DNA of 64,000 nucleotides. It comes from a virus. Its lineage: Duplodnaviria; Caudoviricetes. The position numbers were made by a program, and so were the translations under genes. The notes under the pieces are model-generated. The model ran no database searches. It was not told the origin of the DNA and saw nothing but the letters and a program-made list of their open reading frames with translations. Shown one piece after another: positions 1-64,000 of the stretch. Each line of letters opens with the position of its first letter. Position 1 is the first letter of the stretch. The stretch is from IMG/VR virus record IMGVR_UViG_3300036985_003045, one strand, 5' to 3'.

Positions 1-160
1 TAAACTGAGCAGATTCGTGACCACATTGTGCCAAGAAAGCAGCAACTCTTTTTCTTGTATTAATTTCATACAATGGTAGAACTTTATTAAGAACCTCAAG
101 TAGTGCTTCAGGTTGTTTATTGTTCGGGCATACCTTTTTCAGTTGATCTAATTTTATCAT
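1..160 (-). CDS. GH19 (chitinase-like) endolysin, N-terminal part; runs off the window edge
   Basis: Not in the ORF track. My translation from the ATG at 160 is MIKLDQLKKVCPNNKQPEALLEVLNKVLPLYEINTRKRVAAFLAQCGHESAQF. AAFLAQxGHES is the phage GH19 motif. The ATG overlaps the upstream TGA (ATGA). Confidence 0.8.
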   Translation of the reverse strand, partial: MIKLDQLKKVCPNNKQPEALLEVLNKVLPLYEINTRKRVAAFLAQCGHESAQF

Positions 161-345
161 TTATTTTCTCCTTTACACGGGTTATTTGCGTCTTCTTCTA
201 TTACTAATAATATACAATCTTCTTCTTCACTAATTATACCTATAGCAAATCTATTAAATCCACATTGAATATAAATCGGTTTTTCAGAATCCCGAACTAT
301 TTCATTGAAATCTTTAAGAGATATTTTTATCCTAGGGAGTCGCAT
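157..345 (-). CDS. hypothetical protein (62 aa)
   Basis: ORF coupled to both neighbours; no motif recognised. Confidence 0.55.
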   Translation of the reverse strand: MRLPRIKISLKDFNEIVRDSEKPIYIQCGFNRFAIGIISEEEDCILLVIEEDANNPCKGENK

Positions 346-599
346 AAAGCTCTTAACGGTATCATTGGAATTAATTTATCATTCATCACACTAAATTCTA
401 GATGTTTTTCATAAACAACAAATTCAATCTTTTCCAATACTGTAACACCTATAATAGGAACAGAATCTTTATTAAGTCTTGAGTATATAATTTTACCTTC
501 AGCATATACTTTGCTTGCGACCCAACCTTGAAGTCGTATGTTTACAAATTTAACAGAATCTTCAAGTAACTTTTGATTGCTTAAATTATTAGTATGCAT
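327..599 (-). CDS. hypothetical protein (90 aa)
   Basis: ORF in operon context; no motif recognised. Confidence 0.6.
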   Translation of the reverse strand: MHTNNLSNQKLLEDSVKFVNIRLQGWVASKVYAEGKIIYSRLNKDSVPIIGVTVLEKIEFVVYEKHLEFSVMNDKLIPMIPLRALCDSLG

Positions 600-608
600 T
601 GTTAATTA

Positions 609-899
609 CTATAAAATTATTTTTGAAGTTGGAACTACAATTGGACTAAATACTCGTTTATATTCAGTTACAAGTGCTTCAGCAGGAGTTGCTTCAATAG
701 CTATTGAATGAAAGTATACTTTAATAGTACCTTGTGCAAAAGGCATCACAGGAGCTATAGCAACTCTTACACCTGATTCTGTTTCTTGAAGGACAATATT
801 GGCAGGATTCTTAATTTCATACCATATATTAGTAATATTAACTACTTCACCAATCATATCTTCCCCAATTTGGGATTTAAAAACTCTTATATCACTCAT
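609..899 (-). CDS. conserved T4-like small protein, probable Sm-like beta-barrel
   Basis: The pattern IRVFKSQIGEDMIGEV...IKNP...IAPVMPF...P...L..EY..VF resembles the small protein commonly found near hsp20 in environmental T4-like phages. The fold is inferred. Confidence 0.6.
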   Translation of the reverse strand: MSDIRVFKSQIGEDMIGEVVNITNIWYEIKNPANIVLQETESGVRVAIAPVMPFAQGTIKVYFHSIAIEATPAEALVTEYKRVFSPIVVPTSKIIL

Positions 900-916
900 T
901 ATATTCTCGCTTTAGT

Positions 917-1000
917 AAAAAGGAACCTCCCGTGGTGCGCTTCACGTCCCTTGTCATCCTAAGATGCTTCTATTATGGGCGTAGAGAGGCGTGGGAGGTA
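917..1000 (-). ncRNA. candidate structured small RNA (about 80 nt)
   Basis: 925-999 is 56% GC in an AT-rich genome. It has a closing stem 925-931/993-999 and nested stems, an AATAAATA box at 1005-1012 upstream and a U5 run at 917-921 downstream. Confidence 0.55.
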
Positions 1001-1007
1001 TTATTAT

Positions 1008-1469
1008 TTATTCAGTCAATAATTCAACATCATACTTGCCATCACCAATAAGAATCTTTTTCGGTTTCTTATGCTCTGGAATAACATTTTCAAGATAAAT
1101 GGATAAAATACCATCAATGAATTCCGCATCTTTTACGATTACGGTCTCTGCTAGTTTTATTGTTTTCTTGAATGGTTTTGCACTAATACCTTTATGGAGG
1201 TATTCAACTTCATTATCAAATTCACCTTTAGTACCAGCCATAATAAGAACACAATCTTCAACGGTAATTTCTAGTTCTTCCCTGGAAAAACCAGCAACTG
1301 CCAATTCAACAACATATTCATTGTCATTGTATTTAATGATATTATGGGGAGGATACTTATTTGATAATTGATAGTCACTTGATACTCTTTCCATATCTTT
1401 AAGTAGCCTTTCAATGCCTACGAATTGATTTAGGTGAGCACCAAAAGCCATATGTGCGGTTGTATTCAT
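1008..1469 (-). CDS. hsp20: small heat shock protein Hsp20 (IbpA-like)
   Basis: YPPHNIIK...ELAVAGF...YLHKGIS...DGILSIYLE..IPEHKKPKKI alpha-crystallin signature. Confidence 0.95.
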   Translation of the reverse strand: MNTTAHMAFGAHLNQFVGIERLLKDMERVSSDYQLSNKYPPHNIIKYNDNEYVVELAVAGFSREELEITVEDCVLIMAGTKGEFDNEVEYLHKGISAKPFKKTIKLAETVIVKDAEFIDGILSIYLENVIPEHKKPKKILIGDGKYDVELLTE

Positions 1470-1600
1470 ACTGCGTCTCCATTTCTGCGAGATTAAAATT
1501 TTCTATCCTTACGGCATAGAAGGTTAGGTTCCAGTTACGAATCTGGAATACCTCTTACGTGGGTATCGATCTGCGGACATCCAGGTCCTTCACGCACTAT
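1470..1600 (-). promoter_or_regulatory. multi-hairpin 5' UTR, ROSE-like RNA thermometer candidate
   Basis: Five consecutive hairpins. The last, UCUC(G)CA-GAAA-UG-GAGA (1476-1492), pairs the SD sequence with a bulged G opposite it. Confidence 0.65.
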
Positions 1601-1654
1601 TATTTAAAGTCTATAGTGATAAAGACTACCTACCTCGGGAGAAGGAGTGTTCTT

Positions 1655-1870
1655 TTATTCTTCGTCAACAGTTTCAGGAATTTCAGCCAATATGACTTTT
1701 TCAATTTCTGCAACTTGAGAAGTTCCTTGTGATCTAATTTCATTGATCAATTCTGCAACAACCTCATAAGATTGTTTTGCTAATGATGCTAAAATTGTAT
1801 TAACACCACGTACATTTAGTTTTAAATCAATAAAACTTTCTTCAATTTTCAATTTTTGTTCTTCATTCAT
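1655..1870 (-). CDS. hypothetical protein (71 aa, helical)
   Basis: ORF directly downstream of regA. Confidence 0.7.
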   Translation of the reverse strand: MNEEQKLKIEESFIDLKLNVRGVNTILASLAKQSYEVVAELINEIRSQGTSQVAEIEKVILAEIPETVDEE

Positions 1871-1872
1871 AT

Positions 1873-2283
1873 TTATTTTCTCTTGTTTCCAATGGTATAT
1901 TTTGATGTTAAAGTCCAGTTCTTTTTGTCTTTATAAGAGACAATCTTAATCTGGGATAATGACGCCTTACTTTCTGCTTGCGCAGAATTTACTATAGTTA
2001 AAAGTCCCCAGTCACCTAGCAGACTAGCTATAGCATTTCTTCTCTCAATATCATTATTAGTGATATTGGATTCTTTACCATCCAAAGCAAACAACTCTTT
2101 GAAATGGACGATAAAATATTTGCCTTGCTTATGCAATATATGGCATGATTGATATAGTGTATTATCTTTTTTAGAAGCAATACCAATCCTAGTTAAAGTT
2201 TCACAGACTTTCAAAAATGCATCAGGGTCAGGTAACGTCACCTCAAGCATACTGTCATAATTCCAATCATAAAAAATATCCAT
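1873..2283 (-). CDS. regA: translational repressor RegA
   Basis: FLKVCETLTRIGIAS...LYQSCHILHKQGKYFIVHFKELFALDG. Start moved from 2334 to the ATG at 2283, just after the gp62 stop. Confidence 0.95.
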   Translation of the reverse strand: MDIFYDWNYDSMLEVTLPDPDAFLKVCETLTRIGIASKKDNTLYQSCHILHKQGKYFIVHFKELFALDGKESNITNNDIERRNAIASLLGDWGLLTIVNSAQAESKASLSQIKIVSYKDKKNWTLTSKYTIGNKRK

Positions 2284-2284
2284 T

Positions 2285-2662
2285 TTAATACCCGCCTTTA
2301 TACAATTTCTTTTCAATAATAGCAAGTTGATCATTGGTTAGGATATCCAATACTTGTCTTGCCTTCTCATCGGAATATCTAAAGTATTCCTTAACTAATA
2401 AAAATGATTTAGAGTCTTTATCTTTCTTTGCCCATTTACCAAATCGTTTCTTCTTAGCTATGGTATTTATTAAATATTTAAATTGCATATCATTATCTAA
2501 ATTATAAAATTTATTCATCTCATTAGCATATAAAATAGTATCTGAATGTTGCGACAATCCTCTATTTACCATAAATGAATTATAATCTTTAAGTGCCTGT
2601 GGATCAACAAACAGATTTTCTTTAGTTTGTGTAATTGCAGTAATAAAATCAAATGGATTCAT
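2285..2662 (-). CDS. gp62: clamp loader small subunit
   Basis: YNSFMVNRGLS...ANEMN...QFKYLINTIAKKKRFGKWAK...VKEYFRYSDEKA; synteny with gp44 and regA. Confidence 0.9.
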   Translation of the reverse strand: MNPFDFITAITQTKENLFVDPQALKDYNSFMVNRGLSQHSDTILYANEMNKFYNLDNDMQFKYLINTIAKKKRFGKWAKKDKDSKSFLLVKEYFRYSDEKARQVLDILTNDQLAIIEKKLYKGGY

Positions 2663-2994
2663 TATAAAATTCCTTCATCATCTAATGCAATAGCAAAAGT
2701 TTTATTTGGAAATCTATCTAACAATTTATCTTGTAAAGATTCTATAGAAGTTCCATGTGAAAGATATGTATGATCTTTTAATTTATACATGTAAATGATA
2801 TTGTCATGTACTTCTAAGTACGCCAATATATCATTTACTATTGTTTGATTATCTTCATCTATATATTCATCTTCATCATATTCTATATATAACTCTCCAT
2901 TTTGAAATTTACTTATAGTTCTACGGACTCCATACCAATATCCTATTCCTCCATTCAATAATACTAATATTAAAGTTAGATAATCCATTTCCAT
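2662..2994 (-). CDS. hypothetical protein with N-terminal hydrophobic segment
   Basis: LTLILVLLNGGIGYWYGV followed by RR and an acidic soluble region. Confidence 0.7.
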   Translation of the reverse strand: MEMDYLTLILVLLNGGIGYWYGVRRTISKFQNGELYIEYDEDEYIDEDNQTIVNDILAYLEVHDNIIYMYKLKDHTYLSHGTSIESLQDKLLDRFPNKTFAIALDDEGIL

Positions 2995-3002
2995 ATTGTT
3001 GC

Positions 3003-3956
3003 CTATTTAAATTTACAAGAAGACATTATTTCAACCATTGCTGACATTGTATTTATCTCTTGATCTGCTACAAAGGCACTCTTATATTGATAGTCACCGA
3101 TAATAATAATTAATTGTGGAATACTTGATGGATCTAAAACATTTAATGCATTATCATATAAATGTCTGAATAATGATGATGCATCTGCATCTGCACTAGC
3201 AACCCATTTACGCACAGTAGTAAAATCTTTTTCTTTAAGACCTTTAATTAATTCTTTATAAGAGTCTGCAGATACATTGACAAAAATTCCAGAGTCAATT
3301 TTACCCGCAACAGAATATCTTTGCAATTCATTTAATATCCTTCTATAATCTGGAAAATGTTTTGTTACTAATTCAGCAACAACCTTTGGATCAAACTCAA
3401 TATTTTCTTGTTTCAAGATACGAGTTGCGCGTTTGAAAAACAATGCAGCCATTTCTTGTTTATCTTTAGGATCTATTTTAAAATCTATAATAGCACATCG
3501 TGAATGCAATGGATCTATAATACGATTTTTAAAATTGCAAGTAAATATGAACCGACAGTTATTGCTAAACTCCTCAATGAAAGATCTTAAGGCAGGTTGA
3601 ACTGAATCGGCATTCATATAATCTGCTTCATCAATAATGATAACCTTCTTTGCATCTGTTAGTGATACAGATGAGGCAAATTCTTTTACTGTAGTTCTAA
3701 GAGTATCAATTTTACGACCTTCGTCAGAACCATTGATCATTATATAGTCTGCCCCCACTTCATTACAAAGTGCTTTAGCTATAGTAGTTTTACCTACACC
3801 GGCAGAACCTGTTAATAAAAGCGTAGGTAATTCGCCTTGCTTAATATAATTATTGAATGTAGTTTTAATAGATTCAGGAAGAATACATTCACTGATGGTT
3901 TGCGGGCGGTATTTTTCTACCCACAAAAATTGATTGTCTTTAGATTCGATAGTCAT
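3003..3956 (-). CDS. gp44: clamp loader AAA+ subunit
   Basis: LWVEKYRPQTI, Walker A GSAGVGKTT, Walker B IIIDEAD, SRC motif. Confidence 0.97.
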   Translation of the reverse strand: MTIESKDNQFLWVEKYRPQTISECILPESIKTTFNNYIKQGELPTLLLTGSAGVGKTTIAKALCNEVGADYIMINGSDEGRKIDTLRTTVKEFASSVSLTDAKKVIIIDEADYMNADSVQPALRSFIEEFSNNCRFIFTCNFKNRIIDPLHSRCAIIDFKIDPKDKQEMAALFFKRATRILKQENIEFDPKVVAELVTKHFPDYRRILNELQRYSVAGKIDSGIFVNVSADSYKELIKGLKEKDFTTVRKWVASADADASSLFRHLYDNALNVLDPSSIPQLIIIIGDYQYKSAFVADQEINTMSAMVEIMSSCKFK

Positions 3957-3986
3957 AATGTCTCCATAGTAAATAAGTCATGATAC

Positions 3987-4016
3987 ATTATATCATGACT
4001 TTATCAAAAAGTAAAT
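3987..4016 (-). promoter_or_regulatory. early-type sigma70 promoter for gp44, overlapped by an 11-bp-arm palindrome
   Basis: TTTACT-17-TATAAT with a TG extension; AAGTCATGATA-catta-TATCATGACTT at 3975-4001. Confidence 0.65.
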
Positions 4017-4021
4017 GTATT

Positions 4022-4675
4022 TTAGAACGTACTATCAGCCTCAATTGCACAATAATAAACTAAATCACCAATTGTAGATTCAAATCTAGCTATTCTAGAA
4101 TGAATAGTTACTGTATAATTACCTTGTAGCATTTTTAGGTTTTCAATTTTAATATTAGCTTTAAAAGTTTTATCAGTAGTACCTACAATTGATTCATATA
4201 AATTGCTAGTAGCATTCTTTTTATCGCCGATAGTTAAAGTTAAACTAGTTCCATCGCCTACAATAGAAAGATCAGAAGCTTTTAAAACTCCTGCGGTTTT
4301 TTGAATAGCAGCAAATAATGATTCAGATAAGTCAAAATTAATATCTGCGGCAGGAAATACTATATCTTTACTTGGAGTTTTCAATAAAGATGCTTCGGCC
4401 GCAAAAAATTTAATTCTGTTATTTTTCTCTTGAATATTAACATACTTTTCTTCAAATTCTAATTCAGGATCAGTGAATAAAGAAATTGCTCCTAAAAATG
4501 AATTAAGGTCATATATACCAAATTCAATTGGAAATTGTTCTGCTACGGTTATACTGGAGGCCACAGTTTTGTTTACCGAAGTAGTCTTTAATCTATTACC
4601 AGGACTTAATAATAGATTGCTATTGATTGCCGCATAGTTTTTAAGGATATTAATTGTTTCTTTACTGATTTTCAT
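4022..4675 (-). CDS. gp45: DNA polymerase sliding clamp
   Basis: MKISKETINILKNYAAINSNL...FGIYDLNSFLGAISLF; adjacent to gp44. Confidence 0.95.
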   Translation of the reverse strand: MKISKETINILKNYAAINSNLLLSPGNRLKTTSVNKTVASSITVAEQFPIEFGIYDLNSFLGAISLFTDPELEFEEKYVNIQEKNNRIKFFAAEASLLKTPSKDIVFPAADINFDLSESLFAAIQKTAGVLKASDLSIVGDGTSLTLTIGDKKNATSNLYESIVGTTDKTFKANIKIENLKMLQGNYTVTIHSRIARFESTIGDLVYYCAIEADSTF

Positions 4676-4872
4676 AATGTCTCCATATTTTTAATTTTTC
4701 GTTGTATAATCACTTCAAGGTAATTTGCCAGATCCATCGCTTCTTCTTGAGCATGGATCAACCATTGTAACTCTGTTAAGTCTTCTCTTTCTAGAGAAAC
4801 TCCATATTTCTCCAAACCAAACTTAGCTCTTTTTTGTATTTTTTCACATACTGCATCTTCGTACTTACTCAT
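4672..4872 (-). CDS. small all-alpha protein, possibly MazG-like NTP pyrophosphohydrolase fold
   Basis: GLEKYGVSLER.DL...WL.HAQEEAMDLANYLE: EE..D acidic helix pattern. Confidence 0.45.
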   Translation of the reverse strand: MSKYEDAVCEKIQKRAKFGLEKYGVSLEREDLTELQWLIHAQEEAMDLANYLEVIIQRKIKNMETL

Positions 4873-4892
4873 AATATCTCCATAAAATAATA

Positions 4893-4922
4893 ATTATATT
4901 ACATACTCCCATAAAAGTAAAC
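4893..4922 (-). promoter_or_regulatory. early-type promoter
   Basis: GTTTACT...TATAAT (TTTACT-17-TATAAT), followed by a GGAG SD. Confidence 0.65.
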
Positions 4923-4938
4923 TGAATAATTCATTTTA

Positions 4939-6054
4939 TTAGTAAGGGATTTCATCAAATTCATCAATAGATATAATTACTTCTACAGGATCTATTTCAG
5001 AAGTTTGTGGTTCAGACATTTTATCAAGTAAATCAATAAATGCTGCCTTAGTTTGAGAGTCAAAACGATTACAGCATAATTGAACTGCTTTTGTTTTATT
5101 ACCAAAGATAGCAAAAGCTCGAACAATATGAACCATACGACGAGTGGTAATTAACTCATCAACTCCGCCATCATCATAAGTTTTGCGAATAGCATCTGCC
5201 CATTTAACCAATAACTCAGCAAATGGTTCATCAACACATTTGAATTGTTCCATTAGATTCTTAACTATTTTTAATTCGATGTTTGCACTTGGATATTCTT
5301 GTTCAAATGTAACCGCAAATCGTTCAAGAAATGCTTCATTCAATACATTAGTACCAATATAACGACCATCATCAGAACCTTTACCTTTAGTATTGGCTGT
5401 AGCAAGGATATTGAATCCTTCTGCTGGAATGATCATTTCATTCTTCAACTTGAAGTAGTATGGTTTACCTTCAAGAATAGGTTGTAAGCATAATAAAGTA
5501 TTTGCTGAACCAGCATCAATCTCATCAAGTAACAAAGTAGTACCTGTGCGCATCGCAACCAACACAGGTCCTTCAACAATCTCAACATTACCTTCTTGAA
5601 GAGTTTTTGAACCAATCAACTGCTCTTCGTCAGTCATCTGGTTCAAGTTAACCCTAATCAAAGGTTTTTTATGTTTAGCGCATATTTGCTCAACCATGGT
5701 TGATTTACCATTACCAGTAGGTCCGTAAATATACGAGGGATAAAAAATGCCGGATTTAATAATAGATTCTAGATCTTTGAAGTTACCAAATGGTACAAAG
5801 TTAGGATCTTTTTCTGGCACGAGAGAGGTTCCACCTTTAGGAATGGAAACTATTTTCAGTTCTTTCATAGGCATTTCTGCAGTTGGTAATCTATAAACAC
5901 CTCTAGCAACTTTGTTTTGCATTAACCAATCTGGCCAATCGCAATTCATTTGATCTTTTACTTCTTTGAGTTGCTTACGAGTGATAGTACCGGTTGTTTC
6001 AGCATCAGGAAACATTTGGTACATAGTAGGAATAAAGTTTGGAATGGTTTTCAT
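4939..6054 (-). CDS. MoxR/CbbQ/CobS-like AAA+ ATPase
   Basis: Walker A GPTGNGKS, Walker B LLLDEID, ATANTKG and NEAFLERF motifs; similar to the 'CobS' of marine T4-like phages. Confidence 0.9.
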   Translation of the reverse strand: MKTIPNFIPTMYQMFPDAETTGTITRKQLKEVKDQMNCDWPDWLMQNKVARGVYRLPTAEMPMKELKIVSIPKGGTSLVPEKDPNFVPFGNFKDLESIIKSGIFYPSYIYGPTGNGKSTMVEQICAKHKKPLIRVNLNQMTDEEQLIGSKTLQEGNVEIVEGPVLVAMRTGTTLLLDEIDAGSANTLLCLQPILEGKPYYFKLKNEMIIPAEGFNILATANTKGKGSDDGRYIGTNVLNEAFLERFAVTFEQEYPSANIELKIVKNLMEQFKCVDEPFAELLVKWADAIRKTYDDGGVDELITTRRMVHIVRAFAIFGNKTKAVQLCCNRFDSQTKAAFIDLLDKMSEPQTSEIDPVEVIISIDEFDEIPY

Positions 6055-6089
6055 AATATAGTTTTTCTCATTTGTTAGTTTATGGATCT

Positions 6090-6118
6090 ATTATAACACG
6101 TTTTCATCAAATGTAAAC
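6090..6118 (-). promoter_or_regulatory. T4-type early promoter
   Basis: GTTTAC-17-TATAAT with TGn extended -10. Confidence 0.75.
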
Positions 6119-6141
6119 GTTTATTTTAAAATAATTTCACT

Positions 6142-8274
6142 TTAGGCCACATAACCGATAAATTTATTCAATAATAAACGGTTCACTTGACGTCCTTCCA
6201 TCATTTTAGTGAACTTATTTGCAATAGAAGAAGTTGATTGTTTACTTGAAACTTCCAATTCTATGTCTTTAATTCTCAAAGACTTTGCAGGAACTAAGAA
6301 TAAATCATCACGACCTTTAGTTTTGAAAGAAGCAAAACCATTTAGGCGAACTTCTTTTCTAACTTCATCGATATCTATATCATAGATACCATTATTATAT
6401 GATGCTGAATTAATTTCTGAACGACCTAAAGAACCTGCAACATAAAACCCAATATTAGCAACATTATATCTATCTTTTATCATTTTTAATAAAGTATTAG
6501 TTTGTTCAGTAGCATTATACTGAAAATCATAATTTATTTTAGTTATTGGATCAACTAAGAAATTCTTACCATAATGTGGAGCATTATAAGCACGTAAAGT
6601 ACTTCCTGCTCCATCAGTTAATGTAATAAAGGACATCTTTTCGACATTATTAGTATTCATAAATTTGCCTATATGATCAGTCATATAAGCTAATGCTTCA
6701 TTTAATGGAGTTCCACCTAATGAGTATTCACTTTTTCTAGTAAACTTATAAGTATTAAACAGTCTTTTGGCCATATCATTAAAATCTTTATTTGACATTT
6801 TATGACTAAAGAATTCCAACAAAGCACAGTCTTTAGTTGCGTTATTTAATAAATTTGTAGCTAATCTAGTTTGTTGAAATCTATCTTTTCTTCTATTTGA
6901 ATAAGGTTTATTATCATAACAGTTATAATAATAATCTGAAAATGCTAATACTTGAAATGGAATTTGCAATCTATGACAAAACATTGATAATGTAGTAACT
7001 TGTTGAATTACATCTCCAATAACTTCATTCATAGAACCTGACCAATCTATCAAAAAGATCATTCCATGCTTTTTACCATCTTGAGTGGTAGTAATTCTTT
7101 TAAATAAGTCATCATTTAATTGATAACCCCAAATCTTTTTCATATCCAATGAACCTGATTTTGATACTTGATTACGTTTATATTGAGTTGCAGCTTTTTT
7201 CATCTCAAATTCTTTTATGAGATAATTAACAGTTTTCAATGTATTTGACTTGAATTTAATATATTCTACATCCGATCTTCTAGGAATATCTTCTTTATAA
7301 CCCCAACGATTTAATATAAATTCTTGTTCAGTTTCAGTTTCAGATAAAATGGTTTTATAACCTACAATTGTATCAGGATCATAATCAGTATCTAATCTTA
7401 AATAATTATATTCTGCATTCATATCCACAGAATTATCTAAATTTTCCATTAAAGATTTATTAGTTTTAGACTCTAATTCTTCTTCTATTTCTTCAGGAGT
7501 TTTACTACCTTGATCACTAGCAACATTATCTTCTGGTTGTTGTTGATCATCTGAATTACTATTATCTCCTTCAGATTCTTCAGGAGTTTTACTACCTTGA
7601 TCACTAGCAACATTATCTTCTGGTGGTTGTTGTTGATCATCTGAATTACTATTATCTTCTTCAGATTCTTCAGATTCTTCAGTATTTTCATTATTAACTG
7701 ATGAATCTTTACTTTCTGAGTTTTCTAATTCATTTTTACAGAATTCATAAATATCTTTTGCTAATTCAACAACTTCAATTGAAGTTTCAGTTTTTTCTGC
7801 ACGAGTAACAAATACTTTTTCTTGTTCTGAAAATGAAACTCCCGAAGAAATACCTACTTTGAACCAAAGGTTCATTCTATCAATAAGATTAAGAGTTCTT
7901 ATATTTTTAATTTCCTTTACACCAAAGAAGTCTCTTTCATTAAGTTGTCTATAACCTTCAATCATAGTCTTTTTAAGACCGGGATATTTACGTTTCATTA
8001 ATTTTTCAACACGAACATCTTCAACTACATTAATATAGTCATGGATTTTGTAATCCTCTTTTGAAGCCTCCATCATATCCATAGTTGTATACAATGCATG
8101 ACCTACTTCATGACCTACAAGCATACTCTCTATTTCAGGAGTCATATGTTTAAAGATAGGTAAAGTTAGTTGTCTTGATTTTACATTAAAAGAGGCAGTT
8201 TTAACTGCAGCTTTAACTACAGTTAAGTTTTCTGTTGCGAGGAGTTTTGCAGTAAGGTCTATTGCTGTATTCAT
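6142..8274 (-). CDS. HExxH metallopeptidase-like plus vWA (MIDAS) protein, CobT-like AAA partner
   Basis: HEVGH...NVVEDVRVE at the N terminus, an acidic linker, then DWSGSM...GGTPL...LTDG. Confidence 0.85.
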   Translation of the reverse strand: MNTAIDLTAKLLATENLTVVKAAVKTASFNVKSRQLTLPIFKHMTPEIESMLVGHEVGHALYTTMDMMEASKEDYKIHDYINVVEDVRVEKLMKRKYPGLKKTMIEGYRQLNERDFFGVKEIKNIRTLNLIDRMNLWFKVGISSGVSFSEQEKVFVTRAEKTETSIEVVELAKDIYEFCKNELENSESKDSSVNNENTEESEESEEDNSNSDDQQQPPEDNVASDQGSKTPEESEGDNSNSDDQQQPEDNVASDQGSKTPEEIEEELESKTNKSLMENLDNSVDMNAEYNYLRLDTDYDPDTIVGYKTILSETETEQEFILNRWGYKEDIPRRSDVEYIKFKSNTLKTVNYLIKEFEMKKAATQYKRNQVSKSGSLDMKKIWGYQLNDDLFKRITTTQDGKKHGMIFLIDWSGSMNEVIGDVIQQVTTLSMFCHRLQIPFQVLAFSDYYYNCYDNKPYSNRRKDRFQQTRLATNLLNNATKDCALLEFFSHKMSNKDFNDMAKRLFNTYKFTRKSEYSLGGTPLNEALAYMTDHIGKFMNTNNVEKMSFITLTDGAGSTLRAYNAPHYGKNFLVDPITKINYDFQYNATEQTNTLLKMIKDRYNVANIGFYVAGSLGRSEINSASYNNGIYDIDIDEVRKEVRLNGFASFKTKGRDDLFLVPAKSLRIKDIELEVSSKQSTSSIANKFTKMMEGRQVNRLLLNKFIGYVA
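7490..7670. repeat. 87-bp tandem duplication (29-aa acidic unit) inside the vWA gene
   Basis: EESEGDNSNSDDQQQPEDNVASDQGSKTP twice; one copy has an extra Pro codon. Confidence 0.95.
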
Positions 8275-8304
8275 AATATAATCTCTTTATCAATTTATGA
8301 GTCT

Positions 8305-8333
8305 ATTATATCACCTTTTCAGAGAATGTAAAC
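8305..8333 (-). promoter_or_regulatory. T4-type early promoter
   Basis: GTTTAC-17-TATAAT with TGn extension. Confidence 0.75.
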
Positions 8334-8361
8334 ATTTATTTTCACAATTGGAAAAATTACC

Positions 8362-8440
8362 TAAAGTGTAAAAAAGTGCACTTTTAAGCAATTGATTATA
8401 TTATACTTTTTTTATTAAAAAGTGCGTTTTTTACACTTTA
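8362..8440. repeat. imperfect 26-bp inverted repeat in an AT-rich intergenic region
   Basis: taaagtgtaaaaaagtgcacttttaa (8362-8387) versus ttaaaaagtgcgttttttacacttta (8415-8440). Confidence 0.85.
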
Positions 8441-8525
8441 TGGTAGTATCTGCACCCTTAAAAATAAAAAGTGTGCACAGAACTGATTATTTTTTTATTT
8501 ATTTAATTAAATCAATATGTTATTA

Positions 8526-10244
8526 TTAAACTAACACTGAAAATTCATTCCGTTTTTCCACCTTCAGGATTGAATGAAATTTGTCATTTAATATGTCCCC
8601 TTTATGACTGATGACAAATACATTTGTATCCTTCGAGACCTCATCTAGTAATTGAAGCAATAAATCTGTAGCACTTGCATCTAAAGATGAATCAAATATT
8701 TCATCCAATATTAACAAATTAGTATTAACTGAATTCTTCAATCGGGCGATTTGTCTCCAAGCAAATAGAATTGCAACGTCAAGTTTACGTTTTTCTCCTT
8801 CTGAGAAAGAGGCATAGGTAAACTCATCTCTAAATCTAGATTTGATAGTTTCATTGAATGACTCATCTAATTCAAACTTAATATAAGTGTCCATAATTGC
8901 CAGATACTTATTGATTAAGGTATTCATTACAGGTAGATACTCACGAATAATAGCTGTCTTAATTCCTGTATCTTTGAGTAACTGATTTGAAATATCCTGC
9001 AAACCTCTAAGTTCCATCAAGGATGTTTTCTCAGTTATCTTTTCAACAGTACTAGTCGCAAGTTCTTTTAGTTTACGTTTCTCTTCATCTACATTGGTAG
9101 TATTTTGTTCAACTGATTCGATTTCTAAAAGAAACTGAGAGTTCTGTTTGTTTAGTAAAGTAACAGTACTATTTGTTGTTGATAGTTCAATATTCTTATC
9201 AGTGATATTATTTTGTATAACTTGAATATTTTTTAAAGATTCTTTTAGATTAAAAAGTGCAACTTCTAATGCTATAAGTTTAGAATCTTCCTCATCTATT
9301 TTAGATTGAATATCTGCCACTACTATTTGTTTATAATCCTCGGTAATTTCCTGTGAACATGTTGAACATACATCATTCTCATAAAAGAAATGTTTGTGTG
9401 TTACATGATGATTATGGATTGCAGTAACTTTGCTATGTAACCTATTAACATCTTGGATATTTTGATCAAGAAAATCTTTATCGCTAATCTTTTCTCTTAA
9501 ATGAACTAATTCTGCCGCTAGTAAATCAGAAGTTACTTGAGATTGCTCAATTTGATAATCATTCTTAGTAATCTTATCTAATAATAATCTAACAGTATCA
9601 GATTTTGCAGTATTCATTGCTGAAATTATAGCAGTCTGAGACTCAACTTTTGCTCGAGCTATTTTAATATCTGATTCTAATCTTGCAATAGAATCTTTTG
9701 TTGATGCTACTCGATCCTTCAATATTTGATTCATTACCGAGAAGATACGAATATCCAGAATATCTTCAACAACTTCTCTACGTTGATTAGTTTTCAACTG
9801 CATGAATGGAACAAAAGATGCTGAACCTAGAATAACTACCTGTGTAAAGGTTTTATAGTTAAGTCTAAGTATCTGTTGTTCTAAAATCTTTTGGTAATCT
9901 TTATTAGCGGCTTCTTGATTTAATAAGACATCATTACAATATATCTCAAAGATTCCTGGTTTAATACCTCGAATAACTTTATATGTCTTATTACCAATAA
10001 TGAATTCACATGTTACTAATAGTTGTTTGCCATTAATAGAGTTAACTAATTGACTTAGTTTAATATCTCTGAAAGGTTTACCAAATAAACAAAATGTAAT
10101 GGCATCAAGTATGGTAGATTTACCATCACCGTTTTTACCCATAATTAGAGTAGTTCTTGACTTATCTAATAAGATTTTATTTTCAACATTTCCAGTTGAT
10201 AAGAAGTTTTTGTAACTGATGTACTTAAAATGTAATGTTGACAT
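8526..10244 (-). CDS. gp46: Rad50/SbcC-like recombination ATPase
   Basis: GKNGDGKST, CxxC zinc hook (CSTC), FSEGEKRK, LLILDEIFDSSLD. Confidence 0.97.
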   Translation of the reverse strand: MSTLHFKYISYKNFLSTGNVENKILLDKSRTTLIMGKNGDGKSTILDAITFCLFGKPFRDIKLSQLVNSINGKQLLVTCEFIIGNKTYKVIRGIKPGIFEIYCNDVLLNQEAANKDYQKILEQQILRLNYKTFTQVVILGSASFVPFMQLKTNQRREVVEDILDIRIFSVMNQILKDRVASTKDSIARLESDIKIARAKVESQTAIISAMNTAKSDTVRLLLDKITKNDYQIEQSQVTSDLLAAELVHLREKISDKDFLDQNIQDVNRLHSKVTAIHNHHVTHKHFFYENDVCSTCSQEITEDYKQIVVADIQSKIDEEDSKLIALEVALFNLKESLKNIQVIQNNITDKNIELSTTNSTVTLLNKQNSQFLLEIESVEQNTTNVDEEKRKLKELATSTVEKITEKTSLMELRGLQDISNQLLKDTGIKTAIIREYLPVMNTLINKYLAIMDTYIKFELDESFNETIKSRFRDEFTYASFSEGEKRKLDVAILFAWRQIARLKNSVNTNLLILDEIFDSSLDASATDLLLQLLDEVSKDTNVFVISHKGDILNDKFHSILKVEKRNEFSVLV

Positions 10245-11302
10245 TATGCCATATCCAAATTTACCGCTTCAGTATAAAGTGATTGAATGTAAGATTTTAT
10301 CTTTGATGTTTCTACATCAGTTTCTATAGATTCAATATAATGGTTTAAAACAGATTGAGTATCTTCTAATTTAATATCATCAGATAGTTCACCTGAAGAG
10401 AAGTCTCCAATGTCCTCAATAATTTTAATTTCATGTGCACCTTTATTATATAATTTAGTCAGGAATGTATCATATTTGTAATAATCAGTTTTGTTAACTA
10501 CTACAAGTTTAACATAAGTGTCTTGAATATCTATAGTACTTAAGTCAATTGGTTCTTGATTTAAATCATTATATTCTAATTTGACAAATAATTTATAAGG
10601 ATTCTCAATAAACTCTAAATCTCGTGTAGCAAGATCAAATATATGAAATCCTTTTGGATCGGCATAATCTTGCCAAGTTATTTCGTATGGAGTTCCAAGA
10701 TAAGTAATATTATTCTTTGTAGACCTATGATGATAATGACCTGAGAAGGTTTTATCATATCGATCAAACATCAAACTTGACATTCCTCCATGTGATTCTA
10801 CACCTCTATACATTTGAAATCCGCCAATCTCGAAATGACCCATGCAAATATCAGATAGCGAACTTCTAATCTCTTCATAAGATTCTTCATAATTGTCATT
10901 ACAGATCCAAGGTATCATAGCTATACTAATACCTTTGATAGAAACTGTTTGAGCATATTCTATGAGATGAATATTATCATATTCTGCCAATAGCAAATTA
11001 GGAGTGTTTGGAGATAAGGTGTTTTTAAAATATATGTCATGATTACCAATTATCATATAGACAGTTATATTTCTGTCTTTTAATTCATTAAAGAAAAATA
11101 ATTTACTTTGTTCTATTACATAATTATTAGTAAATTTACGGGTATCAAATGTATCACCTAAAATAATAACTGTGTCAATATTATTTTGGTCAAGATATGG
11201 AAAGAATACCTCATTATAAAATTTACGTTGATGGTCAATTATAATTGTAGAACCTGTTCTAGCACCAAAATGTTGGTCAGTAATTAAACAAACCTTATTC
11301 AT
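10244..11302 (-). CDS. gp47: Mre11/SbcD-like recombination nuclease
   Basis: DQHFG, GDTFD, GNHD and SGHYH phosphoesterase motifs. Confidence 0.97.
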   Translation of the reverse strand: MNKVCLITDQHFGARTGSTIIIDHQRKFYNEVFFPYLDQNNIDTVIILGDTFDTRKFTNNYVIEQSKLFFFNELKDRNITVYMIIGNHDIYFKNTLSPNTPNLLLAEYDNIHLIEYAQTVSIKGISIAMIPWICNDNYEESYEEIRSSLSDICMGHFEIGGFQMYRGVESHGGMSSLMFDRYDKTFSGHYHHRSTKNNITYLGTPYEITWQDYADPKGFHIFDLATRDLEFIENPYKLFVKLEYNDLNQEPIDLSTIDIQDTYVKLVVVNKTDYYKYDTFLTKLYNKGAHEIKIIEDIGDFSSGELSDDIKLEDTQSVLNHYIESIETDVETSKIKSYIQSLYTEAVNLDMA

Positions 11303-11492
11303 TCAACCTCCATCCTTCGATACTAGTTTGTTCAAACGTTTTAAGTTGACACTTACATCCTTGAGCTATTGCATACTTGATTGTATGTTCTTTTTCAGAA
11401 TTTTCTATAGTTTTCCAATCTTCCCATCTTTTAGATTCTTCATCAAATAAACGATATTGCTTTATAACTTCATTCATAATATATGCTCTCAA
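11295..11492 (-). CDS. hypothetical protein (65 aa)
   Basis: ORF coupled between gp55 and gp47. Confidence 0.6.
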   Translation of the reverse strand: MRAYIMNEVIKQYRLFDEESKRWEDWKTIENSEKEHTIKYAIAQGCKCQLKTFEQTSIEGWRLNE

Positions 11493-11495
11493 TAA

Positions 11496-12035
11496 TTAAT
11501 TATAAAAATCTTCTAAAGGTGAGTAAACTTCTTTTTTAATCTTTTCTTTTTTAGGTTTTTCAAATGATGAACCATCAAAGTTATTATACGCTTTCATGTA
11601 TTCGATATAGTTATTTGTGAAGTCTCCTTGTTCATCATGAGCTTGTAGTTCAGTAAGATCTAAAGCATTTGAGGTAAGTAGTTTGCTTCTAATGTATACT
11701 TGTCTTTTCTCTTTTGCTATTCTACGTAGAAATGCAAAATAAACAATTTGAGTAAAATAGGAAAAAGGATTATGTGTTTTATTCTCATCGAAATTATCAA
11801 TAACCTTTAAACAATTTTCGACTCCATCAAGTATCATATCCTCTTTAAATGAATATCCATTAAAGCTTCTAAGATTGGAGAAATTAGTAGCAATCTTAAA
11901 TATACATCCACCAATATATTCAGAGATTCTAGGTTTGGGAATTCCCTTTGATTCACAATCCTTAACTAAAAGGATACGTTCTTGCATAGCTACAAAGAAT
12001 TCTTCATTATTAATATAATTTAGTTTCTTACTCAT
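11496..12035 (-). CDS. gp55: late transcription sigma factor
   Basis: NYINNEEF...YIGGCIFKIA...YSFKEDMILDGVENCL...NPFSYFTQIVYFAFLRRIAKEKRQ. Confidence 0.96.
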   Translation of the reverse strand: MSKKLNYINNEEFFVAMQERILLVKDCESKGIPKPRISEYIGGCIFKIATNFSNLRSFNGYSFKEDMILDGVENCLKVIDNFDENKTHNPFSYFTQIVYFAFLRRIAKEKRQVYIRSKLLTSNALDLTELQAHDEQGDFTNNYIEYMKAYNNFDGSSFEKPKKEKIKKEVYSPLEDFYN

Positions 12036-12065
12036 TTCTACTCCCTCAATTTATAATATAGAACT

Positions 12066-12095
12066 ATTATATCCTATGATTGATAAAAAGTACAT
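12066..12095 (-). promoter_or_regulatory. early/middle-type promoter for gp55
   Basis: TGTACT-17-TATAAT. Confidence 0.55.
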
Positions 12096-12117
12096 TAAAA
12101 TATATTTTTATTTTACT

Positions 12118-12165
12118 GTTTACAACTGTTTACTTTTGTGATATACTGGTTATACCAGGTTTTTC
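12118..12165 (+). repeat. 48-bp dispersed repeat, copy A (promoter plus hairpin, antisense orientation)
   Basis: 46/48 identical to 55373-55420; contains TTTACA-17-TATACT and CTGGT-TAT-ACCAG. Confidence 0.9.
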
Positions 12166-12169
12166 TAGG

Positions 12170-12532
12170 TTAATGTATTGTTTCATTAGATAGATTAATA
12201 CTAATTGTTTCTAAATCATATTCCTCTTCAGGTAATACTAATTGACCTATTTGAACATCTATAAGACGTTTATAGTATTCAATAGTAGATTCATTTAAAG
12301 GTTTAATGATTATGACATCATCCTTCCATACTGTAAAGATTTGTTCGTCAGTAAAAGAACACCATGGAGAACCGGCTAATACTTCTTTATTTTTACCTTC
12401 AAATTCAAAGTTGACGGTTTTCATTTGGATAGGGTACATAATTGTAAATTTATGATCATCCTCACCTATTTTTACACTTATGATGTTATCTCCATTTACA
12501 AGTTTTAAGGTAATATATTCATGCTCTAACAT
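12170..12532 (-). CDS. conserved T4-like hypothetical protein downstream of uvsW (possible Sm-like fold)
   Basis: ITLKLVNGDNIIS...PW..FTDEQIF pattern and synteny. Confidence 0.6.
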   Translation of the reverse strand: MLEHEYITLKLVNGDNIISVKIGEDDHKFTIMYPIQMKTVNFEFEGKNKEVLAGSPWCSFTDEQIFTVWKDDVIIIKPLNESTIEYYKRLIDVQIGQLVLPEEEYDLETISINLSNETIH

Positions 12533-14016
12533 TTTAACTCCACTTCAACGATGTTAACTAAAAATTGTTCTGTAATATATATCTTATATCTCTCAATGCC
12601 ATGGGACAAAGTAGTATTTTTCCAAGACTTCCAGTGCAAATCATCAACTAAATCAAAAAGTCGGCATTCATTTTTACCATCATTTAAACGTAAACCTCTA
12701 CCTATAGATTGCAGATTTCTTATTTTAGATTTTGAAGGATGGGCAAATATAATGTTTTCTATTGATGGCATATTAGTACCTGTACTCATAGTCGCGTACG
12801 AGGCTACTATTATAGCATTATTATATTTGCTACAAACATTTCTAATCTCTTCACGATCTTTTGTATCAACTCCGCCATGAATATAAAAGACTGGTCTATC
12901 TTGATGTACTTTATTTTTTATATCTTCATATATGACTTTGCCATGCTTTTGTACATAGTTAAAAAGTACAAGAGTATTGCCTGTAGTAGATATTGCTAAA
13001 TTTCGTATAAATTTATTTCTGACAGGATTTGTAACTAACCAATCAAGTTCTTTGGTATATTCAGTACCTTTAAACATCCTACAAGTTTCTTCATCATATT
13101 TAAGAATAAGTTGTTTGATTTTTAAATTAACTACCGAACCTTCATCCATTAATTTTTTAGTTGTAGTTACCTGATATACCGGGCCAAATAATCCTTCAAG
13201 AGTTAGTTTATTAGTTTTAGAACTTTCATCAATAGTACCTGTAGCTCCAATTCTGTATTTGGTATTAACACATTTTTCCATAATACCTGAAATAGAAGCT
13301 GCCTTGGCAAGATGGCATTCATCAACCATAGCCACATCAAATTGCTGATAAAAGGATTTTTGTTTTATAGTAATTAATGATTGCCATGTAGAGATAAGAA
13401 CGTTTTTTGTAAAATCTTTTGTAAATCCTGAATATAGTTTTTGTACATTATGTTCAACATTAAATCCATTTGCACTTGAATAATCAGCAAAATCTGAATA
13501 CATTTGCTCAACAAGCATAGTATTAGGTACTATCAGAAGTAATTTTCTATTTGCATTTAAATGCCATCTCATTATAGCATACAAAATACCGGATTTACCT
13601 GAAGCGGTAGGACTTAATAATGTTACTCTATTTCTATTAAGCGCTTTTAAAAGAGCATCTACCTGATAATCCCTAAGCGAAATTGGTAAACCTCGCGCAG
13701 ATAAGTTAAGACTGTCGGCAAACAATTGAATATCTTGGGCAGAATATGTATTTGAATTCTCTATACCCGCACTAATAGTTAATTCATAATCATTTCTATT
13801 TGCAAATTCTTTAACATATTGTAATAAACCAGCATAGAGATTTTTAGTTTGAAGATTGTATAATCTAACATACCCATCCCATATACCTGCTTTATATGCC
13901 GGCATGAACTTATAACCTGAGATTCTAAACTTAAAGAAGTCAGATAGTTCTTGTTCTATAGAAGAATCTGAAAATATTCTAATATAGACTTCATTGTGTT
14001 TTTCTATTGTAATCAT
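12526..14016 (-). CDS. uvsW: SF2 DNA helicase UvsW
   Basis: LRDYQ, SPTASGKS, VDECH, LQSIGRGLR. Confidence 0.96.
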   Translation of the reverse strand: MITIEKHNEVYIRIFSDSSIEQELSDFFKFRISGYKFMPAYKAGIWDGYVRLYNLQTKNLYAGLLQYVKEFANRNDYELTISAGIENSNTYSAQDIQLFADSLNLSARGLPISLRDYQVDALLKALNRNRVTLLSPTASGKSGILYAIMRWHLNANRKLLLIVPNTMLVEQMYSDFADYSSANGFNVEHNVQKLYSGFTKDFTKNVLISTWQSLITIKQKSFYQQFDVAMVDECHLAKAASISGIMEKCVNTKYRIGATGTIDESSKTNKLTLEGLFGPVYQVTTTKKLMDEGSVVNLKIKQLILKYDEETCRMFKGTEYTKELDWLVTNPVRNKFIRNLAISTTGNTLVLFNYVQKHGKVIYEDIKNKVHQDRPVFYIHGGVDTKDREEIRNVCSKYNNAIIVASYATMSTGTNMPSIENIIFAHPSKSKIRNLQSIGRGLRLNDGKNECRLFDLVDDLHWKSWKNTTLSHGIERYKIYITEQFLVNIVEVELKC

Positions 14017-14456
14017 TAGTTGCCAGCTAAAAACTTTTTATGTTCTAGAACTGTTTTTAATTGCCAATCTCTAGCCTTGATTTGGCCTAGGATAGATTCA
14101 AGTAGGTAATTCATAGTTTGCAAATATTCTATTTTAACTTTCATATTATTAAGATCAGTATCTCCATCAAGAAATTGATCCATCTCATTCTTCATAGGTT
14201 TGACACCTTGCCATTGTTCCCAATTCAGTATAGATAATTCATCTCTAGAAAGTTCACCTCGATAATACCTAAACTTAGTCTTTTTTAGAACATTATAATC
14301 ATTATTATATTTTGTAACTTTAAGTTTTGCCTGCATTAAATATCTTATATACTTAGCATGCAACTTTGGAACTCGAATGGATTCATTCGAGATATGATTG
14401 TCATCCATTACAGAATCGTCATCCCATTCTGATAAAAGTTCATCAATTGTAGCCAT
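14016..14456 (-). CDS. uvsY: recombination mediator UvsY
   Basis: PKLHAKYIRYL...KFRYYRGEL...IKARDWQLK. Confidence 0.93.
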   Translation of the reverse strand: MATIDELLSEWDDDSVMDDNHISNESIRVPKLHAKYIRYLMQAKLKVTKYNNDYNVLKKTKFRYYRGELSRDELSILNWEQWQGVKPMKNEMDQFLDGDTDLNNMKVKIEYLQTMNYLLESILGQIKARDWQLKTVLEHKKFLAGN

Positions 14457-14471
14457 AATATCCTCAAAAAA

Positions 14472-15002
14472 TTATATAAATTCGTATCTACTTATTTTAA
14501 ATGTTACATTCCCAACTAAATATGATACGTCTGTATTTGTAGATAGAAAATTCATTGAACTTAAATTCAATGGTAGAATATCTATAAACTTTACAGTTTT
14601 TACCGGTAGATTATTACTTCCTAATATCTGTAAAGTAGCATCAGAATATTCTTTACTTGTTCTACTATACCCTGTATCTTGTAAATTAATAAAATCAGTA
14701 AATTGATTATTATCTTCTGGAAAACCAAGTCCTATCATCCAATCATATACAGCAATATAATTACTCATATTTTGATCTATAATAAACTGTATATTTAGAT
14801 CTTCAAATGAAAGTATTTCCCCACTAAATGGCAAAGCCGATAAAGGAGTGTTTACTTCAAATGTTGGTAAAGACATACCTGGAAGAGTAACTTCTTGACA
14901 AAAGAATGATACTTCCGGTAATTTTGAAATAGAAAAATTAAACCCATTACTTGATAGTGGATTTATATTTGTTGGAAACGGACATGTAGTTGTTATTGCC
15001 AT
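14472..15002 (-). CDS. gp3: tail completion / tube terminator protein
   Basis: NPLSSNGFNFSISKLPEVSFFCQEVTLPG...YDWMIGLGFP; synteny after gp23. Confidence 0.85.
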   Translation of the reverse strand: MAITTTCPFPTNINPLSSNGFNFSISKLPEVSFFCQEVTLPGMSLPTFEVNTPLSALPFSGEILSFEDLNIQFIIDQNMSNYIAVYDWMIGLGFPEDNNQFTDFINLQDTGYSRTSKEYSDATLQILGSNNLPVKTVKFIDILPLNLSSMNFLSTNTDVSYLVGNVTFKISRYEFI

Positions 15003-15018
15003 TATAGTACCTCTGATC

Positions 15019-15026
15019 TATTTATA
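15019..15026 (-). promoter_or_regulatory. gp55 late promoter TATAAATA
   Basis: Exact T4 late consensus upstream of gp3. Confidence 0.8.
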
Positions 15027-15031
15027 ACAAT

Positions 15032-15057
15032 AAAAAAAGGAGTCCGAAGACTCCTTT
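15032..15057 (-). terminator. rho-independent terminator after gp23
   Basis: GGAGUC-UUCG-GACUCC followed by a U7 tract. Confidence 0.93.
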
Positions 15058-15084
15058 CTTATCAAACGTATTTAAAACTAAAAC

Positions 15085-16488
15085 TTACATTAAGTTAGTA
15101 ACTTTAACGATTCTGTAATAGTAATTTTTACGTGCTGTCATTGAATTGTCAGCATTTGAAGTAGCAGACATTGAAGCGTCATCAATATCAACCATTGGGT
15201 TAGCAACCATACCGTAACGAGTTTTAAAACCAATTTTAGGTTGGAAAGTTTGTGGATCAACCGCACGAACCATTTGCAATGGAACATATGGGCAATAGAA
15301 CAAACCTGCATCAAATGCAGAAGTACCTTTATAACCTACAGTAAAGAATTGTAGACCTGCACCAGAAGGATTGTTACCACCTGTGTAAGGATCAACATAA
15401 ACTTTATATTTGCCGTTTAAGATACCAGCAAAAGTAGTAGATGCTTCATCAACATTCAAACCAGTAGAAAGAGCAGGAGCATAATCTAATACACCAGCCA
15501 TTGCTAAAGCAGAAGCAACATCTGAAGAACAGATGATGAAGTTACCACGTCCACGACGTGTTTGTTGAGCGATAGCGTTAGCTTCTCTTTCAATTTGGAA
15601 CAACAAACCTTTGAATTTTTCAACTGACCAACGACCATTAGAGTCAACGTCAAGATCAAAAATACCAGCAGTAGCAGTACCAACAGCAGCACCTTGTTTA
15701 GCAACAGTGTAGATAGTACGAATTACTTCACGGTTGATTTCAGCAAGAATTTCAGTAGAAAGAATTTTGCTCAATTCGCCTTCAGCGTCAAGACCATGAA
15801 CTGATTTCAAGTCTTGTGCTAATTCGATAGAGTATTCAGCTTTCAATGCACGAGTTTTAGCAACAACTGAAGTTTTTTCAATTGAGAATGCCATTTCAGG
15901 AAATGCTTCACCTGAAGTAGAACCTAAAATTTCAGCATTAGCAGTAGACAAACCTAAACCAGTTTGGTATGTACCAGTTGATAAACCAGTAGCGCCGGTA
16001 GGATCAGTACCAGTAGCGCCTGAAGTACCAGTAAAGCTAGTGTTAGCTTCGTTAAACAATGCTTCTGTTCCACTTGGACTAGTGTAACGAGATTTCATTG
16101 CAAAAATCAAACCAGTTGGTTGAGTCATTGGTTGAACACCAGCAACATCATATGCAATCAACTGAGGCATAGCACGACGTACTAAGTTAATCAACACAGG
16201 ATCAAAACCAGCTACACCACCAGTACCAGCAGCGCCAGCATTGTATGTACCAGTACCAGTAGTATTGACACCATAGTTGCCACCACCACCAATGTTAGTA
16301 GAAACTCCGCCTGTACCAGCTTCGAAAAGCATACCGTTAGCTTGGCTAGCAGCATTCATTTCACGTTGTTGGTTTTCTAGGATAACTGCTAAGTCACCAC
16401 GACGAGTATAGTCTTTAATTGCAGGAGCGCCATCAGCGTCAATTACAGGAGCCCATTTTTCTAAAAGGGCAGAACGATTTAATTCCAT
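15085..16488 (-). CDS. gp23: major capsid protein
   Basis: FDPVLINLVRRAMP, GVQPMTQPTGLIFAM, KTRALKAEYSIELAQDLK, KIGFKTRYG. Confidence 0.99.
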   Translation of the reverse strand: MELNRSALLEKWAPVIDADGAPAIKDYTRRGDLAVILENQQREMNAASQANGMLFEAGTGGVSTNIGGGGNYGVNTTGTGTYNAGAAGTGGVAGFDPVLINLVRRAMPQLIAYDVAGVQPMTQPTGLIFAMKSRYTSPSGTEALFNEANTSFTGTSGATGTDPTGATGLSTGTYQTGLGLSTANAEILGSTSGEAFPEMAFSIEKTSVVAKTRALKAEYSIELAQDLKSVHGLDAEGELSKILSTEILAEINREVIRTIYTVAKQGAAVGTATAGIFDLDVDSNGRWSVEKFKGLLFQIEREANAIAQQTRRGRGNFIICSSDVASALAMAGVLDYAPALSTGLNVDEASTTFAGILNGKYKVYVDPYTGGNNPSGAGLQFFTVGYKGTSAFDAGLFYCPYVPLQMVRAVDPQTFQPKIGFKTRYGMVANPMVDIDDASMSATSNADNSMTARKNYYYRIVKVTNLM

Positions 16489-16514
16489 CTTAAGTTTCCT
16501 TATTTTTATTAAAA

Positions 16515-17615
16515 TTATTGGTTATATTGTTGTAATGCTTTAGCATACGCAGCAACAGTAGGATCAACATTAACATATTTGTTTTCTTTGATTTCATCTA
16601 CTGGAGAATCAGTAACAAAAGATTCTACCAAAGCGCTTTGTTTGCCTGTGAAATAGTTTTCACGAATTGTTTGTACTTTTACTTTAAATGTATCTTCAGC
16701 ATCATAAGATAATTCTTCTACTAATGCAATAAATTTTTCAGTTTCTGTATCAGTCAAACCTTCGCTAACCATACTTACAATTTCTTTACGAACTGATTCA
16801 GAAAGTGATTTCTTCAAATCAATATTTCTTTCAACTTGTTCATTTAACTTAGACTCTAGTACATCAATCTTAGTTTCCATTTCACCGATAACGTCGTACT
16901 TTTCTTCAGGAACATCAATATAATGTTCTTCAAAAAGGCCTTTCATACCAGTAATAAAGGATTCCATGATGTCAGACTTAAGTCCATTTTCAAGGGCTAT
17001 TTCATTCTGTTCTATCCACTGCTCAACAACATAGTCGAGGTAACCATCAATTTTTTCAACCAGACCCTCAGTAATTGAATCTACTTGCTCAGCAAGTTTT
17101 TCTTCAAATTCTTCTTCTAAACGTGCAACTTCTTCTTTAACACGTACAACCACAGCAGACTCGAAAATAGTCGCTGCTTTTACTCTAAACTCTTCAGATA
17201 AAGATTCACCAAACATTAAAGCATCTACATCGGCAGAAACGTCAACTTGGACATCAAATTCTTCTTTAGTTAGTTTGTCAGTTGCTTTAGAGATGCCTTT
17301 TTGTCTTTTGTCTATCTTTCTTCCATGATATGCTGCATTAGCAATATCACTCTTTTCTAAAGAACCTACCATATTAATTCCATGAGAAGCAAGTTTGCCA
17401 GATGCTTTCTTAACATAAGAACCTAAAGTCGCTTTTGATAATTCAAACAGTGCTTGTTCATCTTCATCTAAAGAATCAAATTCTTCTTCAGTGATGAAAT
17501 CTTCATCTAATTCTTCAGTGATGAAATCTTCATCTAATTCTTCTTCGTTTTCTAAAACTAATCCTGCCAATTTGGATTCTTCCATAATCTCAGCGATTTT
17601 GCTATCAATAGACAT
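16515..17615 (-). CDS. gp22: prohead core scaffold protein
   Basis: LSEEFRVKAATIFE..., acidic coiled coil; position between gp21 and gp23. Confidence 0.93.
   Translation of the reverse strand: MSIDSKIAEIMEESKLAGLVLENEEELDEDFITEELDEDFITEEEFDSLDEDEQALFELSKATLGSYVKKASGKLASHGINMVGSLEKSDIANAAYHGRKIDKRQKGISKATDKLTKEEFDVQVDVSADVDALMFGESLSEEFRVKAATIFESAVVVRVKEEVARLEEEFEEKLAEQVDSITEGLVEKIDGYLDYVVEQWIEQNEIALENGLKSDIMESFITGMKGLFEEHYIDVPEEKYDVIGEMETKIDVLESKLNEQVERNIDLKKSLSESVRKEIVSMVSEGLTDTETEKFIALVEELSYDAEDTFKVKVQTIRENYFTGKQSALVESFVTDSPVDEIKENKYVNVDPTVAAYAKALQQYNQ
17484..17545. repeat. 27-bp tandem repeat (EELDEDFIT twice) in the gp22 N terminus
   Basis: tcttcagtgatgaaatcttcatctaat repeated. Confidence 0.85.
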
Positions 17616-17645
17616 TTATATACTCCTAATTTTGATATATCTTAT

Positions 17646-17653
17646 TATTTATA
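17646..17653 (-). promoter_or_regulatory. late promoter TATAAATA
   Basis: Exact consensus upstream of gp22-gp23. Confidence 0.8.
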
Positions 17654-17665
17654 AAAATTAAACTT

Positions 17666-18316
17666 TTACTTAATGTTACGTAAAAAGTGTTGAAAGGCAA
17701 GTATTTTTTGCTCTTCTAAATTAATTGATGTTGCTTTTGTTATTGTTCTTCTAGCTTCATCAACATGTTTCTCAAACTTTCCATCAACATAAACCCAAGA
17801 TGCACCTTCCATGATTCCTTGAACCCAAGCATCTGGAGCAGATGGATCACTTACTAAATCGCCTGCAGTACTTAACATAAAATCATTTTGTACTACATTA
17901 ACACCTTCATTGTTCATTTTTAATGAACCTAAAGCGCGACTTGACGTACCAATTCTTCCACCACCTTTAAGAATACCTTCGGCAATTCTGCCCATAGGAG
18001 TATCAAGAATCTTTGCCTTTCCAATCCAATTATTACCTTCTTTTCTTAAGTTAGTAATTAGATGTGAAATTCTGTCAAGATTAATTGAAGGCGATTCAGG
18101 ATGTCCTAATTCGCCAAATGCAGAATTCTTTTCTACTTTTTCTTTAATATATCGTTGAACTTCATTATCCATAATTGATTCTGGATACATTCTTCCATTA
18201 CGATTCTTGATATTTGATTGAAGAAATACTCCTTCTACATAAAGTTGTTTACCTTTACCCAGTTTTTCCTCTACAATCATATTTAATGATTCGTTAACTT
18301 CCCTAATTAGTTTCAT
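17666..18316 (-). CDS. gp21: prohead protease
   Basis: NRNGRMYP, GELGHP, SSRALGSL, DLVSDPSAPDAWV. Confidence 0.97.
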   Translation of the reverse strand: MKLIREVNESLNMIVEEKLGKGKQLYVEGVFLQSNIKNRNGRMYPESIMDNEVQRYIKEKVEKNSAFGELGHPESPSINLDRISHLITNLRKEGNNWIGKAKILDTPMGRIAEGILKGGGRIGTSSRALGSLKMNNEGVNVVQNDFMLSTAGDLVSDPSAPDAWVQGIMEGASWVYVDGKFEKHVDEARRTITKATSINLEEQKILAFQHFLRNIK

Positions 18317-18317
18317 A

Positions 18318-18992
18318 TTAACTTCCGTATACTAATTCGTTATCAAGAGCACCAAATTGAGTGGTCTCTATTTTGCCATAATAACCTGAATTCTTTCTAA
18401 CTTTAATCCAAATTTCGCCTTGGACTGCCGCAGCAAGTTTATCTACAATAGTAACACTGATAGGATATGTTGCATTGATATTATCAGGTGGGAAATAAGT
18501 ACCCATCATATCAATAAGGTTACCATTATCTGCAAGAGGAGTAACAATACGAATACCATTTCTATCTACTTTATATATAGCACCAGGTTCGCCTGCCCAT
18601 TGCACAGCAGTAATAGAAACAGATGGAGTACCAATTATAACTTGTGTAGCATATTGAATTTTATAAGTAGTACCTGCTATAGCTACAGCACCATTTGCAG
18701 ATAATACAGCATTAGTTGCATCAGTAACTGAAGTGATAAGACCAACATAAACACCGGCACTAGTATATACTTTAGCATTGACATGAACATTAGTATCAAA
18801 ACTTGTTCCTACACCAACAATTGATGTAGCACCTGTACCTATTGTTACAGTTCCTGCACCAACAATAATATTGGCATAAGGTAACAAATCTGTCGTTAAA
18901 TTTATTATAGATGCTGCAGTATCTGAACCTGCAATTTTAATAATTGCCTCAGTTTCTGATGCTTTAATAATGGTTTTTGTTAATGCTGCCAT
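18318..18992 (-). CDS. probable virion structural protein
   Basis: Beta-rich protein in the head operon with an internal VGVGTSF...VGLITSV...VLS beta-barrel-like insert. Confidence 0.6.
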   Translation of the reverse strand: MAALTKTIIKASETEAIIKIAGSDTAASIINLTTDLLPYANIIVGAGTVTIGTGATSIVGVGTSFDTNVHVNAKVYTSAGVYVGLITSVTDATNAVLSANGAVAIAGTTYKIQYATQVIIGTPSVSITAVQWAGEPGAIYKVDRNGIRIVTPLADNGNLIDMMGTYFPPDNINATYPISVTIVDKLAAAVQGEIWIKVRKNSGYYGKIETTQFGALDNELVYGS

Positions 18993-18994
18993 CT

Positions 18995-19552
18995 TTATTC
19001 CTTAATGATTACATCGAGTATTTTTAGGAAGTTATCCGAACTTTCTTTCATGAACTCGACAACCTCTACTTTATTTTCTAGTAAGTTATTTATATCTTGT
19101 TGGGTTTGAATATCTATTGCAATAACTGATTCATCTTCTAGAATGTAATGTATTTTACCATTAATAATAGAATCAAATTCATTCATTTCACGAATATTAG
19201 AAACAACTGGATCAATAGAAAAGGATTTGTCAGAAGCTATTTTAATATACTGTTCGACTATTTTATTCGTGACTTTGATATTATGTTCTTCTTTAATTAT
19301 GTCGGCAATTTTTAATATATTTTCAGAAAAGAATTCTTCATGTAAATTATTGATAATATCTTTTGCTTGCTCTGAATATTTAATATAATTTTTTGCTTCT
19401 GACAAATTTTTAAATTGAGTTACTTCATTATTAATTAGTATATTATTATCATTAGTTCTCTGAATAGTATTACCAAAGTAATGGGCACACTCCTGTATAC
19501 CCATACCTGATACCGTTTCTTTTAACTTTTTAGAAAACTGTGAATAATACAT
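18995..19552 (-). CDS. gp68: prohead core protein gp68-like
   Basis: C-terminal LEDESVIAID...FMKESSDNF pattern; position between gp67 and gp21. Confidence 0.6.
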   Translation of the reverse strand: MYYSQFSKKLKETVSGMGIQECAHYFGNTIQRTNDNNILINNEVTQFKNLSEAKNYIKYSEQAKDIINNLHEEFFSENILKIADIIKEEHNIKVTNKIVEQYIKIASDKSFSIDPVVSNIREMNEFDSIINGKIHYILEDESVIAIDIQTQQDINNLLENKVEVVEFMKESSDNFLKILDVIIKE

Positions 19553-20394
19553 TAGTCTTTAGTCATTTTGTCGACTGCTTTACCAATACCTTTTTCGCGT
19601 TTAGAAGCAATTTGACCAGATTTTGACCATTTTTCGCCTTTACCTAGAGCTTCACCACTAATAATAGCATTTGTAGTGGCTTTCTTTACATAAGAACCTA
19701 GAGTCTTTTTAGACAATTCGTCTAGTTGTTCAAACTCTTCTGACATCATAAAATCTTCTAGTTCTTCAATTGAATAATCTTCAAGAGCGAATTCTTCTTT
19801 AGTCAATTTACCAATTGCTGTAGCAACACCTGCTTTTCTATTTTTTTCTTTTCTCATTGTCTTTTCATCACGAGAATAAGCAAACGCATCAGCATCGCCA
19901 CGACCTGATTTGAAATTAGAAGCTGCAGTATGTTTCATCAATTGATCATGAGCTTTATTTACATAAGAGCCTAGAGTCTTTTTGCTTATCTCATCAAGTT
20001 GTTCAAAGTCTTCAGACATCATAAAATCTTCTAGTTCTTCAATTGAATAATCTTCTAGAGTAAGTTCTTCTAATTCAACTTCTTCTCTAGTTAATTTTTT
20101 CTTTGCTTTTGCTTTTTCTTGATCGATAAAACTTTGAGTAGTTCCACCTTTAGCATGGTGTTTTATTAATTTATCTTTAAATTTTGGATGTTTAGGATCC
20201 CATGTTTCATATGCATCGCTTGAATCATATGATTCATCAACTGAACCAAACATACCTTGAGCAACATCAACTCTCATACTATCTAAACGGTCAGATATTT
20301 TACTAGCCATTACAGAGTTAAAACTATCTTCAATTGCTAACGTATCGCCTTCAGCAATTGATAACACTAAATCTCTAATTGATTCTTTCAACAT
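19552..20394 (-). CDS. gp67: prohead core protein gp67-like, extended by repeated acidic/basic modules
   Basis: N-terminal F..VM..KI.D.L..MR..VA..MF pattern directly after the portal gene; internal duplication LEDYSIEELEDFMMSE.FEQLDE.SKKTLGSYV.KA. Confidence 0.7.
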   Translation of the reverse strand: MLKESIRDLVLSIAEGDTLAIEDSFNSVMASKISDRLDSMRVDVAQGMFGSVDESYDSSDAYETWDPKHPKFKDKLIKHHAKGGTTQSFIDQEKAKAKKKLTREEVELEELTLEDYSIEELEDFMMSEDFEQLDEISKKTLGSYVNKAHDQLMKHTAASNFKSGRGDADAFAYSRDEKTMRKEKNRKAGVATAIGKLTKEEFALEDYSIEELEDFMMSEEFEQLDELSKKTLGSYVKKATTNAIISGEALGKGEKWSKSGQIASKREKGIGKAVDKMTKD

Positions 20395-20409
20395 TATTGG
20401 TATCCTTAA

Positions 20410-21897
20410 TTATTGGGCACTTTGTGCGTCTTCTGGTACAGGTGGAGGATTTGCTTTATTTTGAGCAGAAATTTCTTTTATATCTTCATCAGATTGCATT
20501 AATACATTCTTCTGAATCCATTCAATACTATAATATTTGCCTACATACAAATCAATTTGCTGTAGAGTTACAATACGTTGATTAAGAACTTCACTTTCTT
20601 TTAATTCTGAAAAGTAATTATCTTTTTGGAAATCAAAATGAATACTTTGTTTCATATCGAACCATTCATCATCTCGAATGATACCTTTAGAAATCAATTG
20701 TATTCTCAATGCATCTACAAGTAGATTAGAAAACTTTTTACGTAATCGTGTAACAAATTTATTAAACTTAACTTCTTCACGAGTAATTTCAGTAGAACGA
20801 CCTATACTAAAACCTTGAGAAGGTTGTAATCTTCCTAAAGGAACATTCAAAGCTTGATATAATTTACTTTGAAAGTATTGTACATCTTCTATTTGACCTA
20901 GAGTTTGTCCGCCTGGTAAAGTAGTGATTTCTGTACCCTTGCCGCCTTCTCTTCTTGGCATCCAGAAATCTTCCATCATAGACAAATGTTTACGATCATC
21001 TCTTGTTTCACCAGTAGTAGCATCATAAACAATTTTATTACGAAACTTATTCATAATATCATTTACATACTGTTCTGCTTTTAACTTAGGTAAGTTACCC
21101 ACATCAATATAGAATATACGTCTTTCAGGTGCTCTAGATATCCGATATATTACTACAGCATCTTCAATCATTTTTAACTGATTGGTAGGTTTAACTGCTT
21201 TATGTAGATGACCTAAAGTCATCCCTGAATTAGGATCTATTAAACCGCTCGGGCAATAGATAACTGAATCAAGAGATAGTTTAACACCTTGTGATGTTTG
21301 CTCACTAATTCCTTTATCATTATAGATGTAAAATTCATCTATAGATTTAACAACATCAATACCTTTTTCATTACGTTGTTTCATTACGTTCTTGATCTTT
21401 CTTATTTTTCTTGGATCAATTTTACGTAATTCTGTAATACCTTTTTTGATATTAGCAGGATCAATTAATACTTGATAGTATACTCTACCATCTATGTACC
21501 ATTGACGGAAAATGTCTGGACCGAATTCTTCGAAATCAAATAGTTTTAATACTTCTTCGAATTCATCGGTGATTTTTTTCTTAATACCATCTGAAACTTT
21601 TAAATTATCCAGATTAAGTTCAATAGATTTATCATCTTCAGTTATAATTGATTCATTAACAATATCTGTTATAGCAGAATCACAATCAGAATATTGAGCA
21701 ACTTCTCGGTATCGACGGATAAGATCATTTTCATTCTTGACAATAGAATCCATATCAAGAACAAGACCATAATAATTCGCAGCACCTGATGCTGTTGTTA
21801 TTACAGTACTACCGTCTTCCGAACTTGGTGGAACTACACTAAGCGGATTTTCCTTGACGGATTTCTTCTTACCCAACTCGATACCAAAAATTTGCAT
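20410..21897 (-). CDS. gp20: portal protein
   Basis: FRQWYIDGR, IYRISRAPERRIFYIDVGNLPK, EDFWMPRREGGKGTEITTLPGG. Confidence 0.99.
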   Translation of the reverse strand: MQIFGIELGKKKSVKENPLSVVPPSSEDGSTVITTASGAANYYGLVLDMDSIVKNENDLIRRYREVAQYSDCDSAITDIVNESIITEDDKSIELNLDNLKVSDGIKKKITDEFEEVLKLFDFEEFGPDIFRQWYIDGRVYYQVLIDPANIKKGITELRKIDPRKIRKIKNVMKQRNEKGIDVVKSIDEFYIYNDKGISEQTSQGVKLSLDSVIYCPSGLIDPNSGMTLGHLHKAVKPTNQLKMIEDAVVIYRISRAPERRIFYIDVGNLPKLKAEQYVNDIMNKFRNKIVYDATTGETRDDRKHLSMMEDFWMPRREGGKGTEITTLPGGQTLGQIEDVQYFQSKLYQALNVPLGRLQPSQGFSIGRSTEITREEVKFNKFVTRLRKKFSNLLVDALRIQLISKGIIRDDEWFDMKQSIHFDFQKDNYFSELKESEVLNQRIVTLQQIDLYVGKYYSIEWIQKNVLMQSDEDIKEISAQNKANPPPVPEDAQSAQ

Positions 21898-21927
21898 ATT
21901 TTATCTCAAAATTATAATGAAAAATGA

Positions 21928-22530
21928 TTAGAAACTAAATGGAATTGTTCCAACTGGAGTATCAATTGATATGTTAGTACCAAAAGAAGCACCATCAGTA
22001 TCTGTACCAGTATTTGATGTAAAGTAGTTATATGTAAATTCTACATCAAAAGTTTCAAGTTGGTTTATTACATCAAAGTCTAATTGAATAGGACTAATAG
22101 TTGTTGGATATGCATCAGCAAATTTATATACTTTTAAAGTAGCACCATTACGATCTAATTGATGAACTTCTAAATCAACTTGATAATCAGAAGGATTTGT
22201 TTTACCTTCAGTAGCTGCATATCTTTGAATACCTGACTGCCAAGATTCAAATGCATTACGTAAACCAAATGTTGTATCATTAATAAGTGTTACAGTCCAT
22301 GGTTGGAAAGTACGTTCTCCTGCAATATTAACAACTCTACCTCTGTACGGAACTTCTACATTAGTTATAGTAGATCCAGGAAGTTGAGCTGCTTTACATA
22401 AGAATTGTGCTCTTGATCCTTCAAATGCGCCGGCTGACACATAAGCCGGAAAATTTAAATATGCTCTAAATTGATTGGCTCTTGCTCCGCCTCCAATCAA
22501 CTGAGATTTAAAATCTGATATATTTGCCAT
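21928..22530 (-). CDS. gp19: tail tube protein
   Basis: GGARANQF...FLCKAAQLPGS...AGERTFQPWTVT. Confidence 0.96.
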   Translation of the reverse strand: MANISDFKSQLIGGGARANQFRAYLNFPAYVSAGAFEGSRAQFLCKAAQLPGSTITNVEVPYRGRVVNIAGERTFQPWTVTLINDTTFGLRNAFESWQSGIQRYAATEGKTNPSDYQVDLEVHQLDRNGATLKVYKFADAYPTTISPIQLDFDVINQLETFDVEFTYNYFTSNTGTDTDGASFGTNISIDTPVGTIPFSF

Positions 22531-22560
22531 TTTTTATTCCTTAGGTGTATGACTTTATAT

Positions 22561-22568
22561 TATTTATA
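22561..22568 (-). promoter_or_regulatory. late promoter TATAAATA
   Basis: Exact consensus upstream of gp19. Confidence 0.8.
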
Positions 22569-22571
22569 GTT

Positions 22572-22599
22572 AAAGCTGGGAGTGTATTTCAACTCCCAA
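22572..22599 (-). terminator. probable terminator/hairpin after gp18
   Basis: GGGAGU...ACUCCC stem with only a short U run. Confidence 0.5.
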
Positions 22600-22606
22600 A
22601 TACTAA

Positions 22607-24529
22607 TTAACCGCCAATTTCAGAGAAACTAATACCACTTCTTACTGCTATAAAGTTTAAAGTAATATAGTTAATTGATCGTGCAGGTTTAACATAAATA
22701 TCGCCTACAAATTCATTACGATCAATTACTTCACCGGTATTATTAGTATCATCACAAATTACTCTAAAATCAATAACACCACGACGACCTTTAACATCTC
22801 TCAAAAATGGTTCAACAATATTTTTGAATTGAGCTCTTGTAAATGCATCATTAAATTCGAATAATTGATATTTAGATGCAGTAGCAATTGCTTTTTCAAG
22901 AACAATAAACAATCTACGAACATTGATACGATCAAATGCAGATGGTTTTGCCAATAATGTTTTATCACCAAATAATACAGTGCCTTGTCCAGGAAATGTA
23001 ACTACTGGATTAACGCCATTTTTATATACAGAATCTCTATCTATTTTAGATAAATTAGCGGCAAGTTTAACAACATTTTTAACTTGACCTCTATTATAAC
23101 CTGCAGGAGACCACCAAGCATCATTAGTATAATCAGTACGTGCAGTCATACCGGCGATATCACCATTTAGTGGTACCCAACGATATTTATCATTATAACG
23201 ATCATATTGATACTTATAACCAGAATCCATAATACCATAAGAAGATGATGTTAATCCATTTCTATAAGCATTAATTTTATCAGTCACAGTAGAACCTGAA
23301 CCAATAATAGCATCGCCGGTAGATATATCTTGTGGAGATACAAATACAACACAATCTTTACGAACTTCTGCAATATTTTGAATTACATAATTTGCAGTAA
23401 TAAAATTTGATTTACCTACTGGTATTAAGCTAATATCATATTGACTATCGTTTAAATATAATTCCCAAGATGTTACTGCATACGCGCCATCAGAATCAAC
23501 AAAGTCATCTAGAGCGCCTGAAAATGAATCATTCAAAGCTCCTTTTAAAGGAGCATATGAAGCACTTGCAACTACAGCAGTACCCCAAGCAGTACCTGTA
23601 CCGGAAATATTTGCAGTATGATCCATCCACCAAATATATTGTGAACGTGTATTAATTACTTCTTTATAATAGTTAATTGTACCATCATATTTTTTAGCAT
23701 CTGATACTTTTGAAACATAAGCAAATTTTTCTAGAATTGTACCTTTTATTCCAGAGAATACACCATCTTCATCAATAACAATAATATGTAATTCATCATA
23801 AAGAGCATTAGAATTAGCAACATAATCTGAAGTTCCAGGCGCAGAATCAAATTGAGCATTATATGCCCAGTCAGCTTTCAATGCAGTACCTGCAGGAACA
23901 GAAATTACGGATCCAGGAGCTTCTAAAGTTAATGAAGTATTAGATTCAATAGATTTAACAGTACCAATAATTACACCAGCATCTGTTTTAAGGATAGCTC
24001 CTACATGAAGTTCTGTAACAAACAGTGTACTTACACCAACAACAGTAGTTCCACCAATAGGAACAATACTTGAAGATGTAACACTAGACAAAACTAAATT
24101 TTTAAATGTTAGTCTATCCGCCATTGAAACTTTCAATGAATTACCTAAAATACCTGCATATTTTGCTGCCCATAAGCAGTCATATGTTGAGGTAACTAAA
24201 TCATCATAAGCATCTACATTTTTAATTTTAACAGCAGTACCACCGGTACTGACGGCATTAACTGAAGCAAGAGAATCAATTCTAGATATGTATAGACTGT
24301 TTGTATATGACAAAAAGTTTGCTGCAGTAAAAAATGATTCAAAAGTACTATCATTAGGTTTGCCAAATTGTTTTATTAATTCGACTTCTGATGATAATTG
24401 TACTGGGTATTCGATTGGACCCCACTGGAACTTACCTGCAAATGCTCCAGTAGATGATGAAACAGCTGGCACAATATTAGTAAAATCTTTCTCTACTATT
24501 GTAACTCCTGGCGATAGTGCATATGCCAT
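22607..24529 (-). CDS. gp18: tail sheath protein
   Basis: SPGVTIVEKD, F.WGP, WWSPAGYNRG, RINVRRLFIVLEKAI, KPARSINYITLNF. Confidence 0.98.
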   Translation of the reverse strand: MAYALSPGVTIVEKDFTNIVPAVSSSTGAFAGKFQWGPIEYPVQLSSEVELIKQFGKPNDSTFESFFTAANFLSYTNSLYISRIDSLASVNAVSTGGTAVKIKNVDAYDDLVTSTYDCLWAAKYAGILGNSLKVSMADRLTFKNLVLSSVTSSSIVPIGGTTVVGVSTLFVTELHVGAILKTDAGVIIGTVKSIESNTSLTLEAPGSVISVPAGTALKADWAYNAQFDSAPGTSDYVANSNALYDELHIIVIDEDGVFSGIKGTILEKFAYVSKVSDAKKYDGTINYYKEVINTRSQYIWWMDHTANISGTGTAWGTAVVASASYAPLKGALNDSFSGALDDFVDSDGAYAVTSWELYLNDSQYDISLIPVGKSNFITANYVIQNIAEVRKDCVVFVSPQDISTGDAIIGSGSTVTDKINAYRNGLTSSSYGIMDSGYKYQYDRYNDKYRWVPLNGDIAGMTARTDYTNDAWWSPAGYNRGQVKNVVKLAANLSKIDRDSVYKNGVNPVVTFPGQGTVLFGDKTLLAKPSAFDRINVRRLFIVLEKAIATASKYQLFEFNDAFTRAQFKNIVEPFLRDVKGRRGVIDFRVICDDTNNTGEVIDRNEFVGDIYVKPARSINYITLNFIAVRSGISFSEIGG

Positions 24530-24588
24530 TTAAATTCTCCTAAGAAATAATATTCTGGGTATACGATGAATCATTTGATTCATTGTAT

Positions 24589-24596
24589 TATTTATA
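24589..24596 (-). promoter_or_regulatory. late promoter TATAAATA
   Basis: Exact consensus upstream of gp18. Confidence 0.8.
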
Positions 24597-24608
24597 AAAA
24601 CTAGTATT

Positions 24609-26210
24609 TCAGAAATTGAGAAGCATAATAGGTGCTTCTAATTCTATTTGTCCATCATCATAAAAACCGAATGGTGTTAATTCTTCTTCAATTAATCTCA
24701 TTTGATTTTGATACATTATTTGTCTAAGTTCTACGTTATTTAATTCTTTAAAATATGGTTGAGTTGTTAACCATGAGAAAATAACGAGACCCATTACTAA
24801 ATCATCCTTATAACTATCATCCGCTGCATATGAATCTTTAACTTCAATAAAAGTAGATAGTTCAGAAATAGTATCCATATCATTAATAAGCAATTTATTT
24901 TCTACTAATAATGATTTTAAATTGGCACAACCAATTCTTTTAGTTTTTTTATCAGTGTTTACACCTAAATATGGTCTGCCACCAAATCCACCTCCGGCAG
25001 ATTGTCCTTTATCTAATCCCTTTGGTTTTTTATTTATAATAATCATATTTTCATATTCTAACTCATGATGTAAAATATGTGCCACCTGTTCAGATATATT
25101 TATCTCAATTAAAACATGTGCATTATTATAATCTTTTGCTACTTTATATATTATATTTGGAAATAATAAAGGACTTATATGATTATCTTTATACTTAGCA
25201 ACTTGTTTGTATGGTATTTCTGATATGTCAATCACTTGAATTACCGAATTATCACCACCGACACCTTTAGACGGATCAACTGTCATTACATAATTTCTGC
25301 CTCTTTCAGGTGCATCAAAAACATCTAATCCTTCTCTTGTATATTCAATAACACTTGGAGTTAGTTTAGATAAAGTATCAGGCGGTATCAAAGTTAAACT
25401 AGAACCTAAAAATGAACATTCAACTTCTTGGCAGTACTTAAGATCACCTAATTGTCTTCGTTGTTCTTCTGCCCAAGCAGCATCTCTACCTGGAATTTCC
25501 CAATAAGGAATAAACAGCGGTATAAAGTCATTATGACCTTTTTCTGCATCTGTCCAAAACTTCCAAAAATGATTATAACCAAGTGGAGTAGAACTTAGTA
25601 AAATTTTAGATGTTTGTCCTGAAGAAATTGTAGGATAAACAGAAGTAAAAAACTCATCAGCTACTGTATTTGGAATAAAAGCAGTTTCATCAATATAAAG
25701 CATATTAACGGTTTTACCACGAATACCAGAACCTGTAGTAGCAGCGGTAAATACTTTTGACTTATTTTCTAATTCAATATCACCTTTATTCCAAGTTGTT
25801 ACTCCACATTTTAACCAATCAGGTAATAACTCAAACATTAGTTGAAGTCTACTCATTACCTCTCTTGCTGCAGCAGATTTATTTGCAAGAATTGCTACAT
25901 TTTTGGCATCATTAAAATTAACATACCAAAGAATATATGCTGCAGAAGTTTGAGTTTTACCCTGTTGACGACCTTCCATGAGAATAACTTTACGATTCTC
26001 ATGTATTATCTTTACCTTTCTTTTTTGGCAATCATAAAGATTAAACGGTACAATACCGTGGTCAATTGAAATAATTTTACAATAACTATCTATAAAATAA
26101 ATAGGATCTTGTGCACACTTAATATATTCTTGTACTTGTTCTTGAGTATATTGAACTTGTACATTTGCTGCTTTTAAATTAGGATTGCTATTATATGTTA
26201 ATGATGCCAT
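24609..26210 (-). CDS. gp17: terminase large subunit
   Basis: RQQGKT, YIDETAF, SSTPLGYNHFWK, VDPSKG, DDLVMGL. Confidence 0.98.
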   Translation of the reverse strand: MASLTYNSNPNLKAANVQVQYTQEQVQEYIKCAQDPIYFIDSYCKIISIDHGIVPFNLYDCQKRKVKIIHENRKVILMEGRQQGKTQTSAAYILWYVNFNDAKNVAILANKSAAAREVMSRLQLMFELLPDWLKCGVTTWNKGDIELENKSKVFTAATTGSGIRGKTVNMLYIDETAFIPNTVADEFFTSVYPTISSGQTSKILLSSTPLGYNHFWKFWTDAEKGHNDFIPLFIPYWEIPGRDAAWAEEQRRQLGDLKYCQEVECSFLGSSLTLIPPDTLSKLTPSVIEYTREGLDVFDAPERGRNYVMTVDPSKGVGGDNSVIQVIDISEIPYKQVAKYKDNHISPLLFPNIIYKVAKDYNNAHVLIEINISEQVAHILHHELEYENMIIINKKPKGLDKGQSAGGGFGGRPYLGVNTDKKTKRIGCANLKSLLVENKLLINDMDTISELSTFIEVKDSYAADDSYKDDLVMGLVIFSWLTTQPYFKELNNVELRQIMYQNQMRLIEEELTPFGFYDDGQIELEAPIMLLNF

Positions 26211-26225
26211 AATAAAACTAATCTA

Positions 26226-26420
26226 TTAAATAGATCGTCTTTCCTTATCAATTTTAACATTTACTTTAGTGATTGCTTTATTAGCACCGGTAATACGTGT
26301 ACGCGCTTTATCCATATCACCTTTTTCAATTGCAGACCGCCTTTCTACTTCATTTTTATCAAGATACTTATTTAATGTACTCTTTGATAATTCTGAAATT
26401 AATTCTTTATAACTTTTCAT
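26226..26420 (-). CDS. small basic protein, stand-alone copy of the ELSKxTL cassette
   Basis: ISELSKSTLNKY...RITGANKAITK matches modules in gp22 and gp67. Confidence 0.7.
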   Translation of the reverse strand: MKSYKELISELSKSTLNKYLDKNEVERRSAIEKGDMDKARTRITGANKAITKVNVKIDKERRSI

Positions 26421-27161
26421 TTAAAATTCCTCTAACCAAGACTCTGATATAATACTACCATCTATAGGATCACCAATAGCAGTATAATTAGCAGTAGATT
26501 CATTAGTAACAATATCATTAATATTAGCTTTAACAGTAGTAATAATACCACTTGTACTATTTCCGCTAAATAAATTTAATTTCAAAGTGAAATTTAATGT
26601 ATGAGTTACAAATCTTCTAGTAGTAAAATCTCCATCATAATCATCTTGAACTGAAATGCTATTTAAAATAATAGGAATGTCTTGAATAACATTCATTTCA
26701 GGAACCGCATTAATTGATAATGTGTATTCAGGAGTAAATGTAGGTAAAATTTGTTCTATTATTTGTAATGCATCTTCTTGAGTTTTTGTCAAAATATACA
26801 ATGAAATATCAAGATTATATGGAACAACAGAACTTAATGTACTTAGAGAACTTAAACCATCACCACATTTTATTTGTTGCATTCTATTTGTTTTTCTTAC
26901 AGAATCATAAGAATAACCGGTAATTTCAAAGGATATTCTAGGCAATGACGTATAAGTATGATTTTCAAGAGTAGGATCAGAATCTATTCTTACTATCCAT
27001 TTTTCCTTAGGTGCATATCCTACGGGAACTTTTAAGGTTTGAATTGTAGTTCCAGTAACAGAACCACCTTCTTTTCTTTCTATTTTAATATTAGAAAAAA
27101 GACTGCCAAAACCAATAATAGTTTTTCTTATAATTCCGTGATAAAATGGAGTTTCGTACAT
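26421..27161 (-). CDS. gp15: tail sheath stabiliser / neck protein
   Basis: FYHGIIRKTIIGFGSLFSNI...LPRISFEITG...QIIEQILPTFTP. Confidence 0.95.
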   Translation of the reverse strand: MYETPFYHGIIRKTIIGFGSLFSNIKIERKEGGSVTGTTIQTLKVPVGYAPKEKWIVRIDSDPTLENHTYTSLPRISFEITGYSYDSVRKTNRMQQIKCGDGLSSLSTLSSVVPYNLDISLYILTKTQEDALQIIEQILPTFTPEYTLSINAVPEMNVIQDIPIILNSISVQDDYDGDFTTRRFVTHTLNFTLKLNLFSGNSTSGIITTVKANINDIVTNESTANYTAIGDPIDGSIISESWLEEF

Positions 27162-28066
27162 TAAATATCTCCGAACGGATTATTAGTATTCCATACAACT
27201 GTAGATGCTTCATCTAAAAATGAGTTGTTATCACCATATGAATCTGGTTTATCTATATTAACATTAACCACAGCTTCAATAAGTGCTCCAGTCCCATTTC
27301 CAATTATTTCAACAAAAGGTATTACTTTATAACCTGTACCAGGATTAGTGATAATAATATCAACAATTTTACCTGCATTACTTCCAGTTCCAATAACTGG
27401 CGTTGCAGTTGCTCCATATCCAGTAGAAGATGTAAATTCAACTGTAGCAGTTGAATATGCTGATCCAGTATTTGTAATATTAATAGTTGTTACCTCACCA
27501 AAATTACTATCTGCGATATCAGTAGAGAATGTTTTTAATGATTCAAATACATCAATATCAGTATGACCGGTATCAATTCTTTCAGATGCATATTGGAACA
27601 ATTCTACTTGAAGTTTATAAACATATAATTTGCCTAATTGATAGAACGGATCTTGATGTTGTACAAATTTAATTTCAAATAAACCTTTTGACAATGGGAA
27701 ATAAATTAAGTCACCTTCATTGGGTCTAGTAGGTACAGTTGTTACACCATATCTGCCGACAAATTGTTCCCATCTTCTTCTAGCAACAACAAGCGTTGCT
27801 GATTGTTCTACCATCAGGCCAAATTTTTGGATCATGAATCCTTGGCCACCGAATGAATCAATATTTTCAAAATACATTTCAATTGGAAATGCAGTCTTAA
27901 ATTGGGATAATCTATCTTCTCCTAAAATATTATCCTTTGCAACTAATGTTCTAGGGATATACATCACTTCATTTCCATACATACGAAGTGATTCAATGAT
28001 CAGATCTTCTACAAGATATTGTTCGTTTTTAGTACCATGTGTAAAATATACATTAGTTGTTGTCAT
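27161..28066 (-). CDS. gp14: neck protein gp14 (with insertion)
   Basis: EQYLVEDLIIESLRMYG...PNEGDLIYFP...FYQLGK...NNPFG. Confidence 0.95.
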   Translation of the reverse strand: MTTTNVYFTHGTKNEQYLVEDLIIESLRMYGNEVMYIPRTLVAKDNILGEDRLSQFKTAFPIEMYFENIDSFGGQGFMIQKFGLMVEQSATLVVARRRWEQFVGRYGVTTVPTRPNEGDLIYFPLSKGLFEIKFVQHQDPFYQLGKLYVYKLQVELFQYASERIDTGHTDIDVFESLKTFSTDIADSNFGEVTTINITNTGSAYSTATVEFTSSTGYGATATPVIGTGSNAGKIVDIIITNPGTGYKVIPFVEIIGNGTGALIEAVVNVNIDKPDSYGDNNSFLDEASTVVWNTNNPFGDI

Positions 28067-28069
28067 GAT

Positions 28070-29050
28070 TTATCCCATGAACCAACTTAATGGAGCAGAT
28101 TTAGTCATTAGTTCATCTTCTAAATCTTTAATCTCATCAATTGCTTCTCTATATAGAGAATCACCATCTAGTGTAACACCACCCGGTAATTGAATACCGG
28201 AAAACTTTTTGATATTAGTTGCCCACATCTTTTTAAATAATGCAGTAGTATAATGTTTCAACCATAACTCTCCCCACATTCTAGGAGCAGTGACAGGATC
28301 TAAAGCACCATAACCATCAACCATTAGATATTGACCAATAAGAGCATCTGCTTGCCATTTAATATCAAGATATAGTTTGTTTGTAAATCTATTAAACCGA
28401 ATATCAGGTTTGGCATTAAGTTCAAAATCAAGCATTGACAAATGACTCATTACAGTTTTATAATAGATCATCGAGGTAGATGTTACATCATATAAATCGT
28501 GCAAACGTAATTGGTATTGCAAGTCAAACATATTCTTAGATGAAGATGCCTGTGCCATAGGAATAACTCTAGTCACACCATACAATAAATCAGGAAGTGT
28601 AATATATCTATTATCAAATACACCTTTAACTACTGGAGAAGTTGAACTTAATGTAGCAGAAATTATATCATTTGAAATAGTTTCTCCAGCAAGGAAATTA
28701 CCGGTTATATTAACTATAAGAAGAACATTTCCTGTAGATGTTCTTGATTCTGTTCTAGTACCTTCATCTAAAACTACAAATGCTGTAGCACCTGATGTTA
28801 CTCCAGTAACTTTAGTTGCATCACCAAAAGATTCAGCATTATTAGTTGTAAGATTTAACACAGAAGCAGTAATCATATATTTGGCATATACTTGTTCAAT
28901 ACCTTCTGGATGATATAATCTCCAATATTCTACTGCTTCATCAATACGATCTTCTAGTTGATCATCATCAACATTTATCTCAAGCACTGGTGCACCTAGT
29001 GCTCTCAAGGCATATTGTTTTAGACCTTCCCTTGTATTTACTGTTGCCAT
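28070..29050 (-). CDS. gp13: neck protein gp13 (with insertion)
   Basis: LRALGAPVLEINVDDDQLEDRIDEA...LPGGVTLDG. Confidence 0.95.
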   Translation of the reverse strand: MATVNTREGLKQYALRALGAPVLEINVDDDQLEDRIDEAVEYWRLYHPEGIEQVYAKYMITASVLNLTTNNAESFGDATKVTGVTSGATAFVVLDEGTRTESRTSTGNVLLIVNITGNFLAGETISNDIISATLSSTSPVVKGVFDNRYITLPDLLYGVTRVIPMAQASSSKNMFDLQYQLRLHDLYDVTSTSMIYYKTVMSHLSMLDFELNAKPDIRFNRFTNKLYLDIKWQADALIGQYLMVDGYGALDPVTAPRMWGELWLKHYTTALFKKMWATNIKKFSGIQLPGGVTLDGDSLYREAIDEIKDLEDELMTKSAPLSWFMG

Positions 29051-29079
29051 CTTACTATTCCAATAATTAGTTTTATATA

Positions 29080-29304
29080 CTATTTATTAAACACCACATT
29101 GAACATATTTTGGACTAATTCTTCTTCGTTGCTGATGTCTGAATCTGCTACTAATGTGTAACCTTTATTTGTATATACAGGTAATGAAGAATCATCTGGA
29201 TCATCAAGAATAATTTGATATTCAACGTATAACTGTTGAGGTATTTCGCCCATATCTATTCTATAAGAAATACTAATTAGTTTTTGTGTTTTTGTAATTG
29301 CCAT
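29080..29304 (-). CDS. hypothetical protein (possible fibre assembly factor)
   Basis: Small ORF directly after the S74-containing fibre gene. Confidence 0.55.
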   Translation of the reverse strand: MAITKTQKLISISYRIDMGEIPQQLYVEYQIILDDPDDSSLPVYTNKGYTLVADSDISNEEELVQNMFNVVFNK

Positions 29305-29305
29305 T

Positions 29306-32300
29306 TTAATTTCCTTTGTTTATAAGTTCTTTCAGTTCATCAATTTGTACTTGTTGTTCTTTGATTGCTTCAATAAGAAGACCAACCATATTTCCATAAG
29401 CAACAGAATAATTAGTGTCTTCTGAACCGATTACAGCTTCTGGTAATACTTCTAGAACTTCTTGTGCGATAACACCTGTTTGTCTATCGCATTCCATATC
29501 TGTTCTGTCAAATGTATAACCATTAAGTTTCTTTACTTTTTCTAGTGCATTATCAATTTTTAGTATATTAGTTTTATGTCTTTTATCTGAAAATGCAGTT
29601 ATATTGCCACTAGCAACAACTGTTCCTTGTGCAGTTACTGTAAATATAGCACCACCTCCACCATTACCTATTACAAGGGTATTTGATGCCCCTGTGGTGC
29701 CGTTATCCCAATTTAGATAAACTGCAGCCGTTGCACCTGAATTAAAATGTAAGTTTGGTGTGTATCTAAATACACCATTCGGTGCTGCCCCTGTTAATTG
29801 AGATGCTGTTGTGGCAGTGGCAGCGTTGCCTGTGCAAGAAGCTGATGAACCTGTGACGCTTATGCCCCAAGAACCAGAAGCACTACCTCCAGTTAATGTA
29901 GGTGAGTATGAAGTATAATTTCCTGAGTCTAAAACAGTTCTCCAAGATTGCCAAGTGCCGCTATTTTTACCCCGAACGGCAATTTGACCTGTTCTGAAAT
30001 CACCATTTATTTGATGTTGCCATGAAGCGTCGTGTGTTGAACAATAAACACCGCCATCTGTTTGCCCAAATAAAGAGTAACCTGTAGAATAACCTATTCC
30101 ATTTGTGCCTTGTGTATCAACAGCAAAAGAAGATGAACTGCTAGAGTTCTTAAATGCTATACCATCAATGTTATCTGCACTTGTAGCAGTAGCAGCATTA
30201 CCATTATATTGCGATCCGTTACTGCTTATTTGGTATGTTCCTCCATTTAGATAAATAGTGCCGTTGTTGTAGTAATTTAAATACATTACTTTACCAACAC
30301 CACCATCAATATGTATATTACCATCTGTCGCTTGTACGGTTGCGATATTAGCTACACCAGAACCAGCACCATTTCCACCAAGTTGTATTTTTGCTCCCCA
30401 AGTTGCATTGGGTTGAGTTAGGAAAGTAGCGTTTTGAGATGCTGTAGCAGTAGCAGCGTTGCCTGTACAAGAAGCTGAAGAACCTGTGACGTTACCTCCA
30501 GCAGTTATGTTTGTTCCTGAAATAGAGCCAGCAGAAGATATATTATTTCCTGCCATTGATAATGGAGAAAAGGTTGTTCCAGCAGTATCAATACTAGAAA
30601 ATGCAATGCCTGTGCCTTCGTCAAATCGCATCATTTGACCAGTTAATGTAGTATTTACTCTAGGAAATGACCCACTACTATTGCTTCTGTTTCTTGCAAT
30701 ACCCCCAGCAGTCCAAGTTGCTGCTGGTTCTGAAGCCCATAAATATAAATAAGCATCTCCATTTGCGGCACCATTGTTACCTGCGGGTAGACCTACCTTT
30801 AGGTTTTGTCCATGTGTAAAATTGAATGAGCTATTTCCATAGCTTGTTACCGTACCACCTGATTGGTTTGTAGCTGTTGTAGCAGTCGCAGCGTTGCCTG
30901 TGCAAGATGCTGATGAACCAGTAGTATTTTGGTTAAGTGTTGGGAACGTGCAATTAGTCAGTGTTCCTGAAGATGGAGTACCTAATGCTCCACCTGTAGA
31001 ATATTTACCATTAAAAGTATTCCAATCAGTTGAAGTTAAATATCCAGAAGCAGAAGTAGTTGCGGCAGGAATACCTATAGAAACTGCGCCAGAACCGTTA
31101 TATGAAGTACCAGTTAAAGGAGCGCTAATAGTTAAAGCATTAAGATTAGATCCTAATGATATACCTGAAATTGTACTAGCAGCAAGTTTAGAAACTGCTA
31201 TTGCTGCTGAAATACTAATATCTCCATTAACAATGGTACCTTCAGCAATCATTGTACTAGTTACAGTACCTGTATCTCCTGTAGTAATTATAGTTCCACT
31301 TACATCTGGAACTGATAATGTTCTAGTAGTTGCTGTAGTTATACTTGATAATTGAAACTGTAATTTTTTAGTACCATCTGTTTCATCAATGAAATATGTT
31401 GTGCTATCAGATAATGATTTATTTGTAAGAGTCTGTGCAGTGGTTTTATCAACTGTTGTTGCAGTGTCTATTGCAATTGTTACGCCGGCAGAACCATTAT
31501 AGGTGGTACCTGATAATCCAGTGCCAATAGTTAATGCATTTAAATTTGAACCAAGAGATATACCTGAAATTGTGCTTGAAACTAACTTTGTAATTGCAAT
31601 CGAACCTGCTAACATTGTATTAGTAACAGAACTTGTATCACCTGTTGTTACAATTGTTCCAGTAACTGCCGGTATTGTAAGAATTGTTCCAGTACCAACT
31701 GCGGCAGTAGGAACTAATTGAACTGTACCAGAAGTAGATCCAGGAAGAGTTACACTGGATATACCTGTTAATGCAAGATTAGCACTTGCTCTATTTAAGG
31801 TGACTGAAGTTGTACCAATATAATTGGTAGAATTACCTAATACTGTATTTGAAATAGTGCCTGTTAAATTTCCAGCAGTAGTATAGTATGATCCATGTTG
31901 CCCATCTAAATAATCTGAATTTAAATTAGATACAAGAGTAGTAGAAGTAACTGTTAATGGTGCAGTTCCAGTAGCAATTGTAGAAGTTAATGAACCAACT
32001 TTTAATGGAGCATATGTTACACTTGTAAAATCAAGAGTAGATCCTGTGGGTTCCCCAACCATTCCACTGAAAAGTTTCCAAATACCATTATCAGAAGCAT
32101 CTCTAACTAATCCAGTATGTAAATGAGTTCCTGTATTATAAGCTCCAACTATACCTAAATCAGTAATATCTGCAACATTATTATCACCAATGTAAATTAA
32201 TGGATCATTAATAACTAATTCTGTTGCTGATAACTGAGTAGATCCACCACCAAAAGTAATACTACCAGTAACATATAAATTGTTTTCTATTGTAGTAGTA

Positions 32301-32845
32301 CCTGTATGGGCAGTACTACCGATAGAAATAGCAGTTGCTGCTCCACCAATATTAATAGTTGTGGCAGTAGTGTTTAATAAATTAAAAGTGGTACTACCTG
32401 TGGTTAAACTGGTTGTAACTGCCGGAGAGGTAAGGGTTTTATTAGTAAGAGTCTGAATACCAGTAAGAGTTGCAACAGTAGAATCTATCGCAATAGTAAC
32501 TGCAGAAGAACCATTATAGGAAGTACCTGATAAACCAGTACTAATAGTTAAGGCATTTGGATTTGATGCAGTAATTGTTGCAGATCCACCTAAACTAATA
32601 GATGATCCATTTACAGTAATTGAACTATTTGTTAATTTGGCATTAGCAATCGAACCTGCTAACATTGTATTAGTAACAGAACCTGTATCACCAGTTGTTA
32701 CTGCGGTTCCAGTTACAGCAGGCAGTGTTAAAGTATTTGATCCTGCAGTAGCAGTTGCTAAAACAGTAATAGTACCAGATGTTGATCCAGTTAATTTAAG
32801 ATTAGGTGTAATTGCCCCATTCTTTACTACAAACTCGTTTGCCAT
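29306..32845 (-). CDS. long fibre protein with C-terminal peptidase S74 intramolecular chaperone
   Basis: Thr/Gly/Ser-rich repeats, LDGQHGSYY motif, FSDKRHKTNI...GVIAQEV...VAYGNMVGLLIEAIKE. Confidence 0.9.
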   Translation of the reverse strand: MANEFVVKNGAITPNLKLTGSTSGTITVLATATAGSNTLTLPAVTGTAVTTGDTGSVTNTMLAGSIANAKLTNSSITVNGSSISLGGSATITASNPNALTISTGLSGTSYNGSSAVTIAIDSTVATLTGIQTLTNKTLTSPAVTTSLTTGSTTFNLLNTTATTINIGGAATAISIGSTAHTGTTTIENNLYVTGSITFGGGSTQLSATELVINDPLIYIGDNNVADITDLGIVGAYNTGTHLHTGLVRDASDNGIWKLFSGMVGEPTGSTLDFTSVTYAPLKVGSLTSTIATGTAPLTVTSTTLVSNLNSDYLDGQHGSYYTTAGNLTGTISNTVLGNSTNYIGTTSVTLNRASANLALTGISSVTLPGSTSGTVQLVPTAAVGTGTILTIPAVTGTIVTTGDTSSVTNTMLAGSIAITKLVSSTISGISLGSNLNALTIGTGLSGTTYNGSAGVTIAIDTATTVDKTTAQTLTNKSLSDSTTYFIDETDGTKKLQFQLSSITTATTRTLSVPDVSGTIITTGDTGTVTSTMIAEGTIVNGDISISAAIAVSKLAASTISGISLGSNLNALTISAPLTGTSYNGSGAVSIGIPAATTSASGYLTSTDWNTFNGKYSTGGALGTPSSGTLTNCTFPTLNQNTTGSSASCTGNAATATTATNQSGGTVTSYGNSSFNFTHGQNLKVGLPAGNNGAANGDAYLYLWASEPAATWTAGGIARNRSNSSGSFPRVNTTLTGQMMRFDEGTGIAFSSIDTAGTTFSPLSMAGNNISSAGSISGTNITAGGNVTGSSASCTGNAATATASQNATFLTQPNATWGAKIQLGGNGAGSGVANIATVQATDGNIHIDGGVGKVMYLNYYNNGTIYLNGGTYQISSNGSQYNGNAATATSADNIDGIAFKNSSSSSSFAVDTQGTNGIGYSTGYSLFGQTDGGVYCSTHDASWQHQINGDFRTGQIAVRGKNSGTWQSWRTVLDSGNYTSYSPTLTGGSASGSWGISVTGSSASCTGNAATATTASQLTGAAPNGVFRYTPNLHFNSGATAAVYLNWDNGTTGASNTLVIGNGGGGAIFTVTAQGTVVASGNITAFSDKRHKTNILKIDNALEKVKKLNGYTFDRTDMECDRQTGVIAQEVLEVLPEAVIGSEDTNYSVAYGNMVGLLIEAIKEQQVQIDELKELINKGN

Positions 32846-34278
32846 CTCATTTCCCTATCCACGAGATTAAAATTATACAACTATTGTTGTTCTTGATATA
32901 TTTATAGTTGCTGAAGTTACTGATCCCATTGTTACTAGTAATCTAACATTACCTGTATTAATATCTGTAGCAAATGTTCCAAGTGAACCATTAGTATTCA
33001 TCATACCGTATTCAGTCATAGTAGTAGTTGTGCCATTATGAATAACAAGGATTTCTGAAACTTGATAATTTGTTCCTTGTGTTATTTGTACAATGTATTT
33101 TGCAGTTCTATAAGTAGCAATAGCAAATGTATCTACTGCAGTTTGAGATATCGTTGCAACTGTTGTTTGGATTACATTTTCATTTGCAATTGTTGTAGAA
33201 CCAGTTTTCTTATCAAATGCATTTAATGATTTATTTGATAATGTTTGAGCCCCAGTTAAAGTAACAACAGTAGAATCTATGGCAATAGTTACTGCAGAAG
33301 AACCATTATAGGAAGTACCTGATAAACCAGATCCGATAGTTAATGTATTAAGATTAGATCCAAGTGTAATACCAGAAATAGTACTAGCAGCAAGTTTAGA
33401 AACTGCTATTGCTGCTGAAGCATTGATGTCTGTATTAACTATAGTACCATCTAAAATCATAGTAGATGTTACAGAACCTGTATCTCCACTTGTTATTATA
33501 GTACCAGTAACTGCAGGTATTGTAAGAACTGTTCCAGTACCAACTGCGGCAGTAGGTATTAATTGGACTGTCCCTGAAGTGCTCCCAGGTAATGTAACTG
33601 AACTTATACCAGTTAATGCAAGGTTAGCAGTTGTTCTATTAATATCAACTGATGTAGTACCAATAAACATTGTTTGAGAAGGAGAGGCATAATCAGTACC
33701 TGCAGTAGCAGCACTTATTGCTGTTCCATTTCCTTTCAATATTCCAGTAATAGAAGTTGTTAAGGTAATAGCAGGAGTAGAAGTACTTGTTGCTACTGTA
33801 CCGGCAAAACCATTAGCAGATACAACAGAAACAGAAGTTACACTACCTGTACCACCCAATAAATTTGTACCAACACTACCGAGACTTGCAGTTAAATCGA
33901 TATAAACACCACGATTAGTTCCACCATCTTCCCAAATACGCAACTTGTTTTGATAGATGTCTATTCTCACCCCTGTCCCGCCAATGGTGCTATTGGTTTG
34001 AGGTTTTGACAATAGAATTTCACCTCCCTCATCGCCACTAGAATATGAGCTAACAAGATTTCCTGTAGAAGTTACAGAAGAACCAGTAATAGCAGCAGGG
34101 GTAGTTCCACCAATAATACAGTTGTTTAATGTACCTCCTGAAATGGTACTTGTATTAATTGTAGGGGAGGTAAGGGTTTTATTAGTAAGAGTTTGAGAAC
34201 CTGTTAATGTAGCAACAGTAGAATCTATTGCAATAGTTACTGCAGAAGAACCATTATAGGAAGTACCTGATAAACCAG
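32499..34278. repeat. identical 40-bp direct repeat in three copies across two fibre genes
   Basis: actgcagaagaaccattataggaagtacctgataaaccag at 32499-32538, 33291-33330 and 34239-34278. Confidence 0.9.
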
Positions 34279-34453
34279 TACCGATAGTTAACGCAGATGA
34301 AGTTACATTTAAAGATTTAATTACATTGGATGCATTTTTAAAATACAGTTTTTCATCTGTATAATTTAATGCTAATTCACCGTAAGCTAAATCAGTAGTT
34401 AATGGGACTTTAGAAGCAACAGAAGACTTCTTTAATAGAACTGTATTTGCCAT
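32873..34453 (-). CDS. fibre protein (Mtd_N-like N terminus, YRTAKY-type C-terminal beta domain)
   Basis: LKKSSVASKVP...GELALNYTDEKLY; QTLTNKTL repeats. Confidence 0.75.
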   Translation of the reverse strand: MANTVLLKKSSVASKVPLTTDLAYGELALNYTDEKLYFKNASNVIKSLNVTSSALTIGTGLSGTSYNGSSAVTIAIDSTVATLTGSQTLTNKTLTSPTINTSTISGGTLNNCIIGGTTPAAITGSSVTSTGNLVSSYSSGDEGGEILLSKPQTNSTIGGTGVRIDIYQNKLRIWEDGGTNRGVYIDLTASLGSVGTNLLGGTGSVTSVSVVSANGFAGTVATSTSTPAITLTTSITGILKGNGTAISAATAGTDYASPSQTMFIGTTSVDINRTTANLALTGISSVTLPGSTSGTVQLIPTAAVGTGTVLTIPAVTGTIITSGDTGSVTSTMILDGTIVNTDINASAAIAVSKLAASTISGITLGSNLNTLTIGSGLSGTSYNGSSAVTIAIDSTVVTLTGAQTLSNKSLNAFDKKTGSTTIANENVIQTTVATISQTAVDTFAIATYRTAKYIVQITQGTNYQVSEILVIHNGTTTTMTEYGMMNTNGSLGTFATDINTGNVRLLVTMGSVTSATINISRTTIVV

Positions 34454-34475
34454 TGTGATTCCTAAAAAGGATTAA

Positions 34476-34501
34476 TAAAAAGGGGGAGTAATAACTCCCC
34501 T
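34476..34501 (-). terminator. rho-independent terminator inside the fibre cluster
   Basis: GGGGAGU-UAUU-ACUCCCC followed by C and U5. Confidence 0.85.
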
Positions 34502-34512
34502 GAATAATATTA

Positions 34513-37092
34513 TTAGTATGTACCGCCGTCGATATTAAATCCGTCTAAAGTAGATGTACCATTACCTGCTCCGGTAATATTAGTGCCAACATATATTGCT
34601 TTAGCAACTGATAAACCTCCACTTAATACAACTGGAGCAGTTCCAAGCGCAGAAGCGTCGGTAACAGAAGTAAATGTTACATTACCAGAAGCAGCAACAG
34701 TGGTACCACTAAAAGATGAAGTAGTAATTGTTTTATTGCTTAATGCCTCAGAACCTGCAAGAGTTGATAAAGTTCCAGTTGTAGGTAATGTAACAGAAGT
34801 TATAGCAGTTGCTGCAAGAGTAATAGCAAAAGCGCCACTAGTACTAAATGCACCAGCAGTAGAAATATTTCCACCTAGAGTAATTGTACTTGAATTAGCT
34901 ACGCCAGTTCCACCTTTAGCAGAAGCTATTACTGTTCCTGACCAAACACCTGTTGTAATAGTACCTAATGTAGTAATAGAAGATTGACCTACATAAGTAG
35001 AAGCAATATCTATACTATCAGCATTAATAGTAATTCTACTTGCAGTACCAACTATATCAAGAACACCGGAAGTTAATGTTAAACCACCTCCAGCAACAGA
35101 TGATTTTAATTGTAAATAATCAGCAGCAACTTCTATGCCGCCAGTAGCAGAAGCTTGTACAAAGAATGTTGTACCAGTTTGACCTAAACCATCACCGGCA
35201 GTATATGCACCAGCACCAGAGAATTGTACCCAAGATTGACTACTAAAACTTATTAAATAAGAATTTGATTGTACCCAACCTGTTTTAGCATATAGTGTAC
35301 CTTCTTGAATGAATATAGATGCACCTAATAACTCACTATATACATCAGCATCAGCAGATCTTGTTAACGTATAGTTAGCACCACTTTCAATATAATCGTA
35401 AATACCATTATCGGATGTTGTGATTTGTCCTAGTAGTAATAATCTATAAGTACTTTCTAATGCGCCATGACCATCAATATTCAACGCAGTCATAGAAGCA
35501 ATTGTACCAGTCAATGGTACATTTCCAATTGCTAATAAGTGTGCTGCTTGTTTCCAAGTTAAACCTGTTATTTTATTATCAACATAATCTCTTGTTACAG
35601 CGTCATTTCCAGTAGTTGGAGTTGCAAGATTTGTAATTCTTGCTCCATTAACATCAACAGTACCTGTACCATTTGGATCTAATGAAATATTACCATTAGT
35701 ATCAGTAGATGATATAGTATTACCATTAATATTAATATTATCAATAGCTAATTCAGTTAATCCAACAAGAGTTGTAGAGGTAGCACCTAAAGCAACAGAA
35801 GTAGAACCAAAGGTAACTGACGTATTAACAAGTGCACTATTACCAATATTGGTAAATGTATTGGTAGACCCACTAATTGATTTATTTGTTAATGTATCTG
35901 TTGTTGCTTTACCAACTAATGTATCTGTAGCAGCAGGTAATGTTAATATACCTGAAGCAGCACCATTTGTTGTTAAAGTAGTTTGCCCACTAACACTACC
36001 ATTAAAATTAATACCACCTGAAATACTAGGTGTAGTTGCTAATACAACTGTTGAACCAGTACCAGTATATGCAGTAATTGCATTACTATTAATACTAAAA
36101 CTATTGCCTGTACCGGCAGTATTAAAGGTTTTATTTGTAAATGTATCGGTTGTTGCTTTACCAACTAATGTATCTGTAGCAGCAGGTAGAGTTAATGAAT
36201 TAGAACCTGCAGTTGCAGTAGCTAAAACAGTAATAGTACCTGAAGATGAACCATTAAACTTTGCACCGGTAGCACCAATTGTTGGTAGTGTTAGTGTTTT
36301 ATTTTGTAGTGTTTGAGTATCTGCTAAAGTAACAACAGTAGTATCAATATCAAATGTAACAGTATTATTTGTTATTGTAGAAGTAAGGCCATTACCTCCT
36401 AAAAATATCAATGTATCTGATAATAAAGCAACTGCATCTGTTCCAGTATCACCGGAAATATTTAAATTAGATGCTACAGATGCCGTAGTTACAGTTGTAA
36501 GTTGTCCTTGAGCATTAACGGTAATTACAGGAATTGCCGTGGCAGACCCATATGTATTAGCACTTACAGTAGTATTTGTAATAGAAATTGTAGTTGTATT
36601 ACCACCATCGCTATTTGCAACTGTAATACCTGTACCGGCAGTAACTGCTCCGCCTACAGTATCGTAAATATATTCTGATAATGGAGTTGCATTATCACCA
36701 ATATATGGATTAGTGATAATGGTTTTACCAGTACCATTAGGTGTAAGAACAATATTACCATTAGTATCTGTAGAACTAATGGTATTTGTAGAACCTGTAA
36801 GGGTAATATTACCTACATTAATATTATTGATTTTACTATTAGAATCAATAACTATAGCAGATGATGCAGTAAGAGTTCCAGGAGATTGATCCAGCATGTC
36901 GGTAAAATATTTACCGCCTATAACATAATGGTTTGTAGCATTTCCTGCTGTTTCTGTACCTATACCAATATAAAGTCTATCGCCGCCATTACTGCCATTA
37001 TCGGTTAATGCTGAATACGCCATTTCGCCTGCGGCAAGAGCACTTGGATTCCCGCTGACTGTACTTCTTTTAATTCTTATGGTTGATGCCAT
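34513..37092 (-). CDS. fibre protein (Mtd_N-like N terminus, ends IDGGTY)
   Basis: IRIKRSTVSGNPSALAAGEMAY; internal TLPAATDTLVGKATTDT duplicated. Confidence 0.75.
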   Translation of the reverse strand: MASTIRIKRSTVSGNPSALAAGEMAYSALTDNGSNGGDRLYIGIGTETAGNATNHYVIGGKYFTDMLDQSPGTLTASSAIVIDSNSKINNINVGNITLTGSTNTISSTDTNGNIVLTPNGTGKTIITNPYIGDNATPLSEYIYDTVGGAVTAGTGITVANSDGGNTTTISITNTTVSANTYGSATAIPVITVNAQGQLTTVTTASVASNLNISGDTGTDAVALLSDTLIFLGGNGLTSTITNNTVTFDIDTTVVTLADTQTLQNKTLTLPTIGATGAKFNGSSSGTITVLATATAGSNSLTLPAATDTLVGKATTDTFTNKTFNTAGTGNSFSINSNAITAYTGTGSTVVLATTPSISGGINFNGSVSGQTTLTTNGAASGILTLPAATDTLVGKATTDTLTNKSISGSTNTFTNIGNSALVNTSVTFGSTSVALGATSTTLVGLTELAIDNININGNTISSTDTNGNISLDPNGTGTVDVNGARITNLATPTTGNDAVTRDYVDNKITGLTWKQAAHLLAIGNVPLTGTIASMTALNIDGHGALESTYRLLLLGQITTSDNGIYDYIESGANYTLTRSADADVYSELLGASIFIQEGTLYAKTGWVQSNSYLISFSSQSWVQFSGAGAYTAGDGLGQTGTTFFVQASATGGIEVAADYLQLKSSVAGGGLTLTSGVLDIVGTASRITINADSIDIASTYVGQSSITTLGTITTGVWSGTVIASAKGGTGVANSSTITLGGNISTAGAFSTSGAFAITLAATAITSVTLPTTGTLSTLAGSEALSNKTITTSSFSGTTVAASGNVTFTSVTDASALGTAPVVLSGGLSVAKAIYVGTNITGAGNGTSTLDGFNIDGGTY

Positions 37093-37108
37093 TTTTTAGT
37101 TATCTCCG

Positions 37109-37351
37109 TTAAAATTCGCCAGCTTCCATATCTTGTAAATCAAGATGTATGGTGGATGTCCATTTATTTGTAATAGAATTAAACACAAGCACAGAACCGT
37201 TTTGTATAATCGAGGTATCTACATTACCTATATCAGATATAGAACTAAGTATTGCAGGGTTTGCTAAATTACTAGAAACGTATGGTCCCGTATCATATCC
37301 AACCGATGCAGTTAAATAGTTTTGGTCTACTATTGCTATAATATCTGCCAT
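37109..37351 (-). CDS. small fibre-associated protein (ends MEAGEF)
   Basis: ISDIGNVD....NGSVLVFN....KW motif typical of fibre linkers. Confidence 0.6.
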   Translation of the reverse strand: MADIIAIVDQNYLTASVGYDTGPYVSSNLANPAILSSISDIGNVDTSIIQNGSVLVFNSITNKWTSTIHLDLQDMEAGEF

Positions 37352-37352
37352 A

Positions 37353-37691
37353 TTATATTTGGGTTATTTGTGGTGTTATTGTAGCTATGCCTTCAACTAC
37401 TCTTGTTTTTATTCCAGTACTTGTTTGTGTTATCTCAATATCATAAAGGTATCTACCAGGAGGTATTGCTCCGGATTCAGATGAAGTTAATTGGATACGA
37501 ACTTTACCTGCAACAGCATCATAAATTGTAGTATTAAAGTTAAAGGCAACAGATGAATTATACGATTTACGCATCTGTGATTTTGCTGTAAAACCAGTCA
37601 AATTTAGCGGTATAGTATTTGATGCTGCTACAGTAATTATGTTACTGTAATCAGCACCTGCATCTACAAATAGATTAGCAACCGTTGCCAT
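37353..37691 (-). CDS. Ig-like/BppU-N-like structural adaptor
   Basis: LNLTGFTAKSQMRKSY...GRYLYDIEI...RVVEGIATITP. Confidence 0.65.
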   Translation of the reverse strand: MATVANLFVDAGADYSNIITVAASNTIPLNLTGFTAKSQMRKSYNSSVAFNFNTTIYDAVAGKVRIQLTSSESGAIPPGRYLYDIEITQTSTGIKTRVVEGIATITPQITQI

Positions 37692-37712
37692 TTAAATCCT
37701 CTTTTTTATTTA

Positions 37713-38168
37713 TTAAGCAATACGAATTAAACCAGTAGTACTGTTATTTGTAGGCATTGTTAAAGTAAATGTACCTGATGTGATACTTTGTGGTGAGAAT
37801 GTAAATACACCAACAGCATTTTTACCTGCTACAGTTGAGTTATATATCAACAATGTATCAAAACCAGTAATAGTTACTCCTGTCCAAGTCATTGAACCTG
37901 AAGGAGTCCAATAAGTTGTGCCTAAAGTATTTGCTGGAGCAGAAGCATTTGCAATTGATACTCCTCCTGCAGTATAAGTACCAGTAGCAGAAACTTCACC
38001 TGAAGTTGTATAAGCGCCTGATGCTGAAGATAATGTAGCGGTTGCTAAGTATAATGCACCATAAAATGTATCTGCTGCAGCTTTACCACCTGTAGCAATA
38101 GAAAATGCATGAACTCCGTTCATTAAGTCAGTTTTGAAAGTATTGCATAAACCTGCAGTATTTGCCAT
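37713..38168 (-). CDS. virion structural protein (minor tail/collar-type beta protein)
   Basis: FKTDLMNG.H....ALY...YTTSGEV...Y.AGG...GTFTL pattern of a widespread phage structural family. Confidence 0.6.
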   Translation of the reverse strand: MANTAGLCNTFKTDLMNGVHAFSIATGGKAAADTFYGALYLATATLSSASGAYTTSGEVSATGTYTAGGVSIANASAPANTLGTTYWTPSGSMTWTGVTITGFDTLLIYNSTVAGKNAVGVFTFSPQSITSGTFTLTMPTNNSTTGLIRIA

Positions 38169-38186
38169 TTTTGTATTTCCTTAAAT

Positions 38187-38432
38187 TTAAAAAGTTGATT
38201 GTTCTACGCCAAGTTGTCCAAATGGATTATTTGTGTAAGTGTGAGCATTTGATTTTACTAATTCTTCATCTAAAAACCATTTTTCACTAAATAAAATATA
38301 TGCAGATTCTACAATCCATTCAGTTTTATATGTTAATGCTGCTTCTGGTATATTACCCTTTGAAGTATATATTAATGGTGCATCAGTTGGATTTGCATTT
38401 GCAATCGCAGCAGAATAGTCTATTTCATTCAT
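38187..38432 (-). CDS. hypothetical protein (81 aa)
   Basis: ORF preceded by a late promoter at 38460-38467. Confidence 0.6.
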   Translation of the reverse strand: MNEIDYSAAIANANPTDAPLIYTSKGNIPEAALTYKTEWIVESAYILFSEKWFLDEELVKSNAHTYTNNPFGQLGVEQSTF

Positions 38433-38459
38433 AGTATGTTCTCAGTAATTATCATATAG

Positions 38460-38467
38460 TATTTATA
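38460..38467 (-). promoter_or_regulatory. late promoter TATAAATA
   Basis: Exact consensus. Confidence 0.75.
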
Positions 38468-38471
38468 AGTT

Positions 38472-38804
38472 TTAAATATGTGGTTTTGGATACAAATCTT
38501 TTATTGCTTTAATATTTTCTTTCCAAACATCAAAACCTTGGTTATAAAGAACATCCAATTGTTCTGCAATTGTCGGATAATTTTCTTTTCTTAACTTTTT
38601 ATATTTATTAAATTCATATTCATCTTGCAATCTTTGAATTTCATCATCAACTTGTTTTTTAGTTGGCTTCTTTTGGGTAGTATCCGACCATTCTATATTT
38701 TCATATGTTTGGTCTCCAGTAATAGACCAAATTGCACCTGGTCTTAGTATTTGAAGTACATGAGTAACATCAAATACTTCAATTAGATCGTGTTTGTATA
38801 TCAT
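38472..38804 (-). CDS. XkdW-like tail fibre assembly protein
   Basis: LRPGA.WS..G...IEW......PT...YP.IAEQLD.LY...IK..YPK. Confidence 0.7.
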   Translation of the reverse strand: MIYKHDLIEVFDVTHVLQILRPGAIWSITGDQTYENIEWSDTTQKKPTKKQVDDEIQRLQDEYEFNKYKKLRKENYPTIAEQLDVLYNQGFDVWKENIKAIKDLYPKPHI

Positions 38805-40792
38805 TAATAGATTTCCTGTAAAAGAACTGTACTAGTTGCTACTTCATAATTATTCTGACCGGATGCAGTTATTGATCTATTCAAATAAAATGTCCGTGAA
38901 GCTACTCCTGCCGATTGTATCATTAATTTATATATAAGTGCATAACCAGAGGCACAATTAGGACTATCCATATACATATAATGATTAGTTCGTGGGGTTG
39001 AGTCATTATCATTATCATATCCTGGTAACCAAATACCTGACCAATAACCTGTATCTGTCGTATTTCTTCCAATTTCTACATCAGCACCGCCAGCAATTTC
39101 TCTAAATAATCTAAAAACTGTATCATGATGTACTTCAAATGAAATATTAAATTGAACTAATATTTTACTTGATGCATAAGAAGTTGTTATAGCAGTGTTT
39201 AATACATTAATGATTGTTCCAAGATTACCAGCTGTTGCAAATACATAAGTTGCTTTAGTATCAACTTTATTAGATACTGTTTGTACAACCATCCCGGTAG
39301 CTTTTGCTGAATACCAATTAGTTCCATCAGATCTTAATATTCTTTTAGTAGCACCAGGAGCAATAGTACCTATGCTATTTGCACCATTACCAACTATTAA
39401 TCCATTATCTAAAATACTTGTTAGTCCAGTTCCACCTTTAGTTACCGGTAATGTACCTATAGTATCTGGTGAGGCTATATCAAGAACATCCCAAGAAGCA
39501 GTAGTACCATTAGTTTTTAAATATCTACCTGAAAATGTAGTCTGAGGAGGTACATATGATGGAGTTATATATGTTAATGCTGTTCCAGTTGATGTTAATA
39601 CTTGTCCATTTGTACCTATAGTAGTTCTTCCAGTTCCACCATCACCTGTAGTTAATGCAGTTACTAATGAAATACTTGTCGCGCTTATAGTAGTTACACC
39701 AATACTAGTAATACCGGATAATGATCCACCTGTAATTGAAATATTATTTGAATTCTGTGTAGCAATTGATCCTAATCCAAGAGAAGTTCTAGCAGTTGCT
39801 CCTGATTCTATTTGCCAAGTAGTACCTGTACCTACAATAAAACTTGATTCGGTAAATGCTAATGCTGCCAAAGTAGATAATTTAGCATTATAGGCTTGTA
39901 CATGTGTACCTATAACCAATCCTAAATTTATCTTAGCATCTGTAGAATTAGTAGCTCCTGTTCCACCTTGGCCAATAGCTAACTCAGTTCCTAATACTAA
40001 TTGAGGTATAGTTATGCTATAAGATCCACCACCATTTGAAAAAGTTAAATTTGAATTCAAGTGCCAAGTTTTATTTCCAGTACCACTATAGATATCACCA
40101 TCATTTAAATATAAACTATAATTTGTAAGACCATTTTTAGCAGAACCATACAAACCTATATTAGAACCACTTGCGTGAGTATCACTTGAATATCCTTTAA
40201 CTCCAATTGCTCTTCCTGAGGCACTACTTATATTTACATGAGCTTCACCTATTAAACCAATACCTGTACATCCTCCACTAGTATATCCTATACCATAAGC
40301 ACCTACGCCGTACGCTATAATATTAGCAGTTCCTGAAGGAGTTCCGGCATTAGCAATAGATAACGTAATTACATTTGTTCCAGTATTAATATTTGTTATG
40401 ATAGCTTCACTAGCTACTCCAGTTGCAGAAACAACTTGACCAATATATATTCCTGTTACATCACTAAGTGTAATAGTAGTTCCACCGGATGAACCTGCAA
40501 TAATAGTTTTAGCTAAAAAAGATCCTGTTTTCTCTGATACTAAACCAATATTATGTGATTCATTTTTTTGAATACCAGACGCAACATCTGAAAATACAGT
40601 TACTGAATTTGGAAATCTTGTAGAATTTGCCTGACTACCAATATATAAGTTTGTACCGCCTGTTTTTAATAGTCTTGTTTGTATATCAACATTTAAATTA
40701 ATAAAGTTATTATCAACTTCAGCATTAGTCAATGTTGAATTTTTGACCGTTGCACCTGTTCCTGCAATTGATCGAGTAGTTATAGCAGCCAT
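38804..40792 (-). CDS. tail fibre protein
   Basis: KNSTLTNAEVDNNF anchor motif, L....GGTG repeats, C-terminal VVQTV...SKILVQF domain. Confidence 0.8.
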   Translation of the reverse strand: MAAITTRSIAGTGATVKNSTLTNAEVDNNFINLNVDIQTRLLKTGGTNLYIGSQANSTRFPNSVTVFSDVASGIQKNESHNIGLVSEKTGSFLAKTIIAGSSGGTTITLSDVTGIYIGQVVSATGVASEAIITNINTGTNVITLSIANAGTPSGTANIIAYGVGAYGIGYTSGGCTGIGLIGEAHVNISSASGRAIGVKGYSSDTHASGSNIGLYGSAKNGLTNYSLYLNDGDIYSGTGNKTWHLNSNLTFSNGGGSYSITIPQLVLGTELAIGQGGTGATNSTDAKINLGLVIGTHVQAYNAKLSTLAALAFTESSFIVGTGTTWQIESGATARTSLGLGSIATQNSNNISITGGSLSGITSIGVTTISATSISLVTALTTGDGGTGRTTIGTNGQVLTSTGTALTYITPSYVPPQTTFSGRYLKTNGTTASWDVLDIASPDTIGTLPVTKGGTGLTSILDNGLIVGNGANSIGTIAPGATKRILRSDGTNWYSAKATGMVVQTVSNKVDTKATYVFATAGNLGTIINVLNTAITTSYASSKILVQFNISFEVHHDTVFRLFREIAGGADVEIGRNTTDTGYWSGIWLPGYDNDNDSTPRTNHYMYMDSPNCASGYALIYKLMIQSAGVASRTFYLNRSITASGQNNYEVATSTVLLQEIY

Positions 40793-40828
40793 TAATTTAT
40801 CCTGTTAACAGTATATTTGCTTATTTAC

Positions 40829-41068
40829 TTATTTATTATTTATTAATGTTAGTAACATTTGTTTTATATCACTAATATCATTTTTCAATACCTGTATTTC
40901 ATTATTTTGACGAGCAATCAAATCCCTTTGATATAATTCCAAATTTCTTTTATTCATAAATTCATTATAACCATTATCCGAAGTGTTAATTATAGCACGG
41001 GACTCTACATCCCGTACTAAATCACTATTTCCTGTTACTTTTAAATATTTCATATTATGCGCAAGCAA
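40829..41068 (-). CDS. conserved small coiled-coil protein
   Basis: LVRDVESRAIINT...LKNDISDIKQMLLTL; typically follows the VrlC-like gene. Confidence 0.65.
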   Translation of the reverse strand: MLAHNMKYLKVTGNSDLVRDVESRAIINTSDNGYNEFMNKRNLELYQRDLIARQNNEIQVLKNDISDIKQMLLTLINNK

Positions 41069-44000
41069 TAATTCTCAAATCTTTAATAGTTGGTACTGCA
41101 CATGTATTTGTAGATTGCATTACTAACTTAACAGTAACAGTATCAAATTGACCATTAGTTGAATGAATATTAACACTACCTTGAACAGTACTTTCATTAA
41201 CTACAGACATTGTCAATGTAGATTGACCTGCAGTTGCGCCAGTACCATTAACAATATTTGTAATAACTGCTGCAGTACCAACACCTATACCTGTTACTAA
41301 AGCTCCAACTGAAACTCCTGTAGTTGTTGGAATTACAATAGTACTTGCTCCAGATACTCCACTTATTGCATCAACCGTAATAATTTTATCAGTTTCTACA
41401 TTATAATGATAATCTGTATATGTGAAATCACCTAAATCATTTTTTATTACCGGTGTAGGAGGTTCTATTTTAATCCAATTTAAACCTTCAATATCACTTG
41501 ATTTTACTGCTTTATAATATACAAATACATCAGAACCTACAGGTACATTTGCAGCAAAATTTATTTTTAAAAATCCACAAACTTGATTAAGTATAATATT
41601 ATTAGAAACATATTTACTAATAGTTGAACTTCCTGCAGGAGTAATTTCATCTTTGAACATTATTCTATTAACTAATGTAGTTCCAACTACTGAAATTTGG
41701 CTTACAAAATCTTTACCAATTACAAACATTTTTCCTGTGATACCATCATCAGTAATATGAGTTACAAGCAATGTACCATTATTATATGATGAAGTTGTTC
41801 CTGCAATAGTAACATATGATCCAATAGCAACTGCTTTTATATTATCTCTAAATGTTGCATTTGTACTACTAATAGAAGCGTGTCCATATAGCGTATCTGA
41901 AACTTTAGGACTAAAAGTTAAACCAGTTCCAGTAAATACAGATACTTCATCAATTACAGCAACATTGGTAATACTTTCTGAAGGTTTATTAATTTTATTA
42001 GATACCAATATTGCACTAACCCTATGAGTATCAATAATAGGAGATAAATTATCTTTTGTAGTTTTCATTTCTGCTGTAATAGTTAAAGGTTTTATTCCAC
42101 CTAAACCAGCATTTGCTTCATTAACTTCAGATACTATCATCCTTGGAGTATTAAAATAATTTAAATCATTTGAAACACATGGAACTGATGCGGCATCTAA
42201 AACATAAGGTGTTTGAGAACCATCAACAGATTTTCCAGATGCAGTTCTAATTTTATAATTAATACTAGTTTCAGGGAAATTTAAATTAGCAAATGAAGGT
42301 TGAATAACATCATATTGGATATTTTTAGATAATACCCATTCTTCAGTTGTACCTGAAGGTCCAGCATATCCAGAAGATGTAGCATTACCTCCAGCAGTAA
42401 TTGTATATGAATCTGCATCGACATTTGATATGATTCTATCACCATTTAAATTAGCTGCGGTAATACCTTTTACAGTATTAACTATGCCACTAATTCTAAC
42501 TGTGCTTCCTGAAGGCATACCATGATCTTGGTTCCAGATTCTAACAAGAGAAGATGCATTTGTTGTTTGAAAAGGATATGCATCAACTGAATCCGTTGTA
42601 ATTTTAGTAGCTGGAATTACATCATTAATAAATTCAACAGTACCTAATGCAGTTACATCAAATTTAGCTCTGTATACTGTAAATTTCATATCTTGCGTAT
42701 CACACGGAGTCCATGATTGACCATTTTGTGATTTATACAATACACCTGCATAAGGTTGGTTGGTTACTGATTGAGAAGAATCTGGAATAGCATTACCCAT
42801 TTCAGAAATCCAAACTCTATAAAGAATAGAATCACTTAGTAATACAATTGCATAATCCGTTAAATTTTGTACATACACTGGAGTTTTAAAAGTAAATGTG
42901 GTAGGTGTATCATATTTTGGATATGGTATTGGTACAACACCCTCGCCTGTAACACTAACAATTGTTGAAGATAAATTAATTTTATCAGTCTCTAGTGTAA
43001 CTTCACTACCAGGTAAAATAGTTGCACCTGGATATCCATTAACTGTATTACGGATTTGGAGAGTCACAGAAAGGCTAGGATCTTTTTTAGCAAAGAATAT
43101 ATCTACTTTTGTTAAGAAACAACCTCCAGGTTGATCTTTAATTGTAAAGGTTTGAGCAAGAGGATCATACCAACCCGTGCCTGTAACAACCCGTTCAGAT
43201 GTTTCTGTAATAATCTGATTATCTTTTAAACGTTCTTGTACTAATATACCATTTCTTGTTGCAGTGTATGTTGCTTCCTTAGTTTGTAAAATTCCACTTG
43301 CTTCATATATATTACTGCCTCTAGAATCAAACGATCCTAGCGGAGTAGTAGTATCTTGAAGTTTAAATTCACGTTTACCTGTTCTAAATCTAACACTATC
43401 AGTATTAGGAATATCAAACAACAAACTAACACTACCATTAAAACTAGTTGTTAATGAACTACCTAATACTTTAACTGTAGGTGTAGATGTTAATGTACCA
43501 GTAGCAAGACTTATATTTCCTTTTACAGTATCGCCAGATAAGAATGTAGTACCTTTAATATTAACTACAAATATTGATTTATGTCCAGTATCTGGATTAT
43601 ATTCTATATCAACTATAACCGCTGTTGCAGGACATCCTGCAGAATCTGGTGTTTGATATGAAGTAGCACCTCTTTGTGATACAAATATAATATCACCTTT
43701 TGTTAAACAAACTTGTGTATCACCATTTATTCTACGTTGAGTCCCTGAAGAATCTCCACCAACATTAGAAGTATGATCAAATATTCCACTAACAGAAGTT
43801 CCAAGATTTAGTTTTGTGGCAGGAGTACAATATTTAGATATATCTATATTTTCAAAAAATGGATAAAATCGTGTTCCTGGTTTTAAAGCTTTTGCTTGAA
43901 TTAATACATTTCTAGATCTAATATATGGAATAACCGCAGTAGACACAATTCTGTCTTCTGTCAATTGAGTATCTACTCTAGCAACTAAGGTTGTATTAAC

Positions 44001-47000
44001 ACCTGTCCTAGATTGTCCTTTTGTAGTTGCAGTTGAAGTTGTAAGAGTATAAGAACCTGCATAAAGACTCCAATTACCACCTGTTGAAAAGTTTTCTCCT
44101 GTTAATCCTCGGGCTTGAGCTTGTTTAGCTAATTGTCCACCATAGGTATTAGTAATTACCGGTCTTCCAGACCATTGAGTTTGCCAAGCATTCCAAATAG
44201 TACCAAGAACGCCTGAATGTTCCGCTAATGCTTTAATAGTATTATAATTACCTTCAACATTATTAATAATATCCGGCTTACGGTTTATTTCAAACCAATC
44301 ATCTGATGATGGAGTTAATTCCATTTTGCCTAAGAAAGTAAAAATTGCAAATGGATTAATTCGTTCAGTTCTTGAACCTATAGTTTGTTCTGCAATTTTA
44401 ACATGATCTACTACAGGTAATGTTATAATATCACCATACATTTTATAACTGCTTGCCGTTCTAGCACCTTCAGTTTTATTTTTCTCAATTAAATTAATAT
44501 TTTGCATTGTATAAAATGGTCGCAATTGATTATTTTCTTGATCAATTGCACATAAGTAATCAGGTGAGAACGTATTACCTACACCATGACCATTGAAACT
44601 ATCTACAATAAATCCATTTTGGTATCTATCCAAACCTGAACTATCTGTTACTTTTAATGTAGTTGTTTCTTGTTCTAATAATGACAAAGCTGTATAATAT
44701 TCTAAATTTTCAATACGTTTTTCTAGTTTACCTATATCACGCATAGTATAGCGTTTATTTTCAGATTTTGTGAAAATAACATTATTAGTAGTAGTATCTA
44801 ATGTATACGGAGCAATAGTTAATGAATACAACTCCATACCAGTCGACAGAGCAATTGGTTGTAAAAGAGGTATATTTGGAGTACCTTTAACATTAACAAA
44901 ATTACCTGTATAATTAAGATAGATTTTATCTAATCTAGGCAAATAATAATCATAATCTATATTTACATCAACTGCTCTTTTTGGTAAAAATGTAGTAGAT
45001 GTCCATGAAGAACCATTATATGCTGGACGAAAATCAATAGCATCTCTTAATGGGAATCCATCAAATGATGTAATTTCATTATATGATACTCCTGTATATG
45101 ATTCAACAGTAAAATAATCTCCAGTACCATGTGCAAAATATTCAAAATATACTTGAACAGGAGCTGTAGGCGGAGAGAAAGATGATTTTAATGTTAAACG
45201 ACTATAATCATAATGAGTTTCCCTTTGACCATCATCAAAATCATATCTATCTGAAATATCTATATCATAACCACCACTAGGAGCAGCAAATGTACCTGAT
45301 TTCATGTTAATTGATAAAACTTTAAAAACATCAGCATACCCTAGATTTAAAATCGAGGCTTGTCCTGTCGCAGCTGTAGTATATGATGTTTGAGTAATAG
45401 TTGCAGTCTTAGTTCTTCTAGTTGAAGTCGAACCAGTTTTATTAACTGCGGCAGATAAAACTGCACTTTGGGTATTATATGCACTATCTACATATATTGT
45501 TACTTGTGTTCCTGCAACAGTTATACCGGTAATTGGAACAACTGCTGATGGTGTAGATAATAGGTAATTTTCATACGCTGCAGAAGAAGCAAATTCGCCA
45601 GTATCTGTAGTATCAAATGTTACTTGACCGGCAGTTATAGTTTTGGCAGCAAATCTTTCAAATACAGTATAATTAATATCAGATGAAGCTTTAATAAATG
45701 AATTTCGTAATGGGAAAATCAATCCTGAATTATTAGGTTCAACAATATCTGTAGACAATATTGAAAATACATTTCCCGTAAGAGCAGGCGAAAAAATTGA
45801 ATCAATAGTTAATGACACATTGGATGCAATTGCAGTAACGCGTCTAACTTGTGAGGCACTAGAAATATAATCACCAATTTTTAATGATGAAAGAAAGTTT
45901 GTTCCACTACCAGCAATAGTTGTTGTTGAACCAGATATTGTTCCTGGTAATTTTTTTAAAATAGGACTAATATTAGCTGCAAATCCAGATGTACCAAATG
46001 ATTTTGCATCTCCAGTTAAAGTTTTACCAACATTCATAACAATATCAAATACAAATAATTTGTATATTGTAGTTGTTTGATATACTAAACCATTATCCCA
46101 TTCAACACCTCTTACTTTGCAAGTACCGATTATAGAACCGGCCTTATCAAGTTGATCATAAATGTTTATAGTTGTATTAACTTTATAATCTGGTATACCT
46201 AATAATTTTGTAACAAGAATATAATTACCAACTGTGGTAGGTGTTTTAGCATTATTTACAGAATTATATGTTCTTGCTTTATCTACATCTACAAATTCTG
46301 TAGATGGTTTTTGAATTTTATATCCATGAACATACGCTTTACCTGCTTCCATACCAATAGCAAGTTTTGCTTCATTACCAAAATTAGCATATGAAAGTGC
46401 TGCAGCATTTATACCACTATCACTTGTTATAATAACATTGGGATTAGACGTATATCCTGAACCTTGATTAATAACATCAATACCAATTAATTCGCCTTCA
46501 CTATTAATTTTAGCTACGGCAGAAGCACCTGTACCATTACCACCTGAAAAACTAATAGCAGGAGCAGTTAAATATCCAGAACCTTGTTGTGTTACTTGTA
46601 TAGAAATTACAGAACCAAAGGAATCATATATACCTCTATTATAATTTGGCTTTGGTGTATATACCCATTGAACTCCAGTAGTTGTACCATCATATACTTT
46701 ACCTACAATATGAGTTGGTCCTGTTGCCCCTGCTGACGTGCCTGTATTTCTAGCGGTATACAATTTATCACTATTTAAAACAATATCACCTAATAAATAC
46801 AATCTACCAGTTACCCAACTACTTCTGTCATTATTTCTATGTTCACGAACATCTATTCCAAAGGGAATAACAGTATAGTCTCCAGATTCATCATAAGTTC
46901 TTTCTGCTAGTGATTTTTCTAATTGTGCATAATCTGTACCGCTTTTTATGCTTATTATTCTACCGTTAATAACACGACCTAACTCAATAAAATTAGAATC

Positions 47001-47756
47001 AGTAGTTGTACCAATAGGTAGTTTTGTTAAAACTAAATCTATACTATGCCTATGCGCACCAGGAGCAGCATAATTATAACTGTTTTGTGCATTATCTAAT
47101 AACGACTCATCTTCATATTCACTAGTGATAGTTTCATTAATAGTTAATCCAATTCTATAAGAAGGTATATTTGAATATTTGTCTAATATAACTGTTTGAC
47201 TATCTGCTAAAACAAAAGATCCATTAATGTAATATACACCTCTTGCTATAATACCGGCAGAACCCGTACCTACAGCATTTGTAGAGATAGATTGTACAGA
47301 ATATGTTTCATCTACAAGTGATATTACTTCAGCATTACCAAATGGAACAGAAGCTAAAGAAGTAGTATTAGATGTTATATACCGAACAAATAAAGTTGCT
47401 GGATCAGTATTATTATATTCAGTAGCATATACAACCTCTGCAGCAATACCACTTGTGGCACCTACAACTTGTTTACCTATAAAAGAAGCTATAAAATCAT
47501 TTACATTAACTCCACTATAGGTAGGATCTATTTTTACATAACTATATTTTGTGTCAATGGCAAATTCTCCAGGAATAACCATAGCGCCCTGCTTAAACAT
47601 ATGGTCGCCATGTCTTTTAACTTGAGTTTGGAGAATTGTTTGAAGTTGTGTTAATTCTCTTGCTTGAACAGGATATCCTGGACGAAACAATATTTTATAG
47701 AATTTTTTATCTTCATTATAATCGTCGTAGTACGGTTCTGTATTAAAATCTAACAT
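41055..47756 (-). CDS. large VrlC/DUF4815-like baseplate structural protein (2233 aa)
   Basis: PYYDDYNEDKKFYKILFRPGYPVQARELTQLQ, RTYDESGDY, YDPLAQTF. Confidence 0.88.
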   Translation of the reverse strand: MLDFNTEPYYDDYNEDKKFYKILFRPGYPVQARELTQLQTILQTQVKRHGDHMFKQGAMVIPGEFAIDTKYSYVKIDPTYSGVNVNDFIASFIGKQVVGATSGIAAEVVYATEYNNTDPATLFVRYITSNTTSLASVPFGNAEVISLVDETYSVQSISTNAVGTGSAGIIARGVYYINGSFVLADSQTVILDKYSNIPSYRIGLTINETITSEYEDESLLDNAQNSYNYAAPGAHRHSIDLVLTKLPIGTTTDSNFIELGRVINGRIISIKSGTDYAQLEKSLAERTYDESGDYTVIPFGIDVREHRNNDRSSWVTGRLYLLGDIVLNSDKLYTARNTGTSAGATGPTHIVGKVYDGTTTGVQWVYTPKPNYNRGIYDSFGSVISIQVTQQGSGYLTAPAISFSGGNGTGASAVAKINSEGELIGIDVINQGSGYTSNPNVIITSDSGINAAALSYANFGNEAKLAIGMEAGKAYVHGYKIQKPSTEFVDVDKARTYNSVNNAKTPTTVGNYILVTKLLGIPDYKVNTTINIYDQLDKAGSIIGTCKVRGVEWDNGLVYQTTTIYKLFVFDIVMNVGKTLTGDAKSFGTSGFAANISPILKKLPGTISGSTTTIAGSGTNFLSSLKIGDYISSASQVRRVTAIASNVSLTIDSIFSPALTGNVFSILSTDIVEPNNSGLIFPLRNSFIKASSDINYTVFERFAAKTITAGQVTFDTTDTGEFASSAAYENYLLSTPSAVVPITGITVAGTQVTIYVDSAYNTQSAVLSAAVNKTGSTSTRRTKTATITQTSYTTAATGQASILNLGYADVFKVLSINMKSGTFAAPSGGYDIDISDRYDFDDGQRETHYDYSRLTLKSSFSPPTAPVQVYFEYFAHGTGDYFTVESYTGVSYNEITSFDGFPLRDAIDFRPAYNGSSWTSTTFLPKRAVDVNIDYDYYLPRLDKIYLNYTGNFVNVKGTPNIPLLQPIALSTGMELYSLTIAPYTLDTTTNNVIFTKSENKRYTMRDIGKLEKRIENLEYYTALSLLEQETTTLKVTDSSGLDRYQNGFIVDSFNGHGVGNTFSPDYLCAIDQENNQLRPFYTMQNINLIEKNKTEGARTASSYKMYGDIITLPVVDHVKIAEQTIGSRTERINPFAIFTFLGKMELTPSSDDWFEINRKPDIINNVEGNYNTIKALAEHSGVLGTIWNAWQTQWSGRPVITNTYGGQLAKQAQARGLTGENFSTGGNWSLYAGSYTLTTSTATTKGQSRTGVNTTLVARVDTQLTEDRIVSTAVIPYIRSRNVLIQAKALKPGTRFYPFFENIDISKYCTPATKLNLGTSVSGIFDHTSNVGGDSSGTQRRINGDTQVCLTKGDIIFVSQRGATSYQTPDSAGCPATAVIVDIEYNPDTGHKSIFVVNIKGTTFLSGDTVKGNISLATGTLTSTPTVKVLGSSLTTSFNGSVSLLFDIPNTDSVRFRTGKREFKLQDTTTPLGSFDSRGSNIYEASGILQTKEATYTATRNGILVQERLKDNQIITETSERVVTGTGWYDPLAQTFTIKDQPGGCFLTKVDIFFAKKDPSLSVTLQIRNTVNGYPGATILPGSEVTLETDKINLSSTIVSVTGEGVVPIPYPKYDTPTTFTFKTPVYVQNLTDYAIVLLSDSILYRVWISEMGNAIPDSSQSVTNQPYAGVLYKSQNGQSWTPCDTQDMKFTVYRAKFDVTALGTVEFINDVIPATKITTDSVDAYPFQTTNASSLVRIWNQDHGMPSGSTVRISGIVNTVKGITAANLNGDRIISNVDADSYTITAGGNATSSGYAGPSGTTEEWVLSKNIQYDVIQPSFANLNFPETSINYKIRTASGKSVDGSQTPYVLDAASVPCVSNDLNYFNTPRMIVSEVNEANAGLGGIKPLTITAEMKTTKDNLSPIIDTHRVSAILVSNKINKPSESITNVAVIDEVSVFTGTGLTFSPKVSDTLYGHASISSTNATFRDNIKAVAIGSYVTIAGTTSSYNNGTLLVTHITDDGITGKMFVIGKDFVSQISVVGTTLVNRIMFKDEITPAGSSTISKYVSNNIILNQVCGFLKINFAANVPVGSDVFVYYKAVKSSDIEGLNWIKIEPPTPVIKNDLGDFTYTDYHYNVETDKIITVDAISGVSGASTIVIPTTTGVSVGALVTGIGVGTAAVITNIVNGTGATAGQSTLTMSVVNESTVQGSVNIHSTNGQFDTVTVKLVMQSTNTCAVPTIKDLRIIACA

Positions 47757-47796
47757 GATTCTCTCTTTGTCCTAAAGGTATTGTTATCATTATTTA

Positions 47797-50358
47797 TTAG
47801 AATCCAATTATTGTTCTAAGAGTAACTGTTTGTTGATCAGTAGGTGTAAATGCCTGTCTATTATCTATATACATTAAATCACCTGAATATTTATCAATAG
47901 TTGGTGGAGCAACATCAAGCATAGTAAATGTTTGTGTATTATTTGATACAAGGTACATAACTTTGCCAACATCCAATGTATAATTATCAAGTGATTGTAA
48001 TAACATTGCACTACCTGTATTTGTTACAATTCTAAATCTTGAATTAGTTGTAAATTCTGCAATTAAAGAATCTGCGGCAAATGTCGTAGTATTAGTATTA
48101 GCATAAACTACCCAACATGCGGTTTCAAATACAGTTGTTGCAATATACGTAGTACCATATCTATACATATTACGAATAATACCAATTTGTCTATAGTCAT
48201 TATTAACCGTAAACCCTTGGTTTTTATAGTTTGATATGTCACTAAAAAACATTAAACCACTTGCTTTTAATTCATTTAACGCGTTTTTACCATGACCTCC
48301 ATATGGAGGTATAATTACTCGAGCAGTAGCACCGGTACCAGTTCCAGATATAATAGCATTTGCCCAAGTATATCCATAACCTTGAGTTACTATATTTATT
48401 TTTGTAATTCTACCTGCAGTTACAGTTACTGTTGCAGTAGCGCCAGTACCATCTCCTATTATAGCAACAGTTGCTGAGGTATATCCATATCCACCTGAAA
48501 CTACCGGAATATTCATCAATTTACCAAACACAGTCAATAACTCTACATTTGCTTGTAGTGAATTAATATCACCAATTGATAATGAAGCAGTTAATTGTGC
48601 TCCTGTTCCATCACCTGATATATCTATAATAGCAACAGAATAACCAATTCCACCGTCAATAATTTGTGCACCAATAATTTGTCCACCACTTATTATAGGT
48701 ACTAATCTTGCTTTTGATATTGTAGTTGTTGCAGTTATTAAACCATTTACACCTGCTACATCACTAATAGTAATAATAGGGGATTTAGAATAACCTGCTC
48801 CACATTTCATAGTTATAGACGCAGTAGCAGCTATACCTGCATACGTTAGAGTTGCAGTTCCATTTGCGGCACTTCCACTTAAATGAGTTGGAGCAGTTGA
48901 ACTTGAGGTGCCACCAATAGTTACTGTGTATAATCTATTTGCATAAAATATTTGTTGGTTAGTTGTATATAATGTAGTTGCTGTCCATAAAGTACCAATA
49001 GTTACAGTAGGTACAGTTGTATATGATCCAATTCCGGTAACAACAACCATATTTAATGAACCATTTTGTATTACTGCGCTTGCAGTTCCTCCACCCGAAC
49101 CTGAAATAGTAACAGACGGTGTATTAGTATATCCAGATCCTATATTTGCAACATCAATAGTTGCAATATTTTTATTTAATGTAACTGTACTTAATTGACC
49201 TCCGCCATTTATTGTAACAGTTCCAGTAGCTAGTGCTCCAATAAATTGTAAAGCAGCAGTTCCATTTGATACTATACCACTAACATGTACTGGTCCTGAT
49301 GTAGTAAATGTTCCTGGTATAACTGATTTATAATAGTTATTATTATAATTTATTAATTGATCTAAAACTACATTTGCACCAGATACCCATGCAGTTGAAT
49401 TGCTAACTGGAGGTTCAATAGATATAGTTGGAGCAACATATCCAGATCCTACTTCTGTTATATTTGCACCTAAAACATACAATGGATCTGCTTCTAGATA
49501 ACCATCACCTATAACATTTAAAATTGCGCCGGTATATCCTGAACCTCTAGCATCAATTTTAATTATCTGTATATTACCTTTAGAATAAAATTGCTGCTGT
49601 AATGCCGTAAGAATAGGCATATGAGAATTTGTAAGAAATTTGCTTCTAAGAGAAATAGGAATATTGTATATAAATTTCCAAATATAACCATCATTTGTAG
49701 TTATTGTTTCTGCACTAGCACCATAAGGTTGCTGAGTAGATTGTGCTTCATTATTATTGTCAATGCACATATATACATTAAAATTATCTCCTAAAACATA
49801 ATAACTAGTATCTTCTAATCTTTGTATACCTTCTTGACTTTTAATAACAACTGCTGCGGCCGTTGCGCCACTGCCTAGTCCATCAAAAGTTACTACCGGT
49901 GTTTCAGTATATCCGTATCCTTTGCTTGTTAGTGTGATACTAGTAATTATACCGTCCAATACCGTTGCAGTTGCAGAAGCACCTTGACCTACTCCGGTTA
50001 TAATTATTGTAGGTGCTACAACATAATCACTTCCGCCTGAAATTAAATCAATTCCTTGAACTTCAGTAGAATATGAATCATCATATTGATCATAAATTGT
50101 GCCGGATATCCAATCTATTTTTGGTATTATATATGCAACATCATTTGGACTAATTGCTTTTAATGAAATAATTTCATTTCGTGTATCATGTTCATATGAT
50201 GCAGAATCTATAGGCAGGGGAGGATTATTTTCATCACCCCAAGATAAAGTTTTACCCAAAAAGTAATAATAATTTGACCCTTTTGTTATAACATCATTAT
50301 ATACACTATCAGCTACCGAATTGTGTAAACTTGACTTTATTAATGCTGTTTCTGCCAT
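47797..50358 (-). CDS. gp8: baseplate wedge protein gp8 with GxGY repeat insertions
   Basis: YYFLGK...W.SGTIYDQY...NVYMCIDNN...DGYIWKFIY...GDLMYIDNR. Confidence 0.88.
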   Translation of the reverse strand: MAETALIKSSLHNSVADSVYNDVITKGSNYYYFLGKTLSWGDENNPPLPIDSASYEHDTRNEIISLKAISPNDVAYIIPKIDWISGTIYDQYDDSYSTEVQGIDLISGGSDYVVAPTIIITGVGQGASATATVLDGIITSITLTSKGYGYTETPVVTFDGLGSGATAAAVVIKSQEGIQRLEDTSYYVLGDNFNVYMCIDNNNEAQSTQQPYGASAETITTNDGYIWKFIYNIPISLRSKFLTNSHMPILTALQQQFYSKGNIQIIKIDARGSGYTGAILNVIGDGYLEADPLYVLGANITEVGSGYVAPTISIEPPVSNSTAWVSGANVVLDQLINYNNNYYKSVIPGTFTTSGPVHVSGIVSNGTAALQFIGALATGTVTINGGGQLSTVTLNKNIATIDVANIGSGYTNTPSVTISGSGGGTASAVIQNGSLNMVVVTGIGSYTTVPTVTIGTLWTATTLYTTNQQIFYANRLYTVTIGGTSSSTAPTHLSGSAANGTATLTYAGIAATASITMKCGAGYSKSPIITISDVAGVNGLITATTTISKARLVPIISGGQIIGAQIIDGGIGYSVAIIDISGDGTGAQLTASLSIGDINSLQANVELLTVFGKLMNIPVVSGGYGYTSATVAIIGDGTGATATVTVTAGRITKINIVTQGYGYTWANAIISGTGTGATARVIIPPYGGHGKNALNELKASGLMFFSDISNYKNQGFTVNNDYRQIGIIRNMYRYGTTYIATTVFETACWVVYANTNTTTFAADSLIAEFTTNSRFRIVTNTGSAMLLQSLDNYTLDVGKVMYLVSNNTQTFTMLDVAPPTIDKYSGDLMYIDNRQAFTPTDQQTVTLRTIIGF

Positions 50359-50388
50359 TATTTTTCTCTTTTTGAGTAATTTTTATTA

Positions 50389-50829
50389 TTAAGCAATTGT
50401 AATAGTCCAATTAATGGAAAGTGTATCAGTACTTGCTTTTGTTATTGCAGGAAAAGTTGTATGAGCTAACATTGTACCACTTGAACTTGCATTAAATAAT
50501 CCTGCTTCTCTTAAAGTGCCAGTACCAGTTCCGCCTGCAAAAGTTGCAGTTGCCTGAACTGTATTACTAGAATTTGTATAAGTTGCTAATGCAACTCTTG
50601 CAATTTCAGTATTTAATGTTAAATCACCAACAGTTGGTGTTGTAGAAACAGAACCAACTGCCATATATGACATTACACCTTGGGAAGTTCCTTGCATTCT
50701 TGCCGCAATATGGTTTTTACCTATTGTAACAATTAAATTTGGTACTTCCATATGTAATTTGACATTTCCCTTTTCGTCTATAAGAGTGATTTCAAGATCA
50801 CCCTTAACTGAAAGTATATCACTAATCAT
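50389..50829 (-). CDS. tail-collar fibre (DUF3751-like) domain protein
   Basis: NLIVTIG...MAVG...EAGLFN....GTMLA...K...DTL.I.W.I. Confidence 0.65.
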   Translation of the reverse strand: MISDILSVKGDLEITLIDEKGNVKLHMEVPNLIVTIGKNHIAARMQGTSQGVMSYMAVGSVSTTPTVGDLTLNTEIARVALATYTNSSNTVQATATFAGGTGTGTLREAGLFNASSSGTMLAHTTFPAITKASTDTLSINWTITIA

Positions 50830-50850
50830 TTATAAAACTCCTAAAATTTA

Positions 50851-53103
50851 TTAAAAAATTGTTTTACCTTCTAAATATTCTGTAGAATCACTGAAATATA
50901 CATCAGGACCGAATATATAAGCATTGTATGCAACATAACCACTATCACTTGGTGTAGTAGTATCCGTTAATGTAGTATTTATTATCTCAGTATAAGCACC
51001 AAATTCAGAAGTTAAACCAAATCCACTTATAGAAACAGTAACATATTTTGATATAGATCCTATACTGGTCAATGCAGAATTTGATACTAATGATTTAGAC
51101 ATAACCATTGAGACAGACGGTATTAAACCTAAACCTGTAGTAATACTTAAACCAATAAGAGACTTAGTTTCTGTCATGGAGGTACTTTCATTACCAAGTG
51201 CCGTAATTAAAGAACTTCCACTTAATTTCATTGTTTGACCGGTATCAAGTAGTCCATCTGATAAAGTTGAACTATTACCGGTCAATCCCTTTATCATGCT
51301 CTTTGATACAGTATTAACACTTAATGTTAAAGACTTCTCAATTAAGATAATATCAATCGCCTGTGAAGGTGCAACTGTATTAACACTTAATGTTAAAGAA
51401 TTGCCGGTGTTATCAATATCAAATTTCTTATCAAGTTGACCAATAGAACTCGTTGCAGATTCGCCGGTATTTGCAATTGTAAAATGCTTTTCTAATAATC
51501 CAATATTTGATGATAGTTGTTTACCAGTTTGAGCAATTTGGAACCATACACCCACTGATTCTTTATATGTAGCAACTTCTCTTCCTATTAACGCAACTTT
51601 AAATTGAACACCATTAGTTCCATCAAGTCGAGTAACCCAGTCATTATTTATAGAAGATGTTACATAAGTAGCATTACCATTTTCATAATTTAATACTTTA
51701 CTTAAATGTAACCAATGACTGTCACTCATTGTAATTTTATCATCAAACTTTAAATTTGAAGATTTAATTACTAGTTGAACAAATTCACTTAAATTAAATT
51801 CATTAGTGATAGAATATTCACCAAATAAAGCATTGCCAGTAGGATGAACTAATGTTTTAACAAATGATTCATATTTACTAAGTTGCTCATCTATTTTAAG
51901 AACATATGCAAACTTTTGAAAATATTTGCTATCTTGAATATAAATATTATCACTAATAAATCCATCATTAGTTTTAAAATATCCTGTGTATTTTGCTTCT
52001 GCTCCTATTGTAATATAAAGAACAGAAATATCTTCCTCATCAATTATAGTACTTGAATATGTTGTAGTGTTATTAAATGTTTGTATAACGTCCCCTACAT
52101 ATAATGCACCTAGTGCAGGAGTTGCTATATCTATATTATAGTTTGGTCTTGTAATAACACCATAATCTATAAACTCATTGGTATTATCTCTAATTGTTGC
52201 ATCCCACGCTACAGGACCTGAGCCAGAGAATGATATTGTAAATGGTAATTGTGTAAAACTAATCTTACGTGCTTGATCTGAAGTTATATACGCATAAAAA
52301 TTAGTTTCATAACCAACACCAAAGGATATAAATTCAGCAGTTTTAACCGCGCCAACACTATCTACAGACTTAATTTTTACAATAGATCCTATACCTTCAC
52401 CAGAACTTATAGGATATACTTGTCCTGATTTAAAACCCTTTCCACCCGAAAATACATTTATTTTAGTAGTTGTATATAATACATCTGCAACAAATTCATT
52501 TTCATAAAATATTTTATTATTTTCAGTTATAGTATTAAAATAATCTTTATCATAAAATAATTCTACTATTTGAGTATCACCACTAATATTAGGATCAATC
52601 GCTTTGAAACTTTTTATTGTTATTAAAAATGTGCTAGTAGATGTTATAACACTAACCTTATTACCTACAATAAGATCTGGGGTGCCTTTTGATATACGTA
52701 CAAATATAGATTTGTCTTGAATCCATTTACCATCTGAAGGAATTAAAACACTATTATATGGATAATCTACAACAACATCTTTTTGAAATAAAATTCTGAA
52801 TAATAATTTGAAAGCTGCTTCTGTACCTTTAGCACGATATAGTTCACGTATATGTTGTAAAAGAAATCTTTCATCTATAGGTAGATTAGGTAGATTAATT
52901 GCAATTTCATGCTTGAAATATTGAATAAATGAATCTAAAGTGTTATCAATATCTTTTAAACTTTTGTAATCTGTGTTTACATTTGCCTCTAGAAATTCAT
53001 AGTATGCTTCCAAAAATGCAACAAATGTCTGGTAATCTCCCCGAATAAATTCAGGAAGTTGCCCAGCTACTAATGATGATAGTTTTGGTTTAATGTCTGA
53101 CAT
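50851..53103 (-). CDS. gp7: baseplate wedge protein gp7-like
   Basis: QLPEFIR...F.EAYYE...YRAKGTE..FKLLFRILF...IQDSKYFQ.F.Y...VHP.G. Confidence 0.8.
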   Translation of the reverse strand: MSDIKPKLSSLVAGQLPEFIRGDYQTFVAFLEAYYEFLEANVNTDYKSLKDIDNTLDSFIQYFKHEIAINLPNLPIDERFLLQHIRELYRAKGTEAAFKLLFRILFQKDVVVDYPYNSVLIPSDGKWIQDKSIFVRISKGTPDLIVGNKVSVITSTSTFLITIKSFKAIDPNISGDTQIVELFYDKDYFNTITENNKIFYENEFVADVLYTTTKINVFSGGKGFKSGQVYPISSGEGIGSIVKIKSVDSVGAVKTAEFISFGVGYETNFYAYITSDQARKISFTQLPFTISFSGSGPVAWDATIRDNTNEFIDYGVITRPNYNIDIATPALGALYVGDVIQTFNNTTTYSSTIIDEEDISVLYITIGAEAKYTGYFKTNDGFISDNIYIQDSKYFQKFAYVLKIDEQLSKYESFVKTLVHPTGNALFGEYSITNEFNLSEFVQLVIKSSNLKFDDKITMSDSHWLHLSKVLNYENGNATYVTSSINNDWVTRLDGTNGVQFKVALIGREVATYKESVGVWFQIAQTGKQLSSNIGLLEKHFTIANTGESATSSIGQLDKKFDIDNTGNSLTLSVNTVAPSQAIDIILIEKSLTLSVNTVSKSMIKGLTGNSSTLSDGLLDTGQTMKLSGSSLITALGNESTSMTETKSLIGLSITTGLGLIPSVSMVMSKSLVSNSALTSIGSISKYVTVSISGFGLTSEFGAYTEIINTTLTDTTTPSDSGYVAYNAYIFGPDVYFSDSTEYLEGKTIF

Positions 53104-54938
53104 TATGTTCTACTCGAAGCAAAGATGTAGTTTGTACCACCGGCAGTGTTACCATTAATTGTTTTATCGGATATTACAGTTACATTAACTTTAGCAGGAT
53201 CAATTTGCACAATTTGAGTATATGCTGAAACTATATCATTAGATTGAGGTTTAATAGAAAGTTCTAAAGTAGAACCTACAATCATTGATATATTTAGATT
53301 GTATATGTTAATAATACCTTTTTTATAATCTACACTTCCTATTTTAGAATTAACTACTGTTCTCACAGTTTTATTATAATAAAATAGAATCATATTACCT
53401 ATACCGTCATCAACAAGATAATATACCTTTGTTGTATCACCTGAAATATAAAATCCTGTACTTAAAATCATATCTTCAGGTACCCCTGAATAATATATTG
53501 GAGTAATTAAACTAACAGTGTATTGAGCAGAAATATTGTACTTGGGATAAATCTTACGGCGTAAAGTTAATGTAGTAATATTATTTAGTATTGACGATTC
53601 AGCATTATCAATTAATTTACTTAATTTAGAATATCTTAAAATTCCTTCAAACTTCTGTAAATCATTTTGATTATAAGTTTCAATTTCATTTTTTATAATA
53701 GTTTGTAATTCAGAAATAGATCTTGTAGTTTCTAACTCATTATAATAAACGGTAACATCTAATTCTACATTAATATATTCGGCATCTACAATTACTGGAG
53801 TAACGGTTGTAACCTTTTTAGGTTTAATAATATTATGTAATAAATAATCTTTTTGTTGTTCAGTTAAGAAATCACCACTTTGAGGTTTAACGCAAATAAA
53901 TATTTTACCATATATTGGAGGAGTTGCATCCTCTCCACCCCAAATAGTAACAGAATCAATATCAGTCATTTCAGAATATATTAATGCTTTATAATCATCA
54001 ATAGTTACTGCTCTATCTTGAGCAGAGTAAACTCTAGGTGCATTAAATTTAATTGAATCTAAATTTTCAGACGCGCTTCCATTAGATGAGTATGCAATAG
54101 TAGTTATACTGGGGATACTAAATCCTGAATATAAAGCATTTCCATTATATGTAAAAACTTTTGCATTATTAGCAGCATCTAAATTTGATACCATATAATC
54201 AATTTCAACCACATTTCCATTTTCTAAAGCAAATCCAATATTTCCATCACCAAAGGTTAATTCATATAAACCATCATCTATTTCTTTTACCCAATATACA
54301 TGTGAAGTACCATTAACATTTAATATTGATTCTGCTAAAGTGTAAACAGTAACATCTGAACTATTAACAGACTTATAACATTTAACAACTATTGAACTAG
54401 TATCTACATTTGCATTTGGTATAATATATCTTGTGCCTGTATCTTTAGTATATTTGTATGTTAATGGAATACCTTCAAATAATTCTACACTAGCAAATTC
54501 GTAAACATTCCTAGTATTTTTTGCAGTACTATAAGCAAATCTATTATAAAATCTATATGATTTATTATTAACTATTGTAGAAAATGGTGAATAAGCAGGT
54601 AATGTAATAAGATTAGGAGATTCATTATCACCTGTAGAAGTCATACTTAACATAGCAGTAGAGCATGTAGCAGACTTTGGTGTATACCCCAAGGTTTTTG
54701 ATAGTGAAACAACACTATTCCTTTTTCTTGCAGAATCCAAAAACATTTCATTAATAGAAAGGTTGTTGTAAATAGCATTATAGTGTGTATTGTATGCTAA
54801 AATATCAAGTAATACAGATAAACCAGAACCATCAAAATCATAATCCTGGAATGTTTCTTGACCTTTTAAAAATTCTTTTAAACTAGTTTTAATTGTATCA
54901 AAATCTAGTTCAGATACATTTATTTTTTTACTTGCCAT
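53103..54938 (-). CDS. gp6: baseplate wedge protein gp6
   Basis: ELDFDTIK..LK.FL...DYDFDGSGLS.LLDILAYNTHY...QDRAVT..DY. Confidence 0.96.
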   Translation of the reverse strand: MASKKINVSELDFDTIKTSLKEFLKGQETFQDYDFDGSGLSVLLDILAYNTHYNAIYNNLSINEMFLDSARKRNSVVSLSKTLGYTPKSATCSTAMLSMTSTGDNESPNLITLPAYSPFSTIVNNKSYRFYNRFAYSTAKNTRNVYEFASVELFEGIPLTYKYTKDTGTRYIIPNANVDTSSIVVKCYKSVNSSDVTVYTLAESILNVNGTSHVYWVKEIDDGLYELTFGDGNIGFALENGNVVEIDYMVSNLDAANNAKVFTYNGNALYSGFSIPSITTIAYSSNGSASENLDSIKFNAPRVYSAQDRAVTIDDYKALIYSEMTDIDSVTIWGGEDATPPIYGKIFICVKPQSGDFLTEQQKDYLLHNIIKPKKVTTVTPVIVDAEYINVELDVTVYYNELETTRSISELQTIIKNEIETYNQNDLQKFEGILRYSKLSKLIDNAESSILNNITTLTLRRKIYPKYNISAQYTVSLITPIYYSGVPEDMILSTGFYISGDTTKVYYLVDDGIGNMILFYYNKTVRTVVNSKIGSVDYKKGIINIYNLNISMIVGSTLELSIKPQSNDIVSAYTQIVQIDPAKVNVTVISDKTINGNTAGGTNYIFASSRT

Positions 54939-55331
54939 TTATCGAGTCCTTTCCAGTACTAAATCTAATTGTATTGGTCTTGTTGTATTTAAAATCGTGA
55001 AATAGATGGAAACATATACTGAATTATTATCAGGAGAAAGAGTCACAGTTATATCATTTAAATTTACTCTTGGTTCATGATTAATAATAAGATCTATTAA
55101 AACTGCTTTTAAAGTGTAGGTTAATAGAGGTGTTGATAAATCAAATAATAATCTATGTACTGGAGAACCCAGTTCAGAATGAAATGGTCTTTCATAGTTT
55201 TGTGTTAAAACTAGATTTTTTACCGATGCTTTAACTGCATTTTCATCATACCTAATAGACACGTCACCTGTATTAGGATTAGCAGTAAAGTTTAAATCTA
55301 AATCTGAAAAAAGCCGAGTATTCCGTGACAT
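54939..55331 (-). CDS. gp25: baseplate wedge / sheath initiator gp25
   Basis: FSDLDLNF...VKNLVLT..YERPFH.ELGS...EPRV. Start moved to the ATG at 55331. Confidence 0.93.
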   Translation of the reverse strand: MSRNTRLFSDLDLNFTANPNTGDVSIRYDENAVKASVKNLVLTQNYERPFHSELGSPVHRLLFDLSTPLLTYTLKAVLIDLIINHEPRVNLNDITVTLSPDNNSVYVSIYFTILNTTRPIQLDLVLERTR

Positions 55332-55372
55332 TTTAATTTCCAATTAATATGTATTATTTATTCACAAAAACA

Positions 55373-55420
55373 GTTTACAAACGTTTACTTTTGTGATATA
55401 CTGGTTATACCAGGTTTTTC
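55373..55420 (+). repeat. 48-bp dispersed repeat, copy B
   Basis: 38 bp perfectly identical to 12128-12165, plus an upstream GTTTACAA. Confidence 0.9.
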
Positions 55421-55607
55421 AAGGATATTGTTTATCCCTTAAGTCTTTATTAATTAAATCATTAACTAATGTTTCAAATGTATAACCACTGGTTAATTTT
55501 ACATACATGTTATCTGCTAGAAAAGAGGCCTTTTTAACAGCATCTTCATAAACTCTTTCATCTACTCTTGGTCTAAAGTAATTTTGGTCTGATATCATAA
55601 TATTCAC
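55419..55607 (-). CDS. hypothetical protein (62 aa)
   Basis: ORF with a late promoter at 55624-55631. Confidence 0.6.
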   Translation of the reverse strand: MNIMISDQNYFRPRVDERVYEDAVKKASFLADNMYVKLTSGYTFETLVNDLINKDLRDKQYP

Positions 55608-55623
55608 CTTTGTTAATCTTTTA

Positions 55624-55635
55624 TATTTATAAATA
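55624..55635. promoter_or_regulatory. palindromic bidirectional late promoter TATTTATAAATA
   Basis: Contains TATAAATA on both strands, between divergent ORFs. Confidence 0.75.
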
Positions 55636-55662
55636 TTATTTTAATAATTGTGAGAACTTAAC

Positions 55663-56229
55663 ATGGCAAATTGTAAAGGCGAATGTAATAAACAACTTCA
55701 AGGTTTAGCGGCAAGATTATCTCATGCCGAAGATAATATTACAAATCATTTTATGGGAGTATCTACCTTAGTAGCAGGATTAGCCGCAAATCCTCTCACA
55801 TTAGGAAGTGTTACTGCCCTTTTGCCTACATATAATAGTTTACCTTCAGGTATGGAGGTACTACAATTATTAAAAGATGCCTTGCCAGATGTAGATGCTT
55901 TAGCTATAAAGAAATTAATGATGTCTGCAAGTGAAGCTGCTATGGATACTCTTGCAGCAACTATGGATGAAGTAGGTGCTGCTATGATTGCAACTGCTAC
56001 TGCCGCTGTGTCAGCCGCTGAAGATGTTGTAACATCAACTGCAGATTCTTTAGCAGCAGCTATACAATCTGGAAATCAAATAGCAATAGATGCTGCACAA
56101 GCTGCCCATAATCTTGCTAATGTTAACTTAGGTACCTCTAAGTTATCCTTTGATTCAGTATCTGGTTTTATTGTAGGCCAAGCTAAAATTTCTAAATGCA
56201 AAACAAAAAGTTTCCTTTTAGGTGATTAA
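55663..56229 (+). CDS. Ala-rich helical hypothetical protein, lone plus-strand gene in the baseplate block
   Basis: 188-aa ORF in an otherwise empty gap, with its own late promoter; its stop abuts the gp5 stop. Confidence 0.75.
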   Translation: MANCKGECNKQLQGLAARLSHAEDNITNHFMGVSTLVAGLAANPLTLGSVTALLPTYNSLPSGMEVLQLLKDALPDVDALAIKKLMMSASEAAMDTLAATMDEVGAAMIATATAAVSAAEDVVTSTADSLAAAIQSGNQIAIDAAQAAHNLANVNLGTSKLSFDSVSGFIVGQAKISKCKTKSFLLGD

Positions 56230-59001
56230 CTATACATAAAAAGTAAGTAAACCATTTGAACCAGAGGCAGGTTTACCGGAAGAATTAACATTCTTATCAT
56301 CAATATAAGTTGTACAAAGTTTCATACTTCCTTTCATTGAATATGATAAATGAATCCATACACTATTGCCTTTGTTTCTATACTCTAATATAACTTGATT
56401 ATAAGGTAAGATCTTTTCTAACTTAACAGCTAATTCATAATGTTCAGTTATATCTCTTGAAGATAATTGAATATCACATGCCTCGCCTTTATTATGAAAA
56501 GATCCTCCAGTTTCATTTCTTAATCCTGAATTGATATTCCATATACCATTAGGATCTTGTTGTCTACTTGGTCCTATTTCAGCATAAACTTTTTCTAATA
56601 TGTTTATACATAATGCTGAAAGGTTTGCAACTAATTGCTGTTTAGAATACACTCCATCTGGTAAAGTAGTATTTTTCAATACTTTACCTTGAGCACTCGT
56701 TAACATACCAAGAGTAAAGTTATCACTTAACTTATAACTAGTTGGGAAGTCTGTCATGTTATTAATTTCAGTAAGTTTTTCGGCAGATAATTGAGTTCCT
56801 GCTCCAGTTCCTCCAGTAGCAGGAGATGAATCACCGGAAGTTCCTGCTTCATTACCATTATTTTCATAATCAGAAGTTCCAACCATACCTACTCTAGCCT
56901 TTTGGCCAGAAGCAGTGTTCCAATCATCTTCTGTTTCAAATTTAAATACTCCATCAGTATGTCTAGCCGGAGGCATCAAATTTGGTCCACCTTGTTGATG
57001 CGCAGAATCTGTAGGAGGTACAACTAATACATGGTTTTCCGAAACACCTGCAGTAGAAAGACTAGTTTTTCTTTCCATAGGTTCACTATATTTTGGATCA
57101 TAAATGTCAGGTTGACTACCACCAAACAAACCAAGTAAACCGGAAGTTAATGGAATTTTATTTAATACTGAATCAACTACAGTTTTAGGTAATGTATTTG
57201 GATTATATGTTCCCATAGGAGTTAAGTAAGTATTAACTAAAGTATTTTCACTACTTCTACCTGATATTTGATTACCGGCAAAATCTACTGGGACCTGTGA
57301 TGTTCCTAATTTAGTTAACGCAGTTATTGAAGGAAATGTAGTACTAGGATTATTATTTTCAATTTTAGGTGCTATCATTCCTATTGTATCTCCTGAACCT
57401 AGAGATATATTACCGGAAGTTTGTAATTGATATGATGCACCTTTCATTTCAATAGTTCTGGCAATATCAAATTTCATTGAATCTGCTTTAATTTCAAAAG
57501 CCTTTTCAGTTTCAAATTTAATACTACTTGACATTTTTAATAATGTTTCAGCAGTAGAGGCAGTATCACCACCTTCTAAACTAATAGATTTTGCAGTTTT
57601 TAATTTTAAGGCATCTGTTGATTCTAATGACATTGTACCTATAGCACGATGGTTTGATGTCTTACCAACTTCTACATTATAATTACCTTCAACTAATACA
57701 TTATAATCGCCACCTACTGCAACATTTAAATCTTGTGCTACACCAATATTAACATTATTATGAAATACCGCATCAACCTGTCCGCATACTTCAAGATTTG
57801 CATCTCCTTGACAAAGGATATTCATTGGACCTGAAACGGTTAAGTTGCATGTTCCTTTAATGAATATATTACCATTGTTTTCAGTAATGTAATATCCATC
57901 ACCTACTATATAATTTACTTGGGAACCATTGGGATCTATTTCAATAAAAGTACCTTTACGATGGTATAAATTAATACGTTCACCTTCAGGACTATCATCA
58001 AATTCTAGAACATGTCCTGATTCAGACTCCATAACTTTGTTGTATGGATAAATGGTATTATATGCAGATTCAGGTTGATCATATGAACCACCATTTGCTA
58101 ATGGTATATTTTTTGCTCTAGTTGCATCTTTAAATTTGACATGTGTATCTTCAATATTACCTCTAGCCAATCTATTAGTATCTGGTTCATTCATGAAATC
58201 ACGTAAAGGATACTTTCCTTCAGGATCACAGAATCCAGTTTTGGAGAAATTACCAGATCTATCTTCTGTATAAGCTTCTCTTCTAGATGCAGGCAAAGCA
58301 TTTATTTCTGCTTGAGTTCTAGTAGGTGTAGTTGATATAGCATCTTTATTAGTAGGCGCTGGAGCAGATTTACCACCTAAAAAATATTCATAATATTTTC
58401 TTTTAGTAGGCCAACCGCCTTTATGTCCACCTACTTTGCCTAATGCTACTTCAAAGAAATTGGGTTCCCATTGTAACTTTTCCCAATCTGAAATATTCAT
58501 TTTAAAATATTCTACAACTGCTTTTGCACCAAATTCAGCAGATTGTTGTATTAATTCAGGTTGATTTATTAAATCAACACCTAATCTACTGCCAATTGCT
58601 TTATAATTACCTTTTAAGGTTAATTGTATATACCCTCTACCATAATATTGACCATCAGCAGGACTAAGTCCTCTTTTAGTACCATAAATAAATCCAAAGA
58701 ATTCTTGTTTAGAATATTTTTCAGGTTTATTATTCCATAGATCTGCTTCTTCTTGTGTAATCTTAGGCCATACTACTCTAATTCTTGTAGCAGAATATAC
58801 GTGATCTTCAGCGGAAGTATGCATCCATTTACTTTCTACGCCGGCAATACCAAGCATAGCACATTTAGCATATTTTGATTTGAATCCACCTTCCTCACAC
58901 GCAGCAATTATTGCCTCAATACCTGCTACAGAACCTTGAGTTGCACCTGATCCAGCAGGAGGAGTTGAAGGTATAGGCGTTTTTTCTATTGCATCTGCCA
59001 T
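56230..59001 (-). CDS. gp5: gp5 C-terminal part: GH19-like muramidase, beta-helix needle and peptidase M15
   Basis: YYGRGYIQLT..NY; YPYNKV.ESESGH..EFDDSP..ERI...HRKGTF; NSGLR...SFHNKGEACDI. Confidence 0.88.
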   Translation of the reverse strand: MADAIEKTPIPSTPPAGSGATQGSVAGIEAIIAACEEGGFKSKYAKCAMLGIAGVESKWMHTSAEDHVYSATRIRVVWPKITQEEADLWNNKPEKYSKQEFFGFIYGTKRGLSPADGQYYGRGYIQLTLKGNYKAIGSRLGVDLINQPELIQQSAEFGAKAVVEYFKMNISDWEKLQWEPNFFEVALGKVGGHKGGWPTKRKYYEYFLGGKSAPAPTNKDAISTTPTRTQAEINALPASRREAYTEDRSGNFSKTGFCDPEGKYPLRDFMNEPDTNRLARGNIEDTHVKFKDATRAKNIPLANGGSYDQPESAYNTIYPYNKVMESESGHVLEFDDSPEGERINLYHRKGTFIEIDPNGSQVNYIVGDGYYITENNGNIFIKGTCNLTVSGPMNILCQGDANLEVCGQVDAVFHNNVNIGVAQDLNVAVGGDYNVLVEGNYNVEVGKTSNHRAIGTMSLESTDALKLKTAKSISLEGGDTASTAETLLKMSSSIKFETEKAFEIKADSMKFDIARTIEMKGASYQLQTSGNISLGSGDTIGMIAPKIENNNPSTTFPSITALTKLGTSQVPVDFAGNQISGRSSENTLVNTYLTPMGTYNPNTLPKTVVDSVLNKIPLTSGLLGLFGGSQPDIYDPKYSEPMERKTSLSTAGVSENHVLVVPPTDSAHQQGGPNLMPPARHTDGVFKFETEDDWNTASGQKARVGMVGTSDYENNGNEAGTSGDSSPATGGTGAGTQLSAEKLTEINNMTDFPTSYKLSDNFTLGMLTSAQGKVLKNTTLPDGVYSKQQLVANLSALCINILEKVYAEIGPSRQQDPNGIWNINSGLRNETGGSFHNKGEACDIQLSSRDITEHYELAVKLEKILPYNQVILEYRNKGNSVWIHLSYSMKGSMKLCTTYIDDKNVNSSGKPASGSNGLLTFYV

Positions 59002-59010
59002 TATAAATCC

Positions 59011-59685
59011 TTAAAAGTTCTTATCAAAATAGGTTGTAATTTCTTCTGTAGTTCCAAATGTTTTAGGATTAACATCTGTAAACGGCAAATATTGTTCTTT
59101 TGTATAATTATCCGGCCGTTTTAATAAGACAGAATATAATTCGGTAGTTTCATCATAAGTTGATGTGGCAATAGGTGTTATATTTGATTTAGGTGTTATA
59201 TTATATGTCGTAGTTCCATTTTCAGATATAGCAGATAATTCATATTTAGTTCCTGTAGATTGTACTATTGATGCGCCTGGAGTTTCATACGCAATTATTG
59301 CATCTACAGCATCAGTTAATATATCTCCCTTTGGGTTAACAAGTTCACCAGTATCATCTGTTGAAATAATATTATTAGTTGCATCATTAATAAATGATAC
59401 AGTTTTAGTACTTGGTATACCACCTATTGTTCCAAGCATTATAGGTTGTTGATTATCAGAATCTAGGAATATACAAATTACCCAAGAACCTGGTACTACT
59501 CCTGTAGGAGACCAACCAAGACCTGATATAGAAGCAGAATTAATAGGCATCATAGGATATGCCCAAGGTAAATCATCAGTCGGTAATACTGTTTTGTCTT
59601 CTGTATGAAGACCTACAATACGAACTTGACATCTACCTAATTTAAGCGGATCAATTCTATTCTCTACACAACCAAGATGAAACAT
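59011..59685 (-). CDS. gp5: gp5 N-terminal OB-fold part
   Basis: GCVENRIDPLKLGRCQVRIVGLH...DLPWA...G.WV...FLD..QQP..LG. Confidence 0.9.
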   Translation of the reverse strand: MFHLGCVENRIDPLKLGRCQVRIVGLHTEDKTVLPTDDLPWAYPMMPINSASISGLGWSPTGVVPGSWVICIFLDSDNQQPIMLGTIGGIPSTKTVSFINDATNNIISTDDTGELVNPKGDILTDAVDAIIAYETPGASIVQSTGTKYELSAISENGTTTYNITPKSNITPIATSTYDETTELYSVLLKRPDNYTKEQYLPFTDVNPKTFGTTEEITTYFDKNF

Positions 59686-60965
59686 TATTTGCTCCTATTC
59701 AAATCTATCAATAAACTTTCTTTTACTATTTCCATAGTACATTCATGTATGTTTCTATTAATATAATGATTAACTGCCGCTATGATATACGCACCTGAAA
59801 ACATTTGATCTTGTGTTTCAGTATCTTCTTTTGTTACGGGTTCAATCTTATATAAATTTAATACTATTCTTAGACCAACAGTATAATCTAATCTGCCTGG
59901 AACAACTATTTCTACTTTATTTGCATCTATTTGGGCAAATGAAGATACTCTATTCTGTATAATTGACGCATTTGTAACATCACCGTATTCATTGAAGTTG
60001 CCAGTATACTTTGACATAGACATAATAAATGAATTATGCCGGTATATAGATTTATTAGAAGCTAATGGATATTTATTTAGATGATTATATGATTCAAATG
60101 ATTCAATCATATCATAATTAGTATTATTATATTTCTTTGTGGTAATATCATATGTAAATAATCTTGAACCAAACATACCTCCTCTGGCTCTTTCTACATA
60201 ATCATATGCAGTAGGAATAGAAATACTTCTAATACGTTTATAATCTTCTGTTACATTTCTAACAGTGGCAGTACCATATGATTTATTATCACGAATATAA
60301 TTATCATATAAAAATCCTTGAAAGACTTTTGCATTATATAATGATTCTAATGATACAAAGTTAAACCCATATCTATTTTCAAAAAACAAATAAGAACCTG
60401 ATCCATTTTTATTAGTTGAAATTTCACTTACATTGTTGATATTTTTAATAGGTGACCAAAAGTTAGAAATAAATTTTGTTGAATTATTAGTTTCTTCAAC
60501 ATTTATTTCTTTAGTTACTTGTAATCCAACATCAGGATCTTGTAATAGTGTTTTGATAATTTCTGAACACTTGCCTGAAAATGACTTACTTATCTTCTTA
60601 TTAATATCAACAATAGCTTCTGTAGATATAAAATGCAAAGTATAGATAGTTGCTCTATTTCCAACCATTGTTCTATTTGACATTTTATAAATGTAAAATT
60701 TGCCGTCTATATTACCCTTTTCAAGAGTAGGAGTAGTTAATTTAAGTTCAAGAAACTCTTCTCCATTAAAAGGAAATACATTCATTAAATCCAGTGAATC
60801 TCGTATCTCTAAAGTTCCAGTTATAAAAGGCGAAAATATATCTTCAAATATTTGTATTCCTATAACTTGGTTAGTAATATTCTGATAAAATTTCTGAGCA
60901 GTAGTTATCTGAACCAACTCAATATTAATATCACCGGCTTTTGAAATTTGTTCTGAAGAATTCAT
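59685..60965 (-). CDS. baseplate hub protein (gp27-like)
   Basis: IQIFEDIFSPFITGTL...YLFFENRYGFNF.SLE...; position between gp53 and gp5. Confidence 0.7.
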   Translation of the reverse strand: MNSSEQISKAGDINIELVQITTAQKFYQNITNQVIGIQIFEDIFSPFITGTLEIRDSLDLMNVFPFNGEEFLELKLTTPTLEKGNIDGKFYIYKMSNRTMVGNRATIYTLHFISTEAIVDINKKISKSFSGKCSEIIKTLLQDPDVGLQVTKEINVEETNNSTKFISNFWSPIKNINNVSEISTNKNGSGSYLFFENRYGFNFVSLESLYNAKVFQGFLYDNYIRDNKSYGTATVRNVTEDYKRIRSISIPTAYDYVERARGGMFGSRLFTYDITTKKYNNTNYDMIESFESYNHLNKYPLASNKSIYRHNSFIMSMSKYTGNFNEYGDVTNASIIQNRVSSFAQIDANKVEIVVPGRLDYTVGLRIVLNLYKIEPVTKEDTETQDQMFSGAYIIAAVNHYINRNIHECTMEIVKESLLIDLNRSK

Positions 60966-61456
60966 TATATTATTTTCTTAAATTCAGTTATTATTTGTTC
61001 AATGATGCTTTTTGGTACAACTTTTATTCTTCTTTTAGATTCATTAAGTAACTCTTCATATTGATAGTTAGTAATAGAAGAAGCGCCAACACTTGTAGAA
61101 TCTACAATATATCCATTACTATCTTCATAATGATGTATATTATGCATAGTAGTACCATATGAATTAATAATATGTTTTTCTAAATCATAATATGATAATG
61201 GGAAGTCATTAAGATAATCATATTTTTCATTGACTAACATAATTATCCAATGATAGTTTGGATTATCATATAACTTTTCTGCTATATGTTCAGGTGTTTC
61301 ATTATCTACTATATCATACTCATCATATACAGTTATATTTGCTAGTACATCTCTACGAAATCTGATATTACGAGTAATATCTCTTAAGTATATAGCAGTA
61401 TCTTTACCTCCTATATCAAAATCATATATCATATTAGGAAAATTCTTAAAGTACAT
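60965..61456 (-). CDS. gp53: baseplate wedge protein gp53
   Basis: YFKNFP...ETPEHIAEKLYD...HWIIMLVN...NESKRRIKV. Confidence 0.92.
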   Translation of the reverse strand: MYFKNFPNMIYDFDIGGKDTAIYLRDITRNIRFRRDVLANITVYDEYDIVDNETPEHIAEKLYDNPNYHWIIMLVNEKYDYLNDFPLSYYDLEKHIINSYGTTMHNIHHYEDSNGYIVDSTSVGASSITNYQYEELLNESKRRIKVVPKSIIEQIITEFKKII

Positions 61457-62514
61457 TAGTAACCTCTATCTTGAATAGCTTCTTTTGTTGGAGATGTAAG
61501 TTCTTTAAATGACATAGTGATAGCAATTTGTGTAGGCATACCATTAGCAAATGTAGTAAAATTACCGTTTGGAGTATAATTTACACTTAATTCTGTCAAT
61601 ACACACGATGGATGTCTATGAATATATTGATTAAGTCCATTACCTGAGAAGTAACTTATATCAAACTCAGAGGGATAAACATATAAAAAATTATTTGTAT
61701 CATTCTTATATTCAGGTAACATATGAAATTTCAACTGATAAATTATATTATATACATGTTCAGCTTCTTTTTCATCTCTTGGAAAGAAATTGTAATCAAA
61801 GGAAAAGGTTCTAAAGTCAACACCCTTGAATACCATTTCTCTCTTTGGATTACCTGCCAAACCAGTTCTTGCAGATATAGTACCCATTTTTTGTAAAGCT
61901 TCAGATGCTGCAATAGATCCAGCATTGTTACCTAATATACTACCTGCGTTTTTAGTAGATTCAGGAATCATATTGGATAACTTTACATCTTTTAAAGATT
62001 TTAACAAACCAATAGCATCTTCACCTATTTGAGATAATGCTTCAGTTGTTCCGGTGTCTTCTTCTGACCAAGAAGTAGCATATCTAATATTTAAAGTATT
62101 TGGCATGTGTAAAGCAATTGCAGTTTTTAATCTTTTTTGCTCTCTAGTAGTAGTTCCTGCTATATCACCCGCTACCCAAGCCGCAGCACCACCAATAGCA
62201 GTAGCACCTGTAGCAATACTTGCGAATCCACCTAATACGCCGGCAAAAAGACCTCCCATAGCAGTATTTAATGCTCCAGAAATAGCAGAATTTATATTAG
62301 AAATAGGTCTACCTATAAGTAATCCTCTATCTCTAGGAATATCCAAATCTTTCATATCATATGTTTGATTTGGTGGAGGTAAAAACTTAGATGCTGTAGC
62401 AACATTAATGTAAAGCACAACCATATTACCACCATATTCTGGAGATTGAAGATCTGCCGGATATGATAAACTGGTAATATCGTACTTGTCATTTGTGTAA
62501 TCTAAATATGACAT
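61456..62514 (-). CDS. gp48: baseplate tail-tube cap gp48
   Basis: NP..EMVFKGVDFRTFSFDY.F.PRDEKEA...YPSEFDI...F.EL. Confidence 0.88.
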   Translation of the reverse strand: MSYLDYTNDKYDITSLSYPADLQSPEYGGNMVVLYINVATASKFLPPPNQTYDMKDLDIPRDRGLLIGRPISNINSAISGALNTAMGGLFAGVLGGFASIATGATAIGGAAAWVAGDIAGTTTREQKRLKTAIALHMPNTLNIRYATSWSEEDTGTTEALSQIGEDAIGLLKSLKDVKLSNMIPESTKNAGSILGNNAGSIAASEALQKMGTISARTGLAGNPKREMVFKGVDFRTFSFDYNFFPRDEKEAEHVYNIIYQLKFHMLPEYKNDTNNFLYVYPSEFDISYFSGNGLNQYIHRHPSCVLTELSVNYTPNGNFTTFANGMPTQIAITMSFKELTSPTKEAIQDRGY

Positions 62515-62525
62515 TATTATGAACC

Positions 62526-62558
62526 TATAAATATTATGGTTTTATTTACTTATTTATA
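62526..62558. promoter_or_regulatory. two crossing late promoters at the strand switch
   Basis: TATAAATA on the plus strand at 62526-62533 and on the minus strand at 62551-62558. Confidence 0.75.
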
Positions 62559-62563
62559 TTAAA

Positions 62564-63013
62564 ATGGCGAAGTATCATCAGGGAATCTATAAACCAAAAC
62601 ATCCAAATAAATATATGGGTGATCCTACTAATGTAGTTTATAGATCCTCATGGGAATTAAAATTTATGAATTGGTGCGACCTTGCAACTTCAGTTGTTAA
62701 TTGGCAATCAGAAGAAACTATTGTACCATATATATGTGCAACTGATAATAGGTGGCATAGATACTTTTTAGATTTCCGTATTCAAGTACGAAATAGAGAA
62801 GGTAAACTAAAAACTTACTTAGTTGAAATTAAACCGCACGGCCAAACTATGCCTCCAAAATATCCAGGAAGACAAACAAAAAGATACTTAAATGAATCTA
62901 TGACATTTATGAAAAATCAATCAAAATGGGATGCTGCTAAAACTTATGCAACAGATCGTAATTGGGAATTTGTAATATTAACAGAACATCATCTTGGATT
63001 AACTAATAAATAG
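62564..63013 (+). CDS. gp4: head completion nuclease gp4
   Basis: KYMGDP....RSSWE..FM.WCD...W.SEE..VPY...RYFLDF...LVEIKP. Confidence 0.93.
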   Translation: MAKYHQGIYKPKHPNKYMGDPTNVVYRSSWELKFMNWCDLATSVVNWQSEETIVPYICATDNRWHRYFLDFRIQVRNREGKLKTYLVEIKPHGQTMPPKYPGRQTKRYLNESMTFMKNQSKWDAAKTYATDRNWEFVILTEHHLGLTNK

Positions 63014-63016
63014 TAT

Positions 63017-63622
63017 ATGGCAAATATAAAAGAACCCACATTGTTAGATGTATTTGAGAAAAACAAATATAGTCTACCCCAAGCATCAAAGGCTAGCAAA
63101 AGTTGGTTTGATCAGCAGATATTGCTATTACATCATCAACATATAAATGGAAGTAATGTATTAAAGACTGCTCCACAATTTACCTCGATAGGTAAAATAA
63201 TGCCGGGAAAGTTATATTTGTACAGATATGATGCTAAACATAAATCGACATTACAATATTGGGATATGTTTCCTTTAGTATTTCCTTATGAGAAAACAAA
63301 GGATGGATTCTATGGTTTGAATTTTCATTATTTACCTTATCAATTAAGAATTAAACTTCTTGATAAGATGATGGTATTTGCAACTAATAAGAATATGGAT
63401 GAAAATACTAGATTAAGATATTCTTGGCAATTGATATCCGGTATATCGAAGTTTAAGTTTGCAGAACCATGTATTCATAGATATTTAAACTCGCATATAC
63501 GTACTCAATGCAGAGAAATTACAGCCAACAATTGGGCAACTGCTATGATGTTACCAGTAGAAGGATTTGTAGGTGCTAACAAGGCTAAAGTTTGGCAAGA
63601 GTCAAAAAGGATGATGAATTAA
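63017..63622 (+). CDS. gp2: DNA end protector gp2
   Basis: PGKLYLYRYDAKHK..L.YWD.FPLV...GLNFHYLP..R..LLD. Confidence 0.93.
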   Translation: MANIKEPTLLDVFEKNKYSLPQASKASKSWFDQQILLLHHQHINGSNVLKTAPQFTSIGKIMPGKLYLYRYDAKHKSTLQYWDMFPLVFPYEKTKDGFYGLNFHYLPYQLRIKLLDKMMVFATNKNMDENTRLRYSWQLISGISKFKFAEPCIHRYLNSHIRTQCREITANNWATAMMLPVEGFVGANKAKVWQESKRMMN

Positions 63623-64000
63623 TGAGTCTACTATCAGATTTTATATCGGAAGTAAAAGTATCTGGGTTAATGAGAACTGCACGATATTCAGTTATTATGC
63701 CATTAATTTTATCAGACACTAATGAAAACAAAGATCCAAAACTAGTTTCTATGTTTTGTGACCAAGTACAAATACCAGGATTAAATTATAATACTACTCC
63801 AAATCTAACATATGGTGAAACAAGAGAAGCACCTTATCAAAGAATGTTTGATAACCTTTCTCTTTCATTTTATGTAGATAATGAAATGAAAGTAAAGAAA
63901 TACTTTGATGATTGGCAATATAGTATACAAAATCCAGTTACAAGATCATTTAATTATTATGCAAATTATATAAAACCTATACAAATTGGTGTAGAAGATA
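63622..64000 (+). CDS. tail-tube-like baseplate protein (gp54-like), truncated by the window end
   Basis: Not in the ORF track. MSLLSDFISEVK..GLMRTARYSV...FCDQVQIPG...YGETRE.PY...F...FYVD......F..W is a gp19/gp54 fold pattern. Confidence 0.8.
   Translation, partial: MSLLSDFISEVKVSGLMRTARYSVIMPLILSDTNENKDPKLVSMFCDQVQIPGLNYNTTPNLTYGETREAPYQRMFDNLSLSFYVDNEMKVKKYFDDWQYSIQNPVTRSFNYYANYIKPIQIGVED

Follow-up and report, generated by a model that had tools for sequence, protein, structure and literature searches.

A probable abiF antitoxin RNA homologue with an added loop helix at the 3' end of hsp20 in a T4-like phage

The structured RNA element at 925..998 on the minus strand of the 64,000-nucleotide stretch of viral DNA analysed here (the window) is almost certainly homologous to the antitoxin RNA motif abiF (Rfam RF03085), judging by its sequence and predicted fold, and has an extra helix, P3, inside the terminal loop. 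Our best reading, which we hold to be slightly better than an even chance, is that this RNA is the hsp20 terminator and would also act as an orphan antitoxin decoy against host AbiF. The abiF RNA family and an orphan copy in the cyanophage S-CREM1 are already known, and what is new here is the loop-expanded phage form found after hsp20.

AbiF is a HEPN RNase of the Abi_2 family and forms part of a type III toxin-antitoxin and abortive-infection system in bacteria; its recognition as a type III TA defence with an abiF-motif antitoxin, and as the likely Cas13 ancestor, reportedly dates from 2025 and the AbiF/Cas13 paper of Zilberzwige-Tal et al. [quoted passage not shown] In the PbAbiF–AbiFr structure (PDB 8VZ6), as summarised in PMC12737573, the active site of AbiF is blocked by two bulge nucleotides of AbiFr, C32 and U38; the RNA is in addition processed by AbiF itself.

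Genomic setting and architecture of the element

At the left end of the window the minus strand encodes replication genes of T4 type, and here we identified clamp-loader genes (phrog_225 match at 2285-2662), regA (1873-2334; Pfam Translat_reg, 1.3e-48), a listed 71-aa ORF between regA and hsp20, and hsp20 itself (1008..1469; Pfam HSP20, E = 2.4e-14), the 3' end of which the element would terminate. The downstream neighbour of the element, also on the minus strand, is a 96-aa gene (609..899; phrog_527, PHROG 2.9e-10) which the first-pass annotation had described as Sm-like, and the fold agrees with this (AF2 model pLDDT 78), as the top PDB match of its product is 3BY7 (E = 2.7e-3), a structure described as 'similar to Sm/LSm-like RNA-binding proteins'. 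A tRNA scan of 1-3000 found none.

The element starts 9 nt past the hsp20 stop and lies upstream of a U-run, and the minus strand from 998 to 925 reads CCUCCC-A-CGC-CUCUCUACG, about 36 nt, GAA-GCG-CACCAC-GGGAGG-U, and then UCCUUUUU. P1 is a 6-bp helix in which CCUCCC (993..998) pairs with GGGAGG (926-931) according to RNAfold, and is separated by an unpaired A (992; placed by the cmscan alignment and invariant in 45 bacterial motifs) from the 3-bp P2, in which CGC (989..991) pairs with GCG (938-940; cmscan and 45 bacterial motifs). These are followed by the conserved loop segment CUCUCUACG (980..988; the family consensus is CUCUCAACG), of which the ACG is predicted to pair with 944-946 of the inserted helix, and by the 36-nt P3 insertion (944..979) with its base ACGCCC/GGG-ACGU, an AU-rich internal loop and the apical CAUC-UUAG-GAUG. 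The 3' side is completed by the single-stranded bulge CACCAC (932..937; CACCAU or CACCUU in relatives) and by the closing U (925) which, with the U-run UUCCUUUUU (917..925), forms a tail of the intrinsic-terminator type.

The whole is an irregular hairpin of three helices and two internal loops with a GC content of 0.57 (0.32 for the whole window), and RNAfold reproduced on the minus strand the long hairpin and the stems named in the first-pass annotation. The strand had been left uncertain there but is firmly the minus strand, on which the RF03085 match, the U-run and the direction of the genes agree. The predicted hairpin energy is -23 to -25 kcal/mol on this strand, the fold-energy z-score is -1.67 for both strands, and 12 of the 200 shuffled sequences proved equally stable; since the shuffles are not beaten on either strand, stability alone is no argument. 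The earlier description of the hairpin as far more complex than simple terminators is borne out in that this is a discrete, sequence-constrained structured RNA, but not in its fold energy, which is ordinary.

Match to the abiF RNA family

The first-pass annotation could not place the hairpin in any known RNA family, and this was overturned by the Rfam/Infernal check: a permissive cmscan of 500-2000 matched RF03085 end to end at 925-998 on the minus strand (33.3 bits, E = 9e-4), with an alignment spanning model positions 1-37 and a 39-nt loop insertion. The element falls below the Rfam gathering cut-off of 37 bits for RF03085, and Rfam at the gathering threshold gave no match over the whole window, the match showing only under E-value thresholds. 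The score is below the cut-off because the extra helix of 36–39 nt occupies the terminal loop. Relatives scored 31.2–33.3 bits in one comparison, and the range over close relatives is 26–33 bits. The Rfam cut-off misses variants such as loop-expanded abiF RNAs, and true motifs adjoining Abi_2 genes had scores down to 27 bits.

Outside the insertion, a 24-nt 5' block and a 27-nt 3' block, flanks included, have 45 of their 51 positions in common with abiF motifs of Luteolibacter (L269) and of viruses. The features shared are the P1 and P2 stems with the bulged A between them, the loop start CUCUCUACG, the CACCAC bulge, the closing U and the flanks. The 6-bp P1, bulged A and 3-bp P2 (nGC/GCn) are likewise those of the AbiFr of PbAbiF (PDB 8VZ6) and of RCd22 of Clostridioides difficile phi027/phiC2, as are the loop start CUCUCnACG, the 5–6-nt 3' bulge starting with CACC, the closing U and the U-rich tail, and the sequence is near-identical to that of Verrucomicrobial motifs, flanks included. 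The element differs from the family in its 36–39-nt loop helix, its score below the cut-off, its single copy and the lack of an abiF gene downstream, and while the bacterial abiF motif is placed in the 5' leader of the toxin gene, the phage element is at the 3' end of hsp20. The bulge CACCAC (932-937) and the closing U (925) that it keeps correspond to the family's AbiF-blocking nucleotides as these are given in PMC12737573.

Among the matches listed at 31 bits or more in about 100 genomes of the Luteolibacter order (the phage contig's own match aside), the neighbours are Pfam-detected Abi_2 genes, the exceptions among those listed being G024, G087 (with a tandem pair of motifs) and G006, where Pfam found no Abi_2 beside the RNA. 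A pattern scan using one genome per species produced 113 stretches, 80 of them listed as loci, and most of the stretches listed are abiF motifs, for which the extended consensus is CAACAACACC-P1-A-CGC-CUCUCYACG-AU-GCG-CACC-NN-P1'-UUNCUUUUUU. Among the listed loci the P1 variant CCUCCC/GGGAGG is found in bacteria chiefly in the Verrucomicrobiota (Luteolibacter, Akkermansiaceae and Chthoniobacteraceae). Bacterial motifs end in the same type of U-rich tail, GGTTnCTTTTTT, and vary at the last two positions of the bulge, as do the phage lineages, which differ nowhere else in it (CACCAC, CACCAU and CACCUU).

The terminal loop of the element has the family-type start (980-988), but the loop of about 11 nt is then interrupted by the 36–39-nt helix. 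This interruption of a highly conserved family loop is a point against a decoy, and as the insertion is predicted to pair the ACG of the loop, binding to AbiF might be lost. In G025, the abiF RNA immediately upstream of a bacterial Abi_2 gene has a short helix capped by UUCG at this same point of its loop, and the loop helix of another bacterial abiF RNA (G006) is similar; a helix there beside Abi_2 suggests that a third helix is compatible with a working system.

Some candidates and searches yielded little. Long-gap pattern matches in bacterial genome contigs were rejected as abiF motifs because they have no P1 and are due to chance, and the upstream spacer at 1470-1654 was rejected as a second abiF-like copy, having neither an Rfam match nor the features of the motif. 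In an exact-word scan, a 16-mer of the 5' half also matched unrelated coding DNA by chance, and MAFFT set the 5-nt and 6-nt forms of the bulge out of register. A blastn search of 600-1500 against isolated phages gave no match, and one using a 60-nt standard motif gave just two weak matches, which suggests that short motifs are past the reach of BLAST here.

Relatives and sequence constraint

Relatives were gathered via Hsp20 and via the downstream protein, with a metagenome scan using Hsp20 adding just two further close relatives. The interval between hsp20 and the 96-aa gene in these always contains a hairpin followed by a U-run, in graded forms. The long form seen in the window is found in L001, L003, L005-L009, L081, L089 and L102, and a long variant in L415-L419 departs from the window at four positions: two substitutions fall within the insert, a third affects the CUCUC loop (C to A in L415) and the fourth lies in the variable bulge. 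L410-L414 have a motif of 37 nt with the standard architecture (P1 CCCCUG/CGGGGG, loop CUCUCAAAGAA, bulge CACCAU; 26.5 bits), while L004 and L420 retain P1, P2 and the CACC bulge around a different loop, and L002, L010-L013, L103 and L422 have plain perfect terminators with none of the features of the motif. The P3 insertion was seen only in this clade, that is, in eight IMG/VR contigs, L102 and the L415-L419 variant. The L415 change inside CUCUC, and the score of 33.3 bits against a cut-off of 37, are observations that count against a decoy.

The covariation check on hsp20-downstream regions that the first-pass annotation had proposed succeeded for one part of the hairpin. P1 covaries at the same site, with CCCCUG/CGGGGG in L410, GCCCCC/GGGGGC in L420 and CCUCCU/AGGAGG in L010 all complementary, but no covariation was found for the apical part of P3 among the relatives compared, and the two insert substitutions of L415 favour another local pairing in fold predictions. 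The natural series of standard-length, loop-expanded, loop-replaced and decayed variants marks out both stems, P1 and P2, together with the CACC bulge and the closing U, as the selected parts of the RNA.

The motif is also held at this one syntenic site by distant T4-like phages (L358, L389 and L390) whose Hsp20, RegA and clamp loader are just 39%, 64% and 53% identical to those of the window, which we consider one of the main additions made here. In these an above-threshold motif (43.9–44.3 bits) is located about 80 nt past hsp20 and is followed by a second loop-expanded abiF-like hairpin and U-run (20.5 bits), a tandem arrangement that recalls the two-motif RCd22. In L409 and L411, an opposite-strand gene of 250 aa and a separate hsp20 terminator stand between hsp20 and the motif, and homology to L410 restarts exactly at TGAATAAATTATAAC, with hsp20 0.95 kb away, from which we conclude that the RNA has been retained independently of either neighbour. 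Close relatives in which the features of the motif have been lost and just a plain terminator is left (L002, L010-L013 and L422) indicate that it is dispensable in some lineages, which is a further point against a decoy.

Constraint was examined by aligning three lineages (the window, L001 and L005) over a 1.1-kb region, in which the divergence is 11–12% for hsp20 DNA, 7–17% for the downstream gene and 15–25% for the spacers. The element has two variable sites in 74 nt where about 15 would be expected from a 20% background (binomial P = 1.3e-5), making it the most conserved 74-nt stretch of the alignment, and the sole variable sites sit in the 3' bulge (932..937). It is also 94.6% identical to the L415 element, compared to 85% for hsp20 and 68% for the downstream gene. 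This identity could in principle reflect recent exchange instead of purifying selection. Between the three lineages there is no change in the unpaired A, in the CUCUCU segment, in the CACC bulge or in the AU-rich loops of P3, and because the unpaired bases are as invariant as the paired ones, this looks like more than a terminator, for which pairing suffices.

These data bear on the proposal that the element is the hsp20 intrinsic terminator only, with an abiF-like sequence acquired by horizontal transfer or descent and having no further function, which we regard as unlikely. In its favour, the hairpins of all relatives at this site share their base and are followed by a U-run, several of them being plain perfect hairpins (L002, L010-L013 and L103); bacterial abiF motifs themselves finish in a terminator-like U-run; and the fold stability is unremarkable (z -1.67). 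The element shares with intrinsic terminators a GC-rich stem, a U-run directly after it and a position 9 nt past a stop codon, as well as the plain versions at the site in relatives, but differs from them in its constrained unpaired nucleotides and loops and in being an irregular hairpin of three helices. Terminators require pairing and not sequence, yet the unpaired segments listed above have been kept across lineages whose flanking genes and spacers have diverged; the standard-architecture motif is kept at the same site in phages with an Hsp20 of such low identity, and L409 and L411 retain the motif even though hsp20 there has its own terminator. An ordinary terminator, which the first-pass annotation had set against its own proposal, describes the anatomy of the element but not the sequence constraint on its unpaired bases and loops.

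Transcript boundaries

At a minimum, the element would be made as the 3'-terminal part of the hsp20 mRNA, with the hairpin and U-run acting as an intrinsic terminator. This terminator step is suggested by the anatomy, in which a GC-rich hairpin is followed directly by UUCCUUUUU on the coding strand, and by synteny with the plain terminators of relatives; the element was missed by a terminator scanner because the scanner has a loop limit of 8 nt, and promoter-like sites in the same scan were at chance level. The hairpin and the tail at 917-925 are as the first-pass annotation had described them, but the stand-alone sRNA it took them to delimit is unsupported as stated, the site being that of the relatives' hsp20 terminator. 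Two contigs from RNA libraries cover the element contiguous with hsp20, one of 889 nt from a freshwater-sediment metatranscriptome spanning 757-1642 and one of 151 nt spanning 887-1022; these are assembled contigs which carry no strand, end or transcription information and cannot alone prove transcription.

The first-pass annotation had placed a late promoter at the AATAAATA box (1005..1012, minus strand). The box is present but overlaps the hsp20 stop codon (GAA TAA ATA), so that its sequence is that of the stop codon plus an AT-rich spacer, and it ends 6 nt before P1. There is no enrichment of AATAAATA in the window (20 matches compared with 21.8 +/- 4.5 expected), and the last base is T, giving AATAAATT, in L005-L008, L081, L410 and L415. 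With a chance frequency, an overlap with a stop codon and a variable last base, this is not the conserved and enriched box of T4 type, TATAAATA, and a role as promoter is not supported.

A stand-alone sRNA of about 80 nt, started from a late promoter at the foot of the stem and acting as a riboregulator, perhaps with the Sm-like protein, is in our view quite improbable. The distance from the box to P1 does resemble the leader of about 8 nt of bacterial and viral abiF RNAs, the block formed by TGAATAAATTATAAC and the motif is kept in L409 and L411 behind the separate hsp20 terminator, many orphan standard motifs in other phages come with a sigma-70-type promoter of their own (TTGACA-17-TAnnAT) and the CAACAACA leader, and the product of the neighbouring gene has an Sm-like fold. 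Set against this are the chance frequency, stop-codon origin and variable last base of the box, the fact that no antisense target or seed was identified, and the distribution of the Sm-like gene, which is not beside the motif in the L390 clade yet is present in plain-terminator relatives. We treat this gene as a neighbour, and a part for it in the same system is unsupported here. The first-pass proposal of a discrete late sRNA thus holds in so far as the element is structured and constrained, and the most conserved 74 nt of 1.1 kb, but it belongs to a known family, occupies a terminator site and follows a box found at chance frequency. The promoter evidence provides no support for a stand-alone late sRNA, though the element may still be made as a separate transcript.

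Orphan motifs in phages and the proposed decoy

The element is not upstream of an abiF gene, the downstream gene encoding the Sm-like protein instead. We trained an AbiF HMM on 49 AbiF proteins whose genes follow the motif in bacteria; it detects AbiF in 66 bacterial loci and gave no match in the window, in the loci of related phages or in the 80 IMG/VR loci that contain a standard motif (0/80; the loci form 22 flank clusters, with 1 kb or more of downstream sequence available for 68 of them). Pfam Abi_2 (PF07751) was also not found in the six frames of the window, in G001 and G002, or in five related viral records. Some of the viral orphan motifs adjoin tRNAs, and the copies in S-CREM1 and L362 are inside tRNA islands.

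A phage with an antitoxin RNA but no toxin would have the simplest imaginable counter-measure to AbiF. In the mechanism we favour, a phage lacking AbiF would produce a stable 3' RNA which acts as an orphan antitoxin by binding host AbiF, and host AbiF would be kept blocked once infection stops the replenishment of the host antitoxin RNA. We regard the decoy as the best explanation on three grounds: the sequence is constrained, T4-like phages that are only distantly related retain the motif at one site, and no AbiF gene was found in the phage sequences searched. As the nuclease is not encoded by the phage, its RNA probably terminates hsp20 transcription and may disarm a host defence as well.

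The same anti-defence logic is said to apply to Pectobacterium phage phiTE, whose pseudo-ToxI is reportedly a phage mimic of a type III antitoxin RNA, shown at the bench to suppress abortive infection. The proposed parallel is with pseudo-ToxI acting against ToxIN, each RNA being a copy of a host antitoxin RNA carried without the toxin, and by this analogy the present element may function in the same way. It differs in that the toxin is ToxN and not AbiF, and the fold of pseudo-ToxI is one of pseudoknot repeats. Another parallel is S-CREM1, likewise a T4-like myovirus without an abiF gene, in which an orphan abiF sRNA has been annotated without function (PMC9964418). That copy differs from the present one in being a standard motif (51.6 bits) with no loop insertion, located in a tRNA/ncRNA island and not after hsp20. 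Our literature search, which lay outside the primary AbiF/Cas13 report, found no test of a phage antitoxin-RNA decoy against AbiF, the unexplained sRNA of S-CREM1 being the only related report.

The RNA could instead be the antitoxin or regulator of some other phage partner, or a signal by which some other host factor, unrelated to AbiF, recognises or processes RNA, and the tRNA islands of S-CREM1 and L362, where processing signals are common, would suit such a role. No HEPN or Abi_2-like ORF was found near the motif in the phage contexts examined, and the neighbouring genes change between clades while the RNA keeps exactly the AbiF-binding features, so we consider this most improbable.

Returning to the decoy, a wider reading can be offered, though taken as a whole we give it somewhat less than even credence. 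This would have toxin-less AbiF antitoxin RNAs in many environmental phage lineages as a general counter-defence (at least 22 IMG/VR flank clusters), including two freshwater T4-like myovirus clades that keep the RNA just after hsp20, and the three-helix form of the window as a functional, possibly broadened or stabilised, decoy embedded in a terminator. The same reading would also indicate a host in the Verrucomicrobiota (Luteolibacter) for this T4-like phage.

A possible host

A lead to the host of this uncultured freshwater myovirus is a further addition made here. The nearest genome examined, G001, includes a 103.6-kb phage contig with 31–33% GC that is 90% identical to the window over the 1.1-kb region, and the other contigs of the bin, a Luteolibacter genome, have 58–61% GC. 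The binning of the phage contig thus points, if weakly, to Luteolibacter. A CRISPR-spacer-type search using 1-20000 of the window against 201 genomes of the genus produced marginal matches only (23–48 nt, E 0.002–0.009). AbiF was not found in G001 itself, which is 80% complete, and with the host assignment weak, the lack of a detected AbiF in the genome that has the phage contig is an observation that counts against a decoy. Three genomes of the genus of G001 are 100% identical over 3-kb loci to Luteolibacter sp. records, and 17 of 61 Luteolibacter genomes have Abi_2, in most cases with an abiF RNA match directly upstream.

Orphan abiF motifs and loop-expanded variants

Standard abiF motifs were present in 80 viral loci from IMG/VR (L313–L392), which formed 22 flank clusters and spanned 38–68% GC, and no AbiF-like ORF was found in any of these loci. 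In several clusters the orphan motif comes with a CAACAACA leader and a TTGACA-17-TAnnAT promoter of textbook form, and so resembles a free-standing sRNA gene roughly 55 nt long. In one locus (L362) the orphan motif directly adjoins a tRNA, and this resembles the arrangement in the T4-like cyanophage S-CREM1, where an orphan abiF RNA is also located near a tRNA.

Three distant T4-like contigs (L358, L389 and L390) have a second abiF-like hairpin positioned 3' of the first motif after hsp20 (L390:2816–2865, plus strand, 20.5 bits), with a CCCCCGG...CCGGGGG stem, a loop which begins with CUCUCU and has an 18-nt expansion, and a U-run. L390 also carries a perfect TATAAATA directly 3' of the hsp20 stop codon and some 70 nt 5' of the first motif. 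Expanded loops are also found in bacterial abiF RNAs, with those of L407 (G025:C252, 1141–1097, minus strand, directly 5' of an Abi_2 gene) and L192 (994–1038) having loops 8 nt longer that fold into a small additional helix, which has a UUCG cap in L407. Both score 32–34 bits, under the Rfam cut-off, and the family model therefore under-calls members with expanded loops.

Genomic context of the phage element

The 96-aa protein encoded next to the structured RNA, whose 3' end is U-rich, belongs to phrog_527 (609–899, minus strand) and had no match in a Pfam search. Structure prediction produced a small β-barrel with a C-terminal helix (pLDDT 78), for which the top PDB match was 3BY7 (E = 2.7e-3, 22% identity), a metagenomic protein described as 'structurally similar to Sm/LSm-like RNA-binding proteins'; spliceosomal Sm/LSm proteins ranked next. 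The 96-aa protein is possibly a phage RNA-binding protein.

Two further loci, L409 and L411, have on the opposite strand a 250-aa ORF of unassigned family between hsp20 and the abiF-like motif (L409:570–1322, minus strand). This insertion looks like a mobile cassette, and hsp20 in both loci has a different 3' end and a simple terminator of its own.

The largest contig (G001:C1; 103,585 bases; L395–L400) of the nearest genome, a Luteolibacter bin, is phage-like throughout, with 31–33% GC compared to 58–61% in the other contigs; either the phage is linked to this host or the contig was binned there artefactually.

Upstream of hsp20 lies a 185-nt spacer (1470–1654, minus strand) with higher GC than its surroundings, for which an Rfam search with E-values up to 10 returned no match and the fold z-score was only −1.41. 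It is 85–95% conserved in most relatives and has been replaced in L003 (~51% identity). RNA-library contigs from two runs of a single study share a break at 1642, where they carry an identical loose end, and this points to a junction that varies between strains.

Follow-up and report, generated by a model that had tools for sequence, protein, structure and literature searches.

A ROSE-derived two-hairpin leader precedes hsp20 in a freshwater T4-like phage and may act as a temperature-graded brake on its translation

The window, by which we mean the whole 64,000-nucleotide stretch of DNA that was analysed, is part of the genome of a freshwater T4-like phage with a GC content of 32%. On its minus strand, gp55, gp45, gp44, gp62 and regA lead into a 71-aa ORF (1655-1870), and a 185-nt intergenic stretch separates this ORF from hsp20 (1008-1469). 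Downstream of hsp20 lies a gene for a 96-aa conserved T4-like protein of unknown function (phrog_527; 609-899, minus strand). The nearest relatives, with Hsp20 identities of 78-94%, form a single long-stemmed clade with a support of 100/100, and the best RNA-library source for the window is a freshwater sediment metatranscriptome. One locus of this clade, with 90% identity (L233, G001:C1), belongs to a contig of 103 kb that was assigned to the MAG of an uncultured Luteolibacter, which is possibly a host hint or possibly a mis-binning. In another hsp20 locus (L052:815-1244), a phage-encoded permuted tmRNA sits directly upstream of the gene. The features around hsp20 are as follows.

913..999, minus strand: terminator-like hairpin ACCUCCCA...GGGAGGU with a U-tract after hsp20; abiF-RNA-like interior with a 39-nt insert; an RNA contig ends at 906
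1008..1469, minus strand: hsp20, IbpA-like small heat-shock protein of 153 aa (PF00011, E 2.4e-14; phrog_432; alignment to Salmonella IbpA)
1476..1492, minus strand: ROSE hairpin II, UCUC(G)CA-GAAA-UGGAGA, with bulged G1488 opposite the SD GGAG (1480-1477)
1501..1521, minus strand: ROSE hairpin I, UUCUAU(G)CC-GUAA-GGAUAGAA, with bulged G1515; lower stem strongly covarying across phages
1529..1594, minus strand: optional structured module of about 66 nt (three upstream hairpins), outside the ROSE unit
1595..1627, minus strand: predicted H-type pseudoknot, S1 AGUC 1627-1624 with GACU 1611-1608, S2 CACUAU 1618-1613 with AUAGUG 1600-1595
1633..1645, minus strand: conserved small hairpin CCUU-CUCCC-GAGG marking the 5' boundary of the conserved intergenic block (CCUC/GAGG in L001, CCUU/AAGG in L011)

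The two hairpins nearest to hsp20 make up a ROSE unit of about 55 nt. The initial annotation had described the SD as paired in a hairpin with a GNRA loop and a bulged G opposite the SD, and this is indeed what is found, with UCUC(G1488)CA closing over GAAA onto UG-GAGA and 7 nt between the GGAG and the hsp20 AUG. It had also described the preceding hairpin as a repeat of the same bulged-G design, and the arms UUCUAU(G1515)CC and GG-AUAGAA around a GUAA loop bear this out; this hairpin I contains no SD, and its design is that of the Rfam ROSE_3 consensus GAU(G)CC...GGGUC. Both the MFE and the centroid structure of 1467-1525 consist of hairpins I and II, with core pair probabilities of 0.8-1.0 at 37 C. 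Folding energies are unremarkable (z -1.9 for the 149-nt leader and z -1.2 for the core) and prove little by themselves; the support for the two hairpins is comparative.

For this comparison, hsp20 loci were gathered from viral, metagenome and cultured-phage collections and their leaders were then read, giving 85 distinct leaders that include the window and two bacterial controls. The motif Y-U-Y-G-C-N...N-GGAG stands just 5' of the start in 74 of the 85, the base opposite the last G of GGAG being C in 70 leaders; as the match is defined by it, the G bulge opposite the SD is present in each of these 74. Hairpin I with its bulged G accompanies the motif in 72 of these 74 leaders, against a mean of 8.65 in shuffles, and the bulge is specifically G, as the counts with another bulged base are 23 for A, 5 for U and 2 for C. 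All four Watson-Crick pair types are found at positions 2-5 below this bulge. An alignment of 41 distant leaders made with MAFFT and left unfitted has 90% of its cells paired, against about 50% when slid, and shows 58 double changes where 17 are expected from shuffles. A covariance model (R1) built from these 41 phage leaders, none of which belongs to the window's clade, matches 1467-1530 over its full length with 34.6 bits (E 3.7e-8); this is the sole strong match in the 64 kb, the next best scoring 14.3 bits. In several loci without the motif, R1 detects the element farther upstream, at a distance of about 250-370 nt, ahead of a small ORF with which the operon begins. In six loci (L061, L067, L078, L183, L187 and L234) the ROSE leader precedes an ORF of 70-85 aa ahead of hsp20, so that the element there would control the operon's first gene. 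Carriers of the leader include cultured methylo-, pelagi- and cyanophages. In the Synechococcus phage S-CAM3 (L084:737-803) the start annotated for hsp20 should lie 75 nt farther upstream, where an ATG has an SD and a ROSE-like leader.

Rfam reaches these leaders less well. The ROSE_3 model (RF02523), with a gathering score of 43 bits, gives 69 bits to the Pseudomonas-type control and 24-34 bits, below the cut-off, to distant phage leaders, that of phage Melnitz scoring 34.1 bits (E 0.001). No Rfam ROSE match was found in the window at E<=10, and searches of the window and L002 gave no ROSE, riboswitch, ribozyme or ToxI match. Nevertheless, the R1 match, the covariation and the ROSE_3 consensus with the same two bulged Gs together mark the core as homologous to the short ROSE leaders found before ibpA in Pseudomonas. 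Judged by sequence comparison, the core is thus a real, conserved, ROSE-derived two-hairpin leader, and the ROSE-type identity that had been proposed for the SD-pairing hairpin is backed by the phage hsp20 leaders. The window's leader is a ROSE by anatomy, but it fails the literal motif and the Rfam threshold.

The likeness to the Pseudomonas ibpA short ROSE extends to two hairpins within about 55-60 nt before a small heat-shock gene, the U(G)CC bulge of hairpin I, the pairing of GGAG in hairpin II with a bulged G between C-G pairs, the same SD register and an AUG outside the stem. The Pseudomonas two-hairpin leaders are proven thermometers in which hairpin II melts and hairpin I does not (Krajewski et al. 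2013, PMC3669281). Unlike ROSE_3, the window's leader belongs to a lytic T4-like phage, carries UCGCA/UGGAG rather than U(U/C)GCU/AGGAG, has GNRA loops and a shorter upper stem, shows no evident sigma32 promoter and no Rfam match, and is preceded by a clade-specific pseudoknot and an optional module. With the enterobacterial ibpA/ibpB thermometers (ROSE_2, RF01832; Cheng et al. 2023, PMC10474464) it shares an anti-SD, CUC(G)C, identical to that of Salmonella ibpA over five bases, as well as an IbpA-type protein with Tyr34; it differs from them in the Lys that replaces Arg93, in its shorter leader and in the flipped closing pair. That departures from U(U/C)GCU can be functional follows from the ROSE-G motif, which, like the window's leader, is a sequence variant of the ROSE anti-SD and has been shown to work as a thermometer; ROSE-G precedes bacterial ABC transporter genes instead (Mills et al. 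2025, PMC12857270).

In the window, the literal U(U/C)GCU anti-SD is absent and UCGCA stands in its place, but the partner on the SD side has changed from A to U, so that the pair is kept and the closing pair of hairpin II, A1486-U1481, is a flip of the usual U-A (UCGCU/AGGAG to UCGCA/UGGAG). The SD-pairing helix, the loss of which in close relatives would have spoken against the original proposal, is accordingly retained, with a compensatory change. Above the bulge, 61 leaders have a U-A pair, 8 have A-U and 1 (L011) has G-U, the A-U and G-U forms occurring among these leaders only in the window's clade; a separate distant lineage (L241, L294) also has A-U. The tree suggests two independent origins of the flip, but the AU test does not reject a single origin (p 0.146). 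UGGAGA also serves as the SD at the clade's gp45 and gp44, and the simplest reading is therefore that the SD context changed first and that the anti-SD then followed to keep the pair. The longer string ATGGAGAC (1475-1482, 3960-3967 and 4679-4686, minus strand) occurs in the window only at the ribosome-binding sites of hsp20, gp44 and gp45, three copies being within chance by count (12/100 shuffles). In T4, gp44 and gp45 are targets of RegA; in the window, regA stands two genes upstream of hsp20.

How would such a leader respond to temperature? Hairpin II is predicted at -8.6, -7.2, -5.9, -4.2 and -3.5 kcal/mol at 5, 15, 25, 37 and 42 C, respectively, by nearest-neighbour models, which ignore the non-canonical pairs of ROSE stems. 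Hairpin I is predicted to be the more stable of the two at 37 C (-6.9 vs -4.2 kcal/mol), and removal of the bulged G is predicted to stabilise hairpin II by about 4 kcal/mol. The predicted unpaired fraction of the SD rises from 0.0002 at 25 C to 0.004 at 42 C, an increase of about 25-fold that stays below 1%; a P. aeruginosa-type control goes from 0.005 to 0.054, about ten times above the window's leader. Nearly every other SD region of the window is predicted to be more accessible than that of hsp20. Many of these ordinary SD regions also slope with temperature in the predictions, and since control regions rise as well, the accessibility curves do not discriminate. The models thus indicate strong occlusion of the SD, and the predicted accessibility is compatible with a thermometer, without being a test of one. 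When 1650-1452 was folded without pseudoknots, the predictions for the window and L002, unlike that for L001, had 1646-1632 invading hairpin II by pairing with each of its strands; this invasion may be an artefact, as L011 breaks one of the invading pairs.

We regard it as probable that 1476-1521 is a phage-borne short ROSE leader of two hairpins that acts as a temperature-graded translational brake on hsp20. Hairpin I would fold first and hold hairpin II in register; in the cold, hairpin II would block loading of the 30S subunit, and warming would open it progressively, so that Hsp20 output could climb with temperature with no need for the host's heat-shock sigma factor. A quite unlikely alternative is a leader that came along with the gene from proteobacteria and serves as a fixed attenuator and stabiliser of the mRNA; it would set a low and constant rate of Hsp20 synthesis and respond little over the temperature range of stream sediment. 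The lower stem of hairpin II, capped by a GNRA loop, is indeed predicted to be more than 95% paired up to 50 C, the SD of the clade is predicted to be less accessible than that of other phage leaders, and hairpin I has been proposed as a transcript stabiliser in Pseudomonas (PMC3669281). However, a fixed attenuator has no need for a destabilising G bulge opposite the SD, the loss of which would add about -4 kcal/mol. Thermal melting alone, on the other hand, does not explain why the bulge is specifically G in hairpin I, which does not melt and has no SD; folding geometry or recognition accounts best for the bulge there. In P. putida, deletion of the bulged G did not abolish induction (PMC3669281).

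Recognition leads to the protein itself. The IbpA of E. coli, Cedecea and Vibrio binds its own thermometer leader and represses it via Arg93, and R93K abolishes this self-repression in E. coli (PMC10474464). By analogy, the twin bulged-G hairpins might mainly be a protein-binding operator, at which phage Hsp20 or host IbpA represses until it is titrated by misfolded or assembling proteins, so that the leader senses folding load rather than, or besides, heat. The precedent of these three bacteria speaks for such an operator, as do the wide retention of Arg93 (87 of 99 aligned proteins, Tyr or Phe being present at position 34 in 99 of 99) and the Y(G)C/GR bulge, which is kept twice, once in the hairpin that contains no SD. 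The window's Hsp20, however, has Tyr at the Y34 position of IbpA and Lys at the R93 position (YLHKGISAKPF), as do all intact members of the clade at the latter, and by analogy to E. coli it probably cannot repress the leader in the manner of IbpA; yet the leader is intact. Its retention in a lineage with a Lys93 Hsp20 favours an intrinsic function of the RNA. In addition, phage C48C1 combines Lys93 with a canonical leader, and L241 and L294 combine the flipped pair with Arg93, indicating that the RNA and residue 93 are not tightly coupled; co-evolution of the flip and R93K cannot be claimed in any case, since a single long branch holds both. A host protein may still repress the leader despite the Lys93 of the phage protein. 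We therefore consider a mainly protein-binding role unlikely, and retain the temperature-graded brake as the preferred reading of the two hairpins.

The initial annotation had proposed a leader of 130 nt with five tandem hairpins; all five inverted repeats do exist on the minus strand at the coordinates given for them, but the MFE structure of the whole leader has four loops, not five, at least four loops are also formed by 138 of 500 shuffles, and the hairpins at 1547-1567 and 1529-1548 overlap at bases 1547-1548. The ROSE unit being only about 55 nt, a five-hairpin thermometer of 130 nt is not supported: the three upstream hairpins are an optional, clade-specific module that is absent from 5 of 12 clade variants (L002, L003, L004, L006 and L010). 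Exact-pattern scans did not find the module outside the window's clade. Across 6 closely related sequences, the compatible changes in its pairs are one double and one single, which does not exceed the shuffles, and GCGUG 1595-1591 has a possible alternative partner in CACGU 1561-1557. In an informal comparison, no required core of an HDV-like, twister, pistol or hammerhead ribozyme, of a preQ1 or SAM-II riboswitch or of a ToxI antitoxin could be matched to the module. The motif CGUGAAG is common to the two flanking RNAs, as is expected in 19% of shuffles.

Further upstream, the predicted pseudoknot has the same parse in 12 of 12 clade variants, with stems that have changed yet stay complementary, as against 2 of 500 shuffles; S1 is GGUC/GACC in L006, and S2 is CACUUU/AAAGUG or UGCUAG/CUAGCA in others. 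Together with the small hairpin it forms a clade-specific element (1595-1645, minus strand) with a U-rich loop 1, an A-rich loop 3 and no Rfam match. The octamer TTTAAATA at 1608-1601, one mismatch away from the late box TATAAATA, consists of the last base of S1 and the A-rich loop 3 of this pseudoknot. The octamer is thus present where the initial annotation had placed a late box, but the promoter is not backed, as the octamer is unconserved, lies inside a covarying pseudoknot and is crossed by RNA contigs. It is kept in 5 of 12 variants and replaced by TTTAAACA, CTTAAAAC, CTCAAAAG, CCTAAAAG or TTTAAAGA in the other 7, in which the flanking stems covary. A perfect TATAAATA stands 15-45 nt ahead of the starts of the phage's own late genes, and TTTAAATA is a frequent octamer, with 10 occurrences on each strand. 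RNA-library contigs from three studies run across the supposed box to 1634-1642, although an internal start may exist in addition. For these reasons, and because three of the five hairpins are missing from 5 variants, we find it highly improbable that a gp55 late promoter at 1601-1608 starts a 130-nt leader which works as one complex ROSE thermometer. That the phage encodes gp55, that T4 tolerates single deviations and that classical ROSEs reach four hairpins all fit this model, as does the perfect TATAAATA directly before hairpin I in 13 of 65 other phage leaders vs 1 of 61 in the background; none of these perfect boxes is in the window's clade. A search for sigma70-like promoters found none that exceeded chance, nor any close to the 5' boundary of the conserved block.

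The RNA contigs show no strand, start or level. Two of them end cleanly at 1634 and 1638, and a break at 1642 in X1/X2 is a strain junction. One contig of 731 nt spans 906-1634, from the upstream hairpin to just past the terminator-like hairpin after hsp20; as contigs give neither starts nor strand, a discrete RNA of about 730 nt is a weak hint only. The hairpin at 913-999 is likely the 3' end of the hsp20 mRNA. The clade's leader is probably carried by a longer RNA, with a 5' end at about 1640 or farther upstream and a 3' end at this hairpin, rather than by a late transcript initiated at 1601. The pseudoknot and the optional module would be separate elements, which might most plausibly serve to protect or mark the 5' end. 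The interior of the terminator-like hairpin resembles abiF RNA (RF03085), which matches 925-998 (minus strand) with 33.3 bits across the 39-nt insert, the gathering score being 37. Insert-free copies with the same flanks in unrelated phages (L205, L218, L223 and L230) reach 44-47.5 bits, and such copies neighbour tRNA-Asn-like genes or follow another hsp20 at a distance of 78 nt; in L010-L012, the hsp20 gene is followed by a plain terminator alone. AbiF toxins have the abiF motif as their RNA antitoxin (PMC12373285), and such abiF-like RNAs could by analogy be phage decoys.

ROSE thermometers are known from bacteria. About three phage thermometers are on record, none of them ROSE-type (PMC11182007): lambda cIII, SPbeta blyA (a fourU element) and a fourU before a sigma70 gene (PMC4166951, PMC11182007). 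The window's leader resembles them as a phage-encoded structure over a ribosome-binding site, but none of them controls a phage chaperone, and cIII is an alternative-fold switch that closes on heating. Our literature search found no paper on ROSE elements in phages, and the genome papers of Melnitz, S-CREM1 and S-CREM2 do not mention the ROSE leader. As a wider and rather unlikely possibility, aquatic T4-like phages of many hosts, cyanophages among them, may use the twin bulged-G motif as both thermometer and chaperone-binding site, and hence possess a post-transcriptional stress circuit of their own. The window's clade would have re-wired this circuit: its closing pair is new, the arginine needed for self-repression is gone, and the same transcript would bear two undescribed structured RNAs, a pseudoknot module upstream and an abiF-like hairpin downstream, that could act as decoys for the toxin-antitoxin defences of the host.

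Hsp20 is encoded by more than 90% of T4-like cyanophages (PMC10665884). A conserved leader would let water temperature or folding stress tune this near-core viral gene directly at the level of translation. The canonical leader is present in the cultured phages Melnitz, Mosig and S-CAM3. The window's clade itself is a natural experiment, in which the leader is kept while the signature pair is changed and Arg93 is lacking, so that thermosensing would be separable from self-repression by the chaperone.
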